Assembly (NCBI GenBank): GCA_043801155.1
Contig: JAZDMI010000021.1
Coordinates: 130,683-194,682, forward strand
Length of the DNA: 64,000 nucleotides
From: Candidatus Gottesmanbacteria bacterium
GTDB lineage: Bacteria > Patescibacteriota > Microgenomatia > JAMCYU01
Direction of reading: 5' to 3'
In this document: piece after piece, positions 1-64,000 of the stretch
Numbering within the stretch: position 1 is the stretch's first letter
How the letters are laid out: each line of letters begins with the position of its first letter
Notes under the pieces: generated by a model
What the model saw: only the letters and a program-made list of their open reading frames with translations
What the model was told of the DNA's origin: nothing
Database searches by the model: none
Program-made: the position numbers and the translations under genes

Positions 1-936
1 GAATTTAAAAGAGATGTTCGGGGTGAGAAAGATCTGGGACCTCAAGATGAAATGGATATCGGTAAGTGGGCTTTGAAAAATTATCAAAGCGACTTAGTTA
101 CGATTACTCATTTCCCAACGAAAAAAAGAGCTTTCTATACCATGCCGGATCCCCAGGATCCGGAATATAGTTTAAGTTATGATCTTTTATTCCGGGGCTT
201 GGAGATTTTAAGCGGCAGCCAAAGAATTAATGATTATGATGAGTTAGTGAAAGCGATTAGTGATCGAGGTATGGACCCTAAAAATTTTGCAATGTATTTA
301 ATGGCTTTTAAATATGGTATGCCTCCGGAAGGTGGATTTTCTTTTGGCCTTGAGCGGATGACAAAAAATATTCTAAACTTAGAAAATATCCGTCAGGCTA
401 GTCTTTTCCCCAGGGATATGGAAAGAGTGGATATGAGATTAAGTCAAGACACTACATCGTCATTGCGAGCGAAGCGAAGCAATCTCTACGACGAAATAAT
501 TTCTCTTTTGGATTCTAACAACATTAAATATGAGACATTTGAACATCAGCCGGTTTTTACTTCAGAAGAGGCAGCAAAAATCCGTGGTACCAAGCTTTCT
601 CAAGGTGCCAAAGCCCTAATAATGATCGGAGATAAAAATCCCATAATGGTAGTTTTGCCGGCTGATAGAAAAGCAGATTTTAAGAAAATAAAATCTTCTC
701 TTGAAATAAAGAACTTAGAGATGGCAACTCCTGAAGATGTTAAAGAAGTAAGTGGAGTAGAAATCGGAGCAGTACCACCATTTGGTAATTTACTGGGTAT
801 TCCCCTCTACGTAGATATTCATCTAAAAGGAGAGAAAGAAATTGTTTTTAATGCCGGGTTGCATACTAAATCAATAAAGATGAAATGTGATGATTTTGAA
901 AAGGTAACGAGTCCTATTATTGGTGATTATTCCTAA
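1..936 (+). CDS. Class II aminoacyl-tRNA synthetase (AspRS/AsnRS type, archaeal-like C-terminus) fused in-frame to a YbaK/ProX-like aminoacyl-tRNA deacylase domain; 5' partial (the frame is open from base 1)
   Basis: The ORF has no stop back to base 1. Class IIb C-terminal motifs are present (DPKNFAMYLMAFKYGMPPEGGFSFGLERM...LFPRD..RL). After the embedded repeat comes a YbaK-like module (IISLLDSNNIKYETFEHQPVFTSEEAA...GAVPPFGN...). Confidence 0.7.
   Translation, partial: EFKRDVRGEKDLGPQDEMDIGKWALKNYQSDLVTITHFPTKKRAFYTMPDPQDPEYSLSYDLLFRGLEILSGSQRINDYDELVKAISDRGMDPKNFAMYLMAFKYGMPPEGGFSFGLERMTKNILNLENIRQASLFPRDMERVDMRLSQDTTSSLRAKRSNLYDEIISLLDSNNIKYETFEHQPVFTSEEAAKIRGTKLSQGAKALIMIGDKNPIMVVLPADRKADFKKIKSSLEIKNLEMATPEDVKEVSGVEIGAVPPFGNLLGIPLYVDIHLKGEKEIVFNAGLHTKSIKMKCDDFEKVTSPIIGDYS
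458..485 (+). repeat. Family-1 repeat, short form (CGTCATTGCGAGCGAAGCGAAGCAATCT), embedded in-frame in the aaRS-YbaK ORF and translated as SSLRAKRSNLY
   Basis: Near-identical copy of 4519-4547. It contains the hairpin ATTGC-N12-GCAAT. Confidence 0.85.
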
Positions 937-953
937 GATTTCATTATTGTTTA

Positions 954-990
954 AGATTGCTTCGTCACTTCGTTCCTCGCAATGACGAAG
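954..990 (-). repeat. Family-1 repeat, long form in inverted orientation (reverse complement CTTCGTCATTGCGAGGAACGAAGTGACGAAGCAATCT), 18 nt after the stop of the fused aaRS-YbaK gene
   Basis: The reverse complement shares GTCATTGCGAG...GAAGCAATCT with copies 458-485 and 4519-4547, and has the same long-form architecture as 4858-4892. Confidence 0.8.
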
Positions 991-1003
991 AGAATAACTA
1001 TTT

Positions 1004-1954
1004 ATGGCAAAACGGATTATTAAAAACAAAAAAATTTCTATATTTACTTTGCTTCTCTTTATATTAATACTGCTAATATTTCTTTTTCTTCCTGGGCAAA
1101 ATATTTATCAACAAAGTATTAAGCAGGGAAGACCTTTGGTTGCCGGCGTTCATTTTGTAGTTCCGTCACCAGCCCCATACCCAATAAATATGACTGGTAT
1201 TTTACCTCCGGATATAACTGCTCAAGGAGTTATTATCAGTGACATTTCATCAAGAGTAATACTTTTTGAAAAAAATCCCAAAATAAAAATGGCTCCGGCC
1301 TCGACAACAAAAATAATGAGCGCCATTGTTGCCTTAGAAAAATTTAAAAAGGATGACGTATTAACAGTTAATACCGTGATTACCGAAGGTAAAAAAATGA
1401 GCTTAATTCCCGGAGAGAAATTTACTTTTGAAAATCTCCTTTACGGTATGCTGGTTGATTCGGCTAATGATGCCACCTACACTATTGCCGAAAATTACCC
1501 AGGCGGAGTTACAAATTTTGTCCAAGCAATGAATAAGAAAGCCCAGGATCTTTTTCTTCAGGATACAAACTTTACCAACCCAATTGGTTTTGAAGATAAT
1601 AATCACTATACAACTGCAGCTGATTTAGCCCGTTTATCAACATATGCGTTAAATAATTCCGATATTATTAGGATCGTAGGGATTCCGGCGATTACTATTT
1701 CTGATATTACTTTTACGCGATTTTACTCGATGGAGAATGTTAATCAATTATTGGGTAAAATCCCGGGCGTATTTGGTTTTAAGACCGGCTGGACGGAAAA
1801 TGCTGGCGAATGTTTAGTCACGACAATTGAAAGAGGAGATAAAAAAATCTTAATTATTATTTTAGGAAGTAAGGATCGGTTTGGGGAAACAAAATTATTG
1901 ATAGATTGGGTTTTTACGAATTTTTCTTGGCAGACTATTGCCCAACCCACGTAG
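1004..1954 (+). CDS. dacA: D-alanyl-D-alanine carboxypeptidase (PBP5/6-like, peptidase S11), membrane-anchored
   Basis: N-terminal TM segment; SxxK (ASTTK), SxN (SAN) and KTG (KTGWT) motifs. Confidence 0.75.
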   Translation: MAKRIIKNKKISIFTLLLFILILLIFLFLPGQNIYQQSIKQGRPLVAGVHFVVPSPAPYPINMTGILPPDITAQGVIISDISSRVILFEKNPKIKMAPASTTKIMSAIVALEKFKKDDVLTVNTVITEGKKMSLIPGEKFTFENLLYGMLVDSANDATYTIAENYPGGVTNFVQAMNKKAQDLFLQDTNFTNPIGFEDNNHYTTAADLARLSTYALNNSDIIRIVGIPAITISDITFTRFYSMENVNQLLGKIPGVFGFKTGWTENAGECLVTTIERGDKKILIIILGSKDRFGETKLLIDWVFTNFSWQTIAQPT

Positions 1955-2990
1955 GATTGACAGCTGATATATAAGCTAAAAAGTTAGGATCTCCCTCAAA
2001 AACATAAATTGGCTGTAAAAATTCTTGATAATCTGCTGGATAATAATAAGCCAAATAGATTTTTCTAATTGTAATAGAGGTAGCATTCTGGCCAATATTA
2101 ATAATAAAACTTTTGCCGCTTCTTAACTCATCCCAGGCATTAGCCGCACTTTTTAACGGATAGGTAGCTTGTTGATAATTATCAATTTGCCAGAAGTAAT
2201 ATGATAATTCAAGAATACGCTTAGATGCATCAGTGTTTCCGGAAAATAGAAAATATATAGGCTCATATGGGTGGTTAGCCGAAAATAACGGCAGGTTGAG
2301 TATATTTTCTCGGGAAAAATCTACCCTGACGGCATCGGCATTTGACATACTCGTTGTTAATATTAGATTATTACCAGAAAGTTGCCAATAACTAACTGCT
2401 GTTTTGCCATTATTTAAAGTAGTAGGAAAAAGAGATAATTCTTTTAGATATTCGCTGGCTTCAGTAATCGCTTTATCTTTAGTGGGTAAATTCTTTTCTG
2501 TAAATAGGGAGATATCGAGTGAATAATCATATGTCATTTTAAAATTTCCGTTTACAATATTCATTTTTAAAACCCGTAATGGATTTAAATTATCTTGCCA
2601 TCGATACGTGGTTGCATTTTCGGATTCGGGTTCAGAATAAAAACCTAATTTGCTAGCAAATTGTTTAGCCCGACTAAAAGATAACAAATTAGCGCTTGGT
2701 TTAGAGATAAAAAAAACATTAGCAGTTGATGAGGCGACGCTTGGAGCTCCTTCAATAGTCTCTAGCTTATAAGTCAGATTGGCTGACGGTGATGCACCGG
2801 AGGGAAATTTTAAAGCGGGTAACTTACCAAAGGCAACAGTTGGCGGAGGCGGGGCTGGGGGAAAAGTCTTGCGCCAAACATCAATCGCCATCCCAAATAA
2901 AAATTTTAGAATAAAAAAGATTATCAGACCAATAATTCCCCATTGAATACTTTTCCTAGAATAATAAGCAGTTTCAGTTAAAGTTGCCAT
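1935..2990 (-). CDS. Hypothetical membrane-anchored extracytoplasmic protein (N-terminal TM, Pro-rich linker)
   Basis: 351-aa ORF with an N-terminal hydrophobic helix followed by PPAPPPP. No recognisable catalytic motif. Confidence 0.45.
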   Translation of the reverse strand: MATLTETAYYSRKSIQWGIIGLIIFFILKFLFGMAIDVWRKTFPPAPPPPTVAFGKLPALKFPSGASPSANLTYKLETIEGAPSVASSTANVFFISKPSANLLSFSRAKQFASKLGFYSEPESENATTYRWQDNLNPLRVLKMNIVNGNFKMTYDYSLDISLFTEKNLPTKDKAITEASEYLKELSLFPTTLNNGKTAVSYWQLSGNNLILTTSMSNADAVRVDFSRENILNLPLFSANHPYEPIYFLFSGNTDASKRILELSYYFWQIDNYQQATYPLKSAANAWDELRSGKSFIINIGQNATSITIRKIYLAYYYPADYQEFLQPIYVFEGDPNFLAYISAVNPTWVGQ

Positions 2991-3066
2991 CCTTCGACAA
3001 GCTCAGGATGAATAGATCCTGGGCAGATAGATTGAGTATAGCATTAGCCTGTGTTAGAATTCAATC

Positions 3067-4509
3067 ATGACTGTTCGAACCCGCATTGCTCCATCGCCGA
3101 CAGGCGAAGATTTACACATTGGGAATGTCTATACTGCCCTGATTAATTTTATCTTTGCTAAACAAAATCAAGGAAAGTTCATCATTAGGATTGAAGATAC
3201 CGATCAGACCCGGTTAGTATCCGGTTCAGAAAATAAGATATTAGACTCTCTTTGTTGGTTGGGATTAGCTTATGATGAAGGACCGGATATCGGAGGCCCC
3301 TATGCTCCTTATCGTCAATCAGACAGGTTAAAATTATATAAACAATATGCTCAAGAACTGGTTAAAGTTGGCGCAGCTTATCATTGTTTTTGTACGCCGC
3401 AAATTTTAGAAAAGATGCACCAGGATCAGTTTAGCAAAAATCTTCCTCCTCGATATGATCAGCGTTGTCGACATCTAAATAACGAAGAGATACAAAAAAG
3501 ACTCAAAAACGGCGACCCCCATGTTATTCGGCTTAAGGTTCCGCAAGCCGGCCAAACAAGATTTACTGATTTAATCAGAGGGGAGATTGTTTTCGAAAAT
3601 GGTTTAATTGATGATCAAGTGCTTCTGAAATCAGATGGTTTTCCAACTTATCACTTAGGAGTAGTAGTCGATGACCACCTAATGGAAATCAGTCACGTAA
3701 TCAGAGCTGAAGAATGGATTTCGTCAACCCCCAAACATATTCTTATTTATAAAGCCTTTGGTTGGGATATACCTTTTTTTGCTCATACTCCATTGCTTCG
3801 TAACCCGGACCACGCAAAGCTTTCAAAGCGCAAAAATCCAGTTTGGCTTTCTTGGTATAAAGAACAGGGATATTTACCAGAGGCGATTTTAAACTATTTA
3901 GCCTTAATGGGTTGGGCGTATCCTAAGGGCAAAGAAATATTTTCCTTAGATGAGCTGACAAAAGCATTCAAACTTGAAAAGATTCAGACAACCGGACCGG
4001 TTTTTGATTTAACAAAACTAGAATGGCTCAACGGATCATATATAAGACAAAAAACACCTAACGAATTAATGGATTTATTATTGTCCTATTCTACCGCTAT
4101 GGTCATACAAAAAACGCCACCGGAAAAGCTTAAACAAATTATAACTCTTATTCAGGACAGAATGAGGAAACTGGCAGACTTTAAAGAGCTAACTGATTTT
4201 TTCTTTAATAAGCCAACCGTTGACTTAGAATTGCTATTGGCTGGGAAATCAAAAGAAGATATAGAAAAAGTTTTAGGGATGACCATATTCCGGTTTGAAA
4301 AAATAAATGAATGGACCGTTAAAAAAATTGAACAGGAAACATTGGGGGCAGTATCAGAAACCGGATTTAAAACTGGTGATTACTTTATGATTATAAGAGT
4401 AGCCATAACAGGTTTGTCTGCCACTCCACCAATTAATGAAACGATGGAAATTTTAGGCAAAGATGAAACAATAGATCGTCTGAAAACAGCACTTGGGAAA
4501 ATAAAGTAA
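3067..4509 (+). CDS. gltX: Glutamyl-tRNA synthetase
   Basis: HIGH motif (PSPTGEDLHIGN) and KMSKS-type motif (KLSKRK). Confidence 0.9.
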   Translation: MTVRTRIAPSPTGEDLHIGNVYTALINFIFAKQNQGKFIIRIEDTDQTRLVSGSENKILDSLCWLGLAYDEGPDIGGPYAPYRQSDRLKLYKQYAQELVKVGAAYHCFCTPQILEKMHQDQFSKNLPPRYDQRCRHLNNEEIQKRLKNGDPHVIRLKVPQAGQTRFTDLIRGEIVFENGLIDDQVLLKSDGFPTYHLGVVVDDHLMEISHVIRAEEWISSTPKHILIYKAFGWDIPFFAHTPLLRNPDHAKLSKRKNPVWLSWYKEQGYLPEAILNYLALMGWAYPKGKEIFSLDELTKAFKLEKIQTTGPVFDLTKLEWLNGSYIRQKTPNELMDLLLSYSTAMVIQKTPPEKLKQIITLIQDRMRKLADFKELTDFFFNKPTVDLELLLAGKSKEDIEKVLGMTIFRFEKINEWTVKKIEQETLGAVSETGFKTGDYFMIIRVAITGLSATPPINETMEILGKDETIDRLKTALGKIK

Positions 4510-4518
4510 AGATAATTT

Positions 4519-4547
4519 CCGTCATTGCGAGCGAAGCGAAGCAATCT
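4519..4547 (+). repeat. Family-1 repeat, short form, immediately upstream of the GIY-YIG gene
   Basis: CCGTCATTGCGAGCGAAGCGAAGCAATCT; essentially identical to 458-485. Confidence 0.85.
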
Positions 4548-4561
4548 CGTCAAATAGTCTA

Positions 4562-4858
4562 ATGAGAAATAGGCAATCGTTTGTTTATATAGCAACAAAC
4601 AAGTTTAATTCTGTCTTGTATACAGGTGTAACCGGTGATTTAATAAAGCGTGGCTACGAACATAAAATAGGAGTAGTTTCTGGATTTACATCAAAATACA
4701 AAATTCACAAACTGGTATATTACGAAATATTTGACGATATAAGCGAAGCGATAAAAAGAGAGAAACAAATTAAGGATGGGTCTAGAAAGAAGAAAATAGA
4801 ACTGGTTATGAAAATGAATCCGGAGTTTAGAGATTTATATGAGGATATTGTTAAATAA
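4562..4858 (+). CDS. GIY-YIG nuclease family protein (small, stand-alone)
   Basis: FVYIATNKFNSVLYTGVTGDLIKRGYEH...YYE...EAIKREKQIK; typical ~95-aa GIY-YIG/UPF0213 architecture. Confidence 0.85.
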   Translation: MRNRQSFVYIATNKFNSVLYTGVTGDLIKRGYEHKIGVVSGFTSKYKIHKLVYYEIFDDISEAIKREKQIKDGSRKKKIELVMKMNPEFRDLYEDIVK

Positions 4859-4892
4859 GATTGCTTCGTCATTTTCGTTCCTCGCAATGACG
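4858..4892 (-). repeat. Family-1 repeat, long form inverted, overlapping the GIY-YIG stop codon
   Basis: Reverse complement CGTCATTGCGAGGAACGAAAATGACGAAGCAATCT; partner of 4519-4547. Confidence 0.8.
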
Positions 4893-4902
4893 ATGAGAGA
4901 AA

Positions 4903-5262
4903 ATGAAAAGACAATATAAATACAAAAATTTTCAGCATCATAATTTAGCTTCCGGCCACTGGAGAGATTTCAGCCTAATTGAACAATTAGCTAATATAGG
5001 CAGTGAAGTGGAACGATCAATTAAATGGCGATCTAAAGGGGACAATGAAACGAGCAAAAATGCTTTTATAAGAGCCTTAGAACTTTTCGATTTGACGATA
5101 GGTGATCCTAAAAATAAAAATAGACTAAAGGAAGTTTGTCGAGCCAGAGAATTATTCTGTGATTTTTTTATCGGAACAAATCAATATCATCAAATCGCTA
5201 AACAATGGTGTGACTATTTTTATCAATTTGCTTATCTTGCCCAAAATAGGAAAAATTTGTAA
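4903..5262 (+). CDS. Hypothetical protein (119 aa)
   Basis: Intact ORF directly after the right-hand repeat. No recognisable motif. Confidence 0.35.
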   Translation: MKRQYKYKNFQHHNLASGHWRDFSLIEQLANIGSEVERSIKWRSKGDNETSKNAFIRALELFDLTIGDPKNKNRLKEVCRARELFCDFFIGTNQYHQIAKQWCDYFYQFAYLAQNRKNL

Positions 5263-5344
5263 TTAACTTTATTACTTCAAAGCAATATAGTAGCTTCATA
5301 TGAAATTGTTTTATCTTTTATTTCTATGTTAAAATACTTCTAAT

Positions 5345-5416
5345 TGCCGAGTGGTGTAGTGGTAACACGTCTGCCTCTGGAGCAGAAGACCCTAGGTCCG
5401 AATCCTAGCTCGGCAG
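5345..5416 (+). tRNA. tRNA-Gln (anticodon CUG); CCA not encoded
   Basis: Cloverleaf read by hand. Acceptor TGCCGAG/CTCGGCA with U1-A72 and discriminator G73 (Gln identity elements). Anticodon stem TCTGC/GCAGA, loop CTCTGGA, T-arm CTAGG-TCCGAAT-CCTAG. Confidence 0.75.
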
Positions 5417-5464
5417 CCGAACAAGTCGGAGTAATCGGCTTAAGTTAAATGACAAACGCTACAT

Positions 5465-6253
5465 ATGGTCGGTGAAAACTCAGTGTCTCGTCAACAAAAC
5501 ATACATGACTATGACAGTTTCGGAACCAAGATAACGGCCGAAGAGATTAAAGGATATTATAACTTGAGGTTCAAGCCCGAAGAACTGAGGCTTATCGATT
5601 CCATATCCTTGCAAATCAAAGAACTTAAAGAGGAATACCCAATATTGTCTCAAGCAGATTTAGTTATTGAAGGTGGAGTAGGATCCGAAGACGTGATGAG
5701 GGAAATAGTTAGGGTTATATATCCATACCCCAAAGCTTTGTATGCCGGTATGGATTTAAATTCAATTTGGGAAAGGATGCATGGGCCGCGATACAAGTTG
5801 ATGGTGGATGAGAACAGAGCTCAGCAATTAAGTGAGGCCAATCGAACCTCTATTCCAGCATTTAGCTACGATGAAAAAATCTGCGCTAATTGCTTTGACT
5901 ATAGTTTGGTGAAAGATTTATCGCATAAATTAGGACGCCATTTTCCTTTATTGGTTTCATTTAATGCTTTAGGTGCGCTAAGCGATCCGTACAATTGGGG
6001 TCCTGATGAAGATCGTGATGTAAAAAAACCCGAGGACAGTCATCCGCTAGAACACTGGTTTTCTAAAGATAGTCCATATATTGCCCAGATCCATTTTTCT
6101 CATGAGCCTATTAGGTTTAAGAACGTTTTTACTAACGAAATGAATTTGCGTTTTCAGTTTGAAGACTTATGCTCCTGCGCGAGGCGGTTCAATCTCCAAA
6201 TAGCAGAAGTAAAAAACGGTTTAGTAATCTTTGGTTATAATTCAGGACTATAG
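5465..6253 (+). CDS. Hypothetical protein (262 aa), visibly GC-richer than its neighbours; candidate horizontally acquired cargo next to tRNA-Gln
   Basis: Long ORF with codon usage shifted towards G/C. It is followed by a strong intrinsic terminator. No recognisable motif. Confidence 0.5.
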   Translation: MVGENSVSRQQNIHDYDSFGTKITAEEIKGYYNLRFKPEELRLIDSISLQIKELKEEYPILSQADLVIEGGVGSEDVMREIVRVIYPYPKALYAGMDLNSIWERMHGPRYKLMVDENRAQQLSEANRTSIPAFSYDEKICANCFDYSLVKDLSHKLGRHFPLLVSFNALGALSDPYNWGPDEDRDVKKPEDSHPLEHWFSKDSPYIAQIHFSHEPIRFKNVFTNEMNLRFQFEDLCSCARRFNLQIAEVKNGLVIFGYNSGL

Positions 6254-6300
6254 ATGTATGTAAGAGAGGATATATATGGGGGAAGATAAATGGTTCTAGG

Positions 6301-6335
6301 CCGGCCAGCTCGGCCACTTTTTTTAATTATTTTCG
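6301..6335 (+). terminator. Rho-independent terminator (GGCCG-GCCAGCT-CGGCC followed by ACTTTTTTTAATT)
   Basis: GC stem plus T-run downstream of the 5465-6253 gene. Confidence 0.6.
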
Positions 6336-6371
6336 AGTGTGATATACTCGGGCAGCCATCCTCTTTAATTT

Positions 6372-6824
6372 ATGAAAAAAGGAATTGATTATATCGGCGT
6401 TTCCGTGGGAGCCTTGATTTTTAATAAAAAGGGAGAAATTTTTTTAACTAAAAGAAGTAAAAATACCAAAAATGAGCATGGTTGTTGGGAAGCACCGGGC
6501 GGAGGAGTTGAATTTGGAGAAACCTTGCAAGATGCGATTAAAAGGGAAATCAAAGAGGAGTATGGAGTTGATATTATTCTTCTTAAACAACTACCAGCTC
6601 AAAATCACCTTCTGCCCAAAGAAAGTCAGCATTGGGTACCAACAAGTTTTATTGCCAAAATAAAAAACGGACAAACACCAAAAATTATGGAGCCGGAGAA
6701 ATGTGACAATCTTGGTTGGTTCCCGTTAAATAAACTTCCCAGACCTCTTTCGGTTATAACAAAATTAGATCTTAAAGCTCTTAAAAAAGATAAAATTAAT
6801 ATCAGCAACTATGAGAGAAAATAA
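6372..6824 (+). CDS. NUDIX hydrolase
   Basis: Nudix box [24 protein letters not shown]. Confidence 0.8.
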
Positions 6825-7197
6825 GTTAAAAATTCAAATTAATAAGCCTCTTAAGGAAGTTTTTGCTTTTCCTTTAAATCCGGCCAATACACCCAAATGG
6901 ATAAGTTCTCTTATTAAAGAAGAAACTAATGAATGGCCAGTTAAAGTGGGAACAATCTATCGGAATCAAAACAAAGAAGGTAAGTGGGTGGAATATGTGG
7001 TGACGGCTTTTAAAGAAAATGAAATGTTTGAGATGACTTCAGCCGACAGAAACTATCATGTCCGCTATAGCTTTAGACCTTTAAACAACTTTATTACTGA
7101 ACTCGAATATTTTGAATGGGTAAATAAGGGAGAACTCGAAGAACCGTTTACTCAAGAAATATTGAATAAACTGAAGACTGTATTGGAGAAGTCCTAG
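6811..7197 (+). CDS. SRPBCC (Bet v1-like / polyketide-cyclase-like) family protein, putative
   Basis: Size and the N-terminal pattern [21 protein letters not shown] resemble SRPBCC proteins. The fold is assigned by weak similarity only. Confidence 0.4.
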
Positions 7198-7542
7198 ACC
7201 GGTATGGTGGCAAGTATAGTATAATTACCGAAGAGGCGACGTTTCTTAAGTTTTAGCTACAGGGTACTTAAGTAATATGGTAGAAGATTGTGAAGTAGGA
7301 TGCTTTTTATTTCACGCTTTAGAGCGTATTGATAGCTCTTTAGCGGATTTAAATAAAGAAGCTAGAAAAGTAGCACAGGAAGGTGGGGAATTTCCTGGTT
7401 CAGCAGGATCGATGTGCGGGGCTTGTGTAACTAGGAAAAAAAATGACACCTCTCTAGAGATAAAAAAAGCGAACCTTAAGCTTTGAAACGAAAATGTAAT
7501 TTATTTGACTTGTTAATTGCAACTGATATATCATTAATTAAG

Positions 7543-8370
7543 ATGAATATTAAAAGGTTATTATTGTTAACGTTGTTTTTCTTCTCTATCAGTCTTTTTG
7601 CTCCAAAAACTTCACAAGCAGTTGATTTAAAAGAAGTGCTAACTTCAAATGATTCAATTGTAGTAAGAATACAGGAAGGGATTGAATATTTCTTTGCCTT
7701 CAAGGTTGAAAATAAGGTTAAGGTCTTGGAAAGACAAGCAGAAAAAAGATTAACTATGGCGCAGGGTTATGCTGATAAAGGAAATGATGAAAAGGTAAAT
7801 AATTTATTGCAAAACTACCTGCAAATAAAAGATAGACAGAATGATTTATTAGGGGGAATCAAGGGTGGGGAGATTTTGGGAACGGTTGAAGAAAGAACGA
7901 TCGAACAACAAAAAACAATGGAAGAGATAAAAACTAAGATTGATGAAGATGGGAAGAAAAATGTTGTTCAGGTTCAGGAGCAAGTCGTAAATCAGGTGGC
8001 AAAAAGGGTTATCGATGTAAACGGAAAGGAAGGGGCAACTGAGTTTTTAAATAATGTGGTGCATGTCTGGGCACCCGGAACAGGGCCGGGAGGAGGGGAA
8101 GCGGGAGTAGTATATGCAGGTGGTGGAAAATTAATCTTTGCACCCGGAACAGGGCCGGGAGGACAGGGTGGAGTTGTGATTGAGGGTGGAGAAATGAAGT
8201 TTGCACCAGGGACTTCCGAGGGTGGATCCGGTGGGACTGATATTAAGAATGTGGAAGTAAATACTGGGGGAGGTTCAGAGAGTGGCGGAACAACCGTAGA
8301 AGGTGGAAATCAAAATATGGCTCCGGGGACTACTTCGGGAGGGGAAGGAACAACAGTTATTAAGGAATAA
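7543..8370 (+). CDS. Secreted Gly-rich tandem-repeat protein (hypothetical)
   Basis: Signal peptide MNIKRLLLLTLFFFSISLFAPKTSQA. The C-terminal half consists of repeated APGTxxGG... units, with a ~75-bp DNA unit repeated from about 8060. Confidence 0.5.
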   Translation: MNIKRLLLLTLFFFSISLFAPKTSQAVDLKEVLTSNDSIVVRIQEGIEYFFAFKVENKVKVLERQAEKRLTMAQGYADKGNDEKVNNLLQNYLQIKDRQNDLLGGIKGGEILGTVEERTIEQQKTMEEIKTKIDEDGKKNVVQVQEQVVNQVAKRVIDVNGKEGATEFLNNVVHVWAPGTGPGGGEAGVVYAGGGKLIFAPGTGPGGQGGVVIEGGEMKFAPGTSEGGSGGTDIKNVEVNTGGGSESGGTTVEGGNQNMAPGTTSGGEGTTVIKE

Positions 8371-8595
8371 ATATTAGTATCAGAATAAGAGATGATAATA
8401 AACCAAACGGCTCCAAAAAATACCTCTATATAATTACCGATAAAAATAAGTTCGAATATTGTAGGGTATTATTAAAATTTGATAAAATTTGGATAAAGAT
8501 AAATTATAAGTGAATAACGGATTTTGTACTTATTATTATTGACTTTTAATTTTAAATAAAGTCTGATATAATGGGCAAATTGATTTGAGGAAAAA

Positions 8596-9240
8596 ATGAA
8601 ACTAAAATCATTATCGAAAAAGATTTCTGCTATTAAATTGGCGTTAAGAAAAAAATACGATAATAATCGTAAGTTGATTATTATTGGTTTAATTTTATTT
8701 CTCCTAGCGACTGGTTTATATAATTTTAAAGGATTATTTGTCGCGGCCATGGTTAATGGTCAGCCAATTTGGCGGATATCAGTAGACCAAGAATTAGAAA
8801 AACAAGCCGGGAGTAAAATCCTTGATTCTTTGATTACTAAGCAATTAGTTCTCCAAGAAGCAGGTAAGCAAAAAGCCAATATATCTGACCAAGAAATAAA
8901 TCAGGGACTTAAGGATTTAGAAGATAGTTTAACTAAGCAAGGACAAAATCTAGATGAGCTTTTAACAGCTCAAGGAATGAGCCGAAATGATATTAAGGAC
9001 CAAATTAAACTGCAAAAGCAAGTTGAAAAAATGGTGGCTAAAGATATAAAAGTTACTGATGCTGACGTTCAAAAATATTATGATGATAATCAAGAGACTT
9101 TGTATCAGGACAAAAAATTTGCAGATGTTAAAGCAGAGATTCAAAAACAATTAGAGCAAGAAAAATTAAATGAAAAAATCCAAACCTGGGTAGAAGACCT
9201 TCGTAAAAAAGCCAAAATTAATTACTTCACCCAATTCTAA
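8596..9240 (+). CDS. SurA N-terminal-domain / PrsA-like periplasmic chaperone, membrane-anchored
   Basis: N-terminal TM segment, then a coiled, Lys/Gln-rich domain resembling the SurA_N/PpiD N-domain. Confidence 0.45.
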   Translation: MKLKSLSKKISAIKLALRKKYDNNRKLIIIGLILFLLATGLYNFKGLFVAAMVNGQPIWRISVDQELEKQAGSKILDSLITKQLVLQEAGKQKANISDQEINQGLKDLEDSLTKQGQNLDELLTAQGMSRNDIKDQIKLQKQVEKMVAKDIKVTDADVQKYYDDNQETLYQDKKFADVKAEIQKQLEQEKLNEKIQTWVEDLRKKAKINYFTQF

Positions 9241-9370
9241 ACAGATAACTTCAGAGTCGCTACAATCATTACTAACACTAATGAATGTGAATTCTGTTTA
9301 ACACACATTTTCTTACTTGACAAATTCGATATTTTCATGTTAAACTCATACTAAATTAGTCATAGTTAAT

Positions 9371-9775
9371 ATGTTTACACTTTCTAGTAAATCAGATTAT
9401 GGACTACTCCTACTAACATTATTAGCCGGTAGTCATAAAAACGAGTTTATACCATTATCAGATATTGCTGTAAAATCAGGTTTGCCTAAAGCTTATATTT
9501 CAAGAATTGCATCTGAATTGGCTAATGCCGGAATAATAAAGAGTAAAGAAGGACTTAATGGAGGGTATAAATTAGCTATACCCCCAGCAAAAATTACCAT
9601 TGCCCAGGTAACACAAATTCTGGATGGTCCGTGGCAACCGACTAAGTGTACCAGTAAGCAAAAAAAATGCTCATTGGAAAAAAATTGTCCGATGGCTGAC
9701 AACTGGCAAAATAGAATTAAAGCAAAAATGTGGAAAATAATGGATAGTTATACTTTAAAAGATTTAATGAGCTAA
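9371..9775 (+). CDS. Rrf2-family transcriptional regulator (IscR-like, with a 3-Cys cluster ligand set)
   Basis: Rrf2 HTH (SDYGLLLL...SDIAVKSGLPKAYISRIASEL) and C-x5-C-x5-C (KCTSKQKKCSLEKNC). It sits directly upstream of the suf genes. Confidence 0.8.
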   Translation: MFTLSSKSDYGLLLLTLLAGSHKNEFIPLSDIAVKSGLPKAYISRIASELANAGIIKSKEGLNGGYKLAIPPAKITIAQVTQILDGPWQPTKCTSKQKKCSLEKNCPMADNWQNRIKAKMWKIMDSYTLKDLMS

Positions 9776-9790
9776 TAAGCTCTTATACCT

Positions 9791-10501
9791 ATGTTAAAAA
9801 TTACTAATCTTTCAGTTTCGGTTGGGAATAAAAAAATTATTAATAATCTCTCTTTGGAAATTAGACCGGGTGAGCTTCATGTTCTTCTTGGTCCCAATGG
9901 TGCCGGAAAGACAAGTCTGGCTATGGCTTTGATTGGACACCCAAGTTATAAAATCGAAAATCAAATCTCGAAAATCAAAATTGACGATAAAGATTTAATC
10001 CATTTAACTACTGATGAACGCGCTAGGTTAGGGTTATTTAATTCGTTTCAAAAGCCGGTGGCTATTCCCGGAGTATCAGTAAAAGACCTTTTGAAATATA
10101 TAAAGATTAATAATCTTGAAGAAAAAATATCTAAGACTGGTAATCGTTTAAAGATCAAAGACGAACTTCTAACAAGATCTCTTAACGTAGATTTTTCCGG
10201 CGGCGAATTTAAAAAAATGGAACTTTTACAGGCTATGATAATTCAGCCAAAATATGTAATTTTAGATGAAATAGATAGCGGTTTGGATATTGATAATATT
10301 CATTTATTAGCCGATTTTCTTCAACAAATGACTCTTAAAAACATCGGGATTCTTTTAATCACCCATAATTTACGGATATTAAAATTTGTTAAACCGGACT
10401 TGATACATATTTTAATCAACGGTTCAATTATTAAAAGTGGAGGAGTCCAAATTGCCAGAGAAATTGAGAAGAGAGGATTTTCATGGTTAGTAAAAAATTA
10501 A
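9791..10501 (+). CDS. sufC: Fe-S cluster assembly ATPase SufC
   Basis: Walker A GPNGAGKTS, ABC-type fold, and suf operon context. Confidence 0.9.
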   Translation: MLKITNLSVSVGNKKIINNLSLEIRPGELHVLLGPNGAGKTSLAMALIGHPSYKIENQISKIKIDDKDLIHLTTDERARLGLFNSFQKPVAIPGVSVKDLLKYIKINNLEEKISKTGNRLKIKDELLTRSLNVDFSGGEFKKMELLQAMIIQPKYVILDEIDSGLDIDNIHLLADFLQQMTLKNIGILLITHNLRILKFVKPDLIHILINGSIIKSGGVQIAREIEKRGFSWLVKN

Positions 10502-11790
10502 TAGATTATATTTCTAGTCAAAAAAGCGAACCACTGTGGATGAAAGATATTCGACTTAAGGCTTTTGCAGTTTTTCAAAAGTTACCTTTACCTCCATTTG
10601 GACCAAATTTACACAAGCTTAATTTTGACGATATTAATTATTATTTAAGACCGGATGCAGTCCATAAAAAAAATTGGCAGGACGTACCAAAAGATATTCG
10701 AAGAATTTACGATAAATTAAAAATTCCGCAAATGGAAAAACAGTATTTATCCGGCAACCTTGCCCAGCTTGAGTCAGAAGCGGTCTATGAAAAATTAAAA
10801 AAAACCTGGGAAGACAAAGGAGTAATTTTCGTGGATATGGATACGGCCGTCAAAAAATATCCAGACTTAATTAAAAAATATTTTATGAATCTGGTAAATC
10901 TGAACGAGAATAAATTTACCGCACTTCACAGCACCTTTTGGTCCGGTGGAACCTTTATTTATATACCTAAAGGAGTATGTTTGTGTTTACCATTACAATC
11001 TTATTTCAGAATTCAATCTCCTAAAATGGGCCAGTTTGAGCATACTATTATTATTGCGGATGAAGGATCGTTTGTTCATTATATTGAAGGATGCACCGCT
11101 CCTCAATACTCAAGCGTATCGCTTCATGCCGGAATAGTTGAAGTTTATATCAGCAAAAATGCTCGGGTACGATATACGACGGTGCAAAACTGGAGTAAAA
11201 ATGTTTATAATTTGGCCACCAAAAGAGCTAGGGTGGAAGAGAATGGAAGAATAGAATGGGTCAGTGGGTCGTTGGGAAGCGAGGTCACCATGTTATATCC
11301 GGCCAGTCTACTCGTAGGAAAAGGAGCAAGTAGTCAACATCTATCGATAACTTGGGCCGGCAAGGGACAAATAAAGGATACCGGAGGTAAAGCCATACAC
11401 TTGGCAGAAGATACAAGTTCTACCATCTTATCAAAAAGTATTAGCAAAGATGGAGGTCAAACAACATTTCGAGGTCTAGTAAAAGTTGCCAAAGGAGCCA
11501 GGAATTCTAAAAGTTATATGCGCTGTGATTCTTTAATATTAGACAAAGATTCACAAGCCCAAAGTTTTCCTAATTTAGATATTAAAGAACAAGACGCTTC
11601 AATCGGGCACGAGGCCACTATCGGTAAAATTTCTGAAGAACAGTTATTCTACCTTCAAAGTCGAGGGATTTCAAAAAAAGACGCGACTAATTTAATTATT
11701 AACGGATTTATCGAACCCATAGTTAGTGAAATTCCATTTGAATATGCGGTAGAATTAAATAGACTAATTGAAATGGGAATGTCAGGGTAA
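10483..11790 (+). CDS. sufB: Fe-S cluster assembly protein SufB/SufD family
   Basis: SufBD beta-helix region (GSFVHYIEGCTAP..., NWSKNVYNL...), located between sufC and sufS. Confidence 0.8.
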   Translation: MVSKKLIDYISSQKSEPLWMKDIRLKAFAVFQKLPLPPFGPNLHKLNFDDINYYLRPDAVHKKNWQDVPKDIRRIYDKLKIPQMEKQYLSGNLAQLESEAVYEKLKKTWEDKGVIFVDMDTAVKKYPDLIKKYFMNLVNLNENKFTALHSTFWSGGTFIYIPKGVCLCLPLQSYFRIQSPKMGQFEHTIIIADEGSFVHYIEGCTAPQYSSVSLHAGIVEVYISKNARVRYTTVQNWSKNVYNLATKRARVEENGRIEWVSGSLGSEVTMLYPASLLVGKGASSQHLSITWAGKGQIKDTGGKAIHLAEDTSSTILSKSISKDGGQTTFRGLVKVAKGARNSKSYMRCDSLILDKDSQAQSFPNLDIKEQDASIGHEATIGKISEEQLFYLQSRGISKKDATNLIINGFIEPIVSEIPFEYAVELNRLIEMGMSG

Positions 11791-11792
11791 AG

Positions 11793-13061
11793 TTGGCGTT
11801 GACAAATTTTATGTTAGATATACAAAAAATAAAACAGGACTTTCCTATCCTAAAAAGACAGATAAATGGAAAACAAATTGTCTATCTTGATTCCGGTGCG
11901 TCTTCCTTAAAGCCTTGTCAGGTAATTGAGGCGATGGATAAATATTATATAAATTATGGAGTGAATATCTTTCGTGGTATTTATCGACTATCGCAGGAGG
12001 CAACCGAAGAATATGAAAAGGCCCGTCAAAATGTGGCTAAATTTATTGGAGCAAAAGATCCAAGAGAAATAATTTTTGTCAGAAACGCCACTGAAGCTAT
12101 CAACTTAGTGGCTTATGCTTGGGGAAGAGCAAATATTGACGTGAGGAGTGAAATTGTTTGTACGGTTATGGAACATCATGCTAACTTGGTGACCTGGCAA
12201 CAGCTGGCACTGAAAAACAGTGCCACCATAAAATTTTTGGATATTGATGAAAATGGAAAACTAAAAATCAATCGCCATCAGGAAATAAATCTCGATAGCG
12301 TGATAACAGACAACACAAAACTATTAGCAATTACTTATGTCTCTAATGTTTTAGGAACAATAAATCCGCTTAAAGAAATTGTGAGAAAAACCAAAAAGAT
12401 TAACCCTAATTGTTTGGTTTTAGTTGATGGAGCACAAGCAATACCCCATATGAAAGTTGATGTTGAAGATTTAGGTTGCGATTTTTTTGCCTTTTCCGGA
12501 CACAAAATGCTCGGACCGATGGGAATTGGTGTTCTTTGGGGTAAATATGAATTATTAGATAAAATGCTGCCGTTCCAATTTGGGGGAGAAATGATTAGGG
12601 ATGTTTATCTGGAAAAAACGACCTTTGCTGATCCGCCACATAAATTTGAAGCGGGGACCCCCAATGTAGCTGGGGCTATCGGTTTGTCTGCTGCCATTGA
12701 TTATCTAGAGGGATTTGGTATGGAGAATATAAGACAACACGAGGTTGAAATAACAGAATACGGTTTAAATCAATTGAGCAATATAAAAGATTTGAAAATT
12801 TACGGTCCAGAAAAAGTAGAAGACCGGGGCGGAATTATTGCTTTTAATATTGATGGTATTCATGCTCATGATTTAGCCCAAATATTAGACGAGGACAATG
12901 TTTGTATCAGAAGTGGCCATCACTGTGCCATGCCATTGCATACCCGTTTGGGAATTCCCGGATCTGCCCGCGCCAGTTTTTATCTCTACAATACTAAGGA
13001 AGATATTGATAAATTAGTAGAAAGTTTAAAAAAAGCTAAAAAGATATTTAAAATATTATGA
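11793..13061 (+). CDS. sufS: Cysteine desulfurase SufS (PLP-dependent, class V aminotransferase fold)
   Basis: PLP-Lys motif SGHKMLGP and active-site Cys in RSGHHCA. Confidence 0.9.
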   Translation: MALTNFMLDIQKIKQDFPILKRQINGKQIVYLDSGASSLKPCQVIEAMDKYYINYGVNIFRGIYRLSQEATEEYEKARQNVAKFIGAKDPREIIFVRNATEAINLVAYAWGRANIDVRSEIVCTVMEHHANLVTWQQLALKNSATIKFLDIDENGKLKINRHQEINLDSVITDNTKLLAITYVSNVLGTINPLKEIVRKTKKINPNCLVLVDGAQAIPHMKVDVEDLGCDFFAFSGHKMLGPMGIGVLWGKYELLDKMLPFQFGGEMIRDVYLEKTTFADPPHKFEAGTPNVAGAIGLSAAIDYLEGFGMENIRQHEVEITEYGLNQLSNIKDLKIYGPEKVEDRGGIIAFNIDGIHAHDLAQILDEDNVCIRSGHHCAMPLHTRLGIPGSARASFYLYNTKEDIDKLVESLKKAKKIFKIL

Positions 13062-13090
13062 AATTGACTTTAAAATTAATACAATAAATC

Positions 13091-13226
13091 GGGCTGGCGG
13101 TAACGAATTTTTTCACCCCGCTTTGTCAAAGTTAAATTGTTGTTTAGTGCATTAGCACGAAGTTTTACACTTTGGAAAGACAGAATCATAAGTGCGGGGT
13201 TGTCAAAAATTGTTACGCGCCATCCC
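13091..13226 (+). repeat. Family-2 ~138-bp element with terminal inverted repeats (MITE-like), copy 1, located between sufS and sufU
   Basis: Aligns end-to-end with 21791-21928 and 26506-26643. The conserved core is GAATTTTTTCACyCC...AGTGCAyTAGCACGAAG...GyGGAGyTGTCAAAAATT...CGCGCCATCCC. Confidence 0.8.
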
Positions 13227-13244
13227 TTATTTTGCACTTTTATC

Positions 13245-13628
13245 ATGGATATTTATCGACAAAATATTTTAGATCATTATAAAAATCCGCGCAACTTTGG
13301 CCCTATGGAAAAACCTGATTCCTCACATGAGGAAGGTAATACTTTATGTGGAGATAAAATTAAAATAGAAATAAAATATAAATTAAAACCTGATAACGAA
13401 AAAACTATTGATGATATAAAATTTACCGGTGAAGGATGTGCTATTTCTTTGGCTAGTGCCTCTATGTTAACAGAGAAAGTTAAAGGAATGACTATAGAAG
13501 ATATTAAGAAATTGAGATATGATGATATTAAAGAAATGTTAGGAACGGATTTAAGTCCAGCTAGAATAAAATGTGCAACATTGGCCCTGCAAGTTTTACT
13601 TAAAACTATTGATCATTTAATATTGTGA
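13245..13628 (+). CDS. sufU: SufU/IscU-like Fe-S scaffold (the ORF-track start at 13137 is extended into the repeat; the start proposed here is at MDIYRQ)
   Basis: Three-Cys scaffold motifs (LCGD, GEGCAIS, KCATLA). The upstream 108 nt of the tracked ORF are repeat sequence. Confidence 0.75.
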   Translation: MDIYRQNILDHYKNPRNFGPMEKPDSSHEEGNTLCGDKIKIEIKYKLKPDNEKTIDDIKFTGEGCAISLASASMLTEKVKGMTIEDIKKLRYDDIKEMLGTDLSPARIKCATLALQVLLKTIDHLIL

Positions 13629-13664
13629 ATTGTTTCATTCCTTTATCTTGTATATAATTAATTT

Positions 13665-15371
13665 ATGTCAAAAAGCATGACTTGGAGAATTGGGGGAGAA
13701 GCGGGATTTGGAATTATGGCTTCCGGAGCTATTTTTGCTAAGGCTTTAACCAGAGCCGGGCTTTTTATTTCTTCAACAGTTGAATATCCTTCGCTTATCC
13801 GTGGCGGACACAATACATATATCGTTAGAGCAGGAGAAACAGAAATTTTTTCATTAGTTAAGCCAATTGATCTTTTAGTCGCCCTGAACCAAGAAACAAT
13901 TGATTTACATAAAGGTGAGTTATCCAAAGGTGCCGGTATTATTTATGATTCTCAGGACAAAACTATCATAACAGAAAATTTACCGGAAGAATGTAAATTG
14001 TTTGGTTTGCCGCTTTTAGAAATTGCTACTAAAGACGGCGGTAAAAAAATTATGATGAATAATGTGGCTTTGGGGGCAACCTGGGCTGTCGTTGATTTGC
14101 CATTTGAAATATTAAGCAGTGTCATTGCTGATAATTTTGCTAAAAAGGGAGAAGAAATTATCAAAGAAAATACCCAAGCTGCCAAGTCCGGATTTGAATA
14201 TATTAAGAATAACTATGCCAATGATTTTACTTATAAACTCGTTAGAGGAAAAGCAGCCGGAAGATTGGTATTAACTGGTAATGAAGCAATCGGACTGGCT
14301 GCTATTAAAGCAGGTTTAGGTTTTACTGCACTCTATCCGATGACACCGATTAACGGTTTGTTGCTTTACTTAGCTTCTCATCAACAAGAAGGAAATTATA
14401 TTTATTATCAACCAGAAGATGAGATAGCCGGAATTAATTCAGCGATAGGGGCATCATATTCGGGAAAACGCAGCTTAATAGCTACATCAGGTGGCGGTTT
14501 TGCTTTAATGAACGAAGGGTATGGTATGGCCGCTATGACCGAAACGCCACTCGTTGTAGTTATGGGTACAAGACCGGGTCCATCAAGCGGTTTACCAACA
14601 TGGACAGGTCAGGGAGATCTTAAGTTTCTCTTAAATGCTTCACCAGGTGATTTTATGAGGGTTATATTTGCACCTGGTGATCCAACCGAAGCTTATGAAT
14701 TAACTCAAATAGCGTTTAACCTAGCCGATAAATATCAAACACCGGTGATTCTTTTAGTTGATAAATTTTTATGTGAAAGCATCGGCACAGCGGATAAATT
14801 AAAAATTAAGAATTATGAATTAAAAATTGATCGGGGAAAAATGTGGGACAAAAAGGGAGAATACAAAAGATATGAATTAACTGATGATGGAATATCGCCG
14901 CGGGCACTCCCCGGACAATCTTACTTTATAACTAATTCTTATGAGCATGATGAATTTGGGTATTCAACTGAAGATGCAAAAACCATTCAGTCAATGGTTG
15001 ATAAACGCGGGAAAAAATATGAACTTTTAGCCAAAGAAGTCCCCGAACCACAAATTTTTGGTGATAAAGACGCTGACATTACTTTGGTTGGTTGGGGATC
15101 AACCAAGAACGCGGCGCGTGAAGTAGTAGGTAAAAAAATAAATTATTTGCACCTTAATTGGATAAATCCATTTCCGAAAGAGGTGGTGACCAGAATTTTA
15201 TCAAAAGCGAAAAAAGTTATTGATATTGAGGGAAATTCGACTGGTCAGATGGCCGCCTGGATAAGAGAACAAACCGGTATTGAAATTAAAGATAAAATAT
15301 TAAAATATGACGGCCGGCAATTTTATCCAGAGGATATTATTGAAGGAATAAAAAATTTACTTGGAAAATAA
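13665..15371 (+). CDS. korA: 2-oxoacid:ferredoxin oxidoreductase, alpha subunit (fused gamma-alpha type)
   Basis: POR/KOR alpha-subunit architecture (GNEAIGLAAIKAG..., TSGGGFALM), followed by the TPP-binding beta subunit. Confidence 0.8.
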   Translation: MSKSMTWRIGGEAGFGIMASGAIFAKALTRAGLFISSTVEYPSLIRGGHNTYIVRAGETEIFSLVKPIDLLVALNQETIDLHKGELSKGAGIIYDSQDKTIITENLPEECKLFGLPLLEIATKDGGKKIMMNNVALGATWAVVDLPFEILSSVIADNFAKKGEEIIKENTQAAKSGFEYIKNNYANDFTYKLVRGKAAGRLVLTGNEAIGLAAIKAGLGFTALYPMTPINGLLLYLASHQQEGNYIYYQPEDEIAGINSAIGASYSGKRSLIATSGGGFALMNEGYGMAAMTETPLVVVMGTRPGPSSGLPTWTGQGDLKFLLNASPGDFMRVIFAPGDPTEAYELTQIAFNLADKYQTPVILLVDKFLCESIGTADKLKIKNYELKIDRGKMWDKKGEYKRYELTDDGISPRALPGQSYFITNSYEHDEFGYSTEDAKTIQSMVDKRGKKYELLAKEVPEPQIFGDKDADITLVGWGSTKNAAREVVGKKINYLHLNWINPFPKEVVTRILSKAKKVIDIEGNSTGQMAAWIREQTGIEIKDKILKYDGRQFYPEDIIEGIKNLLGK

Positions 15372-15373
15372 GA

Positions 15374-16222
15374 ATGGAAGAAAAGTTAAATTTATCAACT
15401 ATACATAAACCAACCTGGTGTCCGGGATGTGGTAATTTTGGCATCTGGCAGGCTCTTAAAGATACCGTGAATAAATTAGGAGTTAATCCTAATGAGGTTG
15501 TAGCTGTGTATGATATCGGATGTAATAGTAACATGATGAATTGGTCTCCGGTGACTGCGTTTGAAAGTCTGCATGGGCGGACATTACCAGTCGCCACCGG
15601 AATTAAATTAGCCAATCCTAAATTAACAGTTTTAGCTATTGCCGGTGATGGTGGTTGTTATGGTGAGGGAGGAAATCATTTAATCCATGCAGCCAAAAGA
15701 AATCTAGATATTACACTTTTAGTTCATGATAACCAAATTTATGCCCTGACAGCTGGTCAAACCTCGCCAACTTCAGAAAAAGGCTTTAAAACTAAATCTA
15801 CTCCAGATGGTTCTATAGATGAGAAACTAAATCCATTAGCATTAGCTTTAGCTGCCGGAGCAACCTTTATCGCTCGTGGTTTTGCCGGTGATCTGCCTCA
15901 TTTAACTGATCTTCTTAGACAGGCAATTAATCATAAAGGATTTGCTATTGTTGATATCATGCAGCCTTGTGTTTCTTTTAATCCAATAAATACATTTGAT
16001 TGGTATAAGTCTAGAGTTTATAAACTAAATGAACTACAATATAATATAACGGATAAATTATCTGCTTTTGCGAAAGCTTTAGAATGGCCAGCGATAACTA
16101 AGGATAGTAAAATTCCTATTGGAATTTTGTATCAAAAAGAAGCAGCATCAGTTAATAATAAAGACCTAAAAACTGATAATAACAAATTAAATTTTGACGG
16201 TTTAATCCAAGAATTTTTGTAA
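15374..16222 (+). CDS. korB: 2-oxoacid:ferredoxin oxidoreductase, beta subunit (TPP-binding)
   Basis: CPGCG Cys motif and GDGG TPP motif (IAGDGGCYGEGGNH). Confidence 0.8.
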   Translation: MEEKLNLSTIHKPTWCPGCGNFGIWQALKDTVNKLGVNPNEVVAVYDIGCNSNMMNWSPVTAFESLHGRTLPVATGIKLANPKLTVLAIAGDGGCYGEGGNHLIHAAKRNLDITLLVHDNQIYALTAGQTSPTSEKGFKTKSTPDGSIDEKLNPLALALAAGATFIARGFAGDLPHLTDLLRQAINHKGFAIVDIMQPCVSFNPINTFDWYKSRVYKLNELQYNITDKLSAFAKALEWPAITKDSKIPIGILYQKEAASVNNKDLKTDNNKLNFDGLIQEFL

Positions 16223-16229
16223 ATTAAAA

Positions 16230-16913
16230 ATGAAAAGTAAGTCTGTCCTTTCACTTACACTAGCACTTTTTTTAATCAGCGGGCTATTGCTAATATTTAA
16301 AGAACAACTAGTCAATTCTTTTATTCCCCAACCAAAATTCTCTGAACTTGATAATCCGAAATTAGTCCAGACTATCAAAACACAATCAGGACAGTGGGAT
16401 ACGAATTTTAACCAGCCAATTTTCCTCAATGCACCTGTTTCTTTACCGGTCGCCGTTGTCGCCGATAGTAATGTTTTAGGCGTCGTTCAGGCACAGGGAG
16501 AAAAATGGATAGAGATCGATTTATCAGACCAAAAACTTTATGCCCATGAAGGAGATAATATTGTTTATACCTTTTTAGTTTCAACCGGTAAATGGGGAGC
16601 AACACCAATCGGTGATTTTCGCATCTGGGTAAAATTGCGTTATTCGACAATGAGCGGCGGAGACAAATCAATCGGAACTTATTATTATTTACCAAATGTT
16701 CCTTATGTTATGTTTTTCCACAATGCTTTTGCTCTTCACGGGACCTATTGGCATAATAATTTTGGTACACCAATGAGCCATGGGTGTGTCAATCTTTCAA
16801 CAATTGATGCGGGAAAACTTTATTATTGGACAGACCCTCCGGTTGAACCAGAAAAATCAGTTTTCCACCCTACTAAAGAATTTCCCGGAACCAGAGTCGT
16901 AGTTCATGAGTAA
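16230..16913 (+). CDS. L,D-transpeptidase (YkuD domain), membrane-anchored
   Basis: Catalytic HGC motif (SHGCVNLS) with a preceding conserved His, and an N-terminal signal/anchor. Confidence 0.8.
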   Translation: MKSKSVLSLTLALFLISGLLLIFKEQLVNSFIPQPKFSELDNPKLVQTIKTQSGQWDTNFNQPIFLNAPVSLPVAVVADSNVLGVVQAQGEKWIEIDLSDQKLYAHEGDNIVYTFLVSTGKWGATPIGDFRIWVKLRYSTMSGGDKSIGTYYYLPNVPYVMFFHNAFALHGTYWHNNFGTPMSHGCVNLSTIDAGKLYYWTDPPVEPEKSVFHPTKEFPGTRVVVHE

Positions 16914-16995
16914 AATAAATGACAACTGATTACGGTGATTTTCCTCCTTGACATTTAGCACTTAGTGTGCTAGACTGCTAACCACTTTACAATAT

Positions 16996-19458
16996 ATGGC
17001 AGTTATACTAGATACATCAAAATCTAATAATCTTCAAAATCAGGATAAAATCGTCCCCGTGGTCGCGTTACGAGATGGCGTAGTCTTTCCAGCTACCGAA
17101 GTAGTTTTGACGTTTGGCAGACCAAAATCATTAACCGCTATTGAGGCAGCTTTTTCTCATGAAAAATTAGTCGCCTTGGTTATGCAAAAAAATCCCAATA
17201 CCAATGAACCAGAACCAGAAGATCTAAATAAAATCGGAACCCTCGCTGTCGTCGAACGAATGTTAAAAAGTGATGGAGAAATTAACGCTTTGGTTAAAGG
17301 TTTCAGTCGAATTGAGATTAAAGAGTATCCCCAAACAGAACCTTTCCTTTTAGGTAAAGTAGAACAACTTCCTGATGAACTGGAAGTCTCTGACGAAATT
17401 ACCGCTCTTTCTAATCATCTTGCCTCAGAACTTAAAAGAGCCGTGAATTTAGGCAAGGCCGTTGATTTTTTAGTTTTTATGAATATTATGTCAGGTCTTC
17501 CCCCTCAAGACTTAGCTAATCAAATTGCCGGGACACTCGAAATTAAACCGAGTGAAAAACAGGAATTATTGGAAATTAATAGTGTTAAAGTAAAACTTAC
17601 TAAAATTGGAGATTATTTAGCTCACGAAACAAAAATTTTAGAAATTGAAAGGAAAATTAGTAGTAAAACTCAAGAAAGATTCGATAAGAATATTCGTGAA
17701 CAAGTTCTCCGGGAGAGACTTAAAACAATCACCAAGGAACTCGGCGAGGATGATGAGAATAAAGATATTAAAGAATTATCCGATAAGATTAAGAAGGCCG
17801 GGATGCCAAAAGATATCGAGGAAAAAGCCGAAAAAGAACTCTCGCGTTTAGCGCAAATGACACCTCTTAATCCTGAGGCCTCTTATGTTAAAACGTATCT
17901 CGATTGGCTAGTTGATTTACCTTGGGCAATTGCCTCACCGAATAATGTTGATATTATTACAGCGCAAAAAATTCTTGACGAAGATCATTTTGGCTTAAAA
18001 AAGATAAAAGAACGTATTATTGAGTTTTTAGCAGTCATGAAATTAAAAACAGCCAGGGATAAAAAGGATATAAAAACAGAAATTAAATCAAAAAGCATTA
18101 GTCCGACAATACTTTGTTTTGTCGGGCCACCCGGAGTGGGTAAAACATCTATTGGTAAATCTATTGCTCGGGCACTGGGTCGAAAATTTGTCAAAATCTC
18201 TCTTGGTGGTATTCGAGATGAAGCAGAAATAAGAGGACATAGGAGAACTTATGTTGGAGCTATGCCCGGAAGGATCATACAAAGTATTAAACAGGCAGGA
18301 ACAAAAAATCCTGTTTTTATGATGGATGAGATCGATAAGGTAGGCACAGATTTTAGGGGTGATCCTTCAGCCGCACTACTTGAAGCATTAGATCCTGAAC
18401 AAAATCATGCATTCTCGGACCATTATTTAGAAGTACCTTTTGATTTATCGGATGTCTTTTTTATAACTACCTGTAATGTTTTAGATACAATTCCTCCGGC
18501 TTTACGAGATCGATTGGAAATTATTCATTTTCCCGGTTATACCGAAGATGAGAAATTTCATATAGGTAAAGATTACCTGATTAAGAAACAATTAGAGATT
18601 CATGCTCTTCCGTCTAATTTGGTTGAGATAACTGATACCGGTCTTCATACAATAATTCAACGTTATACGCGTGAAGCTGGGGTAAGAAGTTTAGAAAGAG
18701 AAATTGCCTCAGTCTTTCGTAAGGTGGCTAAAGAAGTAGCCGAAGGGCGTAGAAATAAGATTAAGGTAACCCCAAAATCATTATCAGAATTTTTAGGCCC
18801 GACGAAGTTTACATCGTCTTTAGCAGAAAAGAAAGACGAGATTGGTATGAGTACGGGACTCGCTTGGACCGAGGCTGGCGGAGAAATTCTTTTTATTGAA
18901 GTAGCCTTAATGCCGGGTAAAGGTAATCTTACTCTGACAGGTCAGTTGGGAAACGTGATGAAGGAATCTTGTCAAGCCGCCTTATCATATATTCGTTCAC
19001 GAGCTGAACAGTTAAGTTTGTCAGATAAATTTTACCAAAAGACTGATATTCATGTACATGTACCAGAGGGGGCAGTCCCAAAGGATGGGCCAAGTGCCGG
19101 GATTGCGATTGCCACAGCGATTACGTCAGCTTTAACTAAAATTCCGGTGAAAAAAGATATTGGTATGACTGGCGAGATTACTCTGCGCGGCCGAGTTTGG
19201 GAAATTGGTGGGGTAAAAGAAAAAATCATTGCTGCCCACCGAGCTGGATTAAAAATCATTATTTTACCTAAAAATAATAAGAAAGACCTTGAAGACATCC
19301 CAAAAAATGTTCTTAGTGATTTAAAATTTATCTTTGTTGAAAATATGGATCAAGTTTTAAAAGTAGCACTTAAGAAAAGTTTACCGAAAACCGTTAATAA
19401 AGAATTTAGTTTTAATCAACCTACTAAACACCTAATTCATCTGCCGATCGCATCATAA
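16996..19458 (+). CDS. lon: ATP-dependent Lon protease
   Basis: Lon N domain, AAA+ Walker [10 protein letters not shown], and proteolytic Ser in [10 protein letters not shown]. Confidence 0.95.
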
Positions 19459-19461
19459 AAT

Positions 19462-20412
19462 TCAATTCTGAGTGCTAAAATCAAACACTTCTTTTGAAAT
19501 TTGTGCCATTGTTTTAAGCGCAATATCCTGATTATTAATATCAGAAGTAAAAATTCCAAAAATATATGGGTGGTCAGGCAAATTAATAATACCAACATCA
19601 TGAAGTCCGCCGACATAGTCTCCGGTTTTGTGATAAATCTTTATATCTATAGGTAATAGAGCCGGGATTCGATTTTCGAAATCACTATCATCCATAAACC
19701 CAATCATTTCTGTTGTTAATGCTTGATTAGTAATTTCTCCCTGGTACATTTTTCGAAGTAAGGTAATCATATCTATTAACGATGATTGGTCGTTTTCCAT
19801 ACTTGTTTGTGATAAACCCCAACTATCAATTAATTGTTGAATTCGATCAAGCCCAATTACATGTCGTCCTAGAATAAAAGCAGCGGTATTGTCAGATTTT
19901 TCCATCATTAATCGAGCCAGAGTTTTAATTGAATAAGTAGACCCCGGTGGATCATAACGAATAGAACCTGTGCCGTAATCTTGGATATCAGCTTTTTGAA
20001 GTGTAATTTTTTCTTCAAGATTAATTTCACCTTTATCAGCTAAATAATAAAGGCTTGCCAGGATAGGAATTTTATTAACCGAGGCAGCATTAAATATCAT
20101 GGTTTGGTTAATACCGAAGTTCTGGTTAGTGGTCAGATCATAATAATAGATCGCCCAGGTACCAGCCATAGGTTCAATTATTTCTTTTATTCTTAAAATA
20201 AGCGATTGGGAATCTTTTGGTTTATCTGTAAAAAAAGAAATAATCGTCTCTGGCAGAGGAGAAATAATAATCTGGTTCTTATTAGAATACCTTTTAAAAA
20301 ATCCCAAGATAGACAGCGCCATAAAAGCAATAAAAATTATTTTAACTATTATATCATGAGATTCAGCTGGTTTTTTCTGTAATGGATTAATATTCGGTCC
20401 GTAATCTTGCAT
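19462..20412 (-). CDS. Class A beta-lactamase-family serine hydrolase, membrane-anchored
   Basis: SxxK (SVNK), the hallmark SDNTAA, and KTG (HKTGDY). N-terminal TM segment. Confidence 0.65.
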   Translation of the reverse strand: MQDYGPNINPLQKKPAESHDIIVKIIFIAFMALSILGFFKRYSNKNQIIISPLPETIISFFTDKPKDSQSLILRIKEIIEPMAGTWAIYYYDLTTNQNFGINQTMIFNAASVNKIPILASLYYLADKGEINLEEKITLQKADIQDYGTGSIRYDPPGSTYSIKTLARLMMEKSDNTAAFILGRHVIGLDRIQQLIDSWGLSQTSMENDQSSLIDMITLLRKMYQGEITNQALTTEMIGFMDDSDFENRIPALLPIDIKIYHKTGDYVGGLHDVGIINLPDHPYIFGIFTSDINNQDIALKTMAQISKEVFDFSTQN

Positions 20413-20603
20413 GGGGTCAGTTTAACAAATTCAGTTAAAGATTTGAAGTCGATTATTTAAAACAGAGAATAATTAGAGAGAAAATCAATTACGAATATTG
20501 AAGGAAATCAACAATGCAAAACTTCGAATCCTGTAGGGGTTATCGAATTACAGGATAGAATTTCGAGGCTAATTCTTGCTTGTACCCCGTGCCGAATTTG
20601 GGA

Positions 20604-21005
20604 CTAAAAAAATTCCTTGGGGTCGTAATTTAAATCACTTTTTGGTGGATCGTCATATCTATTAACTGGTGATCTGACACATGCATAAAATTTACCAGGT
20701 TGGAGAACAGAACATATCTCAGGTTTTTGGTTTACCGGTGGAGTTTTACCCTCTAAGCTACACTTGCCTGTTTCTAGATCAATTTGGGGACAAGGTCCAT
20801 GAATGCTGATTTGCATAAACCGTTTTCCGTCCTTTGTTTTAACAACATTTACCAGTTCAACATTTTTACTGTCTTTAAAATGCAAGTCAAATTCGGAAGG
20901 TGTTACCTCAAACACAATGTCATAGCAACATGGAGCTTGTCTCTTTTTATTATCAACGACTACTTGACAATTAAAACAAGGGTTTTCTTCATTCCAGGTA
21001 CTCAT
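20604..21005 (-). CDS. Cys-rich hypothetical protein (133 aa, 9 Cys), starting 2 nt after the 3' end of tRNA-Glu
   Basis: The ORF-track version (to 21083) runs through the tRNA. It is trimmed here to the first Met outside the tRNA (MSTWNEENPCFNC...). Confidence 0.4.
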   Translation of the reverse strand: MSTWNEENPCFNCQVVVDNKKRQAPCCYDIVFEVTPSEFDLHFKDSKNVELVNVVKTKDGKRFMQISIHGPCPQIDLETGKCSLEGKTPPVNQKPEICSVLQPGKFYACVRSPVNRYDDPPKSDLNYDPKEFF

Positions 21006-21007
21006 AG

Positions 21008-21081
21008 TACCGCCAGCCGGATTCGAACCGGCGATTTTCAGGATGAGAACCTGATGTCCTAGGCCACTGGACGATGGCGGC
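21008..21081 (-). tRNA. tRNA-Glu (anticodon CUC)
   Basis: The reverse complement folds as a cloverleaf: acceptor GCCGCCA/TGGCGGT, Glu-like D-arm GTCC-AGTGGCCTA-GGAC, anticodon stem TCAGG/CCTGA with loop TTCTCAT, and T-arm GCCGG-TTCGAAT-CCGGC. Confidence 0.75.
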
Positions 21082-21194
21082 AACTACATATTCCGCGCTT
21101 CAAAATCCCGAGCTTCCGCTAGCTGGCGGAGCGAGCGTGAATTGAAGCAAGGAAAAAGGAATATGTGGACTTATTTTACTCTATATTTTTCTTC

Positions 21195-21223
21195 TTGACA
21201 AATAAGCCTAATTTGAGTAAAAT
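21195..21223 (+). promoter_or_regulatory. Sigma70-type promoter (TTGACA-17 nt-TAAAAT) for the greA leader
   Basis: Consensus -35, a 17-nt spacer and a near-consensus -10, all read directly. Confidence 0.55.
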
Positions 21224-21244
21224 ATGGTATTACTTTCAGTTAAA

Positions 21245-21277
21245 AAGCCCCTTTTTGGTAACGGGCTTCTTTTTTTA
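21245..21277 (+). terminator. Intrinsic terminator in the greA leader (AAGCCC-loop-GGGCTT plus a T9 run), ~30 nt before the greA start
   Basis: GC stem followed by CTTTTTTTTT, lying between the promoter and the greA ATG. Confidence 0.55.
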
Positions 21278-21309
21278 AGTAGACACTTAGGCAGATTAAA
21301 GGAGATTAC

Positions 21310-21780
21310 ATGAATAACAATCAAAACGTTCTTCTAACTCGTGATGGGTTAAATGAACTTAAAAGTGAATATGACGAACTGGTGAATGTTAAGAGACCAG
21401 CCGCTGTTACACGGATGGCACAGGCACGAGATTTAGGTGATTTAGCCGAAAATAGTGAATATACAGCTGCTAGGCAAGATTTAGCTTTTATCGATGGTCG
21501 GATAGTTGAACTTGAAGAAATCTTACATGAAGCTAAGATTATTTCAAAGTCAAACTGCCCAAAAGGCAAAGTTGATCTTGGTTGTAAGGTTACTCTTCAT
21601 ATAGATGGTAAAAAAGAAGTATTTACCATTGTTGGAGAGTGGGAAGCCGATCCTAGCAATAAGAAAATTTCTCATGCTTCGCCCCTAGGACAAGCTCTTT
21701 TAGGTAAGAAAGTAGGAGAAAAAGTAGAAGTTGAAGCCCCGGTTGGGAAAATTATCTATACGATTGTTGAGATAGAGTAG
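21310..21780 (+). CDS. greA: Transcription elongation factor GreA
   Basis: GreA N-terminal coiled-coil (LTRDGLNELKSEYDEL) and a C-terminal FKBP-like domain. Confidence 0.9.
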   Translation: MNNNQNVLLTRDGLNELKSEYDELVNVKRPAAVTRMAQARDLGDLAENSEYTAARQDLAFIDGRIVELEEILHEAKIISKSNCPKGKVDLGCKVTLHIDGKKEVFTIVGEWEADPSNKKISHASPLGQALLGKKVGEKVEVEAPVGKIIYTIVEIE

Positions 21781-21790
21781 TTTTTATAGA

Positions 21791-21928
21791 GGCTGTTGGC
21801 TACGAATTTTTTCACTCCACACTGTCTTCGAGTAGGTTATTGTTTTGGTGCACTAGCACGAAGACCATTCGATTATAATGTAATTGCCAAAAATGTGGAG
21901 CTGTCAAAAATTATAGCACAACATCCTC
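21791..21928 (+). repeat. Family-2 ~138-bp TIR element, copy 2 (intergenic, greA-lysK)
   Basis: Aligns with copies 1 and 3. Confidence 0.8.
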
Positions 21929-21962
21929 AATAGATATAAGTTTGATTAATGACTTTTAATGT

Positions 21963-21991
21963 TTGCCTCTAAAAGTCTTACAAGGTATAAT
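21963..21991 (+). promoter_or_regulatory. Sigma70-type promoter (TTGCCT-17-TATAAT) for lysK
   Basis: Perfect -10 with 17-nt spacing, ~10 nt before the ORF. Confidence 0.45.
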
Positions 21992-21999
21992 CTACGTGT

Positions 22000-23529
22000 A
22001 TGTATTGGGCTGATAAAATTGCGCAAGAATTTAAAAAGAGACACCTTCCGCTTGAGTGGGTTGATGATATGAAAACGCCTTCGGGGTTTGCCCACATGGG
22101 TTCTCTTCGGGGTCCGGTTACTCATAGTTTAGTTTATCGAGCATTACAGGATGTAGGTCTGAAAGTAAAATTTACCTTTGTCATTAACGATTTTGACCCT
22201 GCTGATGAACTTCCACCGGAATTTAAAGAAACATTAAAAGATTATCTTGGTTTCCCCTTACGGAAAGTTCCCAGTCCCAATAAAAAGTATGATAGTCTTG
22301 GTAGTCTGATTGCTCAGGATTTTATAACATCCTTTAGAACTTTAGGCGTCGAGGCGGAAATATTATCATCTTGGGATATGTATCATCAGGGGAAATTTGA
22401 CAATGTTATAAAAATTGCCCTTGATAATTCAGGGAAAATCCAAGATATTTATCGTCAAGTCAGCGGAAGCCAAAAAAAGGAAAGCGGATGGTTGCCTTTT
22501 CAGGTAGTTTGTCAAAAATGCGGTAAGCTAGGAACAACCAAAGTTACCGACTGGGATGGCAAAGAAGTGACTTATGAATGTTTACCTGACTTAGTTAAAT
22601 GGGCAAGCGGCTGCGGATATAAGGGAAAAGTTTCTCCGTTTGGCGGTTCAGGTAAATTACCCTGGAAAGTTGATTGGCCAGCCCATTGGAAGGTGATCGG
22701 TGTGACTTGTGAGGGAGCCGGTAAAGATCATGGATCAGCCGGAGGTTCTTATGATATTGCTTTAAAGCTTTGTGATAAAGTTTTTAAATATCCCAGTCCT
22801 TTTAAATTTGTTTATGAATTTTTTCTGCTTGGTGGCCAAAAAATGTCTTCTTCAAAAGGAATAGGATTTAAAGCTCATGACTTAATTGGAATATTACCTC
22901 CTAATGTGGCTCGATTTTTATTTGTTAGAACTGATTATCAACAGGCAATTAATTTTAATCCTGATGGGTATACGATTCCTAATTTATTTGATGAATATGA
23001 TCGTTGTGCTAAAGAATTTTTTGCCAAAGGCCGAAAGTCAGATTTCGGTAGAAGTTATGAACTTTCCCAAACTAATCCAAAACAACCGGAAAAATTTGTT
23101 GATATTCGTTTTCGCCAAATTGCTCAGTTGATACAGATGCCTAATATGGCAGGTAAAATAAAGAATAACCCACAGCTTGTAGAAAGAGCAAAATATGCAA
23201 AGATATGGCTTGAAAATTTCGCTCCTGAAAGTGAAAAATTCAGCATTAAAAATGATTTACCAAATGAAGTAAAAAAACTGAATCAAACCCAAAAGCTTCT
23301 TTTAAAAAGAATCACTGCTGAAATTGATAAAAAATGGGAAGCAGAAGATTTTCAAAAGGAAATATATAATTGGGGAAAAGAATTAGGATTATCCTCCGGA
23401 GAAACTTTTCAAACTATTTATCTTTCTCTTATCGGTAAAGATCATGGTCCCAAAGCTGCGTGGTTGATATTATCTTTGGATAAAGAATTTGTAAAAACAA
23501 GATTTGAAGAAGTAGCTAATCAAAAATGA
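22000..23529 (+). CDS. lysK: Lysyl-tRNA synthetase, class I (archaeal-type LysK)
   Basis: Class I-type motif region (PSGFAHMGSLRG) and the characteristic KMSSSKG motif. Confidence 0.7.
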   Translation: MYWADKIAQEFKKRHLPLEWVDDMKTPSGFAHMGSLRGPVTHSLVYRALQDVGLKVKFTFVINDFDPADELPPEFKETLKDYLGFPLRKVPSPNKKYDSLGSLIAQDFITSFRTLGVEAEILSSWDMYHQGKFDNVIKIALDNSGKIQDIYRQVSGSQKKESGWLPFQVVCQKCGKLGTTKVTDWDGKEVTYECLPDLVKWASGCGYKGKVSPFGGSGKLPWKVDWPAHWKVIGVTCEGAGKDHGSAGGSYDIALKLCDKVFKYPSPFKFVYEFFLLGGQKMSSSKGIGFKAHDLIGILPPNVARFLFVRTDYQQAINFNPDGYTIPNLFDEYDRCAKEFFAKGRKSDFGRSYELSQTNPKQPEKFVDIRFRQIAQLIQMPNMAGKIKNNPQLVERAKYAKIWLENFAPESEKFSIKNDLPNEVKKLNQTQKLLLKRITAEIDKKWEAEDFQKEIYNWGKELGLSSGETFQTIYLSLIGKDHGPKAAWLILSLDKEFVKTRFEEVANQK

Positions 23530-24113
23530 TTAATCGTGAAGATGCTTTAAATTTCATTAAGAATAAAGTTCCACAGGAAAATATTGTTAAACATATGTTA
23601 GCTTGTGAGGCTTTAATGGGAGGAGTTTATGATCATCTATTAGGCAAAGGAGTAGATGATTTAGGAGGAACGAAGGAAGAATGGATGATTGCAGGACTTA
23701 TTCATGATGGTGATTATTGTCCTGATGTATCAGTAGATAAACAGGGTATACAGATTGTTGAGTGGTTAAAAGAAGCCGGATACGATATTCATAATAATGT
23801 TGCTCAAACAACTGCTAGCCATAATTGGCATAATACAGGTAATGAGCCAAAGAGTTTAATGGATTGGGCGCTTTTTTGCGGAGATACACTGACAGGATTA
23901 ATAGTGGCGACAACTCTAGTTAGACCGGAAAGAAAACTGGCATTAGTAGAAGTTGACTCGGTTATGAAAAAATTTAAAGATCCATCATTTGCGGCGGGAA
24001 CTAGAAGAAACGATATCAAATTATGTGAAGAAAAATTAAGTCTACCATTGGAGAGATTTATCGATATTGGTTTAAAATCAATGCAGGGGATAAGTAATAA
24101 ACTGGGTTTATAA
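23526..24113 (+). CDS. HD-domain phosphohydrolase
   Basis: H...HD...D metal-binding pattern (KHMLACEAL...LIHDGDY). Confidence 0.55.
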   Translation: MINREDALNFIKNKVPQENIVKHMLACEALMGGVYDHLLGKGVDDLGGTKEEWMIAGLIHDGDYCPDVSVDKQGIQIVEWLKEAGYDIHNNVAQTTASHNWHNTGNEPKSLMDWALFCGDTLTGLIVATTLVRPERKLALVEVDSVMKKFKDPSFAAGTRRNDIKLCEEKLSLPLERFIDIGLKSMQGISNKLGL

Positions 24114-24146
24114 TTCTATAATATTCATATAAAGATAGGAGAAAAA

Positions 24147-24440
24147 ATGGCCGGAGAAAATGAATTACATTCTAATCAGGTAGAAGCAACAGTCCAAAAG
24201 GGAGAAAGTGGTAAATTCTTTGTTGAACGATCAATAAATCCAGGACCTCAAAGTGTAATTGTTATACAAGAGGAAAAAGCCTCAGATATGATCCAAACTC
24301 CTGGTAGGTTAACAGCAAGGGATATTGGGAGTGTTCTTATGGATATTCTCAATGAAGGAAAAACCATACAAGCATTTCAAATTACCTTAGGGGTCTCTGG
24401 AGGAACTAGCGGTGCAGTTATTGTTGTAAACAATAAATGA
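24147..24440 (+). CDS. Hypothetical protein (97 aa)
   Basis: Intact ORF with an AGGAG-like RBS, coupled to the downstream rdgB. Confidence 0.35.
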   Translation: MAGENELHSNQVEATVQKGESGKFFVERSINPGPQSVIVIQEEKASDMIQTPGRLTARDIGSVLMDILNEGKTIQAFQITLGVSGGTSGAVIVVNNK

Positions 24441-25051
24441 AACGTCTTCTTATTGCCACCACAAATCCTGGTAAACTCACAGAAATCAAATTTTTTCTGA
24501 AGGAAATACCCATAAAACTAGTCAGTCTTACCGATTTAGGAATAAAAGATAAGGTTGAGGAAGATGGAAAGACTTTCGAAGAAAATGCTAGAAAGAAAGC
24601 AATTTATTATTGTAAGATTTCCGGAATACCAACTATTGCCGACGACGGGGGATTAGAAATCGATTATTTAAACGGTGAACCGGGAGTAAAATCTCACCGA
24701 TGGATTGATAATAAAGTAAATTCAGACGAGGAGTTAATAAAATATACTTTGGAAAAATTAAAAGGATTACCGTTTGATAAACGGGGGGCACAACTGCGTA
24801 CTGTTATCGCGTTAACCATTCCCAATGGGTCTACCTTTATCAGTGAAAGTATTATTAGAGGTGTAATTTCTGAAAAAGCAGCATCATTTCGAACCCCGGG
24901 TTTTCCTTATCGTTCTCTACTTTACTTGCCCGAGTCAGGAAAATTTTATCACCAGGACGATTTAACAGAAGAAGAAAATATAAAATATAACCACCGAGGT
25001 AAAGCCCTTAGGAAATTAAAAAGAATTATTAAAGAAAAAGTGTTAAAATAA
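24437..25051 (+). CDS. rdgB: Non-canonical purine NTP pyrophosphatase (RdgB/Ham1, ITPase)
   Basis: ATTNPGKLTE and DDGGLEIDYLNGEPGVKSHRW motifs. Confidence 0.8.
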   Translation: MKRLLIATTNPGKLTEIKFFLKEIPIKLVSLTDLGIKDKVEEDGKTFEENARKKAIYYCKISGIPTIADDGGLEIDYLNGEPGVKSHRWIDNKVNSDEELIKYTLEKLKGLPFDKRGAQLRTVIALTIPNGSTFISESIIRGVISEKAASFRTPGFPYRSLLYLPESGKFYHQDDLTEEENIKYNHRGKALRKLKRIIKEKVLK

Positions 25052-25126
25052 GTCCAGGTATTCCTTTTTTCTTGCCTCATTCAAGCCTGATTGTGAATCA
25101 GGCGTTCTGAGGGGCGAAATAAAAAA

Positions 25127-26362
25127 ATGTTAGATATTAATTTAATTAGAGAAAATCCGGAAAAAATAAAAAAAGGAATTGCTGACAAAGGTTATTCTGT
25201 TGATTTAGTGGATGATCTTTTAATACTTGATAAAAAACATCGAGAACTCATTGGCGAAATTGAGGAATTGCGGGCAAAAAGAAATCAGGTAGCCAAAGAA
25301 AAAAATATCGAAGAAGGTAAAAAAATAAAATCAGAACTTCGCAAGAGAGAACCCGAGCTAGAAAAATCAGAAAAAGAACTTTTAGACAAGTTACAGATAA
25401 TTCCTAATCCTCCGGCTGATGGCGTTCCTTTTGGAAAAGGTGAAGCGGAGAATGTTGAAATAAAAAAATGGGGGACTCCAAGAAAATTTGACTTTACCCC
25501 AAAAGACCATTTGGAATTAGGAACATCTCTTGGTATTTTGGATTTTGATTCGGGAGCCAAAGTATCCGGGGCGAATTTTTATTTTTGGCTTAAAGCAGGT
25601 GCGCTTTTGGAATTAGCACTTATTCGTTATGCTTTCGATGTTTTATCTAAAGAAGGATTTACACCAATTATTACTCCTGACCTGGTTCACTCGCGTTATT
25701 ATCTGGGAACTGGTTATATGCCAAAAGGTAACGAAGCTCAGACATATACAATTGAAGGTGAAGATCTGGGATTAATTGCTACTGCCGAAGTAACATTAGC
25801 CGGGAGACATGCAGATGAAATAATTCCGGAAGAAAAATTACCGATAAAATATATTGGTTATTCTCATTGTTTCCGCAAAGAGGCAGGATCGTATGGAAAG
25901 TATGCTAAAGGTTTGTATCGAGTTCATCAATTTACAAAAGCAGAGATGTTTATATATTGTTTACCGGAAGAATCAGAAAAATATCATCAACATATTTTGG
26001 CCATGGAAGAAAAGATTTATCAAGGGCTTGGGTTACCCTACCGAGTTTTACAAATGTGTACCGGTGATTTGGGAGCAATGGCAGCTAAGAAATATGATAT
26101 TGAAGCTTGGATGCCCTGTCGAGGTGAATATGGTGAAGTTACATCAACCTCAAATTGCACTGATTACCAAGCAAGAAATTTAAACATAAAATTTAAAAGA
26201 AAAAATGGTCAGATGGAATTTATTCACATGTTGAACGGAACAGCGATTGCCACATCAAGAACCCCCCTAGCAATTTTAGAAAATTATCAGCAAAAAGACG
26301 GTAGTGTTTTAATTCCTGAGGTGCTTCGTGAATATATCGGATTTGAAAAAATTTCTCCCTAA
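25127..26362 (+). CDS. serS: Seryl-tRNA synthetase
   Basis: SerRS N-terminal coiled-coil (MLDINLIRENPE) and class II catalytic core motifs. Confidence 0.9.
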   Translation: MLDINLIRENPEKIKKGIADKGYSVDLVDDLLILDKKHRELIGEIEELRAKRNQVAKEKNIEEGKKIKSELRKREPELEKSEKELLDKLQIIPNPPADGVPFGKGEAENVEIKKWGTPRKFDFTPKDHLELGTSLGILDFDSGAKVSGANFYFWLKAGALLELALIRYAFDVLSKEGFTPIITPDLVHSRYYLGTGYMPKGNEAQTYTIEGEDLGLIATAEVTLAGRHADEIIPEEKLPIKYIGYSHCFRKEAGSYGKYAKGLYRVHQFTKAEMFIYCLPEESEKYHQHILAMEEKIYQGLGLPYRVLQMCTGDLGAMAAKKYDIEAWMPCRGEYGEVTSTSNCTDYQARNLNIKFKRKNGQMEFIHMLNGTAIATSRTPLAILENYQQKDGSVLIPEVLREYIGFEKISP

Positions 26363-27104
26363 AACTCTTATTAAGATAAATTCTCCGATTAATGGCGAAA
26401 TTTCTGTTATTGAACAATTCGGGAAAAGAAAAATTATGGTTGGTGGTTTAACACAATCTGGTCCTATGGCAGAAAAAATCTGGGAAGACGCTATAAAAGA
26501 AATATGGGCTGGCGGTGATGAATTTTTTCACTCCACGTTGTCAGGTTGTGAACCAGAGACTAGTGCACTAGCACGAAGACAATCTTTACCCAGAGACATT
26601 GCCATAAGGAGTGGAGCTGTCAAAAATTATCACGCGCCATCCCAAGGAAATAAAATACTACTTTTGGGAGTTGGGGGAGGATCTTTAGTTAAATTACTTA
26701 ATAAATATTTCCCAGATGCAAAAGTTATTGGTGTAGAAATAGATTCACTAATGATTAATTTAGGAAAAAAATATTTGGAATTAGAAAAGGCAAAAAATTT
26801 TGAAATTATTATTGACGATGCAGAAAACTATGTGCAGTCCTCTATAAACTATAAGCAAAATTTCGATTTAATTTTTGTTGATATGTACAAAGGAGATAAA
26901 GTTCCAGAGAATTTGGAAAATATAAATTTTTTACAAAATTTAAAAAATATTTTATCAATAAATGGCCTAGTTATTTTTAATCGTCTGTACTATAAAAATC
27001 ACATTTTTGAAGCAAATATTTTTCTTGACAAATTGAAGAAAATATTTAATGATTTAAGATGTAAAAAGATTTACACAAATATTTTCTTATATTGTAAAAA
27101 ATAA
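26328..27104 (+). CDS. Spermidine-synthase-like class I SAM-dependent methyltransferase carrying a 46-codon in-frame repeat insertion
   Basis: Rossmann motif I LLLGVGGGS...VIGVEID. A family-2 repeat lies in-frame between the N-terminal domain and the MTase fold. Confidence 0.55.
   Translation: MNISDLKKFLPKTLIKINSPINGEISVIEQFGKRKIMVGGLTQSGPMAEKIWEDAIKEIWAGGDEFFHSTLSGCEPETSALARRQSLPRDIAIRSGAVKNYHAPSQGNKILLLGVGGGSLVKLLNKYFPDAKVIGVEIDSLMINLGKKYLELEKAKNFEIIIDDAENYVQSSINYKQNFDLIFVDMYKGDKVPENLENINFLQNLKNILSINGLVIFNRLYYKNHIFEANIFLDKLKKIFNDLRCKKIYTNIFLYCKK
26506..26643 (+). repeat. Family-2 ~138-bp TIR element, copy 3, inserted in-frame inside a CDS
   Basis: Aligns with copies 1 and 2. Translated stop-free as ...AGGDEFFHSTLSGCEPETSALARRQSLPRDIAIRSGAVKNYHAPSQ. 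Confidence 0.8.
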
Positions 27105-27277
27105 TAGTTCTTCCTAATTATATTTTAGAGGAACTGAACACTGTAAAATTTTAGAAACGATTTTACAGTGTAGAGGAGGTGAACTGTCCATGGCAAAGAA
27201 AAAAAAGAAGAGAAAGTAAAAATCTTGCAATTGAGTTTGTATTAAAACTTTTTCTTGCTGCAAGAAAAAACTGCCCA

Positions 27278-27315
27278 GCCCGCCAAAAATATTTTATTTA
27301 GGCGGGTTTTGGTTT
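27278..27315 (+). terminator. Intrinsic terminator-like hairpin (GCCCGCC-loop-GGCGGG-TTTTGGTTT), ~40 nt upstream of secA
   Basis: GC stem plus T-rich tail. Confidence 0.45.
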
Positions 27316-27357
27316 GGGAAGAAATTTAGTTCAAAAAGTGGTAAAATTTAAACCAGA

Positions 27358-30036
27358 ATGATTCCTTTTTTATCGAAATTTTTAGATTTTAACGAGAGAA
27401 CAATTAATAAACTAACTCCATTAATTGATGAGATTAATTCCTTTGGAGATAAAACTCACCGATTGACGAATGAGGAAATAAAAGCATTGTCTTACCAGTT
27501 AAGGGAAAAATTGTCACACGGGCAAACAATTGATGAAATTTTACCCCAAGCATATGCTTTAGTACGTGAGGTAGCATATCGGACTATTGGAGAAAAGCAT
27601 TTTGATGTTCAACTTATTGCCGCTATTGTTTTACACCAGGGAAATGTGGCTGAACAAAAGACAGGTGAAGGAAAGACTCTATCTGCTGTTCCGGCTCTTT
27701 ATTTAAATTCGCTAACAGGTCGGGGAGTACATTTAGTAACGGTTAATGATTATTTGGCCCGTCGTGATTGCGGCTGGATGGGTCCGATTTACGATTCATT
27801 AGGAGTGACTTGTAGTGCGATTATCGCTGAACAATCATTTATATATGATCCAAACTTCGAAGATAAAACTGCTCAAGATTGGCGTTTAATCCATTTACGG
27901 CCGATTTCGAGAAAAGAAGCTTATCAAACTGATATTACTTACGGTATTAATTCTGAATTTGGTTTTGATTATCTTCGCGATAATATGGTAACGGATATAA
28001 GTCAGATAGTCCAACGGGATTATCACTATGCCATTGTTGATGAAGTTGATTCGGTTTTAATTGACGAAGCAAGGACGCCACATATTATTTCGGCTCCTCA
28101 AGAAGAAGCGACTTCAAAATACTATGACTATGCCAAATTAATTGAAAGATTAACCCCGACCATGGATTTTACTATTGATGAAAAAATGCGGACCGCTTCT
28201 TTAACCGAACATGGAATTACTAAAGTTGAAAAAATGCTTGGAATATCCAATTTATATGAAAAAGATTTTGCCACCGTTCATCATATTGAAGCGGCTCTTA
28301 AAGCGAAGACCTTATTTCATCGTGATAAAGATTATGTAGCTCGTGATAATCAAATAATTATTGTCGATGAATTTACCGGAAGATTACTTGTCGGCCGGCG
28401 TTATTCAGAAGGGTTACATCAAGCTATCGAAGCCAAAGAAGGAGTTACCATTCAACAAGAATCAAGAACATTAGCGACTGTTTCTTTACAGAATTATTTT
28501 AGGTTATATCAAAAACTGGCCGGAATGACAGGAACGGCGGCAACGGAAGCGGAGGAGTTTCATAAAATTTATAATTTGGAAGTTATTACCATTCCGACAA
28601 ATAAACCGATGATCCGAAAAGATCACCCCGATATGGTTTACAAAACCATGAGAGCTAAATATGCAGCCGTAGCCAGAGACATTGAGGTTTGTTATAAAAA
28701 TGGCCAACCGGTTTTAGTTGGCACTACTTCAATCGGGAATAACGAAATTGTTTCTGATCTATTAACCCATAAAGGTATACCGCACCAAGTTTTAAATGCT
28801 AAACAACATGAAAAAGAAGCGATGATTATTGCTCAGGCAGGAAAAAAAGGATCTATAACGGTCGCGACAAATATGGCCGGACGAGGTGTAGATATTGTTC
28901 TTGGGGGAACACCACCAAATAAGTATGAAGTAGAAAATAGTAAGCAGTCAGCCGAGTATGAGAAACTTTCTAATGAATGGAAGCAAAATCATGCTGAAGT
29001 AGTAGGCTTAGGTGGATTACATGTTATTGGTACCGAAAGACACGAATCACGAAGAATTGATAACCAATTACGGGGAAGGTCTGGTCGTCAGGGAGATCAG
29101 GGTTCATCAAGATTTTTTGTTTCCTTGGAAGACGAGATTATGCGACTTTTTGGTGGTGAACAAATATCAAGATTAATGACGACTTTTAAAATGCCCGAAG
29201 ACGTACCGTTGGAACACCCAATGGTTTCTCGGGCGATTGAGCAAGCACAGGTTAAAGTTGAAGGATTTAATTTTGATGCCAGAAAGCATCTGGTTGACTA
29301 CGATGATGTATTAAATAAACAGCGGGAAATTGTTTATAAGCTGCGCCGAAAAATCTTGGGTGGTGAAAATCTGAAGGATGAAATTCTTGGTAAAATAAAT
29401 AATCAAATCACAAATTTTGTCGCGATTTCAACACCGGAAGGTTTTTCTGAAAAAGAGAAACAAAATATTATTCAGGAATTTGTTGGTATCATTCCTTTTG
29501 ATGAAAATTCTCAAAAACAACTATTTACGCAAATTATTCAATTAAAAACTAATGAGGAAATCACAAATTTATTAATTCAGGTAGCAAATAATTTATATGA
29601 TCAGCGAGAAAAACAAGTTGGCCCAGAAGTTGCCCGGCAAATAGAACGATGGGTAGCCTTATCTGTTATTGATAATTTATGGATGGATCACTTAGATGCC
29701 ATTGATGATTTGCGTGAGGGCATTGGACTTCGCGGGTATGGACAAAGAGATCCGTTAATTGAATATAAAAATGAAGCTTATGCGATGTTTGAACAATTAT
29801 TAACCAGTATTGACTTTGAGATAGTCCACCGTATCTATAAGGTTCAGGTAGCCCAAGCACCCGTCCAACCAGTGCCGCCACAGCGAATAATTACCAAGCC
29901 GGCTGGAAGTCAAACACAGGTTTCTTCTAATACCCCTAAAACTATTGATCATAATAAAAAGCTTGGCAGAAATGATCCTTGTTGGTGTGGGAGTGGCAAG
30001 AAGTGGAAGAAGTGCCACTATCCACAGTTAGGTTGA
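27358..30036 (+). CDS. secA: Preprotein translocase ATPase SecA
   Basis: DEAD-like motor motifs and a C-terminal zinc-binding CWCGSGKKWKKCH. Confidence 0.95.
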   Translation: MIPFLSKFLDFNERTINKLTPLIDEINSFGDKTHRLTNEEIKALSYQLREKLSHGQTIDEILPQAYALVREVAYRTIGEKHFDVQLIAAIVLHQGNVAEQKTGEGKTLSAVPALYLNSLTGRGVHLVTVNDYLARRDCGWMGPIYDSLGVTCSAIIAEQSFIYDPNFEDKTAQDWRLIHLRPISRKEAYQTDITYGINSEFGFDYLRDNMVTDISQIVQRDYHYAIVDEVDSVLIDEARTPHIISAPQEEATSKYYDYAKLIERLTPTMDFTIDEKMRTASLTEHGITKVEKMLGISNLYEKDFATVHHIEAALKAKTLFHRDKDYVARDNQIIIVDEFTGRLLVGRRYSEGLHQAIEAKEGVTIQQESRTLATVSLQNYFRLYQKLAGMTGTAATEAEEFHKIYNLEVITIPTNKPMIRKDHPDMVYKTMRAKYAAVARDIEVCYKNGQPVLVGTTSIGNNEIVSDLLTHKGIPHQVLNAKQHEKEAMIIAQAGKKGSITVATNMAGRGVDIVLGGTPPNKYEVENSKQSAEYEKLSNEWKQNHAEVVGLGGLHVIGTERHESRRIDNQLRGRSGRQGDQGSSRFFVSLEDEIMRLFGGEQISRLMTTFKMPEDVPLEHPMVSRAIEQAQVKVEGFNFDARKHLVDYDDVLNKQREIVYKLRRKILGGENLKDEILGKINNQITNFVAISTPEGFSEKEKQNIIQEFVGIIPFDENSQKQLFTQIIQLKTNEEITNLLIQVANNLYDQREKQVGPEVARQIERWVALSVIDNLWMDHLDAIDDLREGIGLRGYGQRDPLIEYKNEAYAMFEQLLTSIDFEIVHRIYKVQVAQAPVQPVPPQRIITKPAGSQTQVSSNTPKTIDHNKKLGRNDPCWCGSGKKWKKCHYPQLG

Positions 30037-30088
30037 CTTATCCAAGTTAGGAAACTTAAAAAATGGGGAAATTGAATCGCGCCGAATA

Positions 30089-31702
30089 ATGAAAAATAGA
30101 ACTATTTATCTTCTGTTTTTAATAATTATTTTGGCTTCCTTCTTAAGACTTTATAAACTTGGAGAAATCCCCGCAGGGCTAAGCACTGACGAAGCAACTT
30201 ATTTGTACAACTCCTACTCAATTTTCAAAACAGGAAAGGATGTTAATGGAAAATACTTACCCTTGTCTATCAATGCTGGTTTTCCGTTATCACCGGTACC
30301 CGTTTATATAACAGCCCCATTCGTAGGCATTCTTGGGCTTAATAGTTTAGCCGGACGATTGCCGTTCGTAATATTAGGAATTGCATCAGTATTTTTATTG
30401 TATTCGATTTCCAAAATACTATTTAATAATCGGATTGCCTTGATAAGCTCATTTGCCCTAGCTGTTTCTCCCTGGCACATTTATTTTTCGAGAACCGCAT
30501 ATGATTCAATAATCGCCCTATTTTTCTTTCTTCTGGCTACTTACGTGTTCTTACGCAATCTCAAGAACGGCAAATATTATTTATCGGCGATCTTCTTTTT
30601 TTTGGCATTTCATTCATTCCATGCCACAAAAATATTCTTTCTTTTTTATATTATTCTTCTGTTTCTAATATTTAAAAAGGAGATACTATTTTATAAAAAA
30701 GCTTTTTTCATGTTTGTTGCCTCGATTTTCTTAATTTTTTTATCTTTTCTGGTCATTACCTATTTTGATAAAGATGCCGGGGATCGCGAAAGAGTATTTT
30801 TATGGAATGATTTACAAGATGCTGTTACAACCATAAATTGGGAGAGGGATAAAAATACAGCTCCATTCTTTATCAGAAATATTTTAAGTAATAAACCGCT
30901 ATATTTCCTGCGAACTATCAAGGAAAACTATTTCGAAGCATTTTCGACTAATTTTTTGTTTTTATATGGTGAGCCTAGTTTTCTCAAATCCTTTTACGCG
31001 ATGAAATTCAGGGGGCAATTATATGCAATAGAAATGTTATTTATCTTATTAGGGTTTGCCTATTTTCTTAGCGAAAAAAATAAAAGAATCGGTTATTTCA
31101 TAATTTTTTCTTTATTGATTTCACCTCTGCCATCTGCTTTTACAACCAGCCGAACGTACGCAGTACGGGCGATTATGATGCTTCCTTTCTTGATGATATT
31201 TATCGCCTGTGGCATTAGCTATTTGTTTTCTTTAGTTAAAAATAAAAATTTAGTCTTCTTATTTTTATTTTGTTCATATCTATTTTCAATAACACTTTTT
31301 TCTTACGAATATTTCTTCCAATTTCCCGTATATGGTGCGGAAGGCTGGTTAAAGAGTGCCAATGACATGACGAAATTTATTACGCAAAATGAACAAAAGT
31401 ATAAAAATATCTATATTGCTGATATAAACGAAATGGAAATTTTTCATTATGCAATTTATACTCAGGCTGACTTTTCGGTGATTCAAAAAGCCTGGTTAAG
31501 CACCTACCCAAAAAGGCTAGGAAAAATAACTCTTTATAAACAATGTTTTAATAAAGGTTTGGGAAATCCGCTAGACTATTTACCCAAAAGTACTTTATAT
31601 TTTGTGAAAAAGGAATGTTTCATAGATTCGCCAGAAACATATTCAATCAATAATTTCGGTGATCCGATACAGATTGTCTGGAAAATATATGTTAAAAAGT
31701 AA
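30089..31702 (+). CDS. GT39/GT83-family (ArnT/PMT-like) membrane glycosyltransferase
   Basis: Multi-TM protein with the characteristic N-terminal LRLYKLGEIPAGLSTDEA loop motif. Confidence 0.6.
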   Translation: MKNRTIYLLFLIIILASFLRLYKLGEIPAGLSTDEATYLYNSYSIFKTGKDVNGKYLPLSINAGFPLSPVPVYITAPFVGILGLNSLAGRLPFVILGIASVFLLYSISKILFNNRIALISSFALAVSPWHIYFSRTAYDSIIALFFFLLATYVFLRNLKNGKYYLSAIFFFLAFHSFHATKIFFLFYIILLFLIFKKEILFYKKAFFMFVASIFLIFLSFLVITYFDKDAGDRERVFLWNDLQDAVTTINWERDKNTAPFFIRNILSNKPLYFLRTIKENYFEAFSTNFLFLYGEPSFLKSFYAMKFRGQLYAIEMLFILLGFAYFLSEKNKRIGYFIIFSLLISPLPSAFTTSRTYAVRAIMMLPFLMIFIACGISYLFSLVKNKNLVFLFLFCSYLFSITLFSYEYFFQFPVYGAEGWLKSANDMTKFITQNEQKYKNIYIADINEMEIFHYAIYTQADFSVIQKAWLSTYPKRLGKITLYKQCFNKGLGNPLDYLPKSTLYFVKKECFIDSPETYSINNFGDPIQIVWKIYVKK

Positions 31703-31743
31703 TCACGGTGAAGAATTTTAACTAATAGTAGTAGAATAGTTAT

Positions 31744-32559
31744 ATGATTAATCAACAAGATACTACCGAAATAGATTCTAGAGTAGCCGAAGCTTCCAAA
31801 AAGGTCTATATGGCACCTCTAAAACAACTGACAGAATCTGACTTTTTCCGGCATGATACCGGTATCTTTAGACAAGAAATAACAGGCAAAGATAATTTTA
31901 CATGCATAGTTATTGGACTGGGAAACTTACAGGAACCGTTAAGGTACACAGCGCAGTGGTATGCACAAAAAGGTAACCTAGATGGATTCAGGTTGATTTT
32001 ATTGGACGTGATTGAAGAATCATATTTCAAAGATTTGGTGAAAAAAACAAAAACATATAAACCGACAAAGGGAGAAGTTGCCTCTGAAGAATTTACCGAT
32101 TTAAAAAAGGCTTTTGAATTAGATCCAAAATCAGGCGAATATGTTGCTAAAAAAGAAATTAAAGATTTTTTAAGCAAAGCAGTTGAGACAGGTAGGTACC
32201 AAGTAAATATAGCTAATTCAGGTGGTATGGATGAAATCGGCGGTGTTGATTATTTATCATGTCAAAATGTCTTTGGCTATGTATCTCCACTATTATTAGA
32301 TCTTAGTATGATGAGAGTTATGAATTTAGTTAAAGTCGGTGGAGTTGCAGCGCTCAGAACAGATTCAGGAGATACACAGGTAGGAGAAGCCCTTGAAAGG
32401 CAGCATGTACCGGTAAAAATTATCGACAGAAATAAAATGATATTCAGAAAAGTAACACCAGAAAATGGGCAAGACTTAGGATTTTTAAAAGAGAAGAAAT
32501 TACGCGATAATAAGATTGCTGATAACAAAAGAGAGTCAGGAAATGTATTTGGTATATAA
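31744..32559 (+). CDS. Hypothetical cytoplasmic protein (271 aa)
   Basis: Intact ORF. No signal peptide or recognisable motif. Confidence 0.4.
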   Translation: MINQQDTTEIDSRVAEASKKVYMAPLKQLTESDFFRHDTGIFRQEITGKDNFTCIVIGLGNLQEPLRYTAQWYAQKGNLDGFRLILLDVIEESYFKDLVKKTKTYKPTKGEVASEEFTDLKKAFELDPKSGEYVAKKEIKDFLSKAVETGRYQVNIANSGGMDEIGGVDYLSCQNVFGYVSPLLLDLSMMRVMNLVKVGGVAALRTDSGDTQVGEALERQHVPVKIIDRNKMIFRKVTPENGQDLGFLKEKKLRDNKIADNKRESGNVFGI

Positions 32560-32641
32560 AAATAACTTAATCTATTAATTTAATTCTTTATTTGCGTTAA
32601 TACTTATCTTGTAGTATTCTATATATTATAAAGTAAATATT

Positions 32642-33403
32642 ATGGAAATATTATTTTTACCAGTAATAATTTTTTTACTAATATTGCCAGCGATTAAGCA
32701 GATCAATCAGTATGAAAGAGGAATACTGTTTACTTTTGGAAAATATTCCGGGGTAATGGAACCCGGTTGGCGATTAGTTTTACCAATATTCCAGTCATAC
32801 CAAAAAGTTGACGTTAGAACCAAAGCAGTTGATGTTCCCGATCAGGAAGCCATTACTAAGGACAATGTCTCGACAAAAATATCAGCGGTTATTTACTACA
32901 AAGTTTCAGATGCCGTTAAAGCAATTTTGGAAGTAGAGGATTTTTTCTTCGCTGTTCATCAATTAGCACAAACAACAATGAGAAATGTTGTTGGAGAGGT
33001 TGAACTTAATGAACTTCTGGCTAATAGGGACAAAATTGCTGATAGAATTAAAGAAATTGTAGGTGTCACCAGTACTAGCTGGGGTCTTGAGGTAATGTCA
33101 GTTGAGCTTAAAGATATTATTTTGCCTGAAGATATGAAAAGAACAATGGCCAAACAAGCCGAAGCCGAAAGAGAAAAGAAAGCCACTATTATTAATTCCG
33201 AAGGTGAAGTTATTGCCGCCGAGAATTTAGCCAAGGCTGCCAATACAATGGCCAGTTCTCCGGGGGCGCTTCATCTTAGAACTCTTAATTCAATTAATGA
33301 TATATCTTCAGATCAATCCAATACGGTTGTTTTTGTTACTCCGATTGAGGTTCTTCGTGCCGTAGAAGGACTAGGTAAGCTCCTTGAAAGTAAAAATAAG
33401 TAA
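32642..33403 (+). CDS. SPFH/band-7 (stomatin/prohibitin-like) membrane protein
   Basis: N-terminal TM segment plus an SPFH core (QYERGILFTFGKY...VRTKAVDVPDQEAITKDNV) and a coiled-coil tail. Confidence 0.8.
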   Translation: MEILFLPVIIFLLILPAIKQINQYERGILFTFGKYSGVMEPGWRLVLPIFQSYQKVDVRTKAVDVPDQEAITKDNVSTKISAVIYYKVSDAVKAILEVEDFFFAVHQLAQTTMRNVVGEVELNELLANRDKIADRIKEIVGVTSTSWGLEVMSVELKDIILPEDMKRTMAKQAEAEREKKATIINSEGEVIAAENLAKAANTMASSPGALHLRTLNSINDISSDQSNTVVFVTPIEVLRAVEGLGKLLESKNK

Positions 33404-33460
33404 TTATTTTTCTCCGCAGACTAGAATCGATTTATCTCATGGAATGTACCTAGGGTAATT

Positions 33461-33811
33461 GTGTATAATAATAGTATGAAGATTATTGCTAATTGGATTG
33501 TTAGCGCTTTAGCGATTTTGATCACTGCGTATCTTTTACCAGGAATCCATATTGCTGGATTTTTATCAGCCTTAGTAGTGGCATTAGTTTTAGGAATTAT
33601 CAATGCGGTCCTTAAACCGATATTGATTATCCTGACCTTACCGATTACCATTCTTACCTTAGGTTTATTTACATTAGTTATCAATGCCTTATTAGTGTTA
33701 TTAGCAAGTAATATTGTTAATGGATTTACGGTCGACAATTTTTGGTGGGCATTTTTATTTAGTTTAATTTTGTCAGTCGTGAATTCAATTCTTCATCGCT
33801 TGGTTCATTGA
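33461..33811 (+). CDS. PF04020/DUF360-type 4-TM membrane protein ('phage holin superfamily IV'-like)
   Basis: Four TM helices with the LPGIHIAGFLSAL motif. Confidence 0.55.
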   Translation: MYNNSMKIIANWIVSALAILITAYLLPGIHIAGFLSALVVALVLGIINAVLKPILIILTLPITILTLGLFTLVINALLVLLASNIVNGFTVDNFWWAFLFSLILSVVNSILHRLVH

Positions 33812-33818
33812 CAATTAA

Positions 33819-34349
33819 ATGAAATCATTGACGCTGCCCATTAGTATTTCTTCTATAACAGTAAAATATCTAACACTGGTTTTAAGTTTCTTTTCTTTTA
33901 CGATTCCGTTTTTATTAGGTCATCCACAGATTATGGTCGGAACATTAGTCAATGCTGCCCTTTTTACCTCTGCCATACTTTTTCCGAAAAAATATTTCTG
34001 GCCGATAATTATTTTGCCCAGTTTGGCTGTTTTATCAAGAGGAATTATTTTTGGACCAATGACATTTTTTTTAGTGTATTTTTTACCGTTTATTTGGTTA
34101 GGAAATTTAGGTTTAATTTGGATATTTAAAAAAACATTTAAAGATATTGGTTTCTTCGGAGCGGTGATATTTTCTGCGCTTGGGAAACAAATTTTACTCT
34201 ACACTACTGCTACTGTATTCTTAAATTTTAAGCTAGTACCGAAAGTTTTCTTAATAACTATGGGAATTGATCAGTTCATTACGGCATTAGCAGGTGGATT
34301 TATTACTTACTTTATTTTTAGGAAATATTTCTATGGAACAAAGTTATGA
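33819..34349 (+). CDS. Polytopic membrane protein, possibly an ECF-transporter S-component-like protein
   Basis: 5-6 hydrophobic helices. Function not assignable. Confidence 0.35.
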   Translation: MKSLTLPISISSITVKYLTLVLSFFSFTIPFLLGHPQIMVGTLVNAALFTSAILFPKKYFWPIIILPSLAVLSRGIIFGPMTFFLVYFLPFIWLGNLGLIWIFKKTFKDIGFFGAVIFSALGKQILLYTTATVFLNFKLVPKVFLITMGIDQFITALAGGFITYFIFRKYFYGTKL

Positions 34350-35115
34350 AGTCAAGGAATTGTTAGGTTTATTAAAAACAAAAGAACCGTTAGTGGCCAT
34401 GTTAGCTCCCTCTTTCCCGATTATGTTTGCCTATCCCCAAATTATCGGTAAACTTAAGCGGTTGGGTTTTAAATATGTAGTTGAGGTAGCCGTTGGTGCA
34501 CAAGAGACAAATCGACAGTTGTTAGAACTTCTGAAAAAAGAACCTCGGAGTCGTTATATAACTAGTCCATGTTCATCTATTATTCGATTAATACGAAGTA
34601 AATATCCAGAACTGGTTAAATTTATTGCCCCGGTAGATAGCCCGATAATTGCCACGGCTAAGTTAGTTAGTCAAAAATATCCTAAGTTTCGTCCAGTCTT
34701 TATTGGACCTTGTTTTGTGAAAAAACTCGAAGCCCGGGAGTATCCGAGATTAAATATTTTGGTGATCACTTTTTCAGAATTACTGCATGTTTTTGCAGCG
34801 ACAAAAATAGGTGATCGCGTAAATGATATTCGTGGAAAATTAGATTTGCAGGGGAAAAATACCCGTTTATATCCGATATCAGGAGGGCTGGCCGAATCAT
34901 CAGAATTTAATAGATTATTAACCGATGAAGAATATGATGTAATTTCTGGTCCTAAAAACGTCGAAAAAAGTTTACCAGAATTTCCCCAAAATCGTCTGCG
35001 AGTTCTGGATATTCTATATTGCCAAGGTGGTTGTATTAACGGAGTAGGTATCAATTCTACATTAAGTATTCAAGAACGCAGACAAAAAATTATTGACCAC
35101 TGGCAAATGGCTTAA
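34333..35115 (+). CDS. [FeFe]-hydrogenase large-subunit C-terminal-domain-like protein (Narf/Nar1-like; H-cluster Cys pattern degenerate)
   Basis: CQGGCINGVG resembles the hydrogenase MACPGGCINGGG motif. ITSPCSS replaces TSCCPGW, and no ferredoxin-like domains are present. Confidence 0.45.
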   Translation: MEQSYEVKELLGLLKTKEPLVAMLAPSFPIMFAYPQIIGKLKRLGFKYVVEVAVGAQETNRQLLELLKKEPRSRYITSPCSSIIRLIRSKYPELVKFIAPVDSPIIATAKLVSQKYPKFRPVFIGPCFVKKLEAREYPRLNILVITFSELLHVFAATKIGDRVNDIRGKLDLQGKNTRLYPISGGLAESSEFNRLLTDEEYDVISGPKNVEKSLPEFPQNRLRVLDILYCQGGCINGVGINSTLSIQERRQKIIDHWQMA

Positions 35116-35537
35116 GGCTTTACCCGGTAACTTTTAACGACACGACCTCCTGATTTTAAGTAACTAGTAATAACCAACCTCATATTAGTTATATTTATGT
35201 GATAACGGCAGGTACTTGATGAACATGTTCCAAAAAGCAATTCTCGTTGGGTTGAGTCAGTAACAGGTTTTATTGTTCCCATTACTCCCTGGGGTAACCC
35301 GTTAGTATTGTAACTTAAAGTGTAAGAAACAGAACTAGTCCTATATAACCCGCTGAAACTAATGATTAATGCTAATCGATCAGACCTTAATTTTGGAGAA
35401 ATGATTGGGCCTAATTTGCTTGAATATGAAACTCGGCCGACTAATGATTTTTTAGCATGCACACCTTGAGGAGATATGGTAAAACTACAACTAATAAGAA
35501 ATAGTACAAAAATAATTTTTCGCATTTTAATGATCAT
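35112..35537 (-). CDS. Secreted hypothetical protein
   Basis: Signal peptide MRKIIFVLFLISCSFTISPQGVHA. Confidence 0.4.
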   Translation of the reverse strand: MIIKMRKIIFVLFLISCSFTISPQGVHAKKSLVGRVSYSSKLGPIISPKLRSDRLALIISFSGLYRTSSVSYTLSYNTNGLPQGVMGTIKPVTDSTQRELLFGTCSSSTCRYHINITNMRLVITSYLKSGGRVVKSYRVKP

Positions 35538-35563
35538 AGCATATAGTATGATATACTTTAAAT

Positions 35564-36187
35564 ATGCAAAATAAAAAGAAACTAATAATTGCTGTAATTG
35601 GTTTGGGGATATTATTAATTATTTCTTTCTCGTATATTTTTTTTAAAAAAATAAAAACAAACGATAAGGCTCTAACTTTATCAGTTAATCCTAGCGAAAC
35701 AAAAATAAGTCTAAAAACTTTTAATGATGAAACAGGTTTTCAATTTCAATATCCTGAAGATTTGCTAATCAATGATGTAAGTGGGGATGATCAGAATATT
35801 TATTCAGCTCTTGAGATTTCCTCTAGTGATAAGGACAATAAAATGATAATTAGGATTACCGATACTGATATTGCCTTAGTTGATGAATGGTTAAAAACTA
35901 AAGAAGGAAGTGGGGCAGGACCGAAGAGAGAAATTTCCATTGCTACAATGTCCGGCAAACAAATTCAATTTAAAAATCCTAATAGATTAGTTAGTTTAGT
36001 AATCAACGATGGTATTATGTATTTTTTTGAAAGTCCTTTAGATGAGGCTGGGTATTGGAATAAAATTCATAATATAATAACATCTAGTTTTAGTATTGTT
36101 GAAGTTGAAGAAAGTGTTGATAGCTCTACCGAATCGACAAGTAATGACGAAGGGATATTAACTGAAGAAGAAGAGGTAATTGAATAA
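35564..36187 (+). CDS. Membrane-anchored hypothetical protein with an acidic C-terminal tail
   Basis: N-terminal TM segment; C-terminus EVEESVDSSTESTSNDEG...EEEEVIE. Confidence 0.4.
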   Translation: MQNKKKLIIAVIGLGILLIISFSYIFFKKIKTNDKALTLSVNPSETKISLKTFNDETGFQFQYPEDLLINDVSGDDQNIYSALEISSSDKDNKMIIRITDTDIALVDEWLKTKEGSGAGPKREISIATMSGKQIQFKNPNRLVSLVINDGIMYFFESPLDEAGYWNKIHNIITSSFSIVEVEESVDSSTESTSNDEGILTEEEEVIE

Positions 36188-36512
36188 ATGTTTACCTGTA
36201 TTTTTGAAGATAATCAGAAAACAAGCTTAAGGCATGTTGTTGTTCATGCGATAGTTGAAAGTAACGATAGTATCGCTTTTTAGAGTAAATAGTAATCCGA
36301 ATCGACCTAAAGAAGATAGGCAAAACGTAGCTCTGGAATTTATTATTAGACCATTAATACAAGTTAAAATCCCTGACAGTGAATCTAGCGAAGTTAAATG
36401 GTGGAAGACTTACGAATTAAATAAACTTGATTTTGCCTTTGATCATAAAGAAACAATTAGTATTTATTTAAAATATCGTATGAAAGCAATCAAACTACCA
36501 ATTTGTGTATAA
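36188..36512 (+). pseudogene. Putative NUDIX hydrolase remnant (N-terminal piece ends at an in-frame TAG; the C-terminal piece is in another frame; the Nudix box is missing)
   Basis: Frame 2 reads MFTCIFEDNQKTSLRHVVVHAIVESNDSIAF*. Frame 3 gives a Nudix-like C-terminal end (...KLDFAFDHKETISIYLKY). Confidence 0.3.
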
Positions 36513-37555
36513 ATATTATGGATGATATTAAAAAAAGATATCAGGAACTAGTTAACAAACTTGATCTTGAGCAAAAGAAAACAAGAATTCATCGATTAGA
36601 GGCTGAAAGCGCTGATCCAACCTTTTGGCAAAATAACCAAGCGGCGATTAAAAAAATGCAGGAATTGGCAGATATGCAAAAACTGTTGGATCAATTGGAT
36701 AAATTAGGGAAAATGATAGCCATCAATCAACAACAAGAGGCCGAAACATTATTAAGCGAACTGGAATTTGCCACTTTTCTCTCCGGATTTTATGATGCAG
36801 ATGATGCTATCGTAACCATTCATGCCGGCCAGGGTGGAACAGAAGCCATGGATTGGGCAGAAATGCTTTTAAGAATGTATATTAGATATGTCGAAAATAA
36901 GGGTTGGCATTGGGAAGAAGTTGATCGTAGTCCCGGTGAAGAAGCCGGAGTCAAGAGTGTAACCATTACCATCTCGGGGTCATATGCATATGGATTCTTA
37001 AAAGGTGAGGCCGGAACTCATCGTTTGGTCCGTCAATCCCCATTTAATGCTGATAAGCTTCGGCAGACGTCATTTGCTCTGGTAGAAGTTTTACCGGTTA
37101 TTGAAGACAGTGGGGTAATCGAGATGCGTGAAGAGGATTTAGAATGGGATTTTTTTAGAGCCTCTAGCCATGGCGGGCAAAATGTTCAAAAAGTTTCCAC
37201 CGCCGTCAGAGTTAAACACAAGCCAACCGGTATTATTGTTACCTGCCAAACCGAAAGATATCAAATACAAAATCGGGAAAATGCTTTAAAAATTCTTCGC
37301 GCCAGATTATGGAGTTTACAACAATCGCAGGTTCAGGATAAACAAAAGGAATTAAAAGGAGAATTTAAACTAGCCAGTTGGGGAAATCAGATAAGATCTT
37401 ATGTATTACATCCTTATCATCTAGTTAAAGATTTACGGACAGGTTACGAAACATCTGATACTACCGGTGTTTTGGATGGCAAACTTGAAGAATTTGTGAT
37501 TGCCTACTTGAAAAATTCTGTAAAAAAGGATATCGTAGATATGGAGGAAAAATAA
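36503..37555 (+). CDS. prfB: Peptide chain release factor 2 (uninterrupted; no programmed frameshift)
   Basis: SPF tripeptide and GGQ motif (SSHGGQNVQKV). Confidence 0.85.
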   Translation: MCINIMDDIKKRYQELVNKLDLEQKKTRIHRLEAESADPTFWQNNQAAIKKMQELADMQKLLDQLDKLGKMIAINQQQEAETLLSELEFATFLSGFYDADDAIVTIHAGQGGTEAMDWAEMLLRMYIRYVENKGWHWEEVDRSPGEEAGVKSVTITISGSYAYGFLKGEAGTHRLVRQSPFNADKLRQTSFALVEVLPVIEDSGVIEMREEDLEWDFFRASSHGGQNVQKVSTAVRVKHKPTGIIVTCQTERYQIQNRENALKILRARLWSLQQSQVQDKQKELKGEFKLASWGNQIRSYVLHPYHLVKDLRTGYETSDTTGVLDGKLEEFVIAYLKNSVKKDIVDMEEK

Positions 37556-37556
37556 T

Positions 37557-38024
37557 ATGAATGAAACAGAAAAAACTCCGCAAGAAACAAACGAACAATT
37601 AGTACAACCTATTACTCCGGCAAAAAAAATTACGCTGCCAAAAAATTCTCTTATTATAATAATGATTTTTGTCGTGATAGCCGGGGGAATTACCGGATTT
37701 TTACTAGCACAGAAGCAAACAGGTCTTTCTTTGATTGGTGGTAAAGCAAAAGTAATTCAAACAGAAAAGATAGTCGGTTCAACGGATACCAAGGCTTTTC
37801 CGGATACCGCTGAAGGAACCTTAGAGAAAGGCGGAATCGATGGTGAGGGAACTCACAAGTTAATAATGAATCCAAAAGACCCGAGCCAAACTGCATACTT
37901 AACATCTTCTGTTGTTAATCTTGATGACTTTGTCGGTAAAAAAGTCCGTGTCCATGGGCAGACATTTTCGGCCCAAAAAGCAGGATGGTTATTGGATGTC
38001 GGCCAAGTGGAGATTATTCAATGA
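37557..38024 (+). CDS. Membrane-anchored hypothetical protein
   Basis: A single TM segment after a ~30-aa cytoplasmic N-terminus. Confidence 0.4.
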   Translation: MNETEKTPQETNEQLVQPITPAKKITLPKNSLIIIMIFVVIAGGITGFLLAQKQTGLSLIGGKAKVIQTEKIVGSTDTKAFPDTAEGTLEKGGIDGEGTHKLIMNPKDPSQTAYLTSSVVNLDDFVGKKVRVHGQTFSAQKAGWLLDVGQVEIIQ

Positions 38025-38263
38025 AGGTATTTAAAAAATTTATTAACAAACTTGAAACCGGATCAAAACAAGAAATATATCGATATGTATTTTTAACTTT
38101 TCTAATTGGTTTTTTGATTGGATTTTGTTCCGGGCTTTCTTTTCGTGAAATTAGACTAAATATGTTATCTAGTAAAAAAAGAATTCAGGCAATTACCGAA
38201 GCAAAGAGCCTTAAAAATCTTTTTCAAGAGATTCCGGTGGCAACATCTTATCCTAAAAAATAA
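37985..38263 (+). CDS. Small membrane protein (hypothetical)
   Basis: 92-aa ORF with one TM segment. Weak. Confidence 0.25.
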   Translation: MVIGCRPSGDYSMKVFKKFINKLETGSKQEIYRYVFLTFLIGFLIGFCSGLSFREIRLNMLSSKKRIQAITEAKSLKNLFQEIPVATSYPKK

Positions 38264-38297
38264 ACTTACAAATATCCCAAAACCTAAATAAAATGGC

Positions 38298-38978
38298 ATG
38301 GTCAAATTTGAACACGTTTGCAAAAAATTTGGTAGTAGTCTAGCGTTGGATGATATTAGTTTTGTAATTGATGATAGTGAGTTTACTTTCATAACCGGCC
38401 CGTCGGGTGCCGGTAAAACCACAATTTTAAAGTTAATTATAAGAGAATTGATTCCTACTTCCGGTCAAATATTCCTCGATCAATGGCAGCTATCAAAAAT
38501 TAAATCCCGTGACATTCCTAAACTTCGTCGGAAAGTTGCGGTCGTTTTTCAGGATTTTCGGCTTCTTTTTGACAGAACTGTATTCGAAAATGTGGCTATT
38601 GTTTTGGAGCTTCGTGGTTTATCTGATAAAGAAATTGATAAGAAAGTGAAAAATGTCTTGGAGTTAACATCATTGACTAATAAGTCTAATCTTTTTCCGG
38701 CACAATTAGCTGGCGGAGAACTGCAAAGAACTTGTTTGGCACGAGCCCTAGTTGGTAAACCAGAGATTCTTTTAGCTGACGAACCAACTGGTAATTTAGA
38801 CCCAGCCACAGGTTGGGAAATCTTGGAGCTTTTAACACAAATTAACAAAATGGGCACCAGTGTTATTATGGCGACACATAATATGGATATTGTTAATTCA
38901 TTAAAGAAACGTGTCATTTCTGTAAACGGCGGTAAAATATTTAAAGATCAAAAAGAAAGTAAATATGAAATTATTTAA
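38298..38978 (+). CDS. ftsE: Cell-division ABC ATPase FtsE
   Basis: Walker A GPSGAGKTT and ABC signature LAGGELQR; ftsX lies downstream. Confidence 0.9.
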   Translation: MVKFEHVCKKFGSSLALDDISFVIDDSEFTFITGPSGAGKTTILKLIIRELIPTSGQIFLDQWQLSKIKSRDIPKLRRKVAVVFQDFRLLFDRTVFENVAIVLELRGLSDKEIDKKVKNVLELTSLTNKSNLFPAQLAGGELQRTCLARALVGKPEILLADEPTGNLDPATGWEILELLTQINKMGTSVIMATHNMDIVNSLKKRVISVNGGKIFKDQKESKYEII

Positions 38979-39834
38979 AACAACCTGGAAGCATATAAGA
39001 CGTTCACCATATCAGGCTTTAGCAGCAGTATGTATTATGACTTTAACCCTTTTCGTAAGTAGTATTTTTTTTCTAGTCGCTGTTGGCTCAAATATCATTT
39101 TGTCTCATTTTGAGACTAAGCCTCAGATTACGGCTTTTTTTACCGATGAAAAACCAGAAAAGGAAATTACCAGTTTACAGGAAAAGCTAAAATCTACTGG
39201 TAAAGTATCTGCTATTAAGTATGTGTCTAAAGAAGAAGCCCTAGCCATTTATCGGGAACAGAATAAGAATGATCCGCTCCTTTTAGAAATGGTGACGGCC
39301 AATATTTTACCTGCCTCAATTGAAGTATCAGCTAAAGATGTAGCCAATTTGGCTGACCTGGCTAAAATATTACAGGGTGAAGCGGGGATTCAGGAAGTCG
39401 TTTATCAAAAAGATGTCGTTGATGCATTTGTGGCGTGGACAAATGCCATCAGAAAAATTGGTCTTACCCTTGTTGGCTCATTAGCCGTAGTAGCACTTTT
39501 AATTATTCTAACAATTATTGCTATGAAAATAGCTTTGAGAAAGGAGGAAATTGAAATCTTAAGGATGATTGGAGCCTCAAATTGGTATATAAGGTTACCG
39601 TTTTTATTCGAGGGAATATTTTATGGAATAATCGGAGCCATTATTTCTTGGATGTTTTCTTATCTATTACTATTATATGCTACTCCCTTTCTTTCTTCAT
39701 TCCTGGTTGGAATTCCGATTTTACCGGTGTCACCGCTTTTCATGCTGGCACTTCTTGGAGGAATGGTATTAGCCGGAGCACTAGTTGGAGTGATTGGTAG
39801 TTTTATAGCAGTTTGGCGATATTTAAAGTCATAA
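38965..39834 (+). CDS. ftsX: Cell-division permease-like protein FtsX
   Basis: Four-TM topology with a large periplasmic loop, coupled to ftsE. Confidence 0.8.
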   Translation: MKLFKTTWKHIRRSPYQALAAVCIMTLTLFVSSIFFLVAVGSNIILSHFETKPQITAFFTDEKPEKEITSLQEKLKSTGKVSAIKYVSKEEALAIYREQNKNDPLLLEMVTANILPASIEVSAKDVANLADLAKILQGEAGIQEVVYQKDVVDAFVAWTNAIRKIGLTLVGSLAVVALLIILTIIAMKIALRKEEIEILRMIGASNWYIRLPFLFEGIFYGIIGAIISWMFSYLLLLYATPFLSSFLVGIPILPVSPLFMLALLGGMVLAGALVGVIGSFIAVWRYLKS

Positions 39835-39858
39835 ATTCGCGTATACTTTTAAATAAGC

Positions 39859-41034
39859 ATGAAATCCTTCATTAGTATTTTTTTAATAAATTGCCTTCTT
39901 CTATTTATTTTGTCTTTTCCGGTTTGGGCCATTACTGAAGATGAATGTCTCCAAAAAGGCACACCCCAAGATAAAATTAATTGTTGGACTGATCTGATAA
40001 CCCAAACTAATAAAAGAGAAGAAAGTCTTAAAAATGAAATTATTAAATTTAACGCCAATATCGCTCTTACCTCAGCCCAAATACAAAAAACCCAAGGTGA
40101 AATTGTAAAATTGGGAGAAGAAATTGATGAACTAGCAACAAAGATCGGCAGGCTTGAAGAATCTTTGGGTCAATTATCCAACGTACTTTTAGAAAGGATT
40201 ATTGAGACTTATATAAGAGGAAATATTAAACCGATAGAACTTCTTTTCTCGGCTAATGGTTTTTCCGATTTCTTGACCCGGCTTAAGTATATAAGGACAG
40301 TCCAATCACATGATAAAAAACTTATGTTTGATATGCAGGAGACAAAGGATGATTATACTGATCAACGGCAAATCAGGGAAGAAAAAAAGATCCAACAAGA
40401 AAATCTCCGGTTACAGTTAGAAAAGCAAAAAGTTTTACTGGCACAACAGATGAAAGACAAAGAGACACTTTTAGAAGTTACCAGGAATGATGAACGTCGC
40501 TATCAAGATCTTTTAAGCGCCGCCAGAGCCGAACAAGAAGCATTATTAAGAATTTTAGCTGGACAAGGAGAAGCAGCTAAAGTTGGCGATATCAAAAGCG
40601 GAGATTCTATAGGAACAATAATTTCCGGAGCATCGCCATGTTCAACCGGAACCCATCTGCATTTTGAAGTTGTTGTTTCCGGATCAACAACTAACCCGGC
40701 TAATTATCTAAAAAATATCTCTTTATCATATGATTATAATACGGGAAACATACCTGAATTTATTAATCCAACGGGATCATGGGATTGGCCGGTTGATGAA
40801 CCGATAATGATTGAACAAATTTATGGTATGTCTTATTGGGCTAGAGTTTTGAATTATTATAATGGTAGTCCTCATTCAGGCATTGATATGGTTTCAAAAT
40901 CTAGTGCAAAGGTGAAAGCGGTGCGGGATGGAATATTATATCGGGGAGGAATTGCCTGCGGTGGCGGTACATTGCCCTTTGTCAGAGTAGATCAGTCTGA
41001 CAATATCCAGACTTATTATTTACACATTTATTAA
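39859..41034 (+). CDS. M23 peptidase with N-terminal coiled coil (EnvC-like FtsEX partner)
   Basis: Signal peptide, long coiled-coil, and the M23 motif GTHLHFEV. Confidence 0.8.
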   Translation: MKSFISIFLINCLLLFILSFPVWAITEDECLQKGTPQDKINCWTDLITQTNKREESLKNEIIKFNANIALTSAQIQKTQGEIVKLGEEIDELATKIGRLEESLGQLSNVLLERIIETYIRGNIKPIELLFSANGFSDFLTRLKYIRTVQSHDKKLMFDMQETKDDYTDQRQIREEKKIQQENLRLQLEKQKVLLAQQMKDKETLLEVTRNDERRYQDLLSAARAEQEALLRILAGQGEAAKVGDIKSGDSIGTIISGASPCSTGTHLHFEVVVSGSTTNPANYLKNISLSYDYNTGNIPEFINPTGSWDWPVDEPIMIEQIYGMSYWARVLNYYNGSPHSGIDMVSKSSAKVKAVRDGILYRGGIACGGGTLPFVRVDQSDNIQTYYLHIY

Positions 41035-41043
41035 GAAGAGCCA

Positions 41044-41934
41044 ATGATTCGATTAGTCGGGATAGTCTTTTCTTTTGTTTTTATCTTGTTATTTTCTTCT
41101 AGTTTAATATTTGCTTCTACCTTAAGTCTATCTAGCCAGATGACTTCTTTAAATAATTTAGATGAAGAATATCTTGCCAATATTACGTTATCGATTAATG
41201 CCTCTGATGATACCGTTTATTATCTACGGGGTGTTTTCCACAAACAAGGAAGTTCCAATTATTGTGGTTATACATGGAATGGTACAAGCTGGTTTAGCGG
41301 ACCATATACAACTAATGAAGGATGGAAAGATTTTTTAAGTATTACCATCAAAGATAGTTCATGGTCGGGAGAACTAAAGGCAAAGATTGATCCACAAGAT
41401 TCCGGTTGTCAAGATACGGGTGCATACTTTTTTAAAGTTCAGAGATTTACTCAAAATAGTTCATCGGGTACGTTTGATCCTCAAGACGAGTTATCAATTA
41501 ATATAAATATTCCATCTCCGACACCATCCCCGGTTTCTTCCCCAACAGCAACACCACTGCCAGTAACGACAACGTCTCTAACATCTACTCCTAAACCGTC
41601 AGCCACGAGTCATCAATTATCAAGCCCGACTCCAACTCCAAAACCTACGGCTTCTCCGCTAAAATCTTTAACTCCTTCATCGACGGCTTCTTATTCGGGC
41701 CAACTTTTATCGACAGCTGCCTCAACAGTAGCGGCGATATTATCTGTAGAATCTGCTACGGTTGCCGGAACGACATCAAGTTTATTAACGACGTCGTTTG
41801 ATAAACCAATAAATAGTAATTCTCCTGGTCAAAATATCATACTCAAATCACTTTTAATTCTAGTTATTTTGGCTAGTATAGGTATGGTTTTATCAGCCTT
41901 TTGGATTCATAAAAGGAAACAGGGTATAATCTAA
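41044..41934 (+). CDS. Ser/Thr/Pro-rich surface protein with a C-terminal TM anchor (hypothetical)
   Basis: Signal peptide, a low-complexity STP region, and a C-terminal hydrophobic helix followed by KRKQ. Confidence 0.45.
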   Translation: MIRLVGIVFSFVFILLFSSSLIFASTLSLSSQMTSLNNLDEEYLANITLSINASDDTVYYLRGVFHKQGSSNYCGYTWNGTSWFSGPYTTNEGWKDFLSITIKDSSWSGELKAKIDPQDSGCQDTGAYFFKVQRFTQNSSSGTFDPQDELSININIPSPTPSPVSSPTATPLPVTTTSLTSTPKPSATSHQLSSPTPTPKPTASPLKSLTPSSTASYSGQLLSTAASTVAAILSVESATVAGTTSSLLTTSFDKPINSNSPGQNIILKSLLILVILASIGMVLSAFWIHKRKQGII

Positions 41935-41937
41935 AAC

Positions 41938-42324
41938 ATGGATAAAAGATTAATCTTATTATGGTTGCCGGTTATTATTTGGTGTGGCATTATATTTTAT
42001 TTATCAAGCCTACAGGTAAAACCGCCAACCGGAACATGGCTGGATATTGTTTTACCTTATATTGTTCATCTTGGCGAATATGGAATTTTATTTACATTAA
42101 CATGGCGGGCAAGTAAGAATCTCTATGGTTCGATTATCTTTGTCATTATCTATGCTTTTTCCGATGAAATTCATCAGGCTTTTGTACCTACCCGTACTCC
42201 GGATCTTTTAGACGTCACTACTGATATAATAGGAATGTTGTTTGCATGGTTATTAATATGGAAGTTCTTACCAAAAACGCCCAAGAAACTCAAAAACTTG
42301 GCCAAGAGCTGGCAAATAATCTAA
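41938..42324 (+). CDS. VanZ-family membrane protein
   Basis: VanZ-like motif FSDEIHQAFVPTRTPDLLDV. Confidence 0.65.
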   Translation: MDKRLILLWLPVIIWCGIIFYLSSLQVKPPTGTWLDIVLPYIVHLGEYGILFTLTWRASKNLYGSIIFVIIYAFSDEIHQAFVPTRTPDLLDVTTDIIGMLFAWLLIWKFLPKTPKKLKNLAKSWQII

Positions 42325-42710
42325 GCTTCGGCAAGCTGCGCTCAAGAAGACACGCCAGAGTGGTTTGTCTCTATGGCGAATTGGGTAGTGGCAAAACCAC
42401 TTTTACGCAGGGAGTAGCTGCTGGTTTAGGAATTAAACAGCGGATTACTTCACCGACGTTTGTATATATCCGTAACTATACCCTATACCCTAGCCCCTAT
42501 ACCCTATATCATATCGATCTTTACAGGATAGAATCTTTAAATGATGCCAAAGCCTTGGGTATTGAAGAAATATTACAAAATAAGAATAATATTGTTTTAA
42601 TTGAATGGCCGGAAAAAATAAAAGATATCCTGCCTAACAAAAGAACAGAAATTTATTTTGAGTATTTGAGTGAAAACGAGAGAAAATTAACAATCAAAGA
42701 ATACCAATAA
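42246..42710 (+). CDS. tsaE: tRNA t6A biosynthesis ATPase TsaE (YjeE)
   Basis: P-loop LYGELGSGKTT and SPTF motif. Confidence 0.8.
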   Translation: MVINMEVLTKNAQETQKLGQELANNLSFGKLRSRRHARVVCLYGELGSGKTTFTQGVAAGLGIKQRITSPTFVYIRNYTLYPSPYTLYHIDLYRIESLNDAKALGIEEILQNKNNIVLIEWPEKIKDILPNKRTEIYFEYLSENERKLTIKEYQ

Positions 42711-42719
42711 AGTAAATAT

Positions 42720-43292
42720 ATGGAAAATGTTGATAGAGCAATAAAAATAATAAATAAAGGTGGAATAATTATTTTTCCTACTGATACGGCTTTTGGAATT
42801 GGGTCCCGTATGGATAACGAGAAAAGTGTGGAGCGCCTGTTTAAGATTAGGCAAAGACCGGTAAACATGGCTGTTCCAGTTCTGGTTAGTTCGATAGACA
42901 TGGCGCAAAAATATTTACAGCCGATAGGGGACGAGGTTAAAAAATTGATGACAAAATACTGGCCCGGAGCCTTAACTGTCATTTTACCTTGTAAACCAGA
43001 ATTGGTGCCTGGTTTAGTCCGCGGCGGAGGTCAAACCCTAGGCGTACGCATGCCTAACCATGAGGTCCCTCTATATATTATAAATAGTATAGGCGTGCCT
43101 ATCTTAGGATCCTCGGCCAATTTTCATGGTCAATCCACGCCTTATAAGACTCAAGATTTGAGTCCAGAATTGATAAAAATGGTGGATTATGTAATTCCTG
43201 GGGAATGTCAGCTTGGTATGGCCTCAACAGTAATTGACTGTTCAGTTAAACCATGGAAAATTATTAGACAAGGAGCTGTAAAGATATCATAA
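42720..43292 (+). CDS. tsaC: L-threonylcarbamoyladenylate synthase (TsaC/YrdC)
   Basis: YrdC motifs IIFPTDTAFGIG and the conserved R/K...S..N pattern. Confidence 0.85.
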   Translation: MENVDRAIKIINKGGIIIFPTDTAFGIGSRMDNEKSVERLFKIRQRPVNMAVPVLVSSIDMAQKYLQPIGDEVKKLMTKYWPGALTVILPCKPELVPGLVRGGGQTLGVRMPNHEVPLYIINSIGVPILGSSANFHGQSTPYKTQDLSPELIKMVDYVIPGECQLGMASTVIDCSVKPWKIIRQGAVKIS

Positions 43293-43311
43293 TTATATAT
43301 GAATAAGTCTT

Positions 43312-43602
43312 ATGAAACTATTTATCGATACCGGAGATAATACGAAAACCATTGTTGGTTTAGATAATATTAGGTTAGAAAAGCCGACTGGACCGGATAA
43401 GTCACAGCAAGTCTTGGTTTTGATTGACCAATTACTTAAGGAAAACCATAAGCAGATTAAAGATATTACTGATATAGTAGTAAATATTGGTCCCGGTTCC
43501 TTTACCGGGCTTAGGGTCGGAATAACCGTGGCTAATACTTTAGCCTGGGTATTGAAAGTTTCGGTTAACGGAAAAGTAGCGGTTGAACCTCACTATGATT
43601 AA
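43312..43602 (+). CDS. tsaB: TsaB-like protein, N-terminal-domain-only (96 aa)
   Basis: YeaZ-like N-terminal motif GPGSFTGLRVG; lacks the C-terminal half. Confidence 0.5.
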   Translation: MKLFIDTGDNTKTIVGLDNIRLEKPTGPDKSQQVLVLIDQLLKENHKQIKDITDIVVNIGPGSFTGLRVGITVANTLAWVLKVSVNGKVAVEPHYD

Positions 43603-44200
43603 AAAATTACTATTTTTAACTCCATTATTAATATTAATCCTGTTTCTATACGGTGAAATAATTAAAAAAGAACTTGCTTATTGGTCTGATGACTTATGGG
43701 GGCAAAAACATTCTCTTGATAGTTCTTCCCAATGGCCTGAATCAGGAGTTATTCCGATTACGCCCATTAATAGAGATTTTTGTCTGGTGATTCCAAAAAT
43801 TAATCTAAATTCAGCCATAGTTAGTATAAATTCTGAAAATACTCCAGAGAATTTAACCGTGTTAAAGCAAGGATTGATACACACCAGGGAGAGTGCTTTT
43901 CCTGACCAAAGAGGACCAATTATAATTCTTGCCCATCTCCCTGATAATATTGTAAATTTATTGCATACCAATGTTTCATCATATCTATTTAATAAAATAG
44001 TTATTAATGACGAAATTGACTTATTTTACCTTAGTAAAAGGTATAAGTATTATGTTACCTATAAGATAATATTATCTACTGAAGATACAAAGGCCTATAT
44101 TAATAGTATCCAGAACAAGGATGTTTTAATATTACAAGCTTCCTATCCCCCAATATTACCATTTAAAAAATTGCTGATAATAGCTGATAAACAGAACTAA
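43583..44200 (+). CDS. Sortase paralog with the catalytic Cys replaced by Ser (TLxTC -> LILQAS) and Arg->Lys
   Basis: Aligns throughout with the sortase at 50894-51493. The catalytic His region is retained (IIILAH), but the C->S and R->K changes fall at the catalytic positions. Confidence 0.55.
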   Translation: MNLTMIKKLLFLTPLLILILFLYGEIIKKELAYWSDDLWGQKHSLDSSSQWPESGVIPITPINRDFCLVIPKINLNSAIVSINSENTPENLTVLKQGLIHTRESAFPDQRGPIIILAHLPDNIVNLLHTNVSSYLFNKIVINDEIDLFYLSKRYKYYVTYKIILSTEDTKAYINSIQNKDVLILQASYPPILPFKKLLIIADKQN

Positions 44201-44275
44201 AGCTCTATAATATTTGACATAGGCCATTTGTATCGTTATAATCTATCCATATCTACTTACAAATTCTAGATTTAT

Positions 44276-47200
44276 ATGAACCATTTAGGAAAAGATAAAG
44301 TTTTTGCCTGGCTTTCCGTGTTTTCTCTGACACTCCAAATATTAAACGGAGTGTTTTTATTTTCTCCAATTTATGCACAGGAGCAAACTCCGCAATCATC
44401 TCCAGATACTATGGTTACACCCTCTCCTTCAGTTGAACAAACAAGTAATATTGAAGTTACTCCTATACCAGATGTTTCACCGACACCTGAAATAACACCG
44501 GAACCATCGCCGAGTTTAGAACCAACACCAGTTGCAACACCAGACGTAACTCCGATTCCTGATACAACAGTTTCTCCTAATAATCAACCAGAAGCGCCTC
44601 CATCTGCACAAGCGTTAGATCAAACTCAAGCATCGCCGGAACCGGGTATTTCTCCTTCAATATCTCCTTTGGCTGAACCAGATAAAGAAGATGGCCATAT
44701 TTCCGCGGCAATTTTAAAAGATACTAAAGCAGATTCAATCGATTTAATTGATTTGGATTTTCAGGCAGAGGGAAGCGCCGTCATAAATACTGATAAATTA
44801 GATTATGCCCCAACTGATACAGTTTTAGTCACTGGCACGGGATTTTTACCCGATAAAACTTACACTATAGAAATTACTTCTCAAGATCTACCAGCTGTAG
44901 CTTTTAATGCAGAAGTTAAATCTGATTCTGCTGGTAATCTTTTTTATTCATATCAACTCGATGGAAATTACAGGCCAAATTATAAGGTCGAGATAAAAAG
45001 ACACACAGAGATAATTGCATCAACTACGTTTACGGATTCTGTTCCCTTCGGACCAACATCGTCACAAAATATTGCATGTATGGGTGATCAACCAACTGCT
45101 CCTAGTGGACTTAACTGTACTGCAAATGATATTCAAATTGCATCTGTTGATAATATACACATTGTAGCCAGCGGTCCTGATCCTGCTCACCTTACTCCAA
45201 CAGCAAGTACAGAGTGTGATTATCCTGGTCAATATATACAATTTACTGCAAGTTGGCATGTAGAATCAACGGCTACTTCCCGGTATAATGTGGGACTTTG
45301 GTTTGCTAACCAAGGTCAAACAAACGCACTTCACGGAATGTGTTCAGCTTCTACTCTTCCGAGTTCTCCTAATCCTCCTTTTTTTGAAGATACCGATGAC
45401 ACCTGTGGAGATATCCATAGCGGCGAGATAGGAACAGTAACTCCTGATATTACCGTAATAGCTCAATGTAATGCCGCACCGGGTACAAATCAATTAAGCC
45501 TTCCTTACTGTACAAGCTGGGATCAGAATGAACGAGCAGGGAATGGTTGTAATAATCCCTCCGGAACTGTACCTGGAACTCCATCGAAATGTAGTTGTGA
45601 TAACGGATTCACAGTCCCAATTATTGTTCCGCCATCAATTGAAGTGGTGAAGTCACTTTCACCGTCAAATGACCCAGGTTTATTTAATTTATTAGTTAAT
45701 ACCGTTACTAAAAAAACAGATGCTGGAAATGGCGGGACAACGGGTAAAGTTGGAATAACATTAGGAAGCAATAGCTTTGGGGAAACAGCCGGAACAGGTA
45801 CAAATTTAAATAATTATACTTCAGTTGCATCATGTGTTCTTAGGGGAACACAAACAGCCGTTTCTGCAAGTCAAAGTGGCAATACTTGGACAATAGCTAA
45901 TATTACCAATGGTCAGGATATTCTTTGCACGATTACTAATACAAGGATTAACAATGCCTCAATTACTATAGTTAAAGATGCACAACCTAATAATTCACAA
46001 GATTTTCCTTTTACAACCACAGGATCTGGACTTTCTAGTTTTAGTCTGGACGATGATTCGGATCCAACGCTTTCAAACACAAAAGTCTTCACAGATTTAG
46101 GAAGTGGTATTTATACAGTTACGGAAGGGGTAGTAAGCGGTTGGACTACCAGTCAAATTAACTGCGTTGACCCAACACAAAATTCTTCCGGAAATCTTCC
46201 GACAGCTCCAGTCGCTACTATAAATTTAGCAGCCGGAGAATCGGTTACTTGTACTTTCATTAATACCCGCGATCAAGGCACGATTGAATTAAAGAAAGTC
46301 TGGTCAGGTACTGGCGGACAAACAACCTTAAATATTGGAACCACTCCTGCCGGAAACGATACCGATACTCAATTAACCGGAGTTGATGGCGTCGCCCCAT
46401 TAACAACGGGACAAAATCAAGTTAATACGGGTACATATTACATGTCAGAAGCCGGAGGTTTAGGAAATTACAGCTCATCAGCTCTTTCCTGTTTCAATGA
46501 TGCTAATAATAACGGAACGAATGATGGGGAATCAAACGTTACAGTGGGAATAAATAATAGTGTTGTTGTGGGTACAGGCCAGCATGTTATCTGTTCTTTT
46601 ACAAACACTCGTAATACCGGCACCATAAAAGTAATAAAAGATGTTTCTCCAGATGATCAAGGAGCAACATCTTGGGATTTTGCTATTAGTGGACCAACTA
46701 ATAACTCAGCGACATTAGTTGATGGTGGACAATCAAATGCTTTTACCTCTGACACAGGAAATTATACAGTTACAGAGACCGCACATACTGGTACCAATGG
46801 AAGTAATTACAATACAACCTATTCTTGTTCAGTAGTGACGAACGAAATTACTCATGGTAGCGGTAGAATTGCCACGTTCGCTTTAGCAACAAATCAGAAC
46901 GTTGTTTGTACATTCACCAATGCACTGCGGACCGGTCATATTATTGTTGATAAAATTACAGTGCCTTCCGGTGATGCTCAAAGCTTTACCTTTGCTACAA
47001 CCGGAACCGGTTATACAGGATTCAGCTTAACAGATGTTTCAACTCCGAACGATCAAGAACTTTTGATTGGAAATTATAGTGTAACAGAAACAGGAGTTAA
47101 TGGTTGGACATTAACAAATACTTCTTGTGTCAGCTCAATTCAAGATACAGAAACTGCCAATAATCTCGAGCTTGATGCAGGCGAAACAATAACTTGTACA

Positions 47201-50200
47201 TTTACCAATACCAAAAAAGGTTCAATTACTGCTTGTAAATACAATGATGTTAACGGCAATGGTGTAATAAATCAGGGTGATGATCAACTTCTTGATGGTT
47301 GGGAGATGACTTTAAATCCCGGAAATATAAAGCAATCAACAGTTAATGGTTGTACGACTTTCAGTAACTTGTTACCAGATAATTATTCTATTATTGAAAC
47401 TCTTCAGCCTGATTGGTCAAATACTTCTGGTGGGTTGACACAAAATATTTCTCTTACTGCTGGTGAGAATTCTACGGTTAATTTTTTAAATTTTGAACTT
47501 GGGGATATTACTGTATGCAAATATAATGACTATAACGGTAATGGTCAATACGAACCGCAAGATGATTTACCATTATCAAATATTTCGATTAATCTTTTTC
47601 AAGCGATAAACCTTCTTGATACAAAATCAACTGGTTTAAATGGCTGCGTTACTTTTAACGGATTAACAGCTGGTCAATATCGCGTCGCTGAAGATTATAA
47701 CGATCCAGATTTACTTGGATATTACTCGACAAATAATATAACCCATTATGATGTTAACATTGTCTCTGGTTCACAAGAAAACAGAATCTTTTTAAATACC
47801 CAATATCGGACTATTTCTGGCACAAAATACCATGATTTAAATAATAACGGAGCAAGAGATGCCGGGGAACCAGGTCTAGAAAATTGGACAATTTTCATTG
47901 ACTATAACAATAATAATGTTCTTGATGCCGGAGAACCATCAACCACCACCAATGTTAATGGTTATTACGAATTTACCAATTTAGCAGCTGATTCCTATAC
48001 CATAGCCGAAGGACTTAAACCTGGTTGGAACCAAACTCAACCTTCAACTGGTCATTATGATGTTGATGTTCATACGGCAGTTACCTCGACTGGTAATGAT
48101 TTTGGGAACCGCGGAGCATTATCCATTTTTGCATGTAAATTTGAAGATAGTAATGGTCTGCTTGCTGGTGGAAATTTTACACCAGTTACCAACTGGGACT
48201 TTACTCTCGGACAACAGACACAGAACACCGGATCCGGTCATTGCACAACCTTTAGTAATTTAATCCCAGGAGGTTATACAGTTAGCGAACCGTCACCTTT
48301 GCCCAATGGTTGGTTTTTTGCCGATGATTCACAAGGAAGCCGTTATGTAGTTCTGATTGATCAGAATAAGACAGTAAATTTCTTTAATTATCGAAAGGGT
48401 TCAATTACCGGTCAAAAATTTAATGATTTAAATGGTAACGGCAGTAAGAATGGGGGAGAATCTGGTTTACCCGGGTGGACAATTCATTTATTAGATACAA
48501 ACGATAATGTATTGCAGACAACCTTAACGGATGCTAGCGGAAACTTCATTTTTACCAATCTTGATCCAGGGACTTATCGTATCCGGGAAGTCGGACAAAC
48601 CAGCTGGCTACAAAAAACCACAAATCCGATTGATATTGTTTTAAGTAGTAATCAAGCTGTTACTGATATTGATTTTGGTAATCAGGGTAGGGGAATGATT
48701 ACAGTCTATAAAAATGTCGATACCAACGGAGATGGTCAAGTAGAAAACACCGGAGTAACTAATTGGACTTGGGATATTACCGCGGGCGAACAGAATATCG
48801 CCACCGGTCAGACAAGAACGCTGACGGCCGGAAATTATACAATTTCTGAAGACCAACAGGCTAATTATCATATAGTTGATTTAACCTGTGGGCAAACCAG
48901 TCTGGGGGCAATCGAAACAACCAATTTTGACCTAAACCCCGGTCAAGAAATTATTTGTACTTTTACAAATGCACGTGATACCGGAACAGTAATCGTTCAT
49001 AAGTTAGTGGATAGCAATAGTGATAATCAGTATGAGGGTGGAGATGACGATGCCAATAAATTAGGATTCAGGTGGAGTTTGAATAATGAAAATCCAGCCA
49101 CTCGAGATATGGGGACCAATGCCCAAGTAACTACGATAGACAGTCATCTTATTAATGAGAATAATGTACCCGGATATGTCTTTACCGGCTGGTTTAGCGG
49201 AGAAGGAACTTGTGGGGATTTACCTGCCAACCAACTTCAGCTTCCAGTGGACATTAGTCTTATAAGAAATGGTCAATCGAGATCAATTACGCTGTGTAAC
49301 CAACTTCAGAATCCAATTCTCACCATAACGAAGTCCAATAATGCTGGTGGAGATAAAAATCCCGGTGATAATGTTTTATTTACATTGACTGTTACCGCGA
49401 CACAAAGTGCAGTTAATAATGTTATTGTTTATGATCTTCCAGCTGGAGGGTTTAAGTATCGCAGCGGCTCCTGGACTGCCAACTCAAATGTACATGGTGT
49501 TCTTAGTATTCCCGAGCCTAATTATACATCTTCCGGTAAGTGGATTTTGGGAAATATGGCCAAAGACGAGACGATTACACTTACTTATCTTGCTGATATT
49601 GACAGCGGACAACAACCCGGTCTTTACAAAGATTTAGCTTGGGCAACCGGAAAATCGCTGTCTGATACAGATGTCTTGGCTCTAGCAGTTAATCCCGGGT
49701 ACTGGGATACTAATTATGTCGGTACGCAAGTCAATATCGTGAAAGAGCAGCAATCAGGTCTTACCGTTAATGTTGAAGGCAATAAAGAGGAACAGGTTCT
49801 TGGCGCCTCAACTCAATTGCCGGCGACCGGCGCCCAGAGTAAATGGCTTATTGCCGCCTTATTATTGCTAATTCTTGGATTAGTATCTATAATTTCGTCT
49901 ACTTTTATGAAAAAAGGAAAAAAACACTTATTCTTAATTGCTATTCTATTTGTTTTAATGAATATTATGTTAGCTGGTAATGTACTGGCGGCTAGCTTAA
50001 CGGTTCGGATTGAAGAGCCAAAAACACCGACTAATCAAAATAATTTTAAAATTAATTTTGTTACCCTGGATATTGCCGGCCGTGTTATTACCGCAAATTG
50101 TTTTGTTAAAGGACCTTCAGACGCAGGTTTTAGTCAATTTGGACCTGATATAAGTCTTCCTAATGGAGGAAATAATGGAAATTGTAATGTTGATTCAACC

Positions 50201-50887
50201 ATAGTTAATAATCCCGGTACTTATCAATTTTATGTTAGAGCATCGGTTACCGGCGATCCGTCTCAAGATAGTCAGATAGTTTCAACTGAATACCAAAATA
50301 GTATTCCGGGGAATCCGGCTAATTATCAAAAAACTAAAAACCTATGCACTTACCATATAAGTTTTAAGACAGCTGACGATGGTGGAAAGACGGTTAAGGT
50401 AGAGCTTTATCGTTCGGAGAATACCACATTCAATGTGGATTCCGGTTCTCGTGTCCAATCAATGGCACTAGGTTCTAATACCGAAGGCAGTTTTGATGAT
50501 AGTCCACCCGACTGTAGTAAGACATATTATTATGGTGTACGTGCTTTTGATAGTTTCGGCAATGGTTCAGGTTTTGCCGGTGATTCATTTACGACAACCA
50601 CGACCGTGACTATTGCCGCGTCTCCATCAGCTGCTTCCGGAGCAATTCCTATTTCTGGGGCAGTAACAGGATCAGTAGTCGGTGGCGGTACAGGCGAAGA
50701 AGTAGTCGGTGCAACACCAGGCAGTGAAATTGCTTCTCCAGCTCCGGGGACTACGGCTGAAGGTCAGGTGCAAGGTGTACAAGCAACGCAGTCTGGCTTA
50801 CTAAATAAAAAAAACCTGGCAATTTTTGCTGGCATAATCATTGTTCTGGGTCTTCTTTATTATTTCTATCGGCGAAACCAGGCTTAG
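44276..50887 (+). CDS. Giant (2203 aa) sortase-substrate surface adhesin. Signal peptide, Pro/Thr-rich stalk, more than 12 CnaB/SdrD-B-like repeats (..C.FTNTR.. and YNDxNGNG Ca-type motifs), and an internal LPATG sorting signal, followed in-frame by a second signal-peptide-led ~330-aa module with its own C-terminal anchor
   Basis: Read directly from the translation: LPATG at nt 49817-49831, then a hydrophobic stretch, then MKKGKK-hydrophobic-VLAAS (an internal ATG at 49907 with no intervening stop). Confidence 0.8.
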   Translation: MNHLGKDKVFAWLSVFSLTLQILNGVFLFSPIYAQEQTPQSSPDTMVTPSPSVEQTSNIEVTPIPDVSPTPEITPEPSPSLEPTPVATPDVTPIPDTTVSPNNQPEAPPSAQALDQTQASPEPGISPSISPLAEPDKEDGHISAAILKDTKADSIDLIDLDFQAEGSAVINTDKLDYAPTDTVLVTGTGFLPDKTYTIEITSQDLPAVAFNAEVKSDSAGNLFYSYQLDGNYRPNYKVEIKRHTEIIASTTFTDSVPFGPTSSQNIACMGDQPTAPSGLNCTANDIQIASVDNIHIVASGPDPAHLTPTASTECDYPGQYIQFTASWHVESTATSRYNVGLWFANQGQTNALHGMCSASTLPSSPNPPFFEDTDDTCGDIHSGEIGTVTPDITVIAQCNAAPGTNQLSLPYCTSWDQNERAGNGCNNPSGTVPGTPSKCSCDNGFTVPIIVPPSIEVVKSLSPSNDPGLFNLLVNTVTKKTDAGNGGTTGKVGITLGSNSFGETAGTGTNLNNYTSVASCVLRGTQTAVSASQSGNTWTIANITNGQDILCTITNTRINNASITIVKDAQPNNSQDFPFTTTGSGLSSFSLDDDSDPTLSNTKVFTDLGSGIYTVTEGVVSGWTTSQINCVDPTQNSSGNLPTAPVATINLAAGESVTCTFINTRDQGTIELKKVWSGTGGQTTLNIGTTPAGNDTDTQLTGVDGVAPLTTGQNQVNTGTYYMSEAGGLGNYSSSALSCFNDANNNGTNDGESNVTVGINNSVVVGTGQHVICSFTNTRNTGTIKVIKDVSPDDQGATSWDFAISGPTNNSATLVDGGQSNAFTSDTGNYTVTETAHTGTNGSNYNTTYSCSVVTNEITHGSGRIATFALATNQNVVCTFTNALRTGHIIVDKITVPSGDAQSFTFATTGTGYTGFSLTDVSTPNDQELLIGNYSVTETGVNGWTLTNTSCVSSIQDTETANNLELDAGETITCTFTNTKKGSITACKYNDVNGNGVINQGDDQLLDGWEMTLNPGNIKQSTVNGCTTFSNLLPDNYSIIETLQPDWSNTSGGLTQNISLTAGENSTVNFLNFELGDITVCKYNDYNGNGQYEPQDDLPLSNISINLFQAINLLDTKSTGLNGCVTFNGLTAGQYRVAEDYNDPDLLGYYSTNNITHYDVNIVSGSQENRIFLNTQYRTISGTKYHDLNNNGARDAGEPGLENWTIFIDYNNNNVLDAGEPSTTTNVNGYYEFTNLAADSYTIAEGLKPGWNQTQPSTGHYDVDVHTAVTSTGNDFGNRGALSIFACKFEDSNGLLAGGNFTPVTNWDFTLGQQTQNTGSGHCTTFSNLIPGGYTVSEPSPLPNGWFFADDSQGSRYVVLIDQNKTVNFFNYRKGSITGQKFNDLNGNGSKNGGESGLPGWTIHLLDTNDNVLQTTLTDASGNFIFTNLDPGTYRIREVGQTSWLQKTTNPIDIVLSSNQAVTDIDFGNQGRGMITVYKNVDTNGDGQVENTGVTNWTWDITAGEQNIATGQTRTLTAGNYTISEDQQANYHIVDLTCGQTSLGAIETTNFDLNPGQEIICTFTNARDTGTVIVHKLVDSNSDNQYEGGDDDANKLGFRWSLNNENPATRDMGTNAQVTTIDSHLINENNVPGYVFTGWFSGEGTCGDLPANQLQLPVDISLIRNGQSRSITLCNQLQNPILTITKSNNAGGDKNPGDNVLFTLTVTATQSAVNNVIVYDLPAGGFKYRSGSWTANSNVHGVLSIPEPNYTSSGKWILGNMAKDETITLTYLADIDSGQQPGLYKDLAWATGKSLSDTDVLALAVNPGYWDTNYVGTQVNIVKEQQSGLTVNVEGNKEEQVLGASTQLPATGAQSKWLIAALLLLILGLVSIISSTFMKKGKKHLFLIAILFVLMNIMLAGNVLAASLTVRIEEPKTPTNQNNFKINFVTLDIAGRVITANCFVKGPSDAGFSQFGPDISLPNGGNNGNCNVDSTIVNNPGTYQFYVRASVTGDPSQDSQIVSTEYQNSIPGNPANYQKTKNLCTYHISFKTADDGGKTVKVELYRSENTTFNVDSGSRVQSMALGSNTEGSFDDSPPDCSKTYYYGVRAFDSFGNGSGFAGDSFTTTTTVTIAASPSAASGAIPISGAVTGSVVGGGTGEEVVGATPGSEIASPAPGTTAEGQVQGVQATQSGLLNKKNLAIFAGIIIVLGLLYYFYRRNQA

Positions 50888-50893
50888 AATCAG

Positions 50894-51493
50894 GTGAAAA
50901 ACTTGCCTAAAATCCTTACACTTTTTGGTTTTCTATCGATCTTAACCTCGGGAATTATTTTGATTTTTACTTTTTATCCGGTTTTTAATACCGAAATAAA
51001 CTACGAGATTAAATCAGTAATTAAACCATTTATTAAACAATCTCTCAAACCTATTGACACGGACTTTGGGATTGTCATTCTCAAAATTGATGCTAACAGC
51101 AAAATTGTCGCTAACGTTGATCCTTATAACTCAAAGGAATACCAATGGGCTTTAACCAAAGGTGTAGCCCATGCCCGCGGATCTTCTTTTCCCGGAGAAC
51201 TTGGTAATGTTTTTATTTTTTCTCACTCATCAGTGAACTTTTATGAAGCAGTCCGCTATAATTCGATTTTTTACCTTCTTAATAAACTGGAAAAGGGGGA
51301 CGAGATTGATTTATATTACAAAGACAAGAAGTTTAAGTATCTGGTTAATGAGAAAAAAATGGTCAATTCCGGAGATATTCAATACTTATCCGGTAAAAAT
51401 TCAGATAGAACCGTTACCTTGATGACTTGCTGGCCGCCAGGTACTGATTTAAAAAGATTAATAGTCATAGCTGATTATTCCTCGATAAATTAA
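50894..51493 (+). CDS. Sortase (canonical His / TLxTC / Arg)
   Basis: N-terminal TM segment, IFSHSS His region, VTLMTCWPPG Cys motif, and LKRLIVIAD Arg. Confidence 0.8.
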   Translation: MKNLPKILTLFGFLSILTSGIILIFTFYPVFNTEINYEIKSVIKPFIKQSLKPIDTDFGIVILKIDANSKIVANVDPYNSKEYQWALTKGVAHARGSSFPGELGNVFIFSHSSVNFYEAVRYNSIFYLLNKLEKGDEIDLYYKDKKFKYLVNEKKMVNSGDIQYLSGKNSDRTVTLMTCWPPGTDLKRLIVIADYSSIN

Positions 51494-51559
51494 TAATTCT
51501 TGATATTCCTAATAGAAATTTAACCAATTAAGAGATATAATAATCGCGTATTTACTAAT

Positions 51560-53224
51560 ATGCCTATTAATCAAGTAACCTTAATAAAACTTATTGCTGA
51601 TAGCGGTTTAATCTCTAAGGATGATTTGCGCAATGCCCAAAATACTGCCGATCACTTAGGAAGTACTCGAACCGATATTCTTATTCGGCAAGATTATCTT
51701 AAAGAAGAAGACTTGGGTAATCTATTAAGTAAATTTTTTAAAGTAAAGTATATTGATTTAACTAAAATTGATATACCCATAAAGACTCTTAATTTAATTC
51801 CCGAGTCTTTAGCGGTTGATAGTCGGGTTATTGTTTTTGCCAAAAAAGACGATCAAGTAATGGTGGCAATGGATGACCCTTGGGATCTTGAAGCGATAGA
51901 GTTAGTAAGAAAAACCATTGGTTCGCGGACTAATATTATTCCCCACGTAACAACCCCGGAAGGTATTAAAGAGGCCCTTAAGTTCTATAAAAAGCGGACT
52001 AAAGAAGAGATGGAAGGGCAAATTGAAATAACCAAGACAAAAGACTTATCGGCAATTACGATTGTCAATCAATTGCTAGAAGATGCATGTCGGCAAGAGG
52101 CATCTGATATTCATATCGAACCTTTATCTTCCCAACTGTTAGTTCGATTACGGACTGATGGCGTATTGCATGATCATATGTTACTAGCTAAAGAAATGCA
52201 TCCGGCCATTGTTGCCCGGATAAAAATCCTTTCCGAACTAAAACTTGATGAACAACGTCTTCCGCAGGATGGCCGTTTTTCCTTTGAGACGAAAATGGGA
52301 GAAATAATTGCTCTTCGTGTCTCAACTGCTCCGACCGTATACGGAGAGAAAATAGTCTTAAGGATTCTTCATGATGCTATTTCTAAATTTAATTTAGATG
52401 AACTAGGTTTAATCTCCTCTGATCAAGAAATTATCAGCCGTGTTATTCAACGAACACACGGGATGTTTTTGGTGACCGGTCCGACCGGATCTGGCAAGAC
52501 AACAACTCTATATACAATTTTAGGACTTCTGAACCGACCGGGTGTAAACATTATGACGATTGAAGATCCGGTAGAAAATAGAATTCCCCGGGTAAACCAG
52601 ATACAGGTAAATCCGCAGATTAATCTGGATTTTGCTTCAGGTTTGCGATCGATGTTAAGGCAAGACCCGGATATTATTATGGTTGGTGAAATTCGTGATC
52701 GGGAAACGGCTGTTATTGCTATTAATGCTGCCATGACCGGTCATTTAGTCTTTTCTTCAGTTCATGCCAATACGGCTGCCGGAGCTATTCCAAGAATGAT
52801 CGATTTAGGAGTTGAACCGTTTCTGTTGGCTTCAACCGTTAATATGGTAATCGCCCAACGATTAGTGAGGATCCTTTGCCCGAAATGCCTGGAGGAAATA
52901 AAAATTAGTCCATTAATAAATCAAAGACTGGAAAAATCACAAGCATTTATTTCTCCGGATATTAAAAAGAATTTAACCAGGGATTTTCGAGCCAAAGGAT
53001 GTTCAAACTGCTACTTTACCGGATTTCGTGGCCGGATGGGTATTTTTGAAATTATAAATTTAGACATCCATCTTCAGGAGTTAATAATCAACAAGTCCTC
53101 CAGCAATCTGATATGGCAGGCAGCCCGGGAGGACGGAGCCAGAAGTATGTTGGAAGACGGTTTACTTAAAGCAAATCGGGGGGTTACGCCAATTGAAGAA
53201 GTCTTCCGGGTAATATCAGAGTAA
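51560..53224 (+). CDS. pilB: Type IV pilus assembly ATPase PilB (GspE family)
   Basis: T2SE N-domain, Walker A GPTGSGKTTT, Asp/His boxes, and a Zn CxxC...CxxC motif. Confidence 0.9.
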   Translation: MPINQVTLIKLIADSGLISKDDLRNAQNTADHLGSTRTDILIRQDYLKEEDLGNLLSKFFKVKYIDLTKIDIPIKTLNLIPESLAVDSRVIVFAKKDDQVMVAMDDPWDLEAIELVRKTIGSRTNIIPHVTTPEGIKEALKFYKKRTKEEMEGQIEITKTKDLSAITIVNQLLEDACRQEASDIHIEPLSSQLLVRLRTDGVLHDHMLLAKEMHPAIVARIKILSELKLDEQRLPQDGRFSFETKMGEIIALRVSTAPTVYGEKIVLRILHDAISKFNLDELGLISSDQEIISRVIQRTHGMFLVTGPTGSGKTTTLYTILGLLNRPGVNIMTIEDPVENRIPRVNQIQVNPQINLDFASGLRSMLRQDPDIIMVGEIRDRETAVIAINAAMTGHLVFSSVHANTAAGAIPRMIDLGVEPFLLASTVNMVIAQRLVRILCPKCLEEIKISPLINQRLEKSQAFISPDIKKNLTRDFRAKGCSNCYFTGFRGRMGIFEIINLDIHLQELIINKSSSNLIWQAAREDGARSMLEDGLLKANRGVTPIEEVFRVISE

Positions 53225-53228
53225 TTTT

Positions 53229-54443
53229 ATGGCTAAATATTCTTATATCTTGGTTAACCAAGAAGGAAAAAAAGAATCAGGACAAACAGATGCCTTCTCG
53301 CGTGACGAAGCCGCCAATCAGATAAAGCGGCCCGGATGGTTTATCACTTCTTTAGATAAAAAAATTAATTTTAATTTTGATCTACCTTTCTTTAAACGAA
53401 GCGAGAATTTTTCCTCTTTTGAAAGAATAATGTTTACCGATCACCTGGCATCGATGATTCGTTCGGGAACACCGATTATCGAAGCCCTGGAAATTTATAA
53501 CGATGAAAAAGGGAAAAAGAGGAAACTAATTATTGATAACATGGTTAAACAAATACAAAAAGGTAAACAACTGTCGACGGCGATGACTCTATATCCGCAA
53601 ACATTCTCACCACTTTATATTTCTTTAGTCCAGTCAGGAGAACTAACCGGTCGTCTGGATGAGACAATTGATTATTTGTCAAAAGACTTAAGACGGGAAT
53701 ATGAATTTAATGAGAATATCAGATCAGCCCTTTTTTATCCGGTCCTGGTTCTGATTGTGGCTCTATTGGTAGTTATGCTTTTAATAATGGTGGTTATTCC
53801 GAAAGTTTTATTACTGACAAAAGAACTGGGTAATGACATGCCGCCGGTCACCCGGATGGTAGCTTCGGTAGCCGATTTATTGACAAGGTTTGGGCCTTTA
53901 ATAATTTTTTTAATATTTTTAGGAATGATACTGATGCCGATAATCTTCAGTATCCCCGCGGCTAAACGTAAACTTGACCCCTATTTGTTAAAAATGCCAC
54001 TGGTCGGTTCGATCATCAGAAAATATATTTTGTCACGATTCTTGCAAATTGTTGGTAGTTGTTTAAAATACGGAATTCCATTAACGACAATTTTCCCGAC
54101 GATTGGAAATGTAGTTAGTAATGAAATATATCGTCAGGCGTGTAACCGGGTAGAGGCAAAAATAATTAGAGGCTTAAGCCTTTCCGAAGCGCTTAATCAA
54201 GAATTACCGACTGTCTTCCCCCGTGTGATTGTCAGAACGCTAAAAGGCGGCGAGAAAACCGGATCAGTGGATATGACTTGTTTAAGACTTTCCCGTTTTT
54301 TTGAGGATGATATTGACAGGCAACTTAAAAGAGTTACTGATCTTATTGAACCAATCTTAGTTGTTTTCTTAGGTATTGTTGTTGCCGTAATTGCTTTAGG
54401 AGCCATTGCCCCGATATATCAGTTGACATCAAGTATCAGATAG
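53229..54443 (+). CDS. pilC: Type IV pilus platform protein PilC (GspF family)
   Basis: Duplicated T2SF domains with 3 TM segments. Confidence 0.85.
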   Translation: MAKYSYILVNQEGKKESGQTDAFSRDEAANQIKRPGWFITSLDKKINFNFDLPFFKRSENFSSFERIMFTDHLASMIRSGTPIIEALEIYNDEKGKKRKLIIDNMVKQIQKGKQLSTAMTLYPQTFSPLYISLVQSGELTGRLDETIDYLSKDLRREYEFNENIRSALFYPVLVLIVALLVVMLLIMVVIPKVLLLTKELGNDMPPVTRMVASVADLLTRFGPLIIFLIFLGMILMPIIFSIPAAKRKLDPYLLKMPLVGSIIRKYILSRFLQIVGSCLKYGIPLTTIFPTIGNVVSNEIYRQACNRVEAKIIRGLSLSEALNQELPTVFPRVIVRTLKGGEKTGSVDMTCLRLSRFFEDDIDRQLKRVTDLIEPILVVFLGIVVAVIALGAIAPIYQLTSSIR

Positions 54444-54454
54444 GATGTTTATTT

Positions 54455-54964
54455 ATGTTTCAAAAAGGCTTTACCTTAATCGAGATAATAATTGTATTGG
54501 CGGTAATTGCTATTTTATCTGTTGTTGGGATTGAATCGATAATTGAGTTTCAAAAAAGCGCTCTTCTTGGCGGAGTATCTGATGAATTCATGGCTGTTTT
54601 AAGATCGGCGCGGACAAAAAGTATTTCCGGCGAGCTTCTTGCAGGTGAGAGCCCTGAAAAGTTTTCCGAAACTGGTTTACCCATCTATGGAGTCAGAACC
54701 ACAGCTTCAAGTTATACGTTGTTTCGCCGTTATCAATTAGCGTGTCCACCAACACCTTGTTCTCCAATTCAAAATAGTGATCTTGAAAATGAAAGTTATT
54801 CATTAGACCCACACTTGACTTTTTCAACTATTGGCGAAGTTTTATTCGATCGTATTACTGGTGTTCCAATTACTGGTAGTACTACCCAATTTACTCTTGA
54901 AAGAGTCGGTTCAAGCGATCATAGTACTTTGGAAATAAATAACGAGGGAGTAGTCAAAAAATGA
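54455..54964 (+). CDS. Prepilin-type N-terminal cleavage/methylation-domain protein (minor pilin)
   Basis: Class III signal KG/FTLIEIIIV with Glu at +5. Confidence 0.7.
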   Translation: MFQKGFTLIEIIIVLAVIAILSVVGIESIIEFQKSALLGGVSDEFMAVLRSARTKSISGELLAGESPEKFSETGLPIYGVRTTASSYTLFRRYQLACPPTPCSPIQNSDLENESYSLDPHLTFSTIGEVLFDRITGVPITGSTTQFTLERVGSSDHSTLEINNEGVVKK

Positions 54965-55413
54965 CAAAAAACAATGGCTTTTTACTGATTGAGATTCTGA
55001 TCGCCATTGGTTTATCAGCTATTTTCCTGCCGGCTATCGGATTGATTCTTTCTTTTGGTTTAAATGCTGCTTCCGGAAGCGATAAAAATTCAATGGCTAA
55101 TCAACTTGCTCAAGAAGGCATGGAAGCTATATATTATCTAAAAAGTAATAGTTCTGATTGGGATTGGACATCACCAGACTTAGATACAGTAACTGGTGAA
55201 TATTATCAGCCAATAAAAGATAGCGGAGACTGGCAATTAGGAAATATTACCACCTCTCCAATAATTACCCCGGATCCCTTTACCCGGAAAATAGAGATTG
55301 AAGCCGGTTTTTCCGGAGATCAATATTCGCGCAAAATTAATGTTTATGTCACATGGCCGGATAAAAATGGGGAACAGGAGGTAAAACTTGAAAGTTATGT
55401 TACGGCACACTAA
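54961..55413 (+). CDS. Prepilin-type protein (minor pilin)
   Basis: NG/FLLIEILIAI with Glu at +5. Confidence 0.65.
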   Translation: MTKNNGFLLIEILIAIGLSAIFLPAIGLILSFGLNAASGSDKNSMANQLAQEGMEAIYYLKSNSSDWDWTSPDLDTVTGEYYQPIKDSGDWQLGNITTSPIITPDPFTRKIEIEAGFSGDQYSRKINVYVTWPDKNGEQEVKLESYVTAH

Positions 55414-55912
55414 TAAGGGTTTTTCTCTAATTGAACTGTTGGTAGCAATGGCGATTATTAGCAGCTTATCTCTTTTGACCGTGCATCTCCTATACGGTAC
55501 CGTAGCTACCAGAGCTAAACAATATTCGATCGAGGGAGCAAATGATAATATGCGCTTGTTGATGAGCAATATCACTAAAGAAATCCAAAATGCCAACATA
55601 GTATCTATTGATAATTATTATACGTTGAAATTAACTGGCGATATTTGCCGGACAATTATATGGAATCGGGTCGACCAGATTAAAGAAGCTGTTGATAAGG
55701 CAAATCCCTGTCTACCACCGGCTGAGACTTCTACGGATTTTTTTCCAATCAGCAAGGACCAAATTACCATTAATAAAGTTGAATTTTCATCACTGCCGGC
55801 GACCGGTCAGCCCAAAATAATAACCATTAAAATTAGTGGAATATATAACGATAATTTTGGGAGTCACCCGGTTAATCTGGAGACATCAGTAACGCCAAGA
55901 GTTGTCTTTTAA
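55388..55912 (+). CDS. Prepilin-type protein (minor pilin)
   Basis: KG/FSLIELLVAM with Glu at +5. Confidence 0.65.
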   Translation: MKVMLRHTNKGFSLIELLVAMAIISSLSLLTVHLLYGTVATRAKQYSIEGANDNMRLLMSNITKEIQNANIVSIDNYYTLKLTGDICRTIIWNRVDQIKEAVDKANPCLPPAETSTDFFPISKDQITINKVEFSSLPATGQPKIITIKISGIYNDNFGSHPVNLETSVTPRVVF

Positions 55913-55914
55913 AT

Positions 55915-57297
55915 ATGATAAAAACAAAAAAAACACGCAACCAAACAGGCCAGGCAGCGATTTTACTCATTTTTGCTTTGGGACTAATTATTGTCCTGAT
56001 TGGATTATCATTAATCAAAACCGGAACTTTAGAATCATTGATGAGCCGGTCAGAGATTGGTTCTACCAAAGCCTTTTACATCGCCAATGCCGGCGTCGAA
56101 AAAGCATATAGTCTTATTAAGAACGATACTTATACGAGTCCTTTTCCGCTTAATCTTGAAAGTGGCTCCGCCCAAGTTAGTGTGACTGATAATGGTAACC
56201 GTAAAATAATTGAATCAAGGGGTACTACCCAGGGAACATCTGCTAATTTTACGCGTAAACTAATAGTTACTTTACAAAAAACTTCTGGGCTTGATTATGC
56301 AGTTCATGCAGGTAGTGGTGGTTTTGAACTAGATGTTAATTCATTGATTACTGGAAAAAATGGTGCTTCCGGTAATGTTTATTCCAACGGTGATATTATG
56401 GGCAAAAGTAGTGCTCATTCTGACGGTCATTGTATTAAAAACAAGGAAAATGAAGCTGGATCTGTGATTGAAGGTTCGGTAACGGCCGTTGGTAATATCA
56501 TTAAGTATAAAGGGGGCGATGGAGTTTGTGTCGAACAAAGCCTCAGCGCTAACGATCTAAAAGAATGCTATGTAGTTGGATTACGTAGCGGAGTTAATAT
56601 TGATAATGATAATTGTCCATCGGCTGCGATCGAACCACCAGTTATTCTCAATACGCCTCCACCTGTTATTAAATTACCACTTATGGGAGAAGATGAGGTT
56701 ATCGCCGATATCAAGACAACGCCTTTCCCTAATGATTGTACTTTGGGTGGACATATAACTTCTGAAGATTGTTCGTTTGGAAGTAATAAAATTGGCCCTT
56801 TAATAATTAAAGGCGGCCTGACAATTGAATCAAATACAAATGTAATATTTTCTGGACCTGTCTATATTCAGGGGAACTTAACAATTAAAAGCCATGTAAA
56901 TATATCCATGGATCAGACGAATCCTGCTTGTATAAGTCAAATGATTATTACTACTGGAAGTATATCAATCGCTAGCTACGTAAATATTGGTAACCAATCA
57001 TGCGATCCTTCAGGAAAGGCGTTTTTATTATTTATATCAAAACAAGTTGCGAGTGGATCTGATATTTGTCAAGATCCAACAATTTCTCTTTCTTCAAATA
57101 CGGATACAGTATTGTTCTATACAAATGATGGTTGTATTAATATTGCTTCTAAACTAGATGTTCATGGTACGATACTTGGTAAAAAGATTCATGTTTCTAG
57201 TAATTCAACCATTGAATATGATCCGGATTTAAAATTTGCTGATTTTGGTCCGCAGCAAGAAGGAGACTGGCAGACATTGTCGTTCAAGGAAGAATAA
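55915..57297 (+). CDS. PilX-N-like pilus-associated protein with a large beta-rich extracellular domain
   Basis: The N-terminal QTGQAAILLIFALGLIIVL segment resembles the PilX_N domain. No Glu at +5. Confidence 0.4.
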   Translation: MIKTKKTRNQTGQAAILLIFALGLIIVLIGLSLIKTGTLESLMSRSEIGSTKAFYIANAGVEKAYSLIKNDTYTSPFPLNLESGSAQVSVTDNGNRKIIESRGTTQGTSANFTRKLIVTLQKTSGLDYAVHAGSGGFELDVNSLITGKNGASGNVYSNGDIMGKSSAHSDGHCIKNKENEAGSVIEGSVTAVGNIIKYKGGDGVCVEQSLSANDLKECYVVGLRSGVNIDNDNCPSAAIEPPVILNTPPPVIKLPLMGEDEVIADIKTTPFPNDCTLGGHITSEDCSFGSNKIGPLIIKGGLTIESNTNVIFSGPVYIQGNLTIKSHVNISMDQTNPACISQMIITTGSISIASYVNIGNQSCDPSGKAFLLFISKQVASGSDICQDPTISLSSNTDTVLFYTNDGCINIASKLDVHGTILGKKIHVSSNSTIEYDPDLKFADFGPQQEGDWQTLSFKEE

Positions 57298-57353
57298 TCA
57301 TTGTATTTTTATACAAATATGGTATATTTTAGTAGCTTGTAAATGGAAATTGT

Positions 57354-58790
57354 ATGAATACATATTTATTAGGTATAGAATGGTCAGAAACTAATCCTAA
57401 AATCGCCTGTTTCCGTAAACGGGGAAGTAAGTACGATCTTTTCAAGCTTGATGAGCTGTCGATAGAAAAACAAACGGAAGATAATATTGTCAAAGCCTTT
57501 TCTGACTGGCTAAAAAATAATATTCCCCAGAATAGCCAGATAAAGACCTTTTTAGCCTTACCGGAATCCTATATTTTCTTAAAAGAAACCGAGTTGCCAA
57601 AAATAAATGAAAAAGAGCTTGATGAAGCTGTTTTCTGGGAGACTTCTTTATTTACACCTTTATCTCCATCTAATGTCGTCGTCCAATGGCGAAAAATTTA
57701 TGAAACAGATAAAAATCTATATGTTTCCGTTATTGCGGTTAAAAACGATGTCGTCGAACGATTGGTATCAATTTTTGATCAAATAGGACTTCCCATTTTA
57801 GCCATTGAGCCAACATCATTATCTTTGTCGAGATTATTACCCACCGTGTCAGATAAAATAACTCTTTTGGCTTCTGCGGGTACTGACGAGACAAATTTTA
57901 TTGTTATTAAGAACGGTTCACCGATTTTTTCTAATTCGATTCCGATTACCTTGACCGGGATGAAGACTAAAAAAGAGAAATTAGATGAGGATATTGCAAA
58001 TAGTTTAGCTAATAGCGTCAGGGAAGTCATTTATTTTTTGGAACAGAAAAAAGAGGGGACGGTTCAGGAAGTTGTCATTGCCGGCGATGTTGTTAGTTAT
58101 TCCGGTTTAGCATCGACAATTAATAACTATATTCACTTACCGACAATTTGGGGAAAATTTCCTGCTTTTAATTTTTTAAGACCGATATTAGGTTCAAAAC
58201 AGACTATTAGTCGATATCTAGTTGCCCTGGGTGCGGCTATTCGGCCGCTTATAGGCAGCGAAAGGGTAAACCTTCTGCCTTATAAAAATAGGCAGTTATT
58301 CGAAAAAGACGAACAGCAAAATTTCCTAATCAAAAGGATAAATATTTTATCAGGATTATCTCTTTTAATTTTAGCTGTATTTTTATTGCTGGCTACGGGA
58401 TTTGCGTTGTGGAATAGATCTCTCGGCGGGCAGCTTGACCAGGCAAGAATTTCAATTAACACCCACCCGGCTCAAAAATTGATTAATGATATCAAAGTAA
58501 CCAATAATCTGATTACCCAAGTTGGCCGGTTAGTAACCGAACAGAAAGACAGCGGAGAAAAACTACAATTATTTGCCTCTTTAGTTCCGGCCAATATTCG
58601 CCTGACGAGCCTGACTATAAATATGGATAAAAAAGACGAATGGAAGATTGCCGGAATCGGAGATAGACAAACAATTATTGCTTTTTATCAGCAATTAGTA
58701 GATAAAAGTGGCGCTCGACATGTTAGCATGCCCTATTCTAATTTACAAAAAGACAAAGACGTCGACTTTAAGATAACAATCGTATGGTAA
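57354..58790 (+). CDS. pilM: PilM-like actin-fold protein fused to a PilN-like TM/periplasmic segment
   Basis: ~330-aa cytoplasmic domain, then a TM segment (INILSGLSLLILAVFLLLATGFALW), then a ~120-aa tail. Position within the pilus operon. Confidence 0.5.
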   Translation: MNTYLLGIEWSETNPKIACFRKRGSKYDLFKLDELSIEKQTEDNIVKAFSDWLKNNIPQNSQIKTFLALPESYIFLKETELPKINEKELDEAVFWETSLFTPLSPSNVVVQWRKIYETDKNLYVSVIAVKNDVVERLVSIFDQIGLPILAIEPTSLSLSRLLPTVSDKITLLASAGTDETNFIVIKNGSPIFSNSIPITLTGMKTKKEKLDEDIANSLANSVREVIYFLEQKKEGTVQEVVIAGDVVSYSGLASTINNYIHLPTIWGKFPAFNFLRPILGSKQTISRYLVALGAAIRPLIGSERVNLLPYKNRQLFEKDEQQNFLIKRINILSGLSLLILAVFLLLATGFALWNRSLGGQLDQARISINTHPAQKLINDIKVTNNLITQVGRLVTEQKDSGEKLQLFASLVPANIRLTSLTINMDKKDEWKIAGIGDRQTIIAFYQQLVDKSGARHVSMPYSNLQKDKDVDFKITIVW

Positions 58791-59323
58791 AAATTATCAA
58801 TAATATTAATAAAAATATCCTGATTTTTCCTGCTTTAGTATTGGCGATTATCCTAGTTTTGTTAATCGTAACCGGAAATTTTCTTTATCAGAAAGCATTA
58901 ACAATTAAAGACAGCCAACAAAAATTATCTATTCTTAAGCAGGACTTATTCTATTTAGATAAAATTATCAGCGATAAAAATGCCAGTCAGTACCAAATAA
59001 ATGAGATGGTAAAATCTTTACCCGCCAGTTACAACGACGTCGTTACCTTCGTATCGCAAATCGAAAGAATCGCCACTCAAAGCAGTCAAAAGATTGAAAT
59101 TAATATTGCCGAAAAGGCAATCCCGGAAACAGGAAATCTGGCCAGTATTAAATTGTCCATCAAAACAATTGGTTCATATAATGGATTTACCAAGATGATA
59201 TCTAATTTTTCCAGTTTACCATTCCATACCAAAGTTGATTCGATCTTAATTGAACAAAATAAAGAAGAACTTTCTGCTTTAACCGAGTTAAGACTATTTA
59301 AGAGGGAAGAGGAGATAAAATGA
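58784..59323 (+). CDS. PilO-like bitopic membrane protein
   Basis: N-terminal TM segment plus coiled-coil; operon position. Confidence 0.35.
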   Translation: MVKIINNINKNILIFPALVLAIILVLLIVTGNFLYQKALTIKDSQQKLSILKQDLFYLDKIISDKNASQYQINEMVKSLPASYNDVVTFVSQIERIATQSSQKIEINIAEKAIPETGNLASIKLSIKTIGSYNGFTKMISNFSSLPFHTKVDSILIEQNKEELSALTELRLFKREEEIK

Positions 59324-59574
59324 AAAGAATAACCGAAAACCTATTTTTCTTTATCATATTAATCTATTGTTTCAGCGTTCTTTTTTTCCTGGCAAAAGTC
59401 GTAGTTAAAATCAATGTTAAACAGCAATCCCTTGTCGAATCGCCGATTCCCATACTAGCGGTTGGTAAGCTCAATAATGTCTATCAAGTTCTGGTTAATA
59501 GAGAACAGATAAATTATCCAAAAGTCGATTTAGGAAACTTCAAATTCGGCAAAACAGAACCTTTCAGTCCTTAA
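59320..59574 (+). CDS. Small membrane protein (PilP-like?)
   Basis: 84 aa with one TM segment; operon position only. Confidence 0.25.
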   Translation: MKRITENLFFFIILIYCFSVLFFLAKVVVKINVKQQSLVESPIPILAVGKLNNVYQVLVNREQINYPKVDLGNFKFGKTEPFSP

Positions 59575-59575
59575 A

Positions 59576-60115
59576 ATGGATTTAAATAAAAAACATATAG
59601 ATGTTAAAGGATTTACCCTAATTGAACTTTTATTGGTGATTGTGGTTATCGGAGTGCTGGCCACCGTCGGTTTATCAATATTAAATCCTCAGGAAATGAA
59701 CCGCAAAGCCAGAGACAGTAGAAGACTATCAGACTTAGGGATGCTGCGTCGATCACTGGACATGAGCATGTCTGATGGAAATAAGTTACCGAACACTAAT
59801 AAGAATCCTGTAGTGATTGATTCATCAATGAGCCCGTCCACTTTTGGGGGCGGGCTTGGTATAGATATCAGTAAATATATACCATCAATACCTCAAGATC
59901 CTTCATATAGCTCGGGTGGAGATCTCCAAATTGCCAAAGGAGATTGTATTACAGGTACAGCTACCAGTACGATGCAATATGAATTCTCAAGCAACGGGAC
60001 GACGTATATCCTTAGATCTCGTTTGGAATCAGTAAGTAATTGCCGTTTACTATCTGATGATGGTAATAATGATGATTATTATGAATTAGGGACTCAACCT
60101 GGCTTGAAATGGTAA
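59576..60115 (+). CDS. pilA: Type IV major pilin
   Basis: Leader MDLNKKHIDVKG / FTLIELLLVIVVIGVLA with Glu5, and a C-terminal Cys pair (C..C). Confidence 0.75.
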   Translation: MDLNKKHIDVKGFTLIELLLVIVVIGVLATVGLSILNPQEMNRKARDSRRLSDLGMLRRSLDMSMSDGNKLPNTNKNPVVIDSSMSPSTFGGGLGIDISKYIPSIPQDPSYSSGGDLQIAKGDCITGTATSTMQYEFSSNGTTYILRSRLESVSNCRLLSDDGNNDDYYELGTQPGLKW

Positions 60116-60205
60116 GCTTATCATATTTTTGATATTATTCGATATTTTTATTACCAGTTGACAGGAGTATTCAATTTATAGTATTAAAATAGAGTCAGTT
60201 ATTTT

Positions 60206-61567
60206 ATGGTAAAAAAACTATTTTTATTTCTAGTTTTTGTCATTATTTTTAATGCTCCCGCTTTCGCCCAGACCCCATCTGATTCCGATAAATTTTCACC
60301 TAATGAAATAATTGTTAAATTTAAAGAAAACGTAACCCAAGACCAGATAAATAAACTAAACCAAGAATTAGGTGCTCAAGTATCCAAAAAACTATCCTTA
60401 CCTAAAGTTTTTACCTTAAAGGTGCCTGAAAAACAGACAGCCAAATATGTTGATAAATATAATAAGAGTACCCTAGTTGAATATGCTGAACCTGATTTTC
60501 AAGCCGAAGCGTTACAGGAATTATTACCACCAAATGATACATATTTTAGCAACCAATGGGGTTTACCGAGAGTTCAGGCCTTGGAGGCTTGGGATATCAA
60601 CGAAGGTTCAGCTAGTACTCAAATTGCTATTCTTGACACCGGTATTGATAAAGACCATGAGGATTTAGTTAAAAAGGTAGATAAATGGATTAATTTTACA
60701 GCGAGTATAACCGACGATGATCTATATGGTCATGGAACGCATGTTGCTGGGATTGCGGCAGCGGAAACTGATAACCATCTTGGGGTGGCCGGGTTAGGAT
60801 ATAATACACATCTTATATCGGTGAAAGTCTTAGATGATAAGGGTTCAGGTTATTATTCCTGGATTATTGAAGGAATCAAATGGGCTTCGGATAATAATAT
60901 TAAAGTCATAAATCTTAGTCTTGGTGGTCCCAGTCGCTCTAAAGCCCTCGAGGAAGCCGTAGATTATGCTTTTAATCATGGTTCAATTTTGACTTGTGCT
61001 GCCGGAAATTCAGGTAATAAGTCTCCGACCTACCCGGCTTATTACAAAAATTGTATCGCCATCGCTGCTACTGACGAAAATGATAAAAAAGCTAGTTTCT
61101 CAAGCTTTGGCAGCTGGGTAGATGTGGCTGCTCCGGGTGTAAATATTTTTTCAACATTTCCCAACCACCCTTATAAAATTGGGAAAAACGTAAATTATGG
61201 CTATGGGTCAGGAACTTCAATGGCCACACCATTTGTAGCCGGACTAGCCGGGTTATTATTCGGTGCAGATCCCGGGTTATCAGCAGTAGAGGTCCGTAGT
61301 TTAATTGAAAATAATGCTGATAAAATAGCCGGAACCGGAAATTATTGGTCTAAGGGCAGAATTAATGCCTATCATTCAATTACGGCTATTCCAAGTATAG
61401 CGTTACCTACCAATGTTGAAAAAAATAAACCCAAGACAACACCAACACCCTTACCAGTATCAACTTCTAATGAAATTCCTCTTTCTCCAGCCCCAACTTC
61501 ATCCTCAAATCTGGTCCAAAGCCCGGGTTGGTGTAGTTTGTTAATTCCGCTTTGTCAGGAAAGCTAG
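60206..61567 (+). CDS. Secreted subtilisin-like serine protease (S8) with an I9 propeptide
   Basis: Signal peptide and catalytic triad motifs AILDTGID, HGTHVAGI and GTSMATP. Confidence 0.9.
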   Translation: MVKKLFLFLVFVIIFNAPAFAQTPSDSDKFSPNEIIVKFKENVTQDQINKLNQELGAQVSKKLSLPKVFTLKVPEKQTAKYVDKYNKSTLVEYAEPDFQAEALQELLPPNDTYFSNQWGLPRVQALEAWDINEGSASTQIAILDTGIDKDHEDLVKKVDKWINFTASITDDDLYGHGTHVAGIAAAETDNHLGVAGLGYNTHLISVKVLDDKGSGYYSWIIEGIKWASDNNIKVINLSLGGPSRSKALEEAVDYAFNHGSILTCAAGNSGNKSPTYPAYYKNCIAIAATDENDKKASFSSFGSWVDVAAPGVNIFSTFPNHPYKIGKNVNYGYGSGTSMATPFVAGLAGLLFGADPGLSAVEVRSLIENNADKIAGTGNYWSKGRINAYHSITAIPSIALPTNVEKNKPKTTPTPLPVSTSNEIPLSPAPTSSSNLVQSPGWCSLLIPLCQES

Positions 61568-61644
61568 GCAACATTTTTTTTAACTTCGCTTAACTCCATT
61601 AGAACGAAACTTGTAGTTTCGTTTAACTTCGTTATAATATATTT

Positions 61645-62595
61645 ATGAGGTCATTTGCTTTCCGTTTTTTACTTCCTCACGAAAGTAATAATTTTAAACC
61701 ACACTCTCTCCATTTATCGGCCATTGTATTTTATATAATTATTTTTTTGCTTTTACAAACCTCGCTGCGGATTTTAAAGTTGACCCGCCCCGATATATTA
61801 GGTTTTGCTACCGATATAAACATTGAAAAAGTTGTTAATCTAACTAATAATGTCCGAGCAGAAGCCGGGCTTACTCCTTTAAGTCTTAATAATGAATTAT
61901 CAGCCGCAGCAGCAGCCAAAGCCAATGATATGTTTAATAAAAACTATTGGGCTCACTTTGCGCCTGACGGAACAACTCCTTGGATTTTTATTCAAAACGC
62001 AGGCTATCATTATCTTTATGCTGGAGAAAATCTCGCCAAAGACTTTAATGATTCTCCGGGAGTAGTGTCAGCCTGGATGGCATCGCCAACCCACAAAGAT
62101 AATATTTTAAAAAAAGAATATCAGGATATCGGTTTAGCTGTTGTTAATGGTCGATTAGGCGGAGAAGAGACTACTTTAGTAGTGCAACTTTTTGGCACGA
62201 AGCAACCAAGTACCATAGCCGTTAAACCTGTTGTTATTCCTCCGGTAGCAGCTACAAGTCAGACAAGCGAAATAATAGCTTCTCCTACGCCTACGCCTTT
62301 AGCCGAATCTACTCCAATTCCATCACCGGAATTAGTGAGCAATATTAAACCAATGGTTCTTTCAAATATAAAAGTACAAGGTGTTAAACGTAATCCGATA
62401 TTAAATTTTTTTGCCATTAGTAAAGATATGGCGACTATAGTAACTTTACTATTACTTGGTTTGTTAATTATTGACGGAGCTTTTATCTGGCGCAAAAGAA
62501 TTGTTAGGGTTTCTGGACATAATGTTGCCCATGTTATCTTTTTAGCCGGTATGTTAGGCGCACTTTGGGTTACCAGTCAAGGAGTAGTCCTATGA
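61645..62595 (+). CDS. CAP (SCP/PR-1-like, YkwD-type) domain membrane protein
   Basis: CAP motifs (NYWAHF..., YLYAGENLA) flanked by TM helices. Confidence 0.6.
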   Translation: MRSFAFRFLLPHESNNFKPHSLHLSAIVFYIIIFLLLQTSLRILKLTRPDILGFATDINIEKVVNLTNNVRAEAGLTPLSLNNELSAAAAAKANDMFNKNYWAHFAPDGTTPWIFIQNAGYHYLYAGENLAKDFNDSPGVVSAWMASPTHKDNILKKEYQDIGLAVVNGRLGGEETTLVVQLFGTKQPSTIAVKPVVIPPVAATSQTSEIIASPTPTPLAESTPIPSPELVSNIKPMVLSNIKVQGVKRNPILNFFAISKDMATIVTLLLLGLLIIDGAFIWRKRIVRVSGHNVAHVIFLAGMLGALWVTSQGVVL

Positions 62596-62894
62596 TAGAA
62601 GATAGATATGATCGCAGTGTTGTTAAACTATCGTTATCCACAATTAACGATGTTAAAACTCATTTTTGGCATTATTTAATTTTGCTAATGATAATTGCTA
62701 TTGGTGGTATTGCCTTTATTAAACAAACAAATATCCAGAATAGATTTTATATTGGTAGTTTGGTTGCCATTGCTTATGTATTTTGGGGAATTTTTCACCA
62801 TTTAATGGAAAAGAACCTAAAATTAAAAATTGTGATAGAATATAGTCTCATTGCCCTTATGGCTGTTGTTTTATTAGGAGGAATATTACTATGA
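62565..62894 (+). CDS. Small 3-TM membrane protein (hypothetical)
   Basis: Hydrophobic ORF that overlaps neighbouring genes by a few codons. Confidence 0.3.
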   Translation: MGYQSRSSPMIEDRYDRSVVKLSLSTINDVKTHFWHYLILLMIIAIGGIAFIKQTNIQNRFYIGSLVAIAYVFWGIFHHLMEKNLKLKIVIEYSLIALMAVVLLGGILL

Positions 62895-63631
62895 AAGGCG
62901 TCATTTTGGCTGGAGGACTTGCTACTAGACTTAGACCTTTAACCTTAGTTACCAATAAACATCTGTTACCGATTTATAATAAACCCATGATTTTTTACCC
63001 CTTAGAAGCAATGAAAAAAGCGGGGGTTAAAGAAGTATTGCTTACAACTTCTCCTGACTATGCTGGACACTTTGCAAATCTTCTTAAGAGTGGAGAAGAT
63101 TTTGGTTTACGTCTATATTATGCAGTGCAAAAAAATCCGAAAGGTGGCATTGCTGATGCCATAGCTTTAGCTGAAGAATTTGCCGAAAATGATAAAACTT
63201 TAGTTATTTTAGGAGATAATATTTTTAATTTTGACTTAAAAAATACGGTAGAGAGGTTTAATAAAAAAAAGCAGGGGGCTATGGTCTTTGGAGTAAAAAT
63301 GCCAACAGAATCAAAACAGTATGGTGTGATTGAGATTGAAAAAACAGGAAAGGTTTTGTCTATCGAAGAAAAACCAGAACATCCCAGATCGAATATTGCC
63401 CAAACCGGAATTTATATGTATGATGAAAGACTATTTGGGTTTATAAAGAAACTTAAACAATCAGCAAGAGGTGAATTAGAAGTTACAGATTTAAACAATT
63501 GTTATGTTGAAGAAGGATCAATGGTATGTGAAGTTATTGACTGGTGGGTAGACGCTGGAACCTCTCACGATGAACTCCTGCGAGCAAACAACCTAGTTGC
63601 TGAGAAGATAAATCAAGGAGAGTTAATTTAA
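62891..63631 (+). CDS. Sugar-phosphate nucleotidyltransferase (short RfbA-like glucose-1-phosphate thymidylyltransferase)
   Basis: N-terminal GxLAGGLATRLRPLT motif. Confidence 0.8.
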   Translation: MKGVILAGGLATRLRPLTLVTNKHLLPIYNKPMIFYPLEAMKKAGVKEVLLTTSPDYAGHFANLLKSGEDFGLRLYYAVQKNPKGGIADAIALAEEFAENDKTLVILGDNIFNFDLKNTVERFNKKKQGAMVFGVKMPTESKQYGVIEIEKTGKVLSIEEKPEHPRSNIAQTGIYMYDERLFGFIKKLKQSARGELEVTDLNNCYVEEGSMVCEVIDWWVDAGTSHDELLRANNLVAEKINQGELI

Positions 63632-63784
63632 ATTAATACACCATTAATGCTAATAATCTTTTATTGAGAAAGGGAATCTGCGTTGGTTAAGACTTAAAGA
63701 GTTTTTGGTTAGACGTAGGAACCTTTAAAAGTCTATATTTGGCTAATAAATATTGGGCGGAAAAGGGGATGAGATAGGTATTCC

Positions 63785-64000
63785 ATGAAGAAGACCTGGT
63801 TAACGTTATCATCAAAAGTATTACATGGGAACGACTATTTTTCTCTATACGAGGATACTTATCAAAAACCTAATGGATTAATAAGTAAATATTTTTTTAT
63901 AAAAAAAAGACCTTTTGTGTCCATTATCCCCTTTGCATCGGAAAATGAAATTTATTTAGTTAGACAATTTCGTTATACAATACAAGAACATACATGGGAA
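63785..64000 (+). CDS. NUDIX hydrolase (ADP-ribose pyrophosphatase-like), 3' partial at the window edge
   Basis: ATG at 63785. Translation MKKTWLTLSSKVLHGNDYF...VSIIPFASENEIYLVRQFRY matches Nudix N-terminal strands. Not in the ORF track because it is truncated. Confidence 0.55.
   Translation, partial: MKKTWLTLSSKVLHGNDYFSLYEDTYQKPNGLISKYFFIKKRPFVSIIPFASENEIYLVRQFRYTIQEHTWE

Follow-up and report, generated by a model that had tools for sequence, protein, structure and literature searches.

The window analysed here, a 64 kb stretch of DNA from a Gottesmanbacteria genome, contains a small gene, ssn, that is located between two inverted copies of a hairpin repeat. The features of this unit are listed in Table 1 together with those of a second pair of the same repeat, which brackets a YbaK domain. 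A GIY-YIG domain spanning residues 6-78 is the only domain found in the protein encoded by ssn, and a tblastn search of the 64 kb window did not reveal a second ssn-like gene. Its G+C content is low, at about 36%.

Table 1. Coordinates of the ssn unit and of the second repeat pair in the window
Feature	Position	Strand	Pattern match	Remarks
Second short SRM	458..486	+	461-484(+)	translated in frame: linker SSLRAKRSNL between AspRS and YbaK
YbaK/tRNA_edit domain fused to non-discriminating AspRS	487..936	+		Pfam PF04073 E=3.5e-31; between second SRM pair
Second long SRM, CGTCATTGCGAGGAACGAAGTGACGAAGCAATCTT (minus strand)	953..987	-	955-984(-)	just upstream of S11 peptidase gene; 32/33 positions match L205 copy downstream of ssn
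Left SRM (Ssn-related motif), short form CGTCATTGCGAGCGAAGCGAAGCAATCTC	4520..4548	+	4523-4546(+)	identical to 458-486 copy and to copy upstream of ssn in L205
ssn gene, 98-aa single-domain GIY-YIG nuclease of Ssn family	4562..4858	+		Pfam PF01541 E=2e-13
Right SRM, long form CGTCATTGCGAGGAACGAAAATGACGAAGCAATCTT (minus strand)	4857..4892	-	4859-4889(-)	overlaps TAA stop by 2 nt

The core of the repeat reads GTCATTGCGAG-variable-GAAGCAATC. The pattern CATTGCGAG-N(4-30)-GCAATC matches exactly four times in the 64 kb window, against 0 in 100 shuffles, and the four copies form two convergent pairs. The left copy of each pair is a 29 nt short form, identical in both. The right copy is a long form on the minus strand, in which the six central bases of the short form are replaced by GAACGAAGTGAC or GAACGAAAATGAC; its two copies (about 953-987 and 4857-4892) are distinguished by a single substitution and a 1-nt indel. 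Given the four matches and their absence from the shuffles, the layout around the GIY-YIG gene that the original prediction had described is real, with the correction that 13 nt, and not 14 nt, separate the left copy from the ATG of ssn, the latter figure having been counted from position 4519. The right copy abuts the TAA stop codon (4856-4858), and the overlap with this codon that had been noticed is indeed found; it exists because the conserved tail of the repeat reads AAGATTGC. The left-short/right-long arrangement said to recur at 458/954 is likewise present as the second convergent pair, the right copy of which is located 16-18 nt past the stop codon of the YbaK segment and not on it. 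A generic hairpin scan of the window yielded no further copies. Only two tRNAs reached the gathering score when the whole window was searched against Rfam, with no match at the repeats, and neither promoter nor terminator scans gave calls at the repeats in the window, where no T-tract is present either.

When the whole unit is folded as a single strand, its ends pair in a terminal stem that is part of the predicted minimum-free-energy structure (z=-2.6). Thus, the ends can pair as had been proposed; the suggested role for this pairing, enclosing the cargo in an RNA stem, obtained no support, and SsnA of Neisseria does not bind RNA (PMC11893778). Pairing of the ends is in any case expected of any terminal inverted repeat. 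As single-stranded DNA, the long form is predicted to adopt an alternative hairpin, TCGTCATT/AATGACGA (TTCGTCAyT/ArTGACGAAG; z about -3.5), which would bury the GTC, and the short form is predicted to form a 5-bp outer stem only. These different predicted folds could make the two ends functionally unequal.

Relationship to the Ssn family

The core of the finding, a GIY-YIG gene located between cognate hairpin repeats, was already published in 2025. Chenal et al. (2025, Nat Commun 16:2388; PMC11893778) described the Ssn family (CDD cd10448), proteins of about 94 residues with GIY-YIG as their single domain, which bind a hairpin repeat solely in single-stranded DNA and cleave this DNA a few nucleotides to the 5' side of the repeat. 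SsnA of Neisseria is inactive on double-stranded DNA and on RNA. The repeat was named NTS in Neisseria (CGTCATTCCCGCGMAVGCGGGAATCYRG) and SRM generally; 71% of the ssn homologues have an SRM on one side or both, 42% have SRMs on both sides, and Rickettsia is among the SRM-rich genera. In Neisseria, the GTC preceding the palindrome is critical for cleavage and the C following it for binding, and residues Y6, Y17 and E64 of N. meningitidis SsnA were those mutated. These authors described the NTS-ssnA-NTS architecture as 'identical to' that of an insertion sequence and drew a parallel with REP/RAYT systems. Neither Patescibacteria nor Cyanobacteria are named in the main text (all PMC11893778).

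The protein encoded in the window is a member of the Ssn family. It shares 42% identity over 93 residues with the 94-residue SsnA orthologue of N. gonorrhoeae (BLASTP E=6e-29; tblastn E=3e-17), the former value lying below the E<1e-10 used for Ssn membership (PMC11893778). The partner in this comparison is the gonococcal orthologue and not SsnA of N. meningitidis itself; it was taken from two N. gonorrhoeae chromosomes filed as plasmids in PLSDB, and was recognised by its length of 94 residues, the presence of Y6, Y17 and E64 and the flanking NTS repeats, nine of which surround the gonococcal ssnA locus and match the published SRM pattern. The catalytic residues Y9, Y20 and E67 of the window protein align with Y6, Y17 and E64 of SsnA and are invariant in 35 relatives, all 95-98 residues long once miscalled N-termini are set aside. 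None of the NCBIfam models matched the window protein. A PDB search retrieved only marginal relatives of the UPF0213 type (1zg2 and 1ywl; E=0.0011 and 0.045) and no Ssn structure. These UPF0213/YhbQ proteins, the only solved relatives, share the small size and the fold family, but they belong to a separate subfamily.

The resemblance extends to the repeats. Like the published system, the window has a single-domain GIY-YIG protein of ~94-98 residues and hairpin repeats of 20-50 nt on both sides of its gene, additional copies of the repeat exist away from the gene, and the oriented frame CGTCATT...AATC is common to the window repeat and NTS. The GTC at the 5' side and the C at the 3' side of the palindrome, the control positions in Neisseria, are retained. 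In contrast, the stem and core differ, being ATTGC/GCAAT with a GCGAAGC-type core in the window versus ATTCCCGC/GCGGGAAT in NTS, and the window belongs to a candidate-phyla-radiation bacterium in which the copy number is low and one repeat is translated inside a gene. In addition, the repeats converge on ssn in the window, whereas the nearest gonococcal repeats are in minus orientation upstream and plus orientation downstream of ssnA, and the geometry relative to the nick sites is therefore not universal.

The published degenerate pattern, HGTCWYN(0-2)YYVSBRHN(0-5)WNVSBRGN(0-2)RNCYNB, is a search tool derived from 29 genomes and not a definition of the family (PMC11893778). It matches the NTS consensus but none of the four copies in the window. 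The mismatch is located in the stem (TGCGAG versus YYVSBR), because the stem ATTGC/GCAAT is not pyrimidine-rich. Across the 80 homologue loci described below this pattern gave eight matches, none of them near the genes. As it is nearly silent here, a family-specific pattern was used for the counts.

Association of gene and repeat across genomes

A scan of one genome per species yielded 80 loci with 81 homologous genes, the products of which are relatives at 54-72% identity. The hosts belong to Patescibacteria, Cyanobacteria, Chloroflexota, Omnitrophota, Proteobacteria, Bacteroidota, Planctomycetota and other phyla, and the flanks of the genes display the same primary sequence, GTCATTGCGAG-variable-GAAGCAATC, as found in the window. 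A repeat is present at a distance of at most 60 nt from the gene in 73 of the 81 homologues (80 genomes). A forward copy upstream was observed for 49 genes (median distance to the start about 14 nt), and a reverse copy downstream, often abutting the stop codon, for 55; the convergent layout combining both was found in 43. These counts establish the association between gene and repeat, and they bear out the earlier argument that the copies are not random REP-like hairpins. Units are compact, measuring 357-429 nt from end to end. The variable centre of the repeat is often a G+C-rich stem-loop, the commonest version being that of the window short form, GCGAAGCGA, with 51 occurrences. It contains GCGAAGC, a sequence that forms an unusually stable DNA mini-hairpin. 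At several other loci the segment that separates the left repeat from the start codon contains a TATAAT box.

Two features expected in the original prediction did not withstand this comparison. The asymmetric termini that it regarded as a defining trait are not a rule of the family: across 43 units the comparison of the ends gave 22 versus 17 units (Wilcoxon p=0.64). Moreover, the target-site duplications that it proposed to look for were absent, since none of 44 units displayed a duplication of at least 2 nt at its borders. The inverted repeat extends outward by one base only (Y...R) in 33 of the 44 units. A search of phage records gave 11 weak partial matches only (Rhizobium phages), and the family is thus nearly absent from phages.

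A different picture of the repeat is obtained when the search starts from the repeat instead of the gene. A metagenome scan gave 120 loci, only four of which contain an ssn-like gene. The dominant arrangement was the convergent doublet with a spacer of 6-35 nt, which accounts for 94 of the 215 neighbouring repeat pairs in the metagenomes and demonstrates a doublet organisation of the population. Isolated 5' arms are ~12-fold more frequent than expected by chance; they form a heterogeneous set and do not inform on mechanism. When convergent pairs spaced 100-1500 nt apart were considered (200 loci), ssn was found inside 47 of 54. The remaining seven hold ordinary host genes, for example one for a response regulator and one for a dehydratase-like protein, and each of the other orientation classes is larger (19-27). 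With ssn in 47 of the 54 gene-length convergent pairs, a general cassette with varied cargo is not supported. Taken over the homologue loci and the 120 metagenome loci, the copies are paired, oriented and tied to the GIY-YIG gene, as had been anticipated, but most pairs do not enclose the small ORFs that were expected between them; they enclose nothing.

Occupancy of a synteny block in related Gottesmanbacteria

Look-ups of relatives of AspRS and GluRS identified six other genomes with the synteny block of the window. The order of the block is aspS, the S11 peptidase gene, a gene on the minus strand encoding a 351-residue protein, and gltX. Based on the S11 peptidase, the 351-residue protein and GluRS (55-73% identity), L205 and L206 group closely with the window, and L202 and L201 are outgroups. 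The two sites in this block at which ssn was found are the aspS-S11 junction and the region following gltX.

The aspS-S11 junction exists in four states. In L202 and L208 it contains neither YbaK nor ssn. A repeat-less aspS-ybaK fusion is present in L206 and L210. In the window the fusion has one repeat in its linker and another after its stop codon. L205 lacks YbaK and has a left repeat, an ssn gene whose product is 76% identical to Ssn of the window, and a right repeat; the reading frame of its aspS continues through this left repeat, whose position and frame are those seen in the window. At the second site, gltX of the window is followed by the ssn unit and then by an ORF of 119 residues, whereas in L205 the orthologous ORF (114 residues, 72% identical) follows gltX directly. 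The 31-nt spacer of L205 keeps only GTCATTGCGAT, a 10-nt relic of the repeat positioned exactly where the left repeat starts in the window, and then continues with ATGAGA, as does the sequence after the right repeat of the window. The chance expectation for such a match of the arm (10 of 11 positions) is estimated at about 5e-4. The breakpoints of the relic fall inside the left repeat and not at the cut position of SsnA. No ssn unit follows gltX in L206, L207, L208, L209 and L210, and in the 10 kb examined L206, L208, L209 and L210 contain neither ssn nor SRMs.

The occupancy of the gltX and aspS slots in the window and in L205 means that the ssn unit has occupied different sites in close relatives. 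The presence or absence of the whole unit at syntenic sites, which the original prediction had put forward for comparison, is thus observed. Between the window and L205 the SRMs are identical at 29 of 29 and 32 of 33 positions, and the Ssn proteins at 76%. The AspRS C-termini of the others share about 85% identity among themselves, but that of L205 is only 60% identical to them, and recombination or transfer may therefore be involved.

These states also bear on the YbaK segment, which the original prediction had taken for alternative cargo of a defined mobile cassette. Since repeat-less fusions of AspRS and YbaK exist in L206 and L210, YbaK is an ancestral partner of AspRS and not imported cargo, and this part of the prediction does not stand. 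Fusions of AspRS and YbaK that lack the linker encoded by the repeat are found in more distantly related Patescibacteria too, and YbaK of the window is 68.5% identical to the repeat-less fused YbaK of L206, which is in line with other proteins. Hence the fusion is older than the repeats. The repeat in the linker resembles a 21-nt in-frame gain following a site that was already like the 5' arm of the repeat. The repeats flanking YbaK could have originated by two solo insertions, by descent from an ssn unit at this slot, or by repeat-mediated exchange.

Interpretation of the unit and rival explanations

The reading that we favour, at a probability of roughly 80%, is that the region 4520-4892 constitutes an SRM-ssn-SRM unit, i.e. 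a gene for a nuclease of the Ssn family located between inverted copies of its cognate hairpin repeat. The biochemical properties of the window protein are predicted from its homology to SsnA of Neisseria. On this basis Ssn would bind the repeat in single-stranded DNA only, as exposed for instance during replication, DNA uptake or repair. It would read the hairpin together with its oriented flanks, GTC at the 5' side and C at the 3' side, and would nick a few nucleotides 5' of the motif. With the convergent layout the predicted nick sites would be located just outside the unit, on opposite strands. The pair around YbaK represents two more copies of the motif, situated in the linker and in the 3' flank of a fusion of aspS and ybaK that is older, at a slot that in L205 holds ssn itself. 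The repeats would propagate chiefly as gene-less convergent doublets, as REPINs do relative to RAYT genes, and in this respect the family resembles the REPIN/RAYT system, but with a different enzyme.

Several other explanations were weighed against an SRM-ssn-SRM unit of this kind. It is extremely improbable that the repeats are common intergenic hairpins that terminate transcription or stabilise mRNA and lie beside a GIY-YIG gene by chance: the copies are located at gene ends and the long form has predicted local hairpins, but one copy lies inside coding sequence and the repeats have neither a T-tract nor a terminator call. This explanation is refuted, as none of the 100 shuffles reaches four matches and the same primary sequence is found beside 73 of the 81 homologues. 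The unit might instead be an autonomous transposon resembling an insertion sequence, with Ssn as its transposase and the gene-less doublets as MITE-like derivatives. Its terminal inverted repeats, its compact size, its presence at different sites within a conserved synteny block, the dominance of gene-less convergent doublets among the metagenome copies and a tandem duplicate in L011 are all consistent with this, as is the published remark on an architecture identical to that of an insertion sequence (PMC11893778). Nevertheless, we consider a transposon unlikely, given that target-site duplications are absent from all 44 units, that the window holds a single ssn copy and that the family is nearly absent from phages. 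The 76% identity between Ssn of the window and of L205 is similar to that of the housekeeping proteins (55-72%), which fits vertical descent with occasional relocation. Furthermore, GIY-YIG enzymes are hydrolytic nucleases for which no strand-transfer chemistry is known, which also counts against a transposase.

The remaining explanations concern what the repeat pairs might do. A domesticated function for the host of the kind proposed for Neisseria, in which Ssn would act at SRMs to restrict single-stranded DNA that is incoming or exposed, thereby modulating recombination, with the repeats autoregulating or marking the gene and any movement being incidental, is possible, if doubtful. Direct genetics in N. 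meningitidis argue for such a function (PMC11893778), and so do the conservation of Ssn between relatives, which is about that of housekeeping genes, and the conservation of the repeats, which exceeds that of the coding sequence; type IV pilin-like N-terminal motifs (family D2) in the window would be consistent with a capacity for DNA uptake. Against it, the 64 kb contain only four SRMs, none of them marking gene clusters, and L206, L208, L209 and L210 are without ssn and SRMs in the 10 kb examined. Because four repeats in 64 kb is far below the density in Neisseria, a genome-wide role in the control of transformation is not evident. The SRM pairs could also be boundaries of exchangeable cassettes, so that ssn, YbaK or other content would be moved or swapped as a unit. 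The aspS-S11 slot, which has near-identical end repeats and holds ssn in L205 versus YbaK in the window, and the lack of either at this junction in L202 and L208, speak for such boundaries. We nevertheless regard them as very unlikely in view of the repeat-less fusions of L206, of L210 and of more distantly related Patescibacteria, the prevalence of ssn inside gene-length convergent pairs together with the under-representation of the seven others relative to other orientations, and the fact that the asymmetry of the ends is not general. A related idea, which is speculative and in our judgement quite unlikely, is that SRM pairs mark exchangeable sites to which ssn, and occasionally host segments, relocate via single-stranded nicks, as a GIY-YIG counterpart of REPIN/RAYT or of integron-like exchange. 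Three observations hint at it: the swap of ssn and YbaK at one slot, the 10-nt relic after gltX, and the 21-nt in-frame gain in the linker. Together they hint at insertion beside a GTCATTG-like target, which would then constitute the outer arm of the element.

Among other known systems, the SRM-ssn-SRM unit can be compared with REP/REPIN-RAYT. Both have a single-copy nuclease-type gene located between inverted short hairpin repeats, both have repeats that elsewhere are mainly convergent doublets with short spacers, and recognition in both presumably takes place in single-stranded DNA. The enzymes differ, RAYT being an HUH/Y1 transposase of the IS200/IS605 type and the window protein a GIY-YIG hydrolase. 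The 'peel and paste' elements IS200/IS605 are likewise small, have subterminal hairpins that are read as single-stranded DNA and do not generate target-site duplications; however, both their hairpins and their cuts are on one strand and the enzyme forms a covalent intermediate, whereas the window repeats are on opposite strands and the enzyme belongs to another family. An insertion sequence or MITE would share with the unit its presence or absence at orthologous sites, but not its lack of target-site duplications. GIY-YIG homing endonucleases of the I-TevI type share the catalytic domain and, as candidate selfish genes, the presence/absence polymorphism; in contrast to them, the window protein has no DNA-binding domain and no intron or intein context, and its family is nearly absent from phages. 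Another parallel is offered by the Rickettsia palindromic elements, reportedly described by Ogata et al. in 2000 as short palindromic repeats that are inserted in frame and translated within protein-coding genes. The linker SSLRAKRSNL of the window is likewise an in-frame translated repeat. A further difference from homing endonucleases is that SsnA of Neisseria does not cut double-stranded DNA (PMC11893778).

The results extend the Ssn family to bacteria of the candidate phyla radiation and reveal a subclass of its repeat with a primary sequence conserved across many phyla. This subclass is invisible to the published search pattern, and since that pattern is blind near these genes it was probably under-counted in the published survey. 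Beyond the published core, the analysis thus adds a missed repeat subclass, a population structure dominated by doublets and a presence/absence series in Gottesmanbacteria. The locus further shows that a repeat is tolerated in frame within an aminoacyl-tRNA synthetase fusion protein, and it provides a distinct candidate recognition sequence for tools that cut single-stranded DNA. Within a single synteny block of six related genomes the presence of the ssn unit, of solo repeats and of a second small element varies, and this natural series makes the mobility of SRM-ssn-SRM directly testable. The locus thereby bears on two questions, the role of Ssn outside Neisseria and the way in which its repeats spread.

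Repeat layout and variants around ssn homologues

The arrangement of the repeats around ssn homologues differed between lineages. At eight cyanobacterial loci (L002, L005, L019, L030, L057, L066, L072 and L075) the upstream repeat was absent, and a forward followed by a reverse SRM copy was located 3′ of the ssn homologue. These downstream copies were often merged with HIP1-like GCGATCGC, and certain cyanobacterial copies were cut down to GTCATTGCGA and joined directly to a reverse copy. In N. gonorrhoeae the copies of NTS, as the repeat is named in Neisseria, that are nearest to ssnA are in minus orientation upstream and in plus orientation downstream, which is opposite to the layout around ssn in the window. 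Two entries classed as plasmids in PLSDB are in fact complete N. gonorrhoeae chromosomes (2.17 Mb).

The repeat itself also varied. The ssn homologues of locus L063 were flanked by repeats of the GTCATCCTGAG...GAAGGATCTC type, and those of L008 and L018 by other stem variants. The copies in locus L183 formed a tandem array similar to those that REP and dRS3 repeats build (BIME/NIME arrays). Locus L011 contained two ssn genes with identical flanks, indicating that the whole SRM-ssn-SRM unit was duplicated in tandem.

Coordinates of the features described, in the window or in the locus named
Feature	Source	Position	Strand	Remarks
~150-nt element	window	13085-13235	+	
~150-nt element	window	21784-21936	+	
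~150-nt element	window	26500-26652	+	
~150-nt element	L206 (relative)	3808-3959	+	
~150-nt element	L207 (relative)	783-934	+	
~150-nt element	L210 (relative)	4310-4461	-	
Degenerate SRM-like sequence TTCATCCTGAGCTTGTCGAAGGATGG	window	2992-3020	-	overlaps start codon of 351-aa gene (minus-strand gene)
Full SRM	L202 (relative)	3569-3606		same intergenic region as window 2992-3020
Tandem SRM array	L183	3910-5049	alternating minus/plus copies	~nine units, period ~121 nt
Two ssn genes	L011	4995-5717		426 nt apart; upstream and downstream flanks identical
Gonococcal ssnA locus	L204 = NZ_CP119140.1	1880778-1884056		
AspRS-YbaK fusion	window	1-936		non-discriminating AspRS, YbaK-type editing domain
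36-nt inverted repeat	window	21143-21178, 25044-25079		arms 3.9 kb apart, 89% complementary
GFTLIELL-type motif	window	23103-23147, 55414-55458, 59605-59649		three genes

Seven ssn loci (L001, L004, L006, L010, L025, L038 and L068) displayed a TATAAT box between the left SRM and the start codon, ~7-12 nt 5′ of the latter, with the TTGCGA of the left-SRM arm ~18 nt 5′ of the box. The short left SRM may double as a promoter, in which case the ssn mRNA would be nearly leaderless. No good TATAAT box was found between the left SRM and the start codon in the window's own ssn unit.

Other features of the window

Among close relatives the AspRS-YbaK arrangement alternates, the two being fused in L206 and L210 and unfused in L202 and L208; L209 has an AspRS of a different type. 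Only in the window genome is the AspRS-YbaK linker, SSLRAKRSNL, encoded by the hairpin repeat (SRM). The 36-nt inverted repeat encloses greA, class-I lysS and three more ORFs. In addition, three window genes encode N-termini with a common motif resembling that of type IV pilins (GFTLIELL...). Read as pilins from the DNA motif alone, these genes would fit the presence of machinery for pili or DNA uptake in the window genome.

A second element of predicted structure and the region before the 351-aa gene

The ~150-nt element is unrelated to the SRM. It is predicted to form a long closing stem, and 12 of its 37 predicted pairs had compensatory double changes, in a comparison of just three copies; the inner hairpin GTGCAyTAGCAC is conserved. 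It matched no Rfam family at gathering score nor, for the one copy tested (window 13000-13700), at E<=1. A covariance model search located the element in two relatives 5′ of gltX, once in each orientation. Its presence there in both orientations suggests that it is a structured mobile element and not a regulator of one gene.

In L206 and L210 the element occupies the intergenic region that is equivalent to the one holding the degenerate SRM-like sequence in the window and a full SRM in L202. Thus, small insertions have a hot spot in the intergenic region at the start of the 351-aa gene, a region that holds either the SRM or the ~150-nt element in these relatives.

Follow-up and report, generated by a model that had tools for sequence, protein, structure and literature searches.

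The 262-amino-acid (aa) open reading frame (ORF) that lies directly behind tRNA-Gln on a contig of Candidatus Gottesmanbacteria (Microgenomates group, CPR/Patescibacteria) is an accessory gene, situated in a variable segment of DNA that flanks the tRNA. Taking all lines of evidence together, we consider it probable that this is a genuine gene of a small family whose named members belong to the Microgenomates group of the CPR, that its product has the fold of a SAM-binding methyltransferase, and that it does not belong to any integrase-borne element that can be recognised. The window analysed here, that is, the whole stretch of DNA in which the gene was studied, comprises 64,000 nt with a mean GC content of 36.3%. 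An earlier sequence-only reading of this DNA had described the gene as a GC-richer orphan that was possibly integrated at the tRNA, and its claims are discussed below where the respective results are given.

Gene order around gltX and tRNA-Gln

The features of the locus described here all lie on the plus strand. The glutamyl-tRNA synthetase gene gltX (3067-4509) is followed by a GIY-YIG cassette (4519-4896, with an ORF at 4562-4858; Pfam GIY-YIG, E 2e-13), the edges of which carry perfect inverted repeats (4520-4531/4881-4892 and 4537-4547/4858-4868), and by a putative 119-aa ORF (4903-5262), an ORF call without match in Pfam, NCBIfam, PHROG or PADLOC. Both are located in the variable spacer between gltX and tRNA-Gln. 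A promoter-like site, TTAACT-17-TATAGT (5263-5291; consensus scan only, 9/12 matches), precedes the tRNA-Gln gene with the anticodon CTG, which was placed at 5345-5416/5418 by ARAGORN and scored 66.5 bits with the Rfam tRNA model over 5345-5416, the sole Rfam match over 4300-7300. Behind the tRNA follow the 262-aa gene (5465-6253), which the ORF call, homologs, motifs and an AF2 model mark as coding for a divergent protein of predicted class I SAM-dependent methyltransferase fold, a terminator-like hairpin (6299-6325), a NUDIX hydrolase gene (6372-6824; Pfam NUDIX, E 4e-20) and an SRPBCC (Polyketide_cyc2-like) gene (6811-7197; Pfam), the last two overlapping by 14 nt.

The ORF at 5465-6253 had been proposed from the sequence, and NCBI annotates the same frame, where its product is 100% identical to 'hypothetical protein V1858_03490'. 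The NCBI start is GTG at 5483, yielding 256 aa, versus 262 aa from ATG at 5465; the latter is matched by the N-termini of the homologs and is at least as plausible as a start. This ATG lies 46-48 nt past the end of tRNA-Gln, in good agreement with the 49 nt given earlier. A consensus scan placed a promoter-like site ahead of the tRNA (5263-5291) and no separate one in the interval between tRNA-Gln and the ORF. The ORF is therefore probably part of a transcript that includes the tRNA, or is transcribed right behind it, and the site at 5263-5291 may be the promoter of the common transcript.

Transcription would probably end at the hairpin and T-run at 6299-6325, which is plausible as an intrinsic terminator. 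The hairpin (GGCCGG-ccagc-TCGGCC, followed by ACTTTTTTT) starts 45 nt past the stop codon of the ORF and consists of a 6-bp stem with 5 GC pairs and a 5-nt loop. The first 20 kb contain 15 terminator-like matches, and an unbroken seven-T tail sets this one apart from the others. The sequence-only reading had called it a strong terminator; the hairpin and T-run are real and lie past the stop codon, but with 6 bp the stem is short, the fold energy at this place is ordinary (z=-0.55), and terminator-like sites are no more numerous in the region than expected from shuffled sequences. Likewise, neither the tRNA-ORF spacer nor the terminator region displayed an unusually stable RNA fold.

The locus was compared with those of four relatives on long contigs (L042, L044, L046 and L048), whose GluRS is 67-71% identical to that of the window. 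The upstream order AspRS, Peptidase_S11, 351-aa gene and gltX is kept in all four, in the same orientation and with 56-74% identity, and tRNA-Gln(CTG) is found on the same strand 0.7-1.5 kb past gltX in each of them. This tRNA follows gltX in nine related genomes. The interval between gltX and the tRNA is unlike in every genome compared. L042 harbors two small ORFs there and L044 a phosphoribosyltransferase together with a GIY-YIG cassette; L046 and L048 have a gene of 211/221 aa on the opposite strand. No counterpart of the 119-aa ORF was found in the four relatives; L042 has an ORF of 123 aa in its place, which was rejected as a counterpart since it shows no similarity. In the more distant CPR relatives L007 and L008, the tRNA is located about 50 nt past gltX and the GIY-YIG cassette is absent at this position. 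From this short gap it follows that the cassette and the 119-aa ORF are extra material, as the earlier description of both as accessory had supposed. Other more distant CPR genomes have the tRNA near gltX on the opposite strand.

The DNA past tRNA-Gln also differs in content in each of the four relatives, which carry a canonical methyltransferase and a histidine-kinase-like gene (L048), a PKD protein (L046), a hydrolase (L044) or a 533-aa gene (L042). The 262-aa gene was not found in the 8-kb flank of any of them, and conserved synteny of the gene is thereby lacking at this locus in all four; the NUDIX gene had no match in the four loci either. The SRPBCC gene is the sole post-tRNA gene in common with the relatives (85% identity to L048 13651-14031 and 67% to L046), and the remaining downstream genes of the relatives are absent from the entire 64 kb. 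As the first post-tRNA gene shared with relatives, the SRPBCC gene delimits the variable patch on the far side. With the DNA before and behind the tRNA differing in the four relatives, the accessory patch postulated between gltX and the NUDIX gene is supported.

Since upstream synteny is kept and the flanks are variable, the conserved unit consists of gltX and tRNA-Gln. Their linkage would be sensible if the GluRS is, as we presume, of the non-discriminating kind that charges tRNA-Gln. Both flanks of tRNA-Gln are hot spots of gene turnover, the 3' one being filled here by the 262-aa and NUDIX genes, and we posit that the 3' side has been reshuffled independently in each related genome. The lack of synteny could also reflect ordinary divergence instead of transfer, since GluRS identity to the relatives is no more than about 70%.

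The methyltransferase gene behind the tRNA of L048 (Methyltransf_11/25) resembles the window gene in its length of 262 aa, its position (34 nt past tRNA-Gln) and its superfamily. Nevertheless, there is no detectable homology between the two (BLASTP E 0.98, hhalign probability 0.45%), so they are different genes and the window gene was rejected as a diverged ortholog. The likeness in length and position is most likely a coincidence or the result of non-orthologous replacement.

Family members and predicted fold

The description of the gene as an orphan does not hold. A word-indexed search of 5.8 billion proteins retrieved four homologs besides the gene itself, with 49, 49, 39 and 34% identity, and an exhaustive HMM profile search of 1.84 billion cluster representatives yielded 64 clusters at E<=1e-3, 35 of them at <=1e-30. 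Three more members were obtained in a second word-indexed search with the family profile, and three loci in a metagenome scan with the 5-sequence alignment. The named members belong to Ca. Gottesmanbacteria and Ca. Beckwithbacteria, while the rest are located on metagenome contigs of 30-48% GC; two of the 64 clusters are named as Microgenomates. Most members have a length of about 220 aa. A branch of longer proteins (249-262 aa), which carry an additional segment at the N-terminus, comprises the window protein and the two homologs closest to it.

A conserved palindromic hairpin with a T-run, of the form CTGCC-N-GGCAG-T(n), was observed directly against the start codon in the branch of about 220 aa. 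It could represent a regulatory leader or a cassette boundary.

On its own, the window protein had no significant match in Pfam (E<=1), NCBIfam, PHROG or PADLOC, and no significant sequence match in the PDB. The absence of recognisable domains that had been stated earlier is therefore true for the single sequence, but not for the family, whose motifs and predicted structure point to a class I SAM-dependent methyltransferase. The AF2 models reached a pLDDT of 82 with 5 sequences, and a pLDDT of 90.0 and pTM of 0.88 with 50 sequences. After an N-terminal helical cap, the predicted order of elements is b1-aA-b2-aB-b3-aC-b4-aD-b5-aE-b6-b7, with strands at residues 66-70 (b1), 92-97 (b2), 138-141 (b3), 161-166 (b4), 207-211 (b5), 246-249 (b6) and 252-256 (b7), the last two forming a hairpin. 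This is the seven-stranded, Rossmann-like topology of class I methyltransferases. All 50 best matches of the better model in a Foldseek comparison with the PDB are class I SAM enzymes (top E 4e-4, probability 1.00, TM 0.3-0.5), including AzeJ, TrmR, KMT9/N6AMT1, Hen1, COMT and NNMT, and 49 of the 50 best matches of the first model are methyltransferases. Named matches in a viral structure library were mostly methyltransferases as well.

Conserved blocks in the 50-member alignment (DLVIEGGVGxG, ALYxGTDL, ANCFDxxL, PLLVSFNALxAL and PYxAQLH) fall at the SAM-binding motif positions of the class I methyltransferase strands, and the residues concerned would make the contacts with the cofactor. The motif I loop between b1 and aA, for which the superfamily pattern is (D/E)-x-G-x-G-x-G, reads E69-G70-G71-x-G73 and is at least 90% conserved, with E75 in the window protein in place of the last G of the block. 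D97 (G-M/T-D-L) ends b2, is invariant in the five closest members and is mostly D/E family-wide; C143-F-D145 (ANCFD) follows b3, with D145 at least 90% conserved, and N167 follows b4. In the superfamily, an acidic residue at the end of strand 2 binds the ribose hydroxyls and an acidic or polar one after strand 3 contacts adenine. Nearly invariant across the family are E69, G70, G71, G73, C143, D145, Y205 and H210. The family profile matched N6AMT1/HemK2 in the PDB with an E-value of 0.006 over motifs I-II only, and weak Pfam matches were found to Methyltransf_12 in 10 of the 50 members (best E 8.1e-5) and to Methyltransf_25 in 8 of them. A match of the 5-sequence profile to DNA polymerase D among PDB sequences (E 0.27) was dismissed as spurious.

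The family thus resembles known class I SAM methyltransferases (Methyltransf_12/25, N6AMT1/HemK2, COMT, TrmR) in its predicted fold and strand order, in motif I (E-x-G-x-G) and in the acidic residues after strands 2 and 3. Unlike these enzymes, the window protein stays below every Pfam gathering threshold and has a TM of at most 0.5 to any solved structure. It is further distinguished from N6AMT1/HemK by the lack of the NPPY motif, having N-A-L after strand 4 instead. C143, Y205 and H210 are conserved residues particular to the family, which has so far been found only in CPR metagenomes, as far as its members are named. According to the models and motifs, the fold is very probably that of a class I methyltransferase, and this is a new family within a well-known superfamily. 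We consider it somewhat more probable than not that the product is an active SAM-dependent methyltransferase. Fold and motifs suggest that the 262-aa protein most likely binds SAM and methylates a substrate, and it may act as a stand-alone SAM-binding enzyme. The neighboring genes provided no clue to the substrate.

The same fold might also belong to an enzyme that cleaves or cyclises SAM, or to a non-catalytic binder. AzeJ (azetidine-2-carboxylate synthase, PDB 8rye/8ryf), a SAM-cyclising enzyme solved with MTA and azetidine-2-carboxylate, shares the fold and was the top Foldseek match of both models, and the near-invariant C143, Y205 and H210 are not part of the standard methyltransferase motifs. 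However, the lead of AzeJ is trivial (E 4e-4 versus 9e-4 to 2e-3 for true methyltransferases), and with an identity of 13-16% and a TM of 0.3-0.4 the match is no better than that to ordinary methyltransferases. We regard a product of this kind as very unlikely and favor a methyltransferase.

Genomic contexts, base composition and the integration question

About ten independent homolog loci have no neighbor in common, and a search for conserved flanks that the homologs would share with the window gene was negative as well. The homolog of L002 lies between nusA and dnaJ. Those of L003-5 adjoin a WecG glycosyltransferase, with an rve_3 integrase and a serine recombinase upstream in L004, those of L050-53 are located beside a HEPN/nucleotidyltransferase pair and a transposase, and that of L055 beside a 1047-aa kinase-like gene; L058, L059 and one JGI contig show other unrelated neighbors. 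Rfam matches around the homologs were tRNAs only. In the window, L001 and L059, the family gene has tRNA genes no more than 160 nt away, with their 3' ends pointing to it, and in L004 and L050 the distance is about 1 kb or less. This arrangement fits a tendency of the family to sit in tRNA-flanking variable DNA. Half of the family loci are without a nearby tRNA. However, excluding the window as the ascertaining case, tRNA adjacency is found in 2 of 9 loci versus about 7% expected, which is not significant (binomial P of about 0.12, own estimate).

Proximity to a tRNA might indicate a functional tie, for example a tRNA-modifying methyltransferase that is co-transcribed with tRNA-Gln. The short distance to a same-strand tRNA without an intervening promoter-like site, the tRNA genes that abut the homologs of L001 and L059, and the presence of the RNA methyltransferases TrmR and Hen1 among the structural matches would be in line with such a role. 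Yet the kinds of tRNA differ between the loci (Gln in the window, His/Lys in L059, Leu/Ser in L004 and Met in L050), the tRNAs of L001 and L059 are on the strand opposite to the homolog, and the loci without any tRNA nearby, together with the non-significant enrichment, speak against it. A tie of this sort appears highly improbable to us, and we retain the view of an accessory methyltransferase-like gene.

The base composition of the gene had been described as visibly different from that of its surroundings, and a check of windowed GC and codon usage confirms this in part. The GC content of the ORF is 39.5% versus a mean of 36.35% (SD 2.8) in 789-nt windows over the 64 kb, which corresponds to the 86th percentile (z=+1.1). 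Its GC at third codon positions (GC3), where the GC excess sits, is 0.38 versus a mean of 0.29 (SD 0.047; z=+2.0). This is the highest value of the 51 ORFs with 150 aa or more, and the second highest when the limit is lowered to 120 aa (59 ORFs). Synonymous codon choice is mildly atypical (z=-1.2, rank 8/59), and the tetranucleotide signature is typical (49th percentile). The difference is weaker than described earlier; the contrast arises mainly against the very AT-rich DNA upstream at 4600-5400 (32-34% GC), and gltX as well as several other genes have a GC content as high as that of the ORF. Moreover, the family genes are 1-8 GC points above their own contigs in 7 of 9 loci. Since the members are usually GC-richer than their contigs, part of the GC signal of the ORF is a property of the family. 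The compositional deviation is marginal, and composition by itself gives no proof of a foreign origin.

A vertically inherited, lineage-specific and fast-evolving gene, with its absences due to local loss or rearrangement in streamlined CPR genomes, has to be considered in this context. Such a history would be compatible with the contig-typical tetranucleotide signature and codon usage, with a slight GC-richness that is a trait of the family and no mark of recent import, and with the limited relatedness of the genomes compared. It is at odds with the extreme sparseness of the family among the cluster representatives, with its different context everywhere, and with the nearest homolog being only 49% identical versus about 70% for the GluRS of the relatives. 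The homolog of L002 also argues against it, having a clear signature of foreign composition: it forms a sharply bounded island of 36-41% GC (38% for the single gene) in a contig of about 50% GC. The island provides good support for horizontal movement of the family in single-gene form. Purely vertical descent of the window gene is therefore rather unlikely in our opinion, and we favor its acquisition as an accessory gene.

Regarding the way of acquisition, the sequence-only reading had proposed a fragment integrated at the tRNA site, with an att-like echo of the tRNA 3' end at 6296-6320. Under this proposal, an integrative element inserted itself at the 3' end of tRNA-Gln and left the gene behind as a remnant, with 6296-6320 as a degenerate att site. 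The locus has in common with tRNA-targeting integrative elements and genomic islands that the gene adjoins the 3' end of a tRNA gene and that the DNA there varies among relatives. The closeness of other family members to tRNA 3' ends in L001 and L059, and more loosely in L004 and L050, the recombinase and integrase near the homolog of L004, and the top GC3 rank among the ORFs of at least 150 aa are features that such an origin could account for. The sole element common to the tRNA 3' end and the hairpin is the 8-mer AGCTCGGC, which occurs at these two sites and nowhere else in the 64 kb.

This repeat does not exceed chance level (P of about 0.3-0.4), and the att echo is not upheld: the best local alignment between the tRNA 3' half and the downstream DNA has a score of 8, which is equalled or exceeded by 30% of random window segments with 982-nt targets and by 44% with 1247-nt targets. 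Around the homologs in L001 and L059, no att-like repeats were found either; an 11-mer repeat in L001 (P 0.035) was discarded as an att candidate as it is inside a coding region. A Pfam scan of every ORF in 1004-15368 identified GIY-YIG, NUDIX, SRPBCC, DUF5667, a SurA-like domain, Suf proteins and PFOR; integrases, recombinases and transposases were lacking within a distance of about 8 kb. The window tRNA-Gln differs from that of the relatives over its entire length and not only in the 3' part. It is thus no chimera of a native 5' and a foreign 3' portion, because a replacement confined to the 3' part would have left the native 5' part in place. In addition, no relatives of the protein were detected in 2.9 million viral contigs, and, as outlined above, the closeness of family genes to tRNAs falls short of significance when the window is left out.

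The locus hence differs from tRNA-targeting elements in having no integrase, no att site above chance and no chimeric tRNA, and in carrying only one or two cargo genes. Given these observations and the marginal composition, the integrated-fragment mechanism is unsupported, and we assign a low probability to the gene being the remnant of an integrative element.

Implications for CPR genomes

Our preferred reading remains that of a genuine gene from a small CPR family, encoding a protein with a SAM-binding methyltransferase fold and located in accessory DNA that is not recognisably integrase-borne. We posit that the 262-aa gene probably arrived by horizontal transfer or recombination among CPR bacteria. 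A further-reaching idea would be a CPR-restricted branch of SAM enzymes with its own catalytic set of Cys143, Tyr205 and His210, which moves as an integrase-less single-gene unit into tRNA-flanking and intergenic sites; we give little credence to this scenario as a whole.

The locus reveals neither a new mobile-element mechanism nor a new biological principle. Its value lies in two other respects. The flanks of gltX/tRNA-Gln are turnover hot spots in Gottesmanbacteria-like genomes, which is useful for the annotation of accessory content. Furthermore, a large share of CPR genes is 'hypothetical', and for the 262-aa gene there is now a predicted fold along with a probable cofactor.

GIY-YIG cassettes beside tRNA-Gln

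The window contains a compact cassette with a GIY-YIG gene (cassette 4519-4896, gene 4562-4858) that is an insertion between gltX and tRNA-Gln. Both of its ends carry perfect inverted repeats, consisting of an outer pair, CGTCATTGCGAG/CTCGCAATGACG (4520-4531/4881-4892), and an inner pair, CGAAGCAATCT/AGATTGCTTCG (4537-4547/4858-4868). While the cassette occupies the gap between gltX and tRNA-Gln in the window, this gap spans only ~50 nt in distant relatives.

A GIY-YIG ORF cassette is likewise found immediately 5' of tRNA-Gln in the relative L044 (GCA_040960625.1, JBFOMW010000009.1, 10041-10430). On either side it has a direct repeat equal to the first ~26 nt of the adjoining tRNA-Gln (tttcggggtcgtctaacgg...taggaca), the upstream copy of which is split by a 45-nt GC-rich palindrome. 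The arrangement looks as if the GIY-YIG element entered the tRNA gene and the 5' half of the tRNA was regenerated.

The 27-nt motif opening the window cassette, CGTCATTGCGAGCGAAGCGAAGCAATC, has an identical second copy at 458-484 of the window, for which the chance expectation is zero. This copy lies in frame within the Asp-tRNA ligase ORF and codes for SSLRAKRSNL. According to the domain layout of the AspRS of relatives, the site seems to lie where the catalytic part joins the C-terminal tRNA_edit domain, which is present in some relatives only. We posit that the copy may be the footprint of a repeat element used as a fusion linker.

Genes downstream of tRNA-Gln

In three relatives (L044, 12067-12855; L046, 12073-12864; L048, 10281-11069), a canonical Methyltransf_11/25 gene of 262/263 aa is located downstream of tRNA-Gln, starting 34 nt past it in L048. 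A histidine-kinase-like ATPase follows it in L046 and L048. The methyltransferase gene matches the window gene (5465-6253) in length and position, but is unrelated to it in sequence.

Further downstream in the window, a DUF5667-domain ORF of 295 aa (7483-8370) has a glycine-rich, repetitive C-terminal half with APGTGPGG repeats. This half reaches 44-48% GC with a GC skew of +0.5, a compositional anomaly far stronger than that of the ORF at 5465-6253.

Homologs of the window gene elsewhere

Among the homologs of the window gene, the closest (L002, 2250-3100) forms a single-gene island of 36-41% GC in a contig of ~50% GC, and is placed between nusA and dnaJ, both on the opposite strand. This low-GC island bears a clear mark of horizontal acquisition.

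Most members of the family belong to a branch of ~220 aa. In this branch, a palindromic hairpin, (A)CTGCC-N3-7-GGCAG(T), together with a run of T6-7, is conserved 0-7 nt 5' of the start codon and is preceded by TTGACA/TATAAT-like boxes. The hairpin was found in L054 (~486-510), L056 (~998-1018) and L059 (5978-6000), and as a weaker variant in L055 (~7966-7990) and L057 (~5694-5716). Within ~0.7 Mb of loci, matches to the exact pattern were confined to these gene starts, and the window contains none. The hairpin might act as a leader or attenuator, serve as an operator, or mark a cassette boundary.

Linkage of gltX and tRNA-Gln

The linkage of gltX and tRNA-Gln(CTG) (window 3067-5418) is kept in nine CPR relatives (L006-L012, L042-L048), on the same strand in all except L006 and L010 (7/9), while everything surrounding the pair is variable. 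The tRNA is near-identical in the four relatives whose GluRS are 67-71% identical to that of the window (L042, L044, L046, L048). The window version (5345-5418) differs from theirs in the acceptor stem, D arm, anticodon stem and T stem, and its D arm is similar to that of L012, a more distant CPR genome. The persistent linkage would fit a non-discriminating GluRS being retained beside its tRNA-Gln substrate.

Follow-up and report, generated by a model that had tools for sequence, protein, structure and literature searches.

The Rickettsia palindromic elements (RPEs; RPE-1 and related families of Ogata et al. 2000, after the summaries in PMC2229807 and PMC10969869) are stem-loops of 105–146 bp that occur between genes and also fused in-frame to conserved genes. 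They are tolerated there by the host protein and lack an established target-site duplication (PMC2229807, PMC10969869). The ERIC/IRU (RU-1) and Correia/NEMIS MITEs, of 100–160 bp, form stem-loops in transcripts, are found mostly in the spacers of transcription units with some fusions to ORFs, and the RNA hairpins of ERIC and Correia can affect the stability of neighbouring mRNA (PMC2229807). REP/BIME sequences, which are mobilised by RAYT, are shorter units of 20–40 bp marked by GTAG or CGTC tags (PMC3733652). Our literature search found no description of MITE- or RPE-like elements in CPR bacteria/Patescibacteria. Here, we describe palindromic repeats of Candidatus Gottesmanbacteria that probably represent a new family of small non-autonomous elements of the RPE kind, tolerated in protein loops; this placement is suggested by a match in anatomy and behaviour with the RPEs as they have been described.

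The analysed stretch of DNA, here called the window, spans 64,000 nucleotides with a G+C content of 36%, and 62 of its 66 likely genes (~94%) lie on the + strand. Its source is confirmed by the methyltransferase carrying copy 3, which is 100% identical to an NCBI protein of a Candidatus Gottesmanbacteria MAG (CPR/Microgenomates) encoded on a 272,544-bp contig. An initial annotation had described three copies of a repeat that align end to end, and their positions and common + strand were confirmed, except that copy 2 starts one nucleotide earlier than stated, at 21790 instead of 21791 (Table 1). The unit measures 136–139 nt in the window copies, and the blocks GAATTTTTTCACYCCRC, GTGCAYTAGCACGAAG, and GYGGRGYTGTCAAAAATT have exactly three matches each in the window, against a chance expectation of 0.3–1.3 even with three mismatches allowed. 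A weak further model match at window positions 58821–58927 is ordinary coding sequence.

Table 1. Copies of the palindromic repeat in the window, parts of copy 2, and the host gene of copy 3
Feature	Position	Strand	Setting or sequence	Remarks
Copy 1	13091-13226	+	spacer between sufS (11793-13061) and a sufU-NifU-like gene (ATG 13245), within the suf operon	model R1 156 bits; neighbours by Pfam
Copy 2 (flagged)	21790-21928	+	greA-lysS spacer	model R1 153 bits
Copy 2, 5' arm	21789-21820	+	5' half of the 28-pair outer helix	holds conserved block ACGAATTTTTTCAC
Copy 2, central block	21848-21863	+	GTGCACTAGCACGAAG	invariant in 3/3 window copies
Copy 2, 3' arm	21895-21928	+	GTGGAGCTGTCAAAAATTATAGCACAACATCC	partner of the 5' arm
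Copy 3	26506-26643	+	within the spermidine-synthase-like methyltransferase gene	138 nt, 46 codons, stop-free, in-frame
Host gene of copy 3	26328-27104	+	methyltransferase, PF01564 (Spermine_synth) family	

The three copies differ in their gene surroundings. Copy 2 begins 9 nt downstream of the greA stop codon (21778–21780) and ends 71 nt upstream of lysS (22000), which encodes a class I enzyme according to Pfam, and the methyltransferase gene that hosts copy 3 is positioned after serS. The start codon of sufU lies 18 nt past copy 1; no Shine-Dalgarno-like sequence is visible in 13227–13247, greA has AAAGGAG upstream, and the hairpin of copy 1 might affect sufU translation. Copy 2 and lysS are also bracketed by a 36-nt inverted repeat (21143–21178 / 25044–25079, 89% complementary) whose arms are separated by 3.9 kb: the first lies upstream of greA, the second at the end of a Ham1-like gene. 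Elsewhere in the window, an exact 29-nt direct repeat (CGTCATTGCGAGCGAAGCGAAGCAATCTC) occurs at 458–486, in ORF 52–936 between the C-terminal part of tRNA-synt_2 and the YbaK/tRNA_edit domain, and at 4520–4548, just upstream of a small GIY-YIG ORF (4562–4855). A near-tandem 29-nt repeat (TCTGGGCACCCGGAACAGGGCCGGGAGGA; 8066–8094 and 8135–8163) in the DUF5667 ORF (7483–8370) is probably a coding Gly/Pro-rich repeat. The TsaD-family ORF at 43312–43599 encodes only 96 aa, matching positions 30–84 of the 264-position Pfam model, and its counterpart in the syntenic region L103 is likewise 96 residues long.

A single long hairpin is predicted for each window copy, with folding energies between −45.5 and −49.5 kcal/mol and z-scores between −3.6 and −4.5; none of 200 shuffled sequences reached such an energy, which is the same on both strands. 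The hairpin is built from an imperfect outer helix of 28 bp, comprising an A/T helix (AAUUUUU/AAAAAUU) and an inner G+C stem, which encloses a poorly conserved interior. Paired base changes between the arms had been reported for copies 1 and 3 (TAAC/GTTA to TGAT/ATCA and CCCGC/GCGGG to TCCAC/GTGGA) and are real: RNAalifold on the three window copies finds both sides changed with the pair kept in 12 of 37 predicted pairs. In a five-copy model alignment, 96% of the cells are paired, and 10 of the 28 outer-helix pairs have changed on both sides and none on one side only; no shuffle out of 500 did as well, and slid partners were 38–52% paired. The MAFFT alignment of all seven full copies, which leaves out the truncated copy L122 6002–6110, gives an outer helix that is 93.4% paired (0/500 shuffles as good; slid partners 37–53%), with both sides changed in 11 of 28 pairs, one side changed in three, and one pair represented by four different standard pair types.

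These results bear out the proposal of the initial annotation that the repeat is a folded element kept complementary, either a MITE-type hairpin or a structured RNA. It had named a lack of covariation in further copies, or a purely local duplication, as grounds for abandoning that proposal, but the four added full copies keep the covariation, and copies exist in other genomes. A central mini-hairpin (GTGCAYTAGCAC), which it considered conserved, can be seen in each window copy but is not retained by the relatives: in the seven-copy alignment, no pair of this second helix has changed on both sides, some pairs are broken, and across the wider family only AGCACG.AG is retained at the centre. Nor does the repeat match a known RNA family, none having been recognised by the initial annotation either: Rfam at the gathering score identifies only two tRNAs in the window, and the best hit at permissive thresholds, on copy 1, has E = 2.4. 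An intrinsic terminator was rejected for copies 1 and 2, where scans detect no terminator-like site (3' flanks CATCCCTTATT and CATCCTCAATAG).

The helix also has irregularities whose positions are fixed. All seven copies contain a C.U mismatch (columns 6 and 140) and a one-base bulge of variable base identity, and the six well-preserved copies additionally share a U-rich internal loop and, beside the A/T helix, a G17.U128 wobble (or bulged G), which is an A-U pair in the diverged copy. In these six copies, 59 of 146 alignment columns are invariant, and the interior is near random. Apart from the invariant G.U, the sporadic non-Watson-Crick cells comprise six A.C and two G.U; the folded molecule may be either RNA or single-stranded DNA. 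Stem variants do not segregate by locus but are common to different loci of different genomes; GGCCGCCGGCC, for instance, is shared by L120 and L115.

Five further copies were found in three other genomes or contigs (L115, L116, and GCA_040960625.1), bringing the known total to eight. In GCA_040960625.1, one copy (L120 3492–3633, 107 bits) occupies the same greA-lysS spacer as copy 2, a diverged copy lies at L122 16479–16618 (model R1 scores it at 30 bits; model R2, which was built including that copy, at 91 bits), and another at L122 6002–6110 is truncated and has lost its 3' outer arm. The other two lie in copA genes and are treated below. Copy density is thus three in the 64-kb window (two in spacers, one genic) and three in ~43 kb of GCA_040960625.1. 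At the place of the missing arm in the truncated L122 copy stands the ATG (6091) of the next methyltransferase gene, and the canonical GTCAAAAATTGTTA here reads GTCAAAAATGGTTA, so this truncated element may have supplied or reshaped the start of the downstream gene.

Syntenic regions of relatives, obtained via the methyltransferase and CopA homologues, also include sites that lack the element. Full-model scans of L103, L104, L117, L121, L123, and L124 found no copy; the greA-lysS spacer of L103 instead contains an intrinsic-terminator-like hairpin followed by a T run, that of L121 is only 63 nt long, and the methyltransferase P0007 of L120 has no insert. Exact-pattern scans, which used motifs of the window copies and speak little to the true distribution of the family, gave no match to the central plus 3' blocks in genome contigs or to the 5' plus central blocks in metagenome contigs. 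The both-arm pattern matched 11 loci in JGI metagenome contigs, of which only L115 is real, and none in viral contigs. The central 16-mer alone has 90 genome and 12 viral matches, which were dismissed as chance since none has the flanking blocks, and blastn against plasmids and phages returned no match.

All eight known copies, at about six independent loci, are in sense orientation relative to the host or downstream gene. Such uniformity suggests a strand-specific process, but the orientation is confounded with strand or replication direction because ~94% of the window genes lie on the + strand. The six well-preserved copies are 58–76% identical to each other, those in the window 63–69% among themselves, and the diverged L122 copy is 46–57% identical to the others; these low identities give no sign of a recent burst or recent movement. 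Between the window genome and GCA_040960625.1, the GreA, LysS, and SerS proteins are 74–79% identical, and third codon positions are only 44–47% identical, indicating that synonymous sites are saturated. Nevertheless, the two greA-lysS copies each have 25–27 of 28 pairs intact with five compensated double changes between them, and the two copA copies differ by four compensated double changes. Within the element, third codon positions of copA are 65% identical, compared to 40% in the rest of the gene.

A hairpin with fixed irregularities that is kept at one locus over saturated divergence should not be expected of a dead selfish relic. Three processes could account for its retention: locus-by-locus selection for a function of the RNA or single-stranded DNA; conversion by active copies that refreshes the others, which the stem variants shared across loci would fit; and templated self-correction of quasi-palindromes, with which the conserved mismatches fit poorly. 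If the copies were neutral relics, their arms would have stayed complementary without selection, through such template-switch correction during replication or through gene conversion between copies. The scarcity of one-sided intermediates (none of the pairs in the five-copy set, three in the seven-copy set) is compatible with this, as is the sharing of stem variants between the loci and genomes of L120 and L115, which fits copying between copies. Yet correction should erase imperfections, whereas the C.U mismatch, the bulge, and the U-rich loop persist at fixed positions, and it gives no account of the conservation of unpaired blocks such as AGCACG.AG. We therefore regard neutral persistence as improbable.

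Alternatively, the element could be a cis-acting structured RNA of the host, such as a hairpin for the processing or stability of mRNA, a site for RNase III, or one that binds a protein, that spread long ago and has since been kept at each locus. The compensated double changes (four to five per shared position) that preserve the helix where third positions are saturated at 40–47% are in line with this, as are the raised third-position identity within the copA element, the consistent sense orientation of 8/8 copies, the location of copy 1 inside the suf operon so close to sufU, the G.U pair of the six well-preserved copies (A-U in the diverged one), and their block of invariant columns around a near-random interior. 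On the other hand, a 28-bp helix within two essential-looking ORFs is ill-suited to a processing site, and close relatives lack the element in the corresponding spacer or gene, which indicates that it is dispensable. The excess of sporadic A.C over G.U cells runs contrary to the prediction for a sense-strand RNA helix, the orientation is confounded as described above, and there is no Rfam match. Taken together, a host RNA element of this kind seems unlikely to us, though it is the main rival of the RPE-like reading. A related, tentative possibility is that the repeat is no decaying selfish element and that Gottesmanbacteria actively maintain it as a structured nucleic-acid module, always in sense orientation, even within translated ORFs, with compensatory evolution in place in the greA-lysS spacer and the copA loop. 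If true, this would point to a new trans-acting factor of CPR bacteria that reads RNA or single-stranded DNA.

The initial annotation did not mention that copy 3 lies in-frame within a gene, and it is this position that places the family nearest to the RPEs. The methyltransferase ORF runs continuously through the copy (...KEIW-AGGDEFFHSTLSGCEPETSALARRQSLPRDIAIRSGAVKNYHAPSQ-GNKILLLGVGGG...), which encodes the peptide AGGDEFFHSTLSGCEPETSALARRQSLPRDIAIRSGAVKNYHAPS. At this position, where the N-terminal beta domain is joined to the first Rossmann strand, 13 of 16 aligned methyltransferase homologues have no more than a short linker; that of P0034 is longer and unrelated, and P0002 and P0012 contain a different palindromic insert. 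AlphaFold2 models the protein with a mean pLDDT of 82.8 and mostly above 90 in the flanking fold, compared to below 50 for insert residues 63–106, and the insert is thus predicted to be disordered and to occupy a surface loop that the host fold can accommodate. An exhaustive HMMER search with the 50-aa insert against 1.84 billion representative proteins found no true relative, its two matches being unrelated G+C-rich tandem-repeat proteins. A word-indexed search with the same peptide returned no match and also missed P0001, which contains it.

The insertion also has consequences for annotation. Methyltransferase homologues align from a GTG at 26328, overlapping the end of serS, but the NCBI protein P0001 (222 aa) starts at an internal ATG at 26436. 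The deposited gene call therefore appears to be N-terminally truncated even though it includes the insert, so that the element alters gene calls: the NCBI methyltransferase starts late and yet has 46 extra residues.

The different palindromic insert in the same methyltransferase linker is found in-frame at L103 10236–10330 and L104 ~575–750. It encodes RRAEVGTKI...NFVPPRAS, its core (GGCACGAAAATTTT / CAAAATTTTGT) is similar to that of the ~140-nt family, and its outer stem covaries between the two loci (GCGC/GCGC vs. CTGC/GCAG). Neither model R1 nor R2 has a significant match at these inserts, which were thus rejected as members of the family described here. The Gottesmanbacteria lineage may thus harbour more than one family of coding palindromes, perhaps several, and the similar ACG-A/T-helix core suggests a wider superfamily.

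The remaining two copies share a site in CopA-type P-type ATPase genes. In L115 (1347–1486, minus strand; 83 bits with model R1), the copy lies in-frame and sense just past the DKTGT motif and is read in the same frame as copy 3 (AAGHEFFHSTLS...EAVKNYGPAS). The copy in L116 (1928–2066; 97 bits) occupies the same site in the homologue P0126; its 3' half reads ...MSKIVARHP because of an internal frameshift, but the frame is restored within the element, and the whole insert is in frame. The segment from DKTGT to SEHP consequently measures 83–95 aa in the two carriers, compared to 35–63 aa (mostly 36–41 aa) in 38 of 39 other homologues. The exception, P0127 of L117, has an 82-aa segment with an unrelated insert; it was considered as a decayed copy and rejected, as it forms no hairpin, its DNA similarity is equalled by at least 62 of 500 shuffles, and only a faint peptide echo is detectable (GH..F.P, E = 0.02). 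P0126 is closest to P0128 and P0129 (72–73% identity), both without the element, and only 65% identical to the other carrier, P0123. Loss, a renewed insertion at this site, or conversion is thus part of the CopA history.

Other CopA proteins also vary at this position. Low-complexity inserts are found in the same loop of P0144, P0149, and P0152 (PNPKYQIPNKYKILNTKYQIL; TEFLISNFKFLNKSQLSNSQ), and P0125 and P0127 have unrelated inserts of 26 and 45 aa, respectively. Judged from these sequences, the post-DKTGT loop of CopA is an insertion hotspot of variable length.

The methyltransferase and copA genes read the element in one common frame, as A(G/A)G.EFFH. This frame contains no stop codon in any of the three genic copies, but one, one, two, and three stops, respectively, in the four full intergenic copies, a clean split that by our own count would arise by chance about once in 35 cases. 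Since stops are absent only from the genic copies, selection appears to act against them where the element is translated. This speaks against the idea that the repeat is an intervening sequence, removed by intron-like excision or skipped by programmed ribosomal bypass and hence missing from the proteins. The presence of a strong hairpin within ORFs would suit such a mechanism, and CPR bacteria are known for unusual insertions in their rRNA genes. However, neither excision nor bypass would need genic copies to be in frame and stop-free where intergenic ones are not, or the frameshift of the L116 copy to be restored within the element. As the repeat also matches no ribozyme or intron family and, with its 138 nt, falls short of the length of group I and group II introns, we consider an intervening sequence very improbable.

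Conversely, the element could have been selected at the protein level as a peptide module, with the palindrome incidental. The ends of the encoded peptide, EFFHSTLS and AVKNY, are indeed conserved in the methyltransferase and one CopA. However, of the seven full copies, four lie between genes and have stops in that frame, the 3' half of the L116 copy is read in a different frame, and third codon positions are conserved. Moreover, the insert is predicted to be disordered and found no true relative in the HMMER search of representative proteins. This is the explanation to which we give the least credence.

We thus favour, on balance, a family of small mobile palindromes of the RPE kind. We infer mobility, and with it a mobilising enzyme, because copies are dispersed over unrelated sites, orthologous sites are empty in relatives, and truncated and degenerate copies exist. 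According to this proposal, copies would have dispersed into A+T-rich operon spacers and into genes, where an insertion would survive only if the unit is a multiple of three, its frame is free of stops, and it lands in a surface loop. A genic copy would then be translated as a disordered extra loop of ~46 residues. The folded hairpin would be read either by the former mobilising machinery or by a host factor acting on the transcript, and it is this reading that may cause the arms to change together.

Several observations weigh against this scenario. No target-site duplication is visible: inspection of five junction pairs, a check that the initial annotation had recommended, revealed no consistent direct repeat, as judged at approximate boundaries, no near-identical empty site having been found to fix them. 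In the window, Pfam detects neither a transposase nor a Y1/HUH or DDE gene, the small GIY-YIG ORF being the only nuclease-like gene, and there is no transposase among the genes called in the related loci (a scope of ~64 kb of the source genome and ~150 kb of relatives). In addition, nothing in the 63–69% identity within the genome points to recent movement, 25–27 of 28 pairs are intact at shared positions although third codon positions have fallen to 40–47%, and only eight copies are known. The uniform sense orientation would not be predicted for DDE transposition.

Compared to known systems, the repeat differs from classical MITEs, a category that was rejected on the available evidence, in its lack of a visible target-site duplication, of high copy identity and, within the window and the related loci covered, of a partner IS or transposase with which it could share inverted repeats. 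Integron attC sites are imperfect palindromes of 57–141 nt whose folded single-strand structure, including fixed extrahelical bases, is better conserved than their sequence, and all of which share one orientation. The repeat resembles them in being an imperfect palindrome that preserves structure over sequence, with fixed extrahelical bases and a single orientation. It was nonetheless rejected as an attC site, as the RYYYAAC ... GTTRRRY core is loosely present only in copy 1 (TAAC ... GTTAC), Pfam detects no integrase gene or cassette array in the window, and copies lie inside ORFs. The corresponding positions of the other copies (TGAT/ATCA, CTAC/ATAG, and CCAT/ATGG) covary freely. Retron and intron identities were also turned down. 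ERIC and Correia elements have a TA target-site duplication, TA termini and, in Correia, an IHF site, none of which is seen here, and they occur in either orientation and at a much higher and more uniform copy number. With REP/BIME sequences, whose structure is read by a Y1 transposase (PMC3733652), the repeat shares hairpin formation and an orientation bias, but it was not assigned to the REP/RAYT system, as its unit is ~140 nt long, its ends lack a GTAG or CGTC tag, and no RAYT gene was found.

The RPEs differ in their host, an alphaproteobacterium instead of CPR Gottesmanbacteria, and our likening by description concerns a family with only eight known copies. Common descent with the Rickettsia RPE families is unlikely, given the different host phylum. 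As far as the documentation we have seen goes, two further features set the present repeat apart from RPEs, namely pairing kept at shared loci over saturated divergence and a uniform sense orientation. Otherwise, the correspondence extends to most of the anatomy: both are units of ~105–150 bp that form a stem-loop from end to end, and both are dispersed over spacers and in-frame positions in housekeeping genes as old, diverged copies that encode a family-specific peptide, with no known transposase and no clear target-site duplication. The in-frame, stop-free use of one family frame is common to the methyltransferase and both CopA copies, and the sites are surface loops as predicted from the AlphaFold2 model and the variable length of the CopA loop. 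Translated palindromic repeats in conserved enzymes are best documented in Rickettsia, and the CPR family would add an unrelated case. This suggests that the writing of new protein loops by selfish DNA recurs in small, reduced genomes.

Follow-up and report, generated by a model that had tools for sequence, protein, structure and literature searches.

A repeat element of 136-138 nt occurs in three copies, all on the + strand, in the 64-kb window analysed here (the whole stretch of DNA under study, from a Candidatus Gottesmanbacteria metagenome-assembled genome). Two copies occupy unrelated intergenic spacers, and the third lies in frame inside a gene for a spermidine-synthase-like methyltransferase. 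The element is best explained as belonging to a family of small palindromic repeats that are non-coding and confined to this Gottesmanbacteria lineage, and we consider it probable that it is a non-autonomous repeat of the RPE/MITE kind, one copy of which is tolerated, and probably translated, in a permissive linker. According to this explanation the family would spread in a transposition-like manner, with copies settling in spacers and in one gene, and one copy would have inserted where the N-terminal β domain of the methyltransferase is linked to its Rossmann domain. The gene would stay intact because the insert is a multiple of three, is stop-free in its phase and falls in a structurally permissive linker, and the element would then be read through as a disordered loop of ~46 residues. 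Complementarity of the arms would be kept since the hairpin is needed for spread or stability, either as single-stranded DNA or a cruciform recognised by a mobilising enzyme, or as RNA.

The repeat family and its hairpin

Copy 1 (13091-13226, + strand, 136 nt) is intergenic and is positioned 30 nt past the stop codon of a class V aminotransferase (cysteine desulfurase-like) gene and 18 nt ahead of the ATG of a NifU-like gene. Copy 2 (21790-21927, + strand, 138 nt) is also intergenic, with greA (stop at 21780) on one side and lysS, the gene for a class I lysyl-tRNA synthetase (start at 22000), on the other. This spacer measures 219 nt with the element in the window versus 61 nt without it in the syntenic locus L006 (GCA_040961635.1), which holds a classical terminator where the window has copy 2. 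Copy 3 (26506-26643, + strand, 138 nt) is contained within the methyltransferase gene. An independent repeat search of the window returned the boundaries of all three copies in register; the ends of copy 3 are uncertain by ~1-2 nt, and whereas exact excision of 26506-26643 creates a TAA codon, excision of 26505-26642 leaves the frame open (...EIQGNK...).

Any two of the three copies agree at 66-72% of positions overall, the arms being more alike (71-87%) than the interior (58-61%), and their GC content is 39-49% (49% for copy 3), compared with 36% for the window. Three blocks are invariant in all copies: GAATTTTTTCAC, GTGCAYTAGCACGAAG and TGTCAAAAATT. The 16-mer core GTGCAYTAGCACGAAG occurs three times in the window versus 0.03 expected by chance, and the 25-nt 5' arm three times versus 0.00 expected. 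Each copy carries imperfect terminal inverted repeats of ~26-31 nt, in which the 5' arm (GGGCTGGCGGTGATGAATTTTTTCAC) matches the 3' arm (GGGATGGCGCGTGATAATTTTTGAC) read as its reverse complement. In copy 3 the 5' arm (26506-26536, + strand, GGGCTGGCGGTGATGAATTTTTTCACTCCAC), which holds the invariant block GAATTTTTTCAC, pairs with the 3' arm (26611-26643, + strand, GTGGAGCTGTCAAAAATTATCACGCGCCATCCC), which holds TGTCAAAAATT. Between them, within the poorly conserved interior, is an invariant central motif (26563-26578, + strand, GTGCACTAGCACGAAG) composed of a 4-bp mini-hairpin (GUGC/GCAC) with the loop AYUA, followed by GAAG. The covariance model derived from the three copies gave copy 3 a score of 150.7 bits and found no fourth copy in the window or in the related loci L006-L010.

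Every copy folds as one long bulged hairpin closed by its ends, with free energies of -48.1, -41.1 and -46 kcal/mol (z -5.5, -3.5 and -3.8) for copies 1, 2 and 3, respectively, and after correction for GC few 140-nt segments anywhere in the window fold as strongly as copies 1 and 2. The stem model placed on the three-sequence alignment comprises a 27-pair outer stem and the 4-pair central mini-hairpin. In the outer stem 8 of 27 pairs differ among the copies, in every case through a compensatory change on both sides and never on one side only. Examples of changes on both arms are TAAC/GTTA, CTAC/.TAG, TGAT/ATCA and GGCG to GTTG. In this model 98.9% of cells are paired, a level that none of 500 shuffles reaches, and sliding the partner by 1-3 columns reduces pairing to 35-50%. 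As the test draws on no more than three sequences, one of which supplied the structure, the covariation is indicative rather than proof, but the lack of one-sided changes despite ~30% divergence is striking. Compensation at all eight variable pairs, at 66-72% identity, exceeds what would be expected if selfish DNA were decaying passively, and it suggests that the hairpin is under selection or is being homogenised.

These features also bear on a different reading, which we regard as rather unlikely, namely that the element is not so much selfish DNA as a structured nucleic acid with a function in the transcript. The stem of ~27 bp with its central hairpin would then, for example, direct RNase III-type processing, stabilise the transcript or bind a protein, tuning or uncoupling the expression of neighbouring genes, and copy 3 would modulate expression of the methyltransferase gene. 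Purely compensatory stem variation, a central motif held invariant in a poorly conserved interior and the replacement of a classical terminator by copy 2 relative to L006 are consistent with such a role, as is the G-U pair at alignment columns 15-124, which is kept in all three copies and corresponds to a C-A mismatch on the other strand. All three copies are also in the sense orientation relative to flanking genes, though this carries little weight because nearly all genes of the window are on the + strand. Strand asymmetry of folding gives no clear signature of RNA: the + and - strands fold about equally well, so that folding does not distinguish an RNA hairpin from a DNA hairpin. Furthermore, the region 13000-27300 yielded no match to the element in Rfam 15 at gathering thresholds, nor at the permissive threshold of E up to 5, scans for promoter and terminator consensus sequences found nothing specific to the element, and no U-tract follows the hairpin. 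The contexts of the copies (in an operon, between operons and in coding sequence) are too different for a single cis-regulatory role. This reading partly overlaps with that of a tolerated palindromic repeat, and domesticated repeats can do both.

A second repeat family was observed in the same part of the window, in the form of a 36-nt sequence that is present at 21143-21178 (+) and, inverted, at 25044-25079, with 89% complementarity. Each of its copies adjoins a GC-rich hairpin, one copy being next to tRNA-Glu and the other in the spacer upstream of serS, and few places in the window have local folds as strong as those of these two regions.

The in-frame copy and its host methyltransferase

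The host gene (26328-27104, + strand) is a 258-codon ORF that begins with a GTG at 26328, overlaps the end of serS by 35 nt and encodes a SAM-dependent methyltransferase-like protein with a spermidine-synthase fold, including the segment ...AIKEIWAGGDEFFHSTLSGCEPETSALARRQSLPRDIAIRSGAVKNYHAPSQGNKILLLGVGGGS... The protein matches Spermine_synth and several methyltransferase Pfam families, and its model groups with spermidine synthases and METTL13 in Foldseek. The gene has been deposited as MFH0864147.1 (222 aa, on a contig of 272,544 bp), which was called from M37; orthologues align from the GTG at 26328, so the deposited model probably lacks the first β strands. Copy 3 runs from base 2 of codon W60 to base 1 of Q106, that is, 46 codons with no stop, and encodes residues ~60-106 (WAGGDEFFHSTLSGCEPETSALARRQSLPRDIAIRSGAVKNYHAPSQ).

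An AlphaFold2 model computed on the family alignment has a mean pLDDT of 85 and a pTM of 0.83. Confidence is high (pLDDT >90) in the N-terminal β domain and in the Rossmann domain, and low (pLDDT <50) at residues 63-79 and 81-95. The insert is positioned after the helix formed by residues 46-60 and before the first Rossmann strand (residues 109-113), so that a flexible excursion at the domain boundary, compatible with function, is predicted. The first-pass annotation of this DNA had described 26506-26643 as a stop-free, in-frame repeat element of 46 codons, situated between the N-terminal domain and the Rossmann fold of a spermidine-synthase-like methyltransferase. The coordinates, the translation and the three copies in register agree with that description, the Pfam and Foldseek matches and the retained family motifs bear out the identity of the host, and the model places the insert as a low-confidence loop between two confidently folded domains.

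The same annotation had raised the possibility that the gene is a recent pseudogene, inactivated by the insertion, in which stops have not yet accumulated. A 46-residue unstructured insert directly before the SAM-binding strand could disturb function, and the NCBI model, starting at M37, is without N-terminal strands that are found in orthologues. Nonetheless, the protein keeps 23 of 23 invariant and 29 of 29 nearly invariant columns of the family, including the GxGGGS and acidic SAM-binding motifs, its 258-codon frame is open in a genome of 36% GC, and both domains are modelled at pLDDT >90. Copy 3 differs from its sister copies by 28-32%, and if this divergence arose in place, a dead gene would have been expected to gain frameshifts or stops. 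Orthologues with other linker inserts are likewise intact. Inactivation of the gene is therefore highly improbable.

The open frame is a property of this copy and not of the family. Read in the methyltransferase frame, copy 1 contains two stops and copy 2 one, interior indels shift the frame, and only two of the nine combinations of copy and phase leave a host frame open. Given these stops, the 136-nt length of copy 1 and the few open phases, the element is not a coding palindrome by design, and the in-frame state of copy 3 is best explained by selection removing disruptive insertions. What copy 3 conserves with its sister copies is nucleotide sequence and structure, not peptide sequence.

Methyltransferase homologues number 583 at E <= 0.001, the close ones being mostly of 205-235 aa. 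Of the 26 orthologues that were aligned, 24 show nothing at the insertion point beyond a short, variable linker, and the remaining two have unrelated large inserts. The nearest relative of the window gene (P0013, at locus L010) lacks the insert. Searched against 1.84 billion cluster representatives, the 47-residue insert peptide had no relative; its two matches (E ~1e-4) are attributed to chance because they are to tandem-repeat proteins, with many weak matches summing. A composite of the open frames of the three copies, run against an index of 5.8 billion clusters, retrieved only the protein itself; the two libraries searched were drawn from ~15 billion proteins. The same 46 residues are thus absent from the aligned orthologues; their presence there, conserved as amino acids, would have refuted the first-pass view that the segment is an inserted repeat, and that view is supported. 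In the neighbouring proteins GreA, LysRS, Ham1, SerRS and SecA, comparison of the window with L006 showed no internal indel of more than 6 residues.

We see scarcely any likelihood that the 46 residues are instead a genuine ancestral segment of the protein, or an insert removed at the RNA level like an intron. Linker length does vary across the family, and long bulged stems superficially recall excised intervening sequences. However, the same DNA is found twice in non-coding spacers, its peptide is without homologues and the segment is missing from the nearest relatives. At 138 nt it is far below the size of group I or group II introns, and Rfam gave no ribozyme or intron match. A stop-free length that is a multiple of three fits selection on a translated insert and would be needless if the insert were spliced.

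Between serS and the methyltransferase gene L006 has an extra ORF of 237 aa (9284-9997) with no Pfam match, which is absent from the window. On the other side of the methyltransferase gene, the gap before secA (27175-27315 in the window) contains a strong Shine-Dalgarno sequence (GGAGGTG), a 9-codon mini-ORF (27190-27219, MAKKKKKRK*), a hairpin (TTTTCTTGCTGCAAGAAAA) and then a terminator-like CCCGCC...GGCGGGTTTT. The arrangement is kept at L006 10908-11040 (MAKKRKKRK*) and at L008 920-1035 (MAKKKKKKR*), and it may act on secA as a leader peptide or attenuator, or may specify a tiny basic protein.

Hairpins in the linkers of orthologous genes

Unrelated hairpin inserts of 35 to ~170 nt were found in the same linker of six of the seven orthologues inspected at the DNA level; the exception is L010. 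Counting the window's own gene, seven of eight genes carry a hairpin-forming linker insert, in a sample that was chosen after the fact, and the inserts (138 nt, 93 nt, ~130 nt plus a solo arm, ~57 nt twice, 40 nt and 35 nt) represent at least four unrelated sequence families. The insert of P0012 (L006 10245-10342) is a 93-nt hairpin (dG -34.9, z -4.5), and that of P0002 (L007 580-762) is a hairpin of ~130 nt (z -3.05) with an extra solo 3' arm. These two have 23 identical nucleotides in common (GCTGAGGTCGGCACGAAAATTTT). L009 (399-461) and L011 (225-285) have in common a hairpin of ~57 nt, and L008 (343-384) and L012 (351-394) a palindrome of 35-40 nt (TTGACAAA...TTTG(T/G)CAA). A sliding 60-nt fold is strongest at the linker in the genes of L009, L011 and L012, though not in that of L008.

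Within pairs the inserts are conserved or co-varying in nucleotides and not in amino acids. The L009/L011 hairpin is 85% identical in nucleotides, compared with 58% identity for the proteins, and its stem changes are co-ordinated, CCGAAC/GTTCGG in one corresponding to CTGAAA/TTCAG in the other. Such nucleotide conservation (83-85%) in orthologous linker hairpins whose amino acids are not conserved, together with co-ordinated changes, also speaks for the reading of the element as a functional structure. The distribution of the inserts does not track the gene tree: by neighbour joining, the three genes with large inserts are not sisters, and each has a nearest relative that is free of an insert.

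A common superfamily of the window element and the P0012 and P0002 inserts was considered, as their ACGAA(A/T)(A/T)TTTT...AAAATT motifs are similar. It was rejected, since neither the covariance model nor blastn connects the orthologue inserts with the window family, and we claim no homology between them.

The recurrence of linker hairpins suggests something site-specific, beyond a model of random insertion plus tolerance. The pattern could have arisen from repeated independent insertion, from decay of long elements by internal deletion, or from a selected hairpin. We raise only tentatively the idea that the inter-domain linker has long been a hotspot for palindromic DNA, or that a nucleic-acid hairpin is under selection there, and consider it on the whole improbable. 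If it held, elements may home to pre-existing palindromes; alternatively, a hairpin at the domain boundary may be functional, for example as a processing or pausing signal, or palindromes may be self-maintained by intra-strand templated repair.

Two further features of these genes were recorded. P0012 has a second lineage-specific in-frame insert near its N-terminus (L006 10040-10118, RNLLFADAKRIFFCQFFQARKICQ), the ends of which are partly inverted-repeat-like by eye. In L008 one palindrome arm (345-357, TCTTGACAAATTA) is identical to a conserved FLDKL-coding segment ~430 nt downstream (777-789), whose counterpart in the window is at 27023-27034; the identity is either due to chance or a hint of intragenic templated copying.

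Proposed spread of the element and its relation to known palindromic repeats

Empty sites are represented by the orthologue linkers, by the nearest relative at L010 and by the syntenic greA-lysS spacer of L006, though with only 65-69% identity in the methyltransferase protein the L006 and L010 relatives do not allow precise empty sites to be defined. The 30-nt flanks of the three copies contain no consistent direct repeat of the kind expected for a target-site duplication, no solo arm or longer element with the element's arms was found anywhere in the window, and none of the 15 window ORFs scanned is a transposase. We also scanned for the exact pattern AATTTTTTCACN{20,45}GTGCANTAGCAC in GTDB species representatives, JGI metagenomes and IMG/VR. 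The 185,579 GTDB species-representative genomes, among which the source genome is apparently not included, gave two chance matches (a Pseudomonas and a Chitinophagales contig), the JGI metagenomes gave three, all judged to be chance on inspection, and IMG/VR gave none. Since these scans returned chance matches only, the case for mobility is made solely by the distribution of the copies, from which a transposition-like spread appears plausible. The known copies number only three, all within 13.6 kb (13091-26643) and on one strand, with none in the other 50 kb of the window.

In-frame palindromic repeats are a classic oddity of Rickettsia, and we know of none in the Candidate Phyla Radiation. 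A limited literature search found no such elements described for the Candidate Phyla Radiation/Patescibacteria, which is not proof of novelty. For RPE-1 to RPE-10, the palindromic elements of Rickettsia (Ogata et al. 2000, 2002, summarised in PMC10969869), one fixed frame encodes a conserved peptide and nearly half of the copies are intragenic, and RPEs in particular are among the documented in-frame intragenic MITEs (PMC10969869). The first-pass annotation had drawn an analogy with these elements, which stands for behaviour and fails for membership. As in Rickettsia, palindromic repeats of ~100-150 bp occur both between genes and in frame within unrelated housekeeping genes of a small, reduced genome, the host proteins remain intact and their fold is predicted to accommodate the insert. 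Unlike the RPEs, the element has no conserved peptide in a fixed or consistently open frame (the frame is open in one copy only) and has one of its three known copies in a gene; its host belongs to a different phylum, within the Candidate Phyla Radiation/Patescibacteria. The likeness is one of behaviour, not of demonstrated sequence relationship.

Bacterial MITEs and related repeats (ERIC, Correia/NEMIS, RUP, BOX and QMITE1) also resemble the element, being ~130 bp long with imperfect terminal inverted repeats that form a long hairpin (PMC10969869, PMC3184786, PMC2229807). They likewise lack coding capacity, occur as multiple dispersed copies and are occasionally intragenic and in frame. The window element differs from them in having neither a target-site duplication nor an identifiable parent insertion sequence, in its very low known copy number, and in arms that co-vary between copies in place of one consensus inverted repeat. 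REP/BIME sequences, which are mobilised by REP-associated tyrosine transposases, share with it the form of intergenic hairpin repeats in the same transcriptional orientation with a maintained structure (PMC3733652). However, REPs are 20-40 nt long, high-copy and extragenic, with a GTAG or CGTC tag at one end (PMC3733652), whereas the element is 136-138 nt long, starts with GGGCTGG, has no GTAG/CGTC tag and has one intragenic copy.

A tolerated repeat of this kind would represent a Rickettsia-like phenomenon in a very different reduced genome, in which selfish or structural DNA joins a protein by way of a permissive linker. Compensatory stems and recurring linker hairpins together offer a tractable system for weighing selection against self-templated repair and site-specific insertion. 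In practical terms, the element misleads gene callers and inflates the apparent novelty of proteins in metagenome-assembled genomes. Elsewhere in the window (43583-50887), a sortase-domain gene is followed by a gene for a 2203-aa protein with SpaA/SdrD-B prealbumin-like repeats, which is probably a sortase-anchored surface or pilus-like protein.
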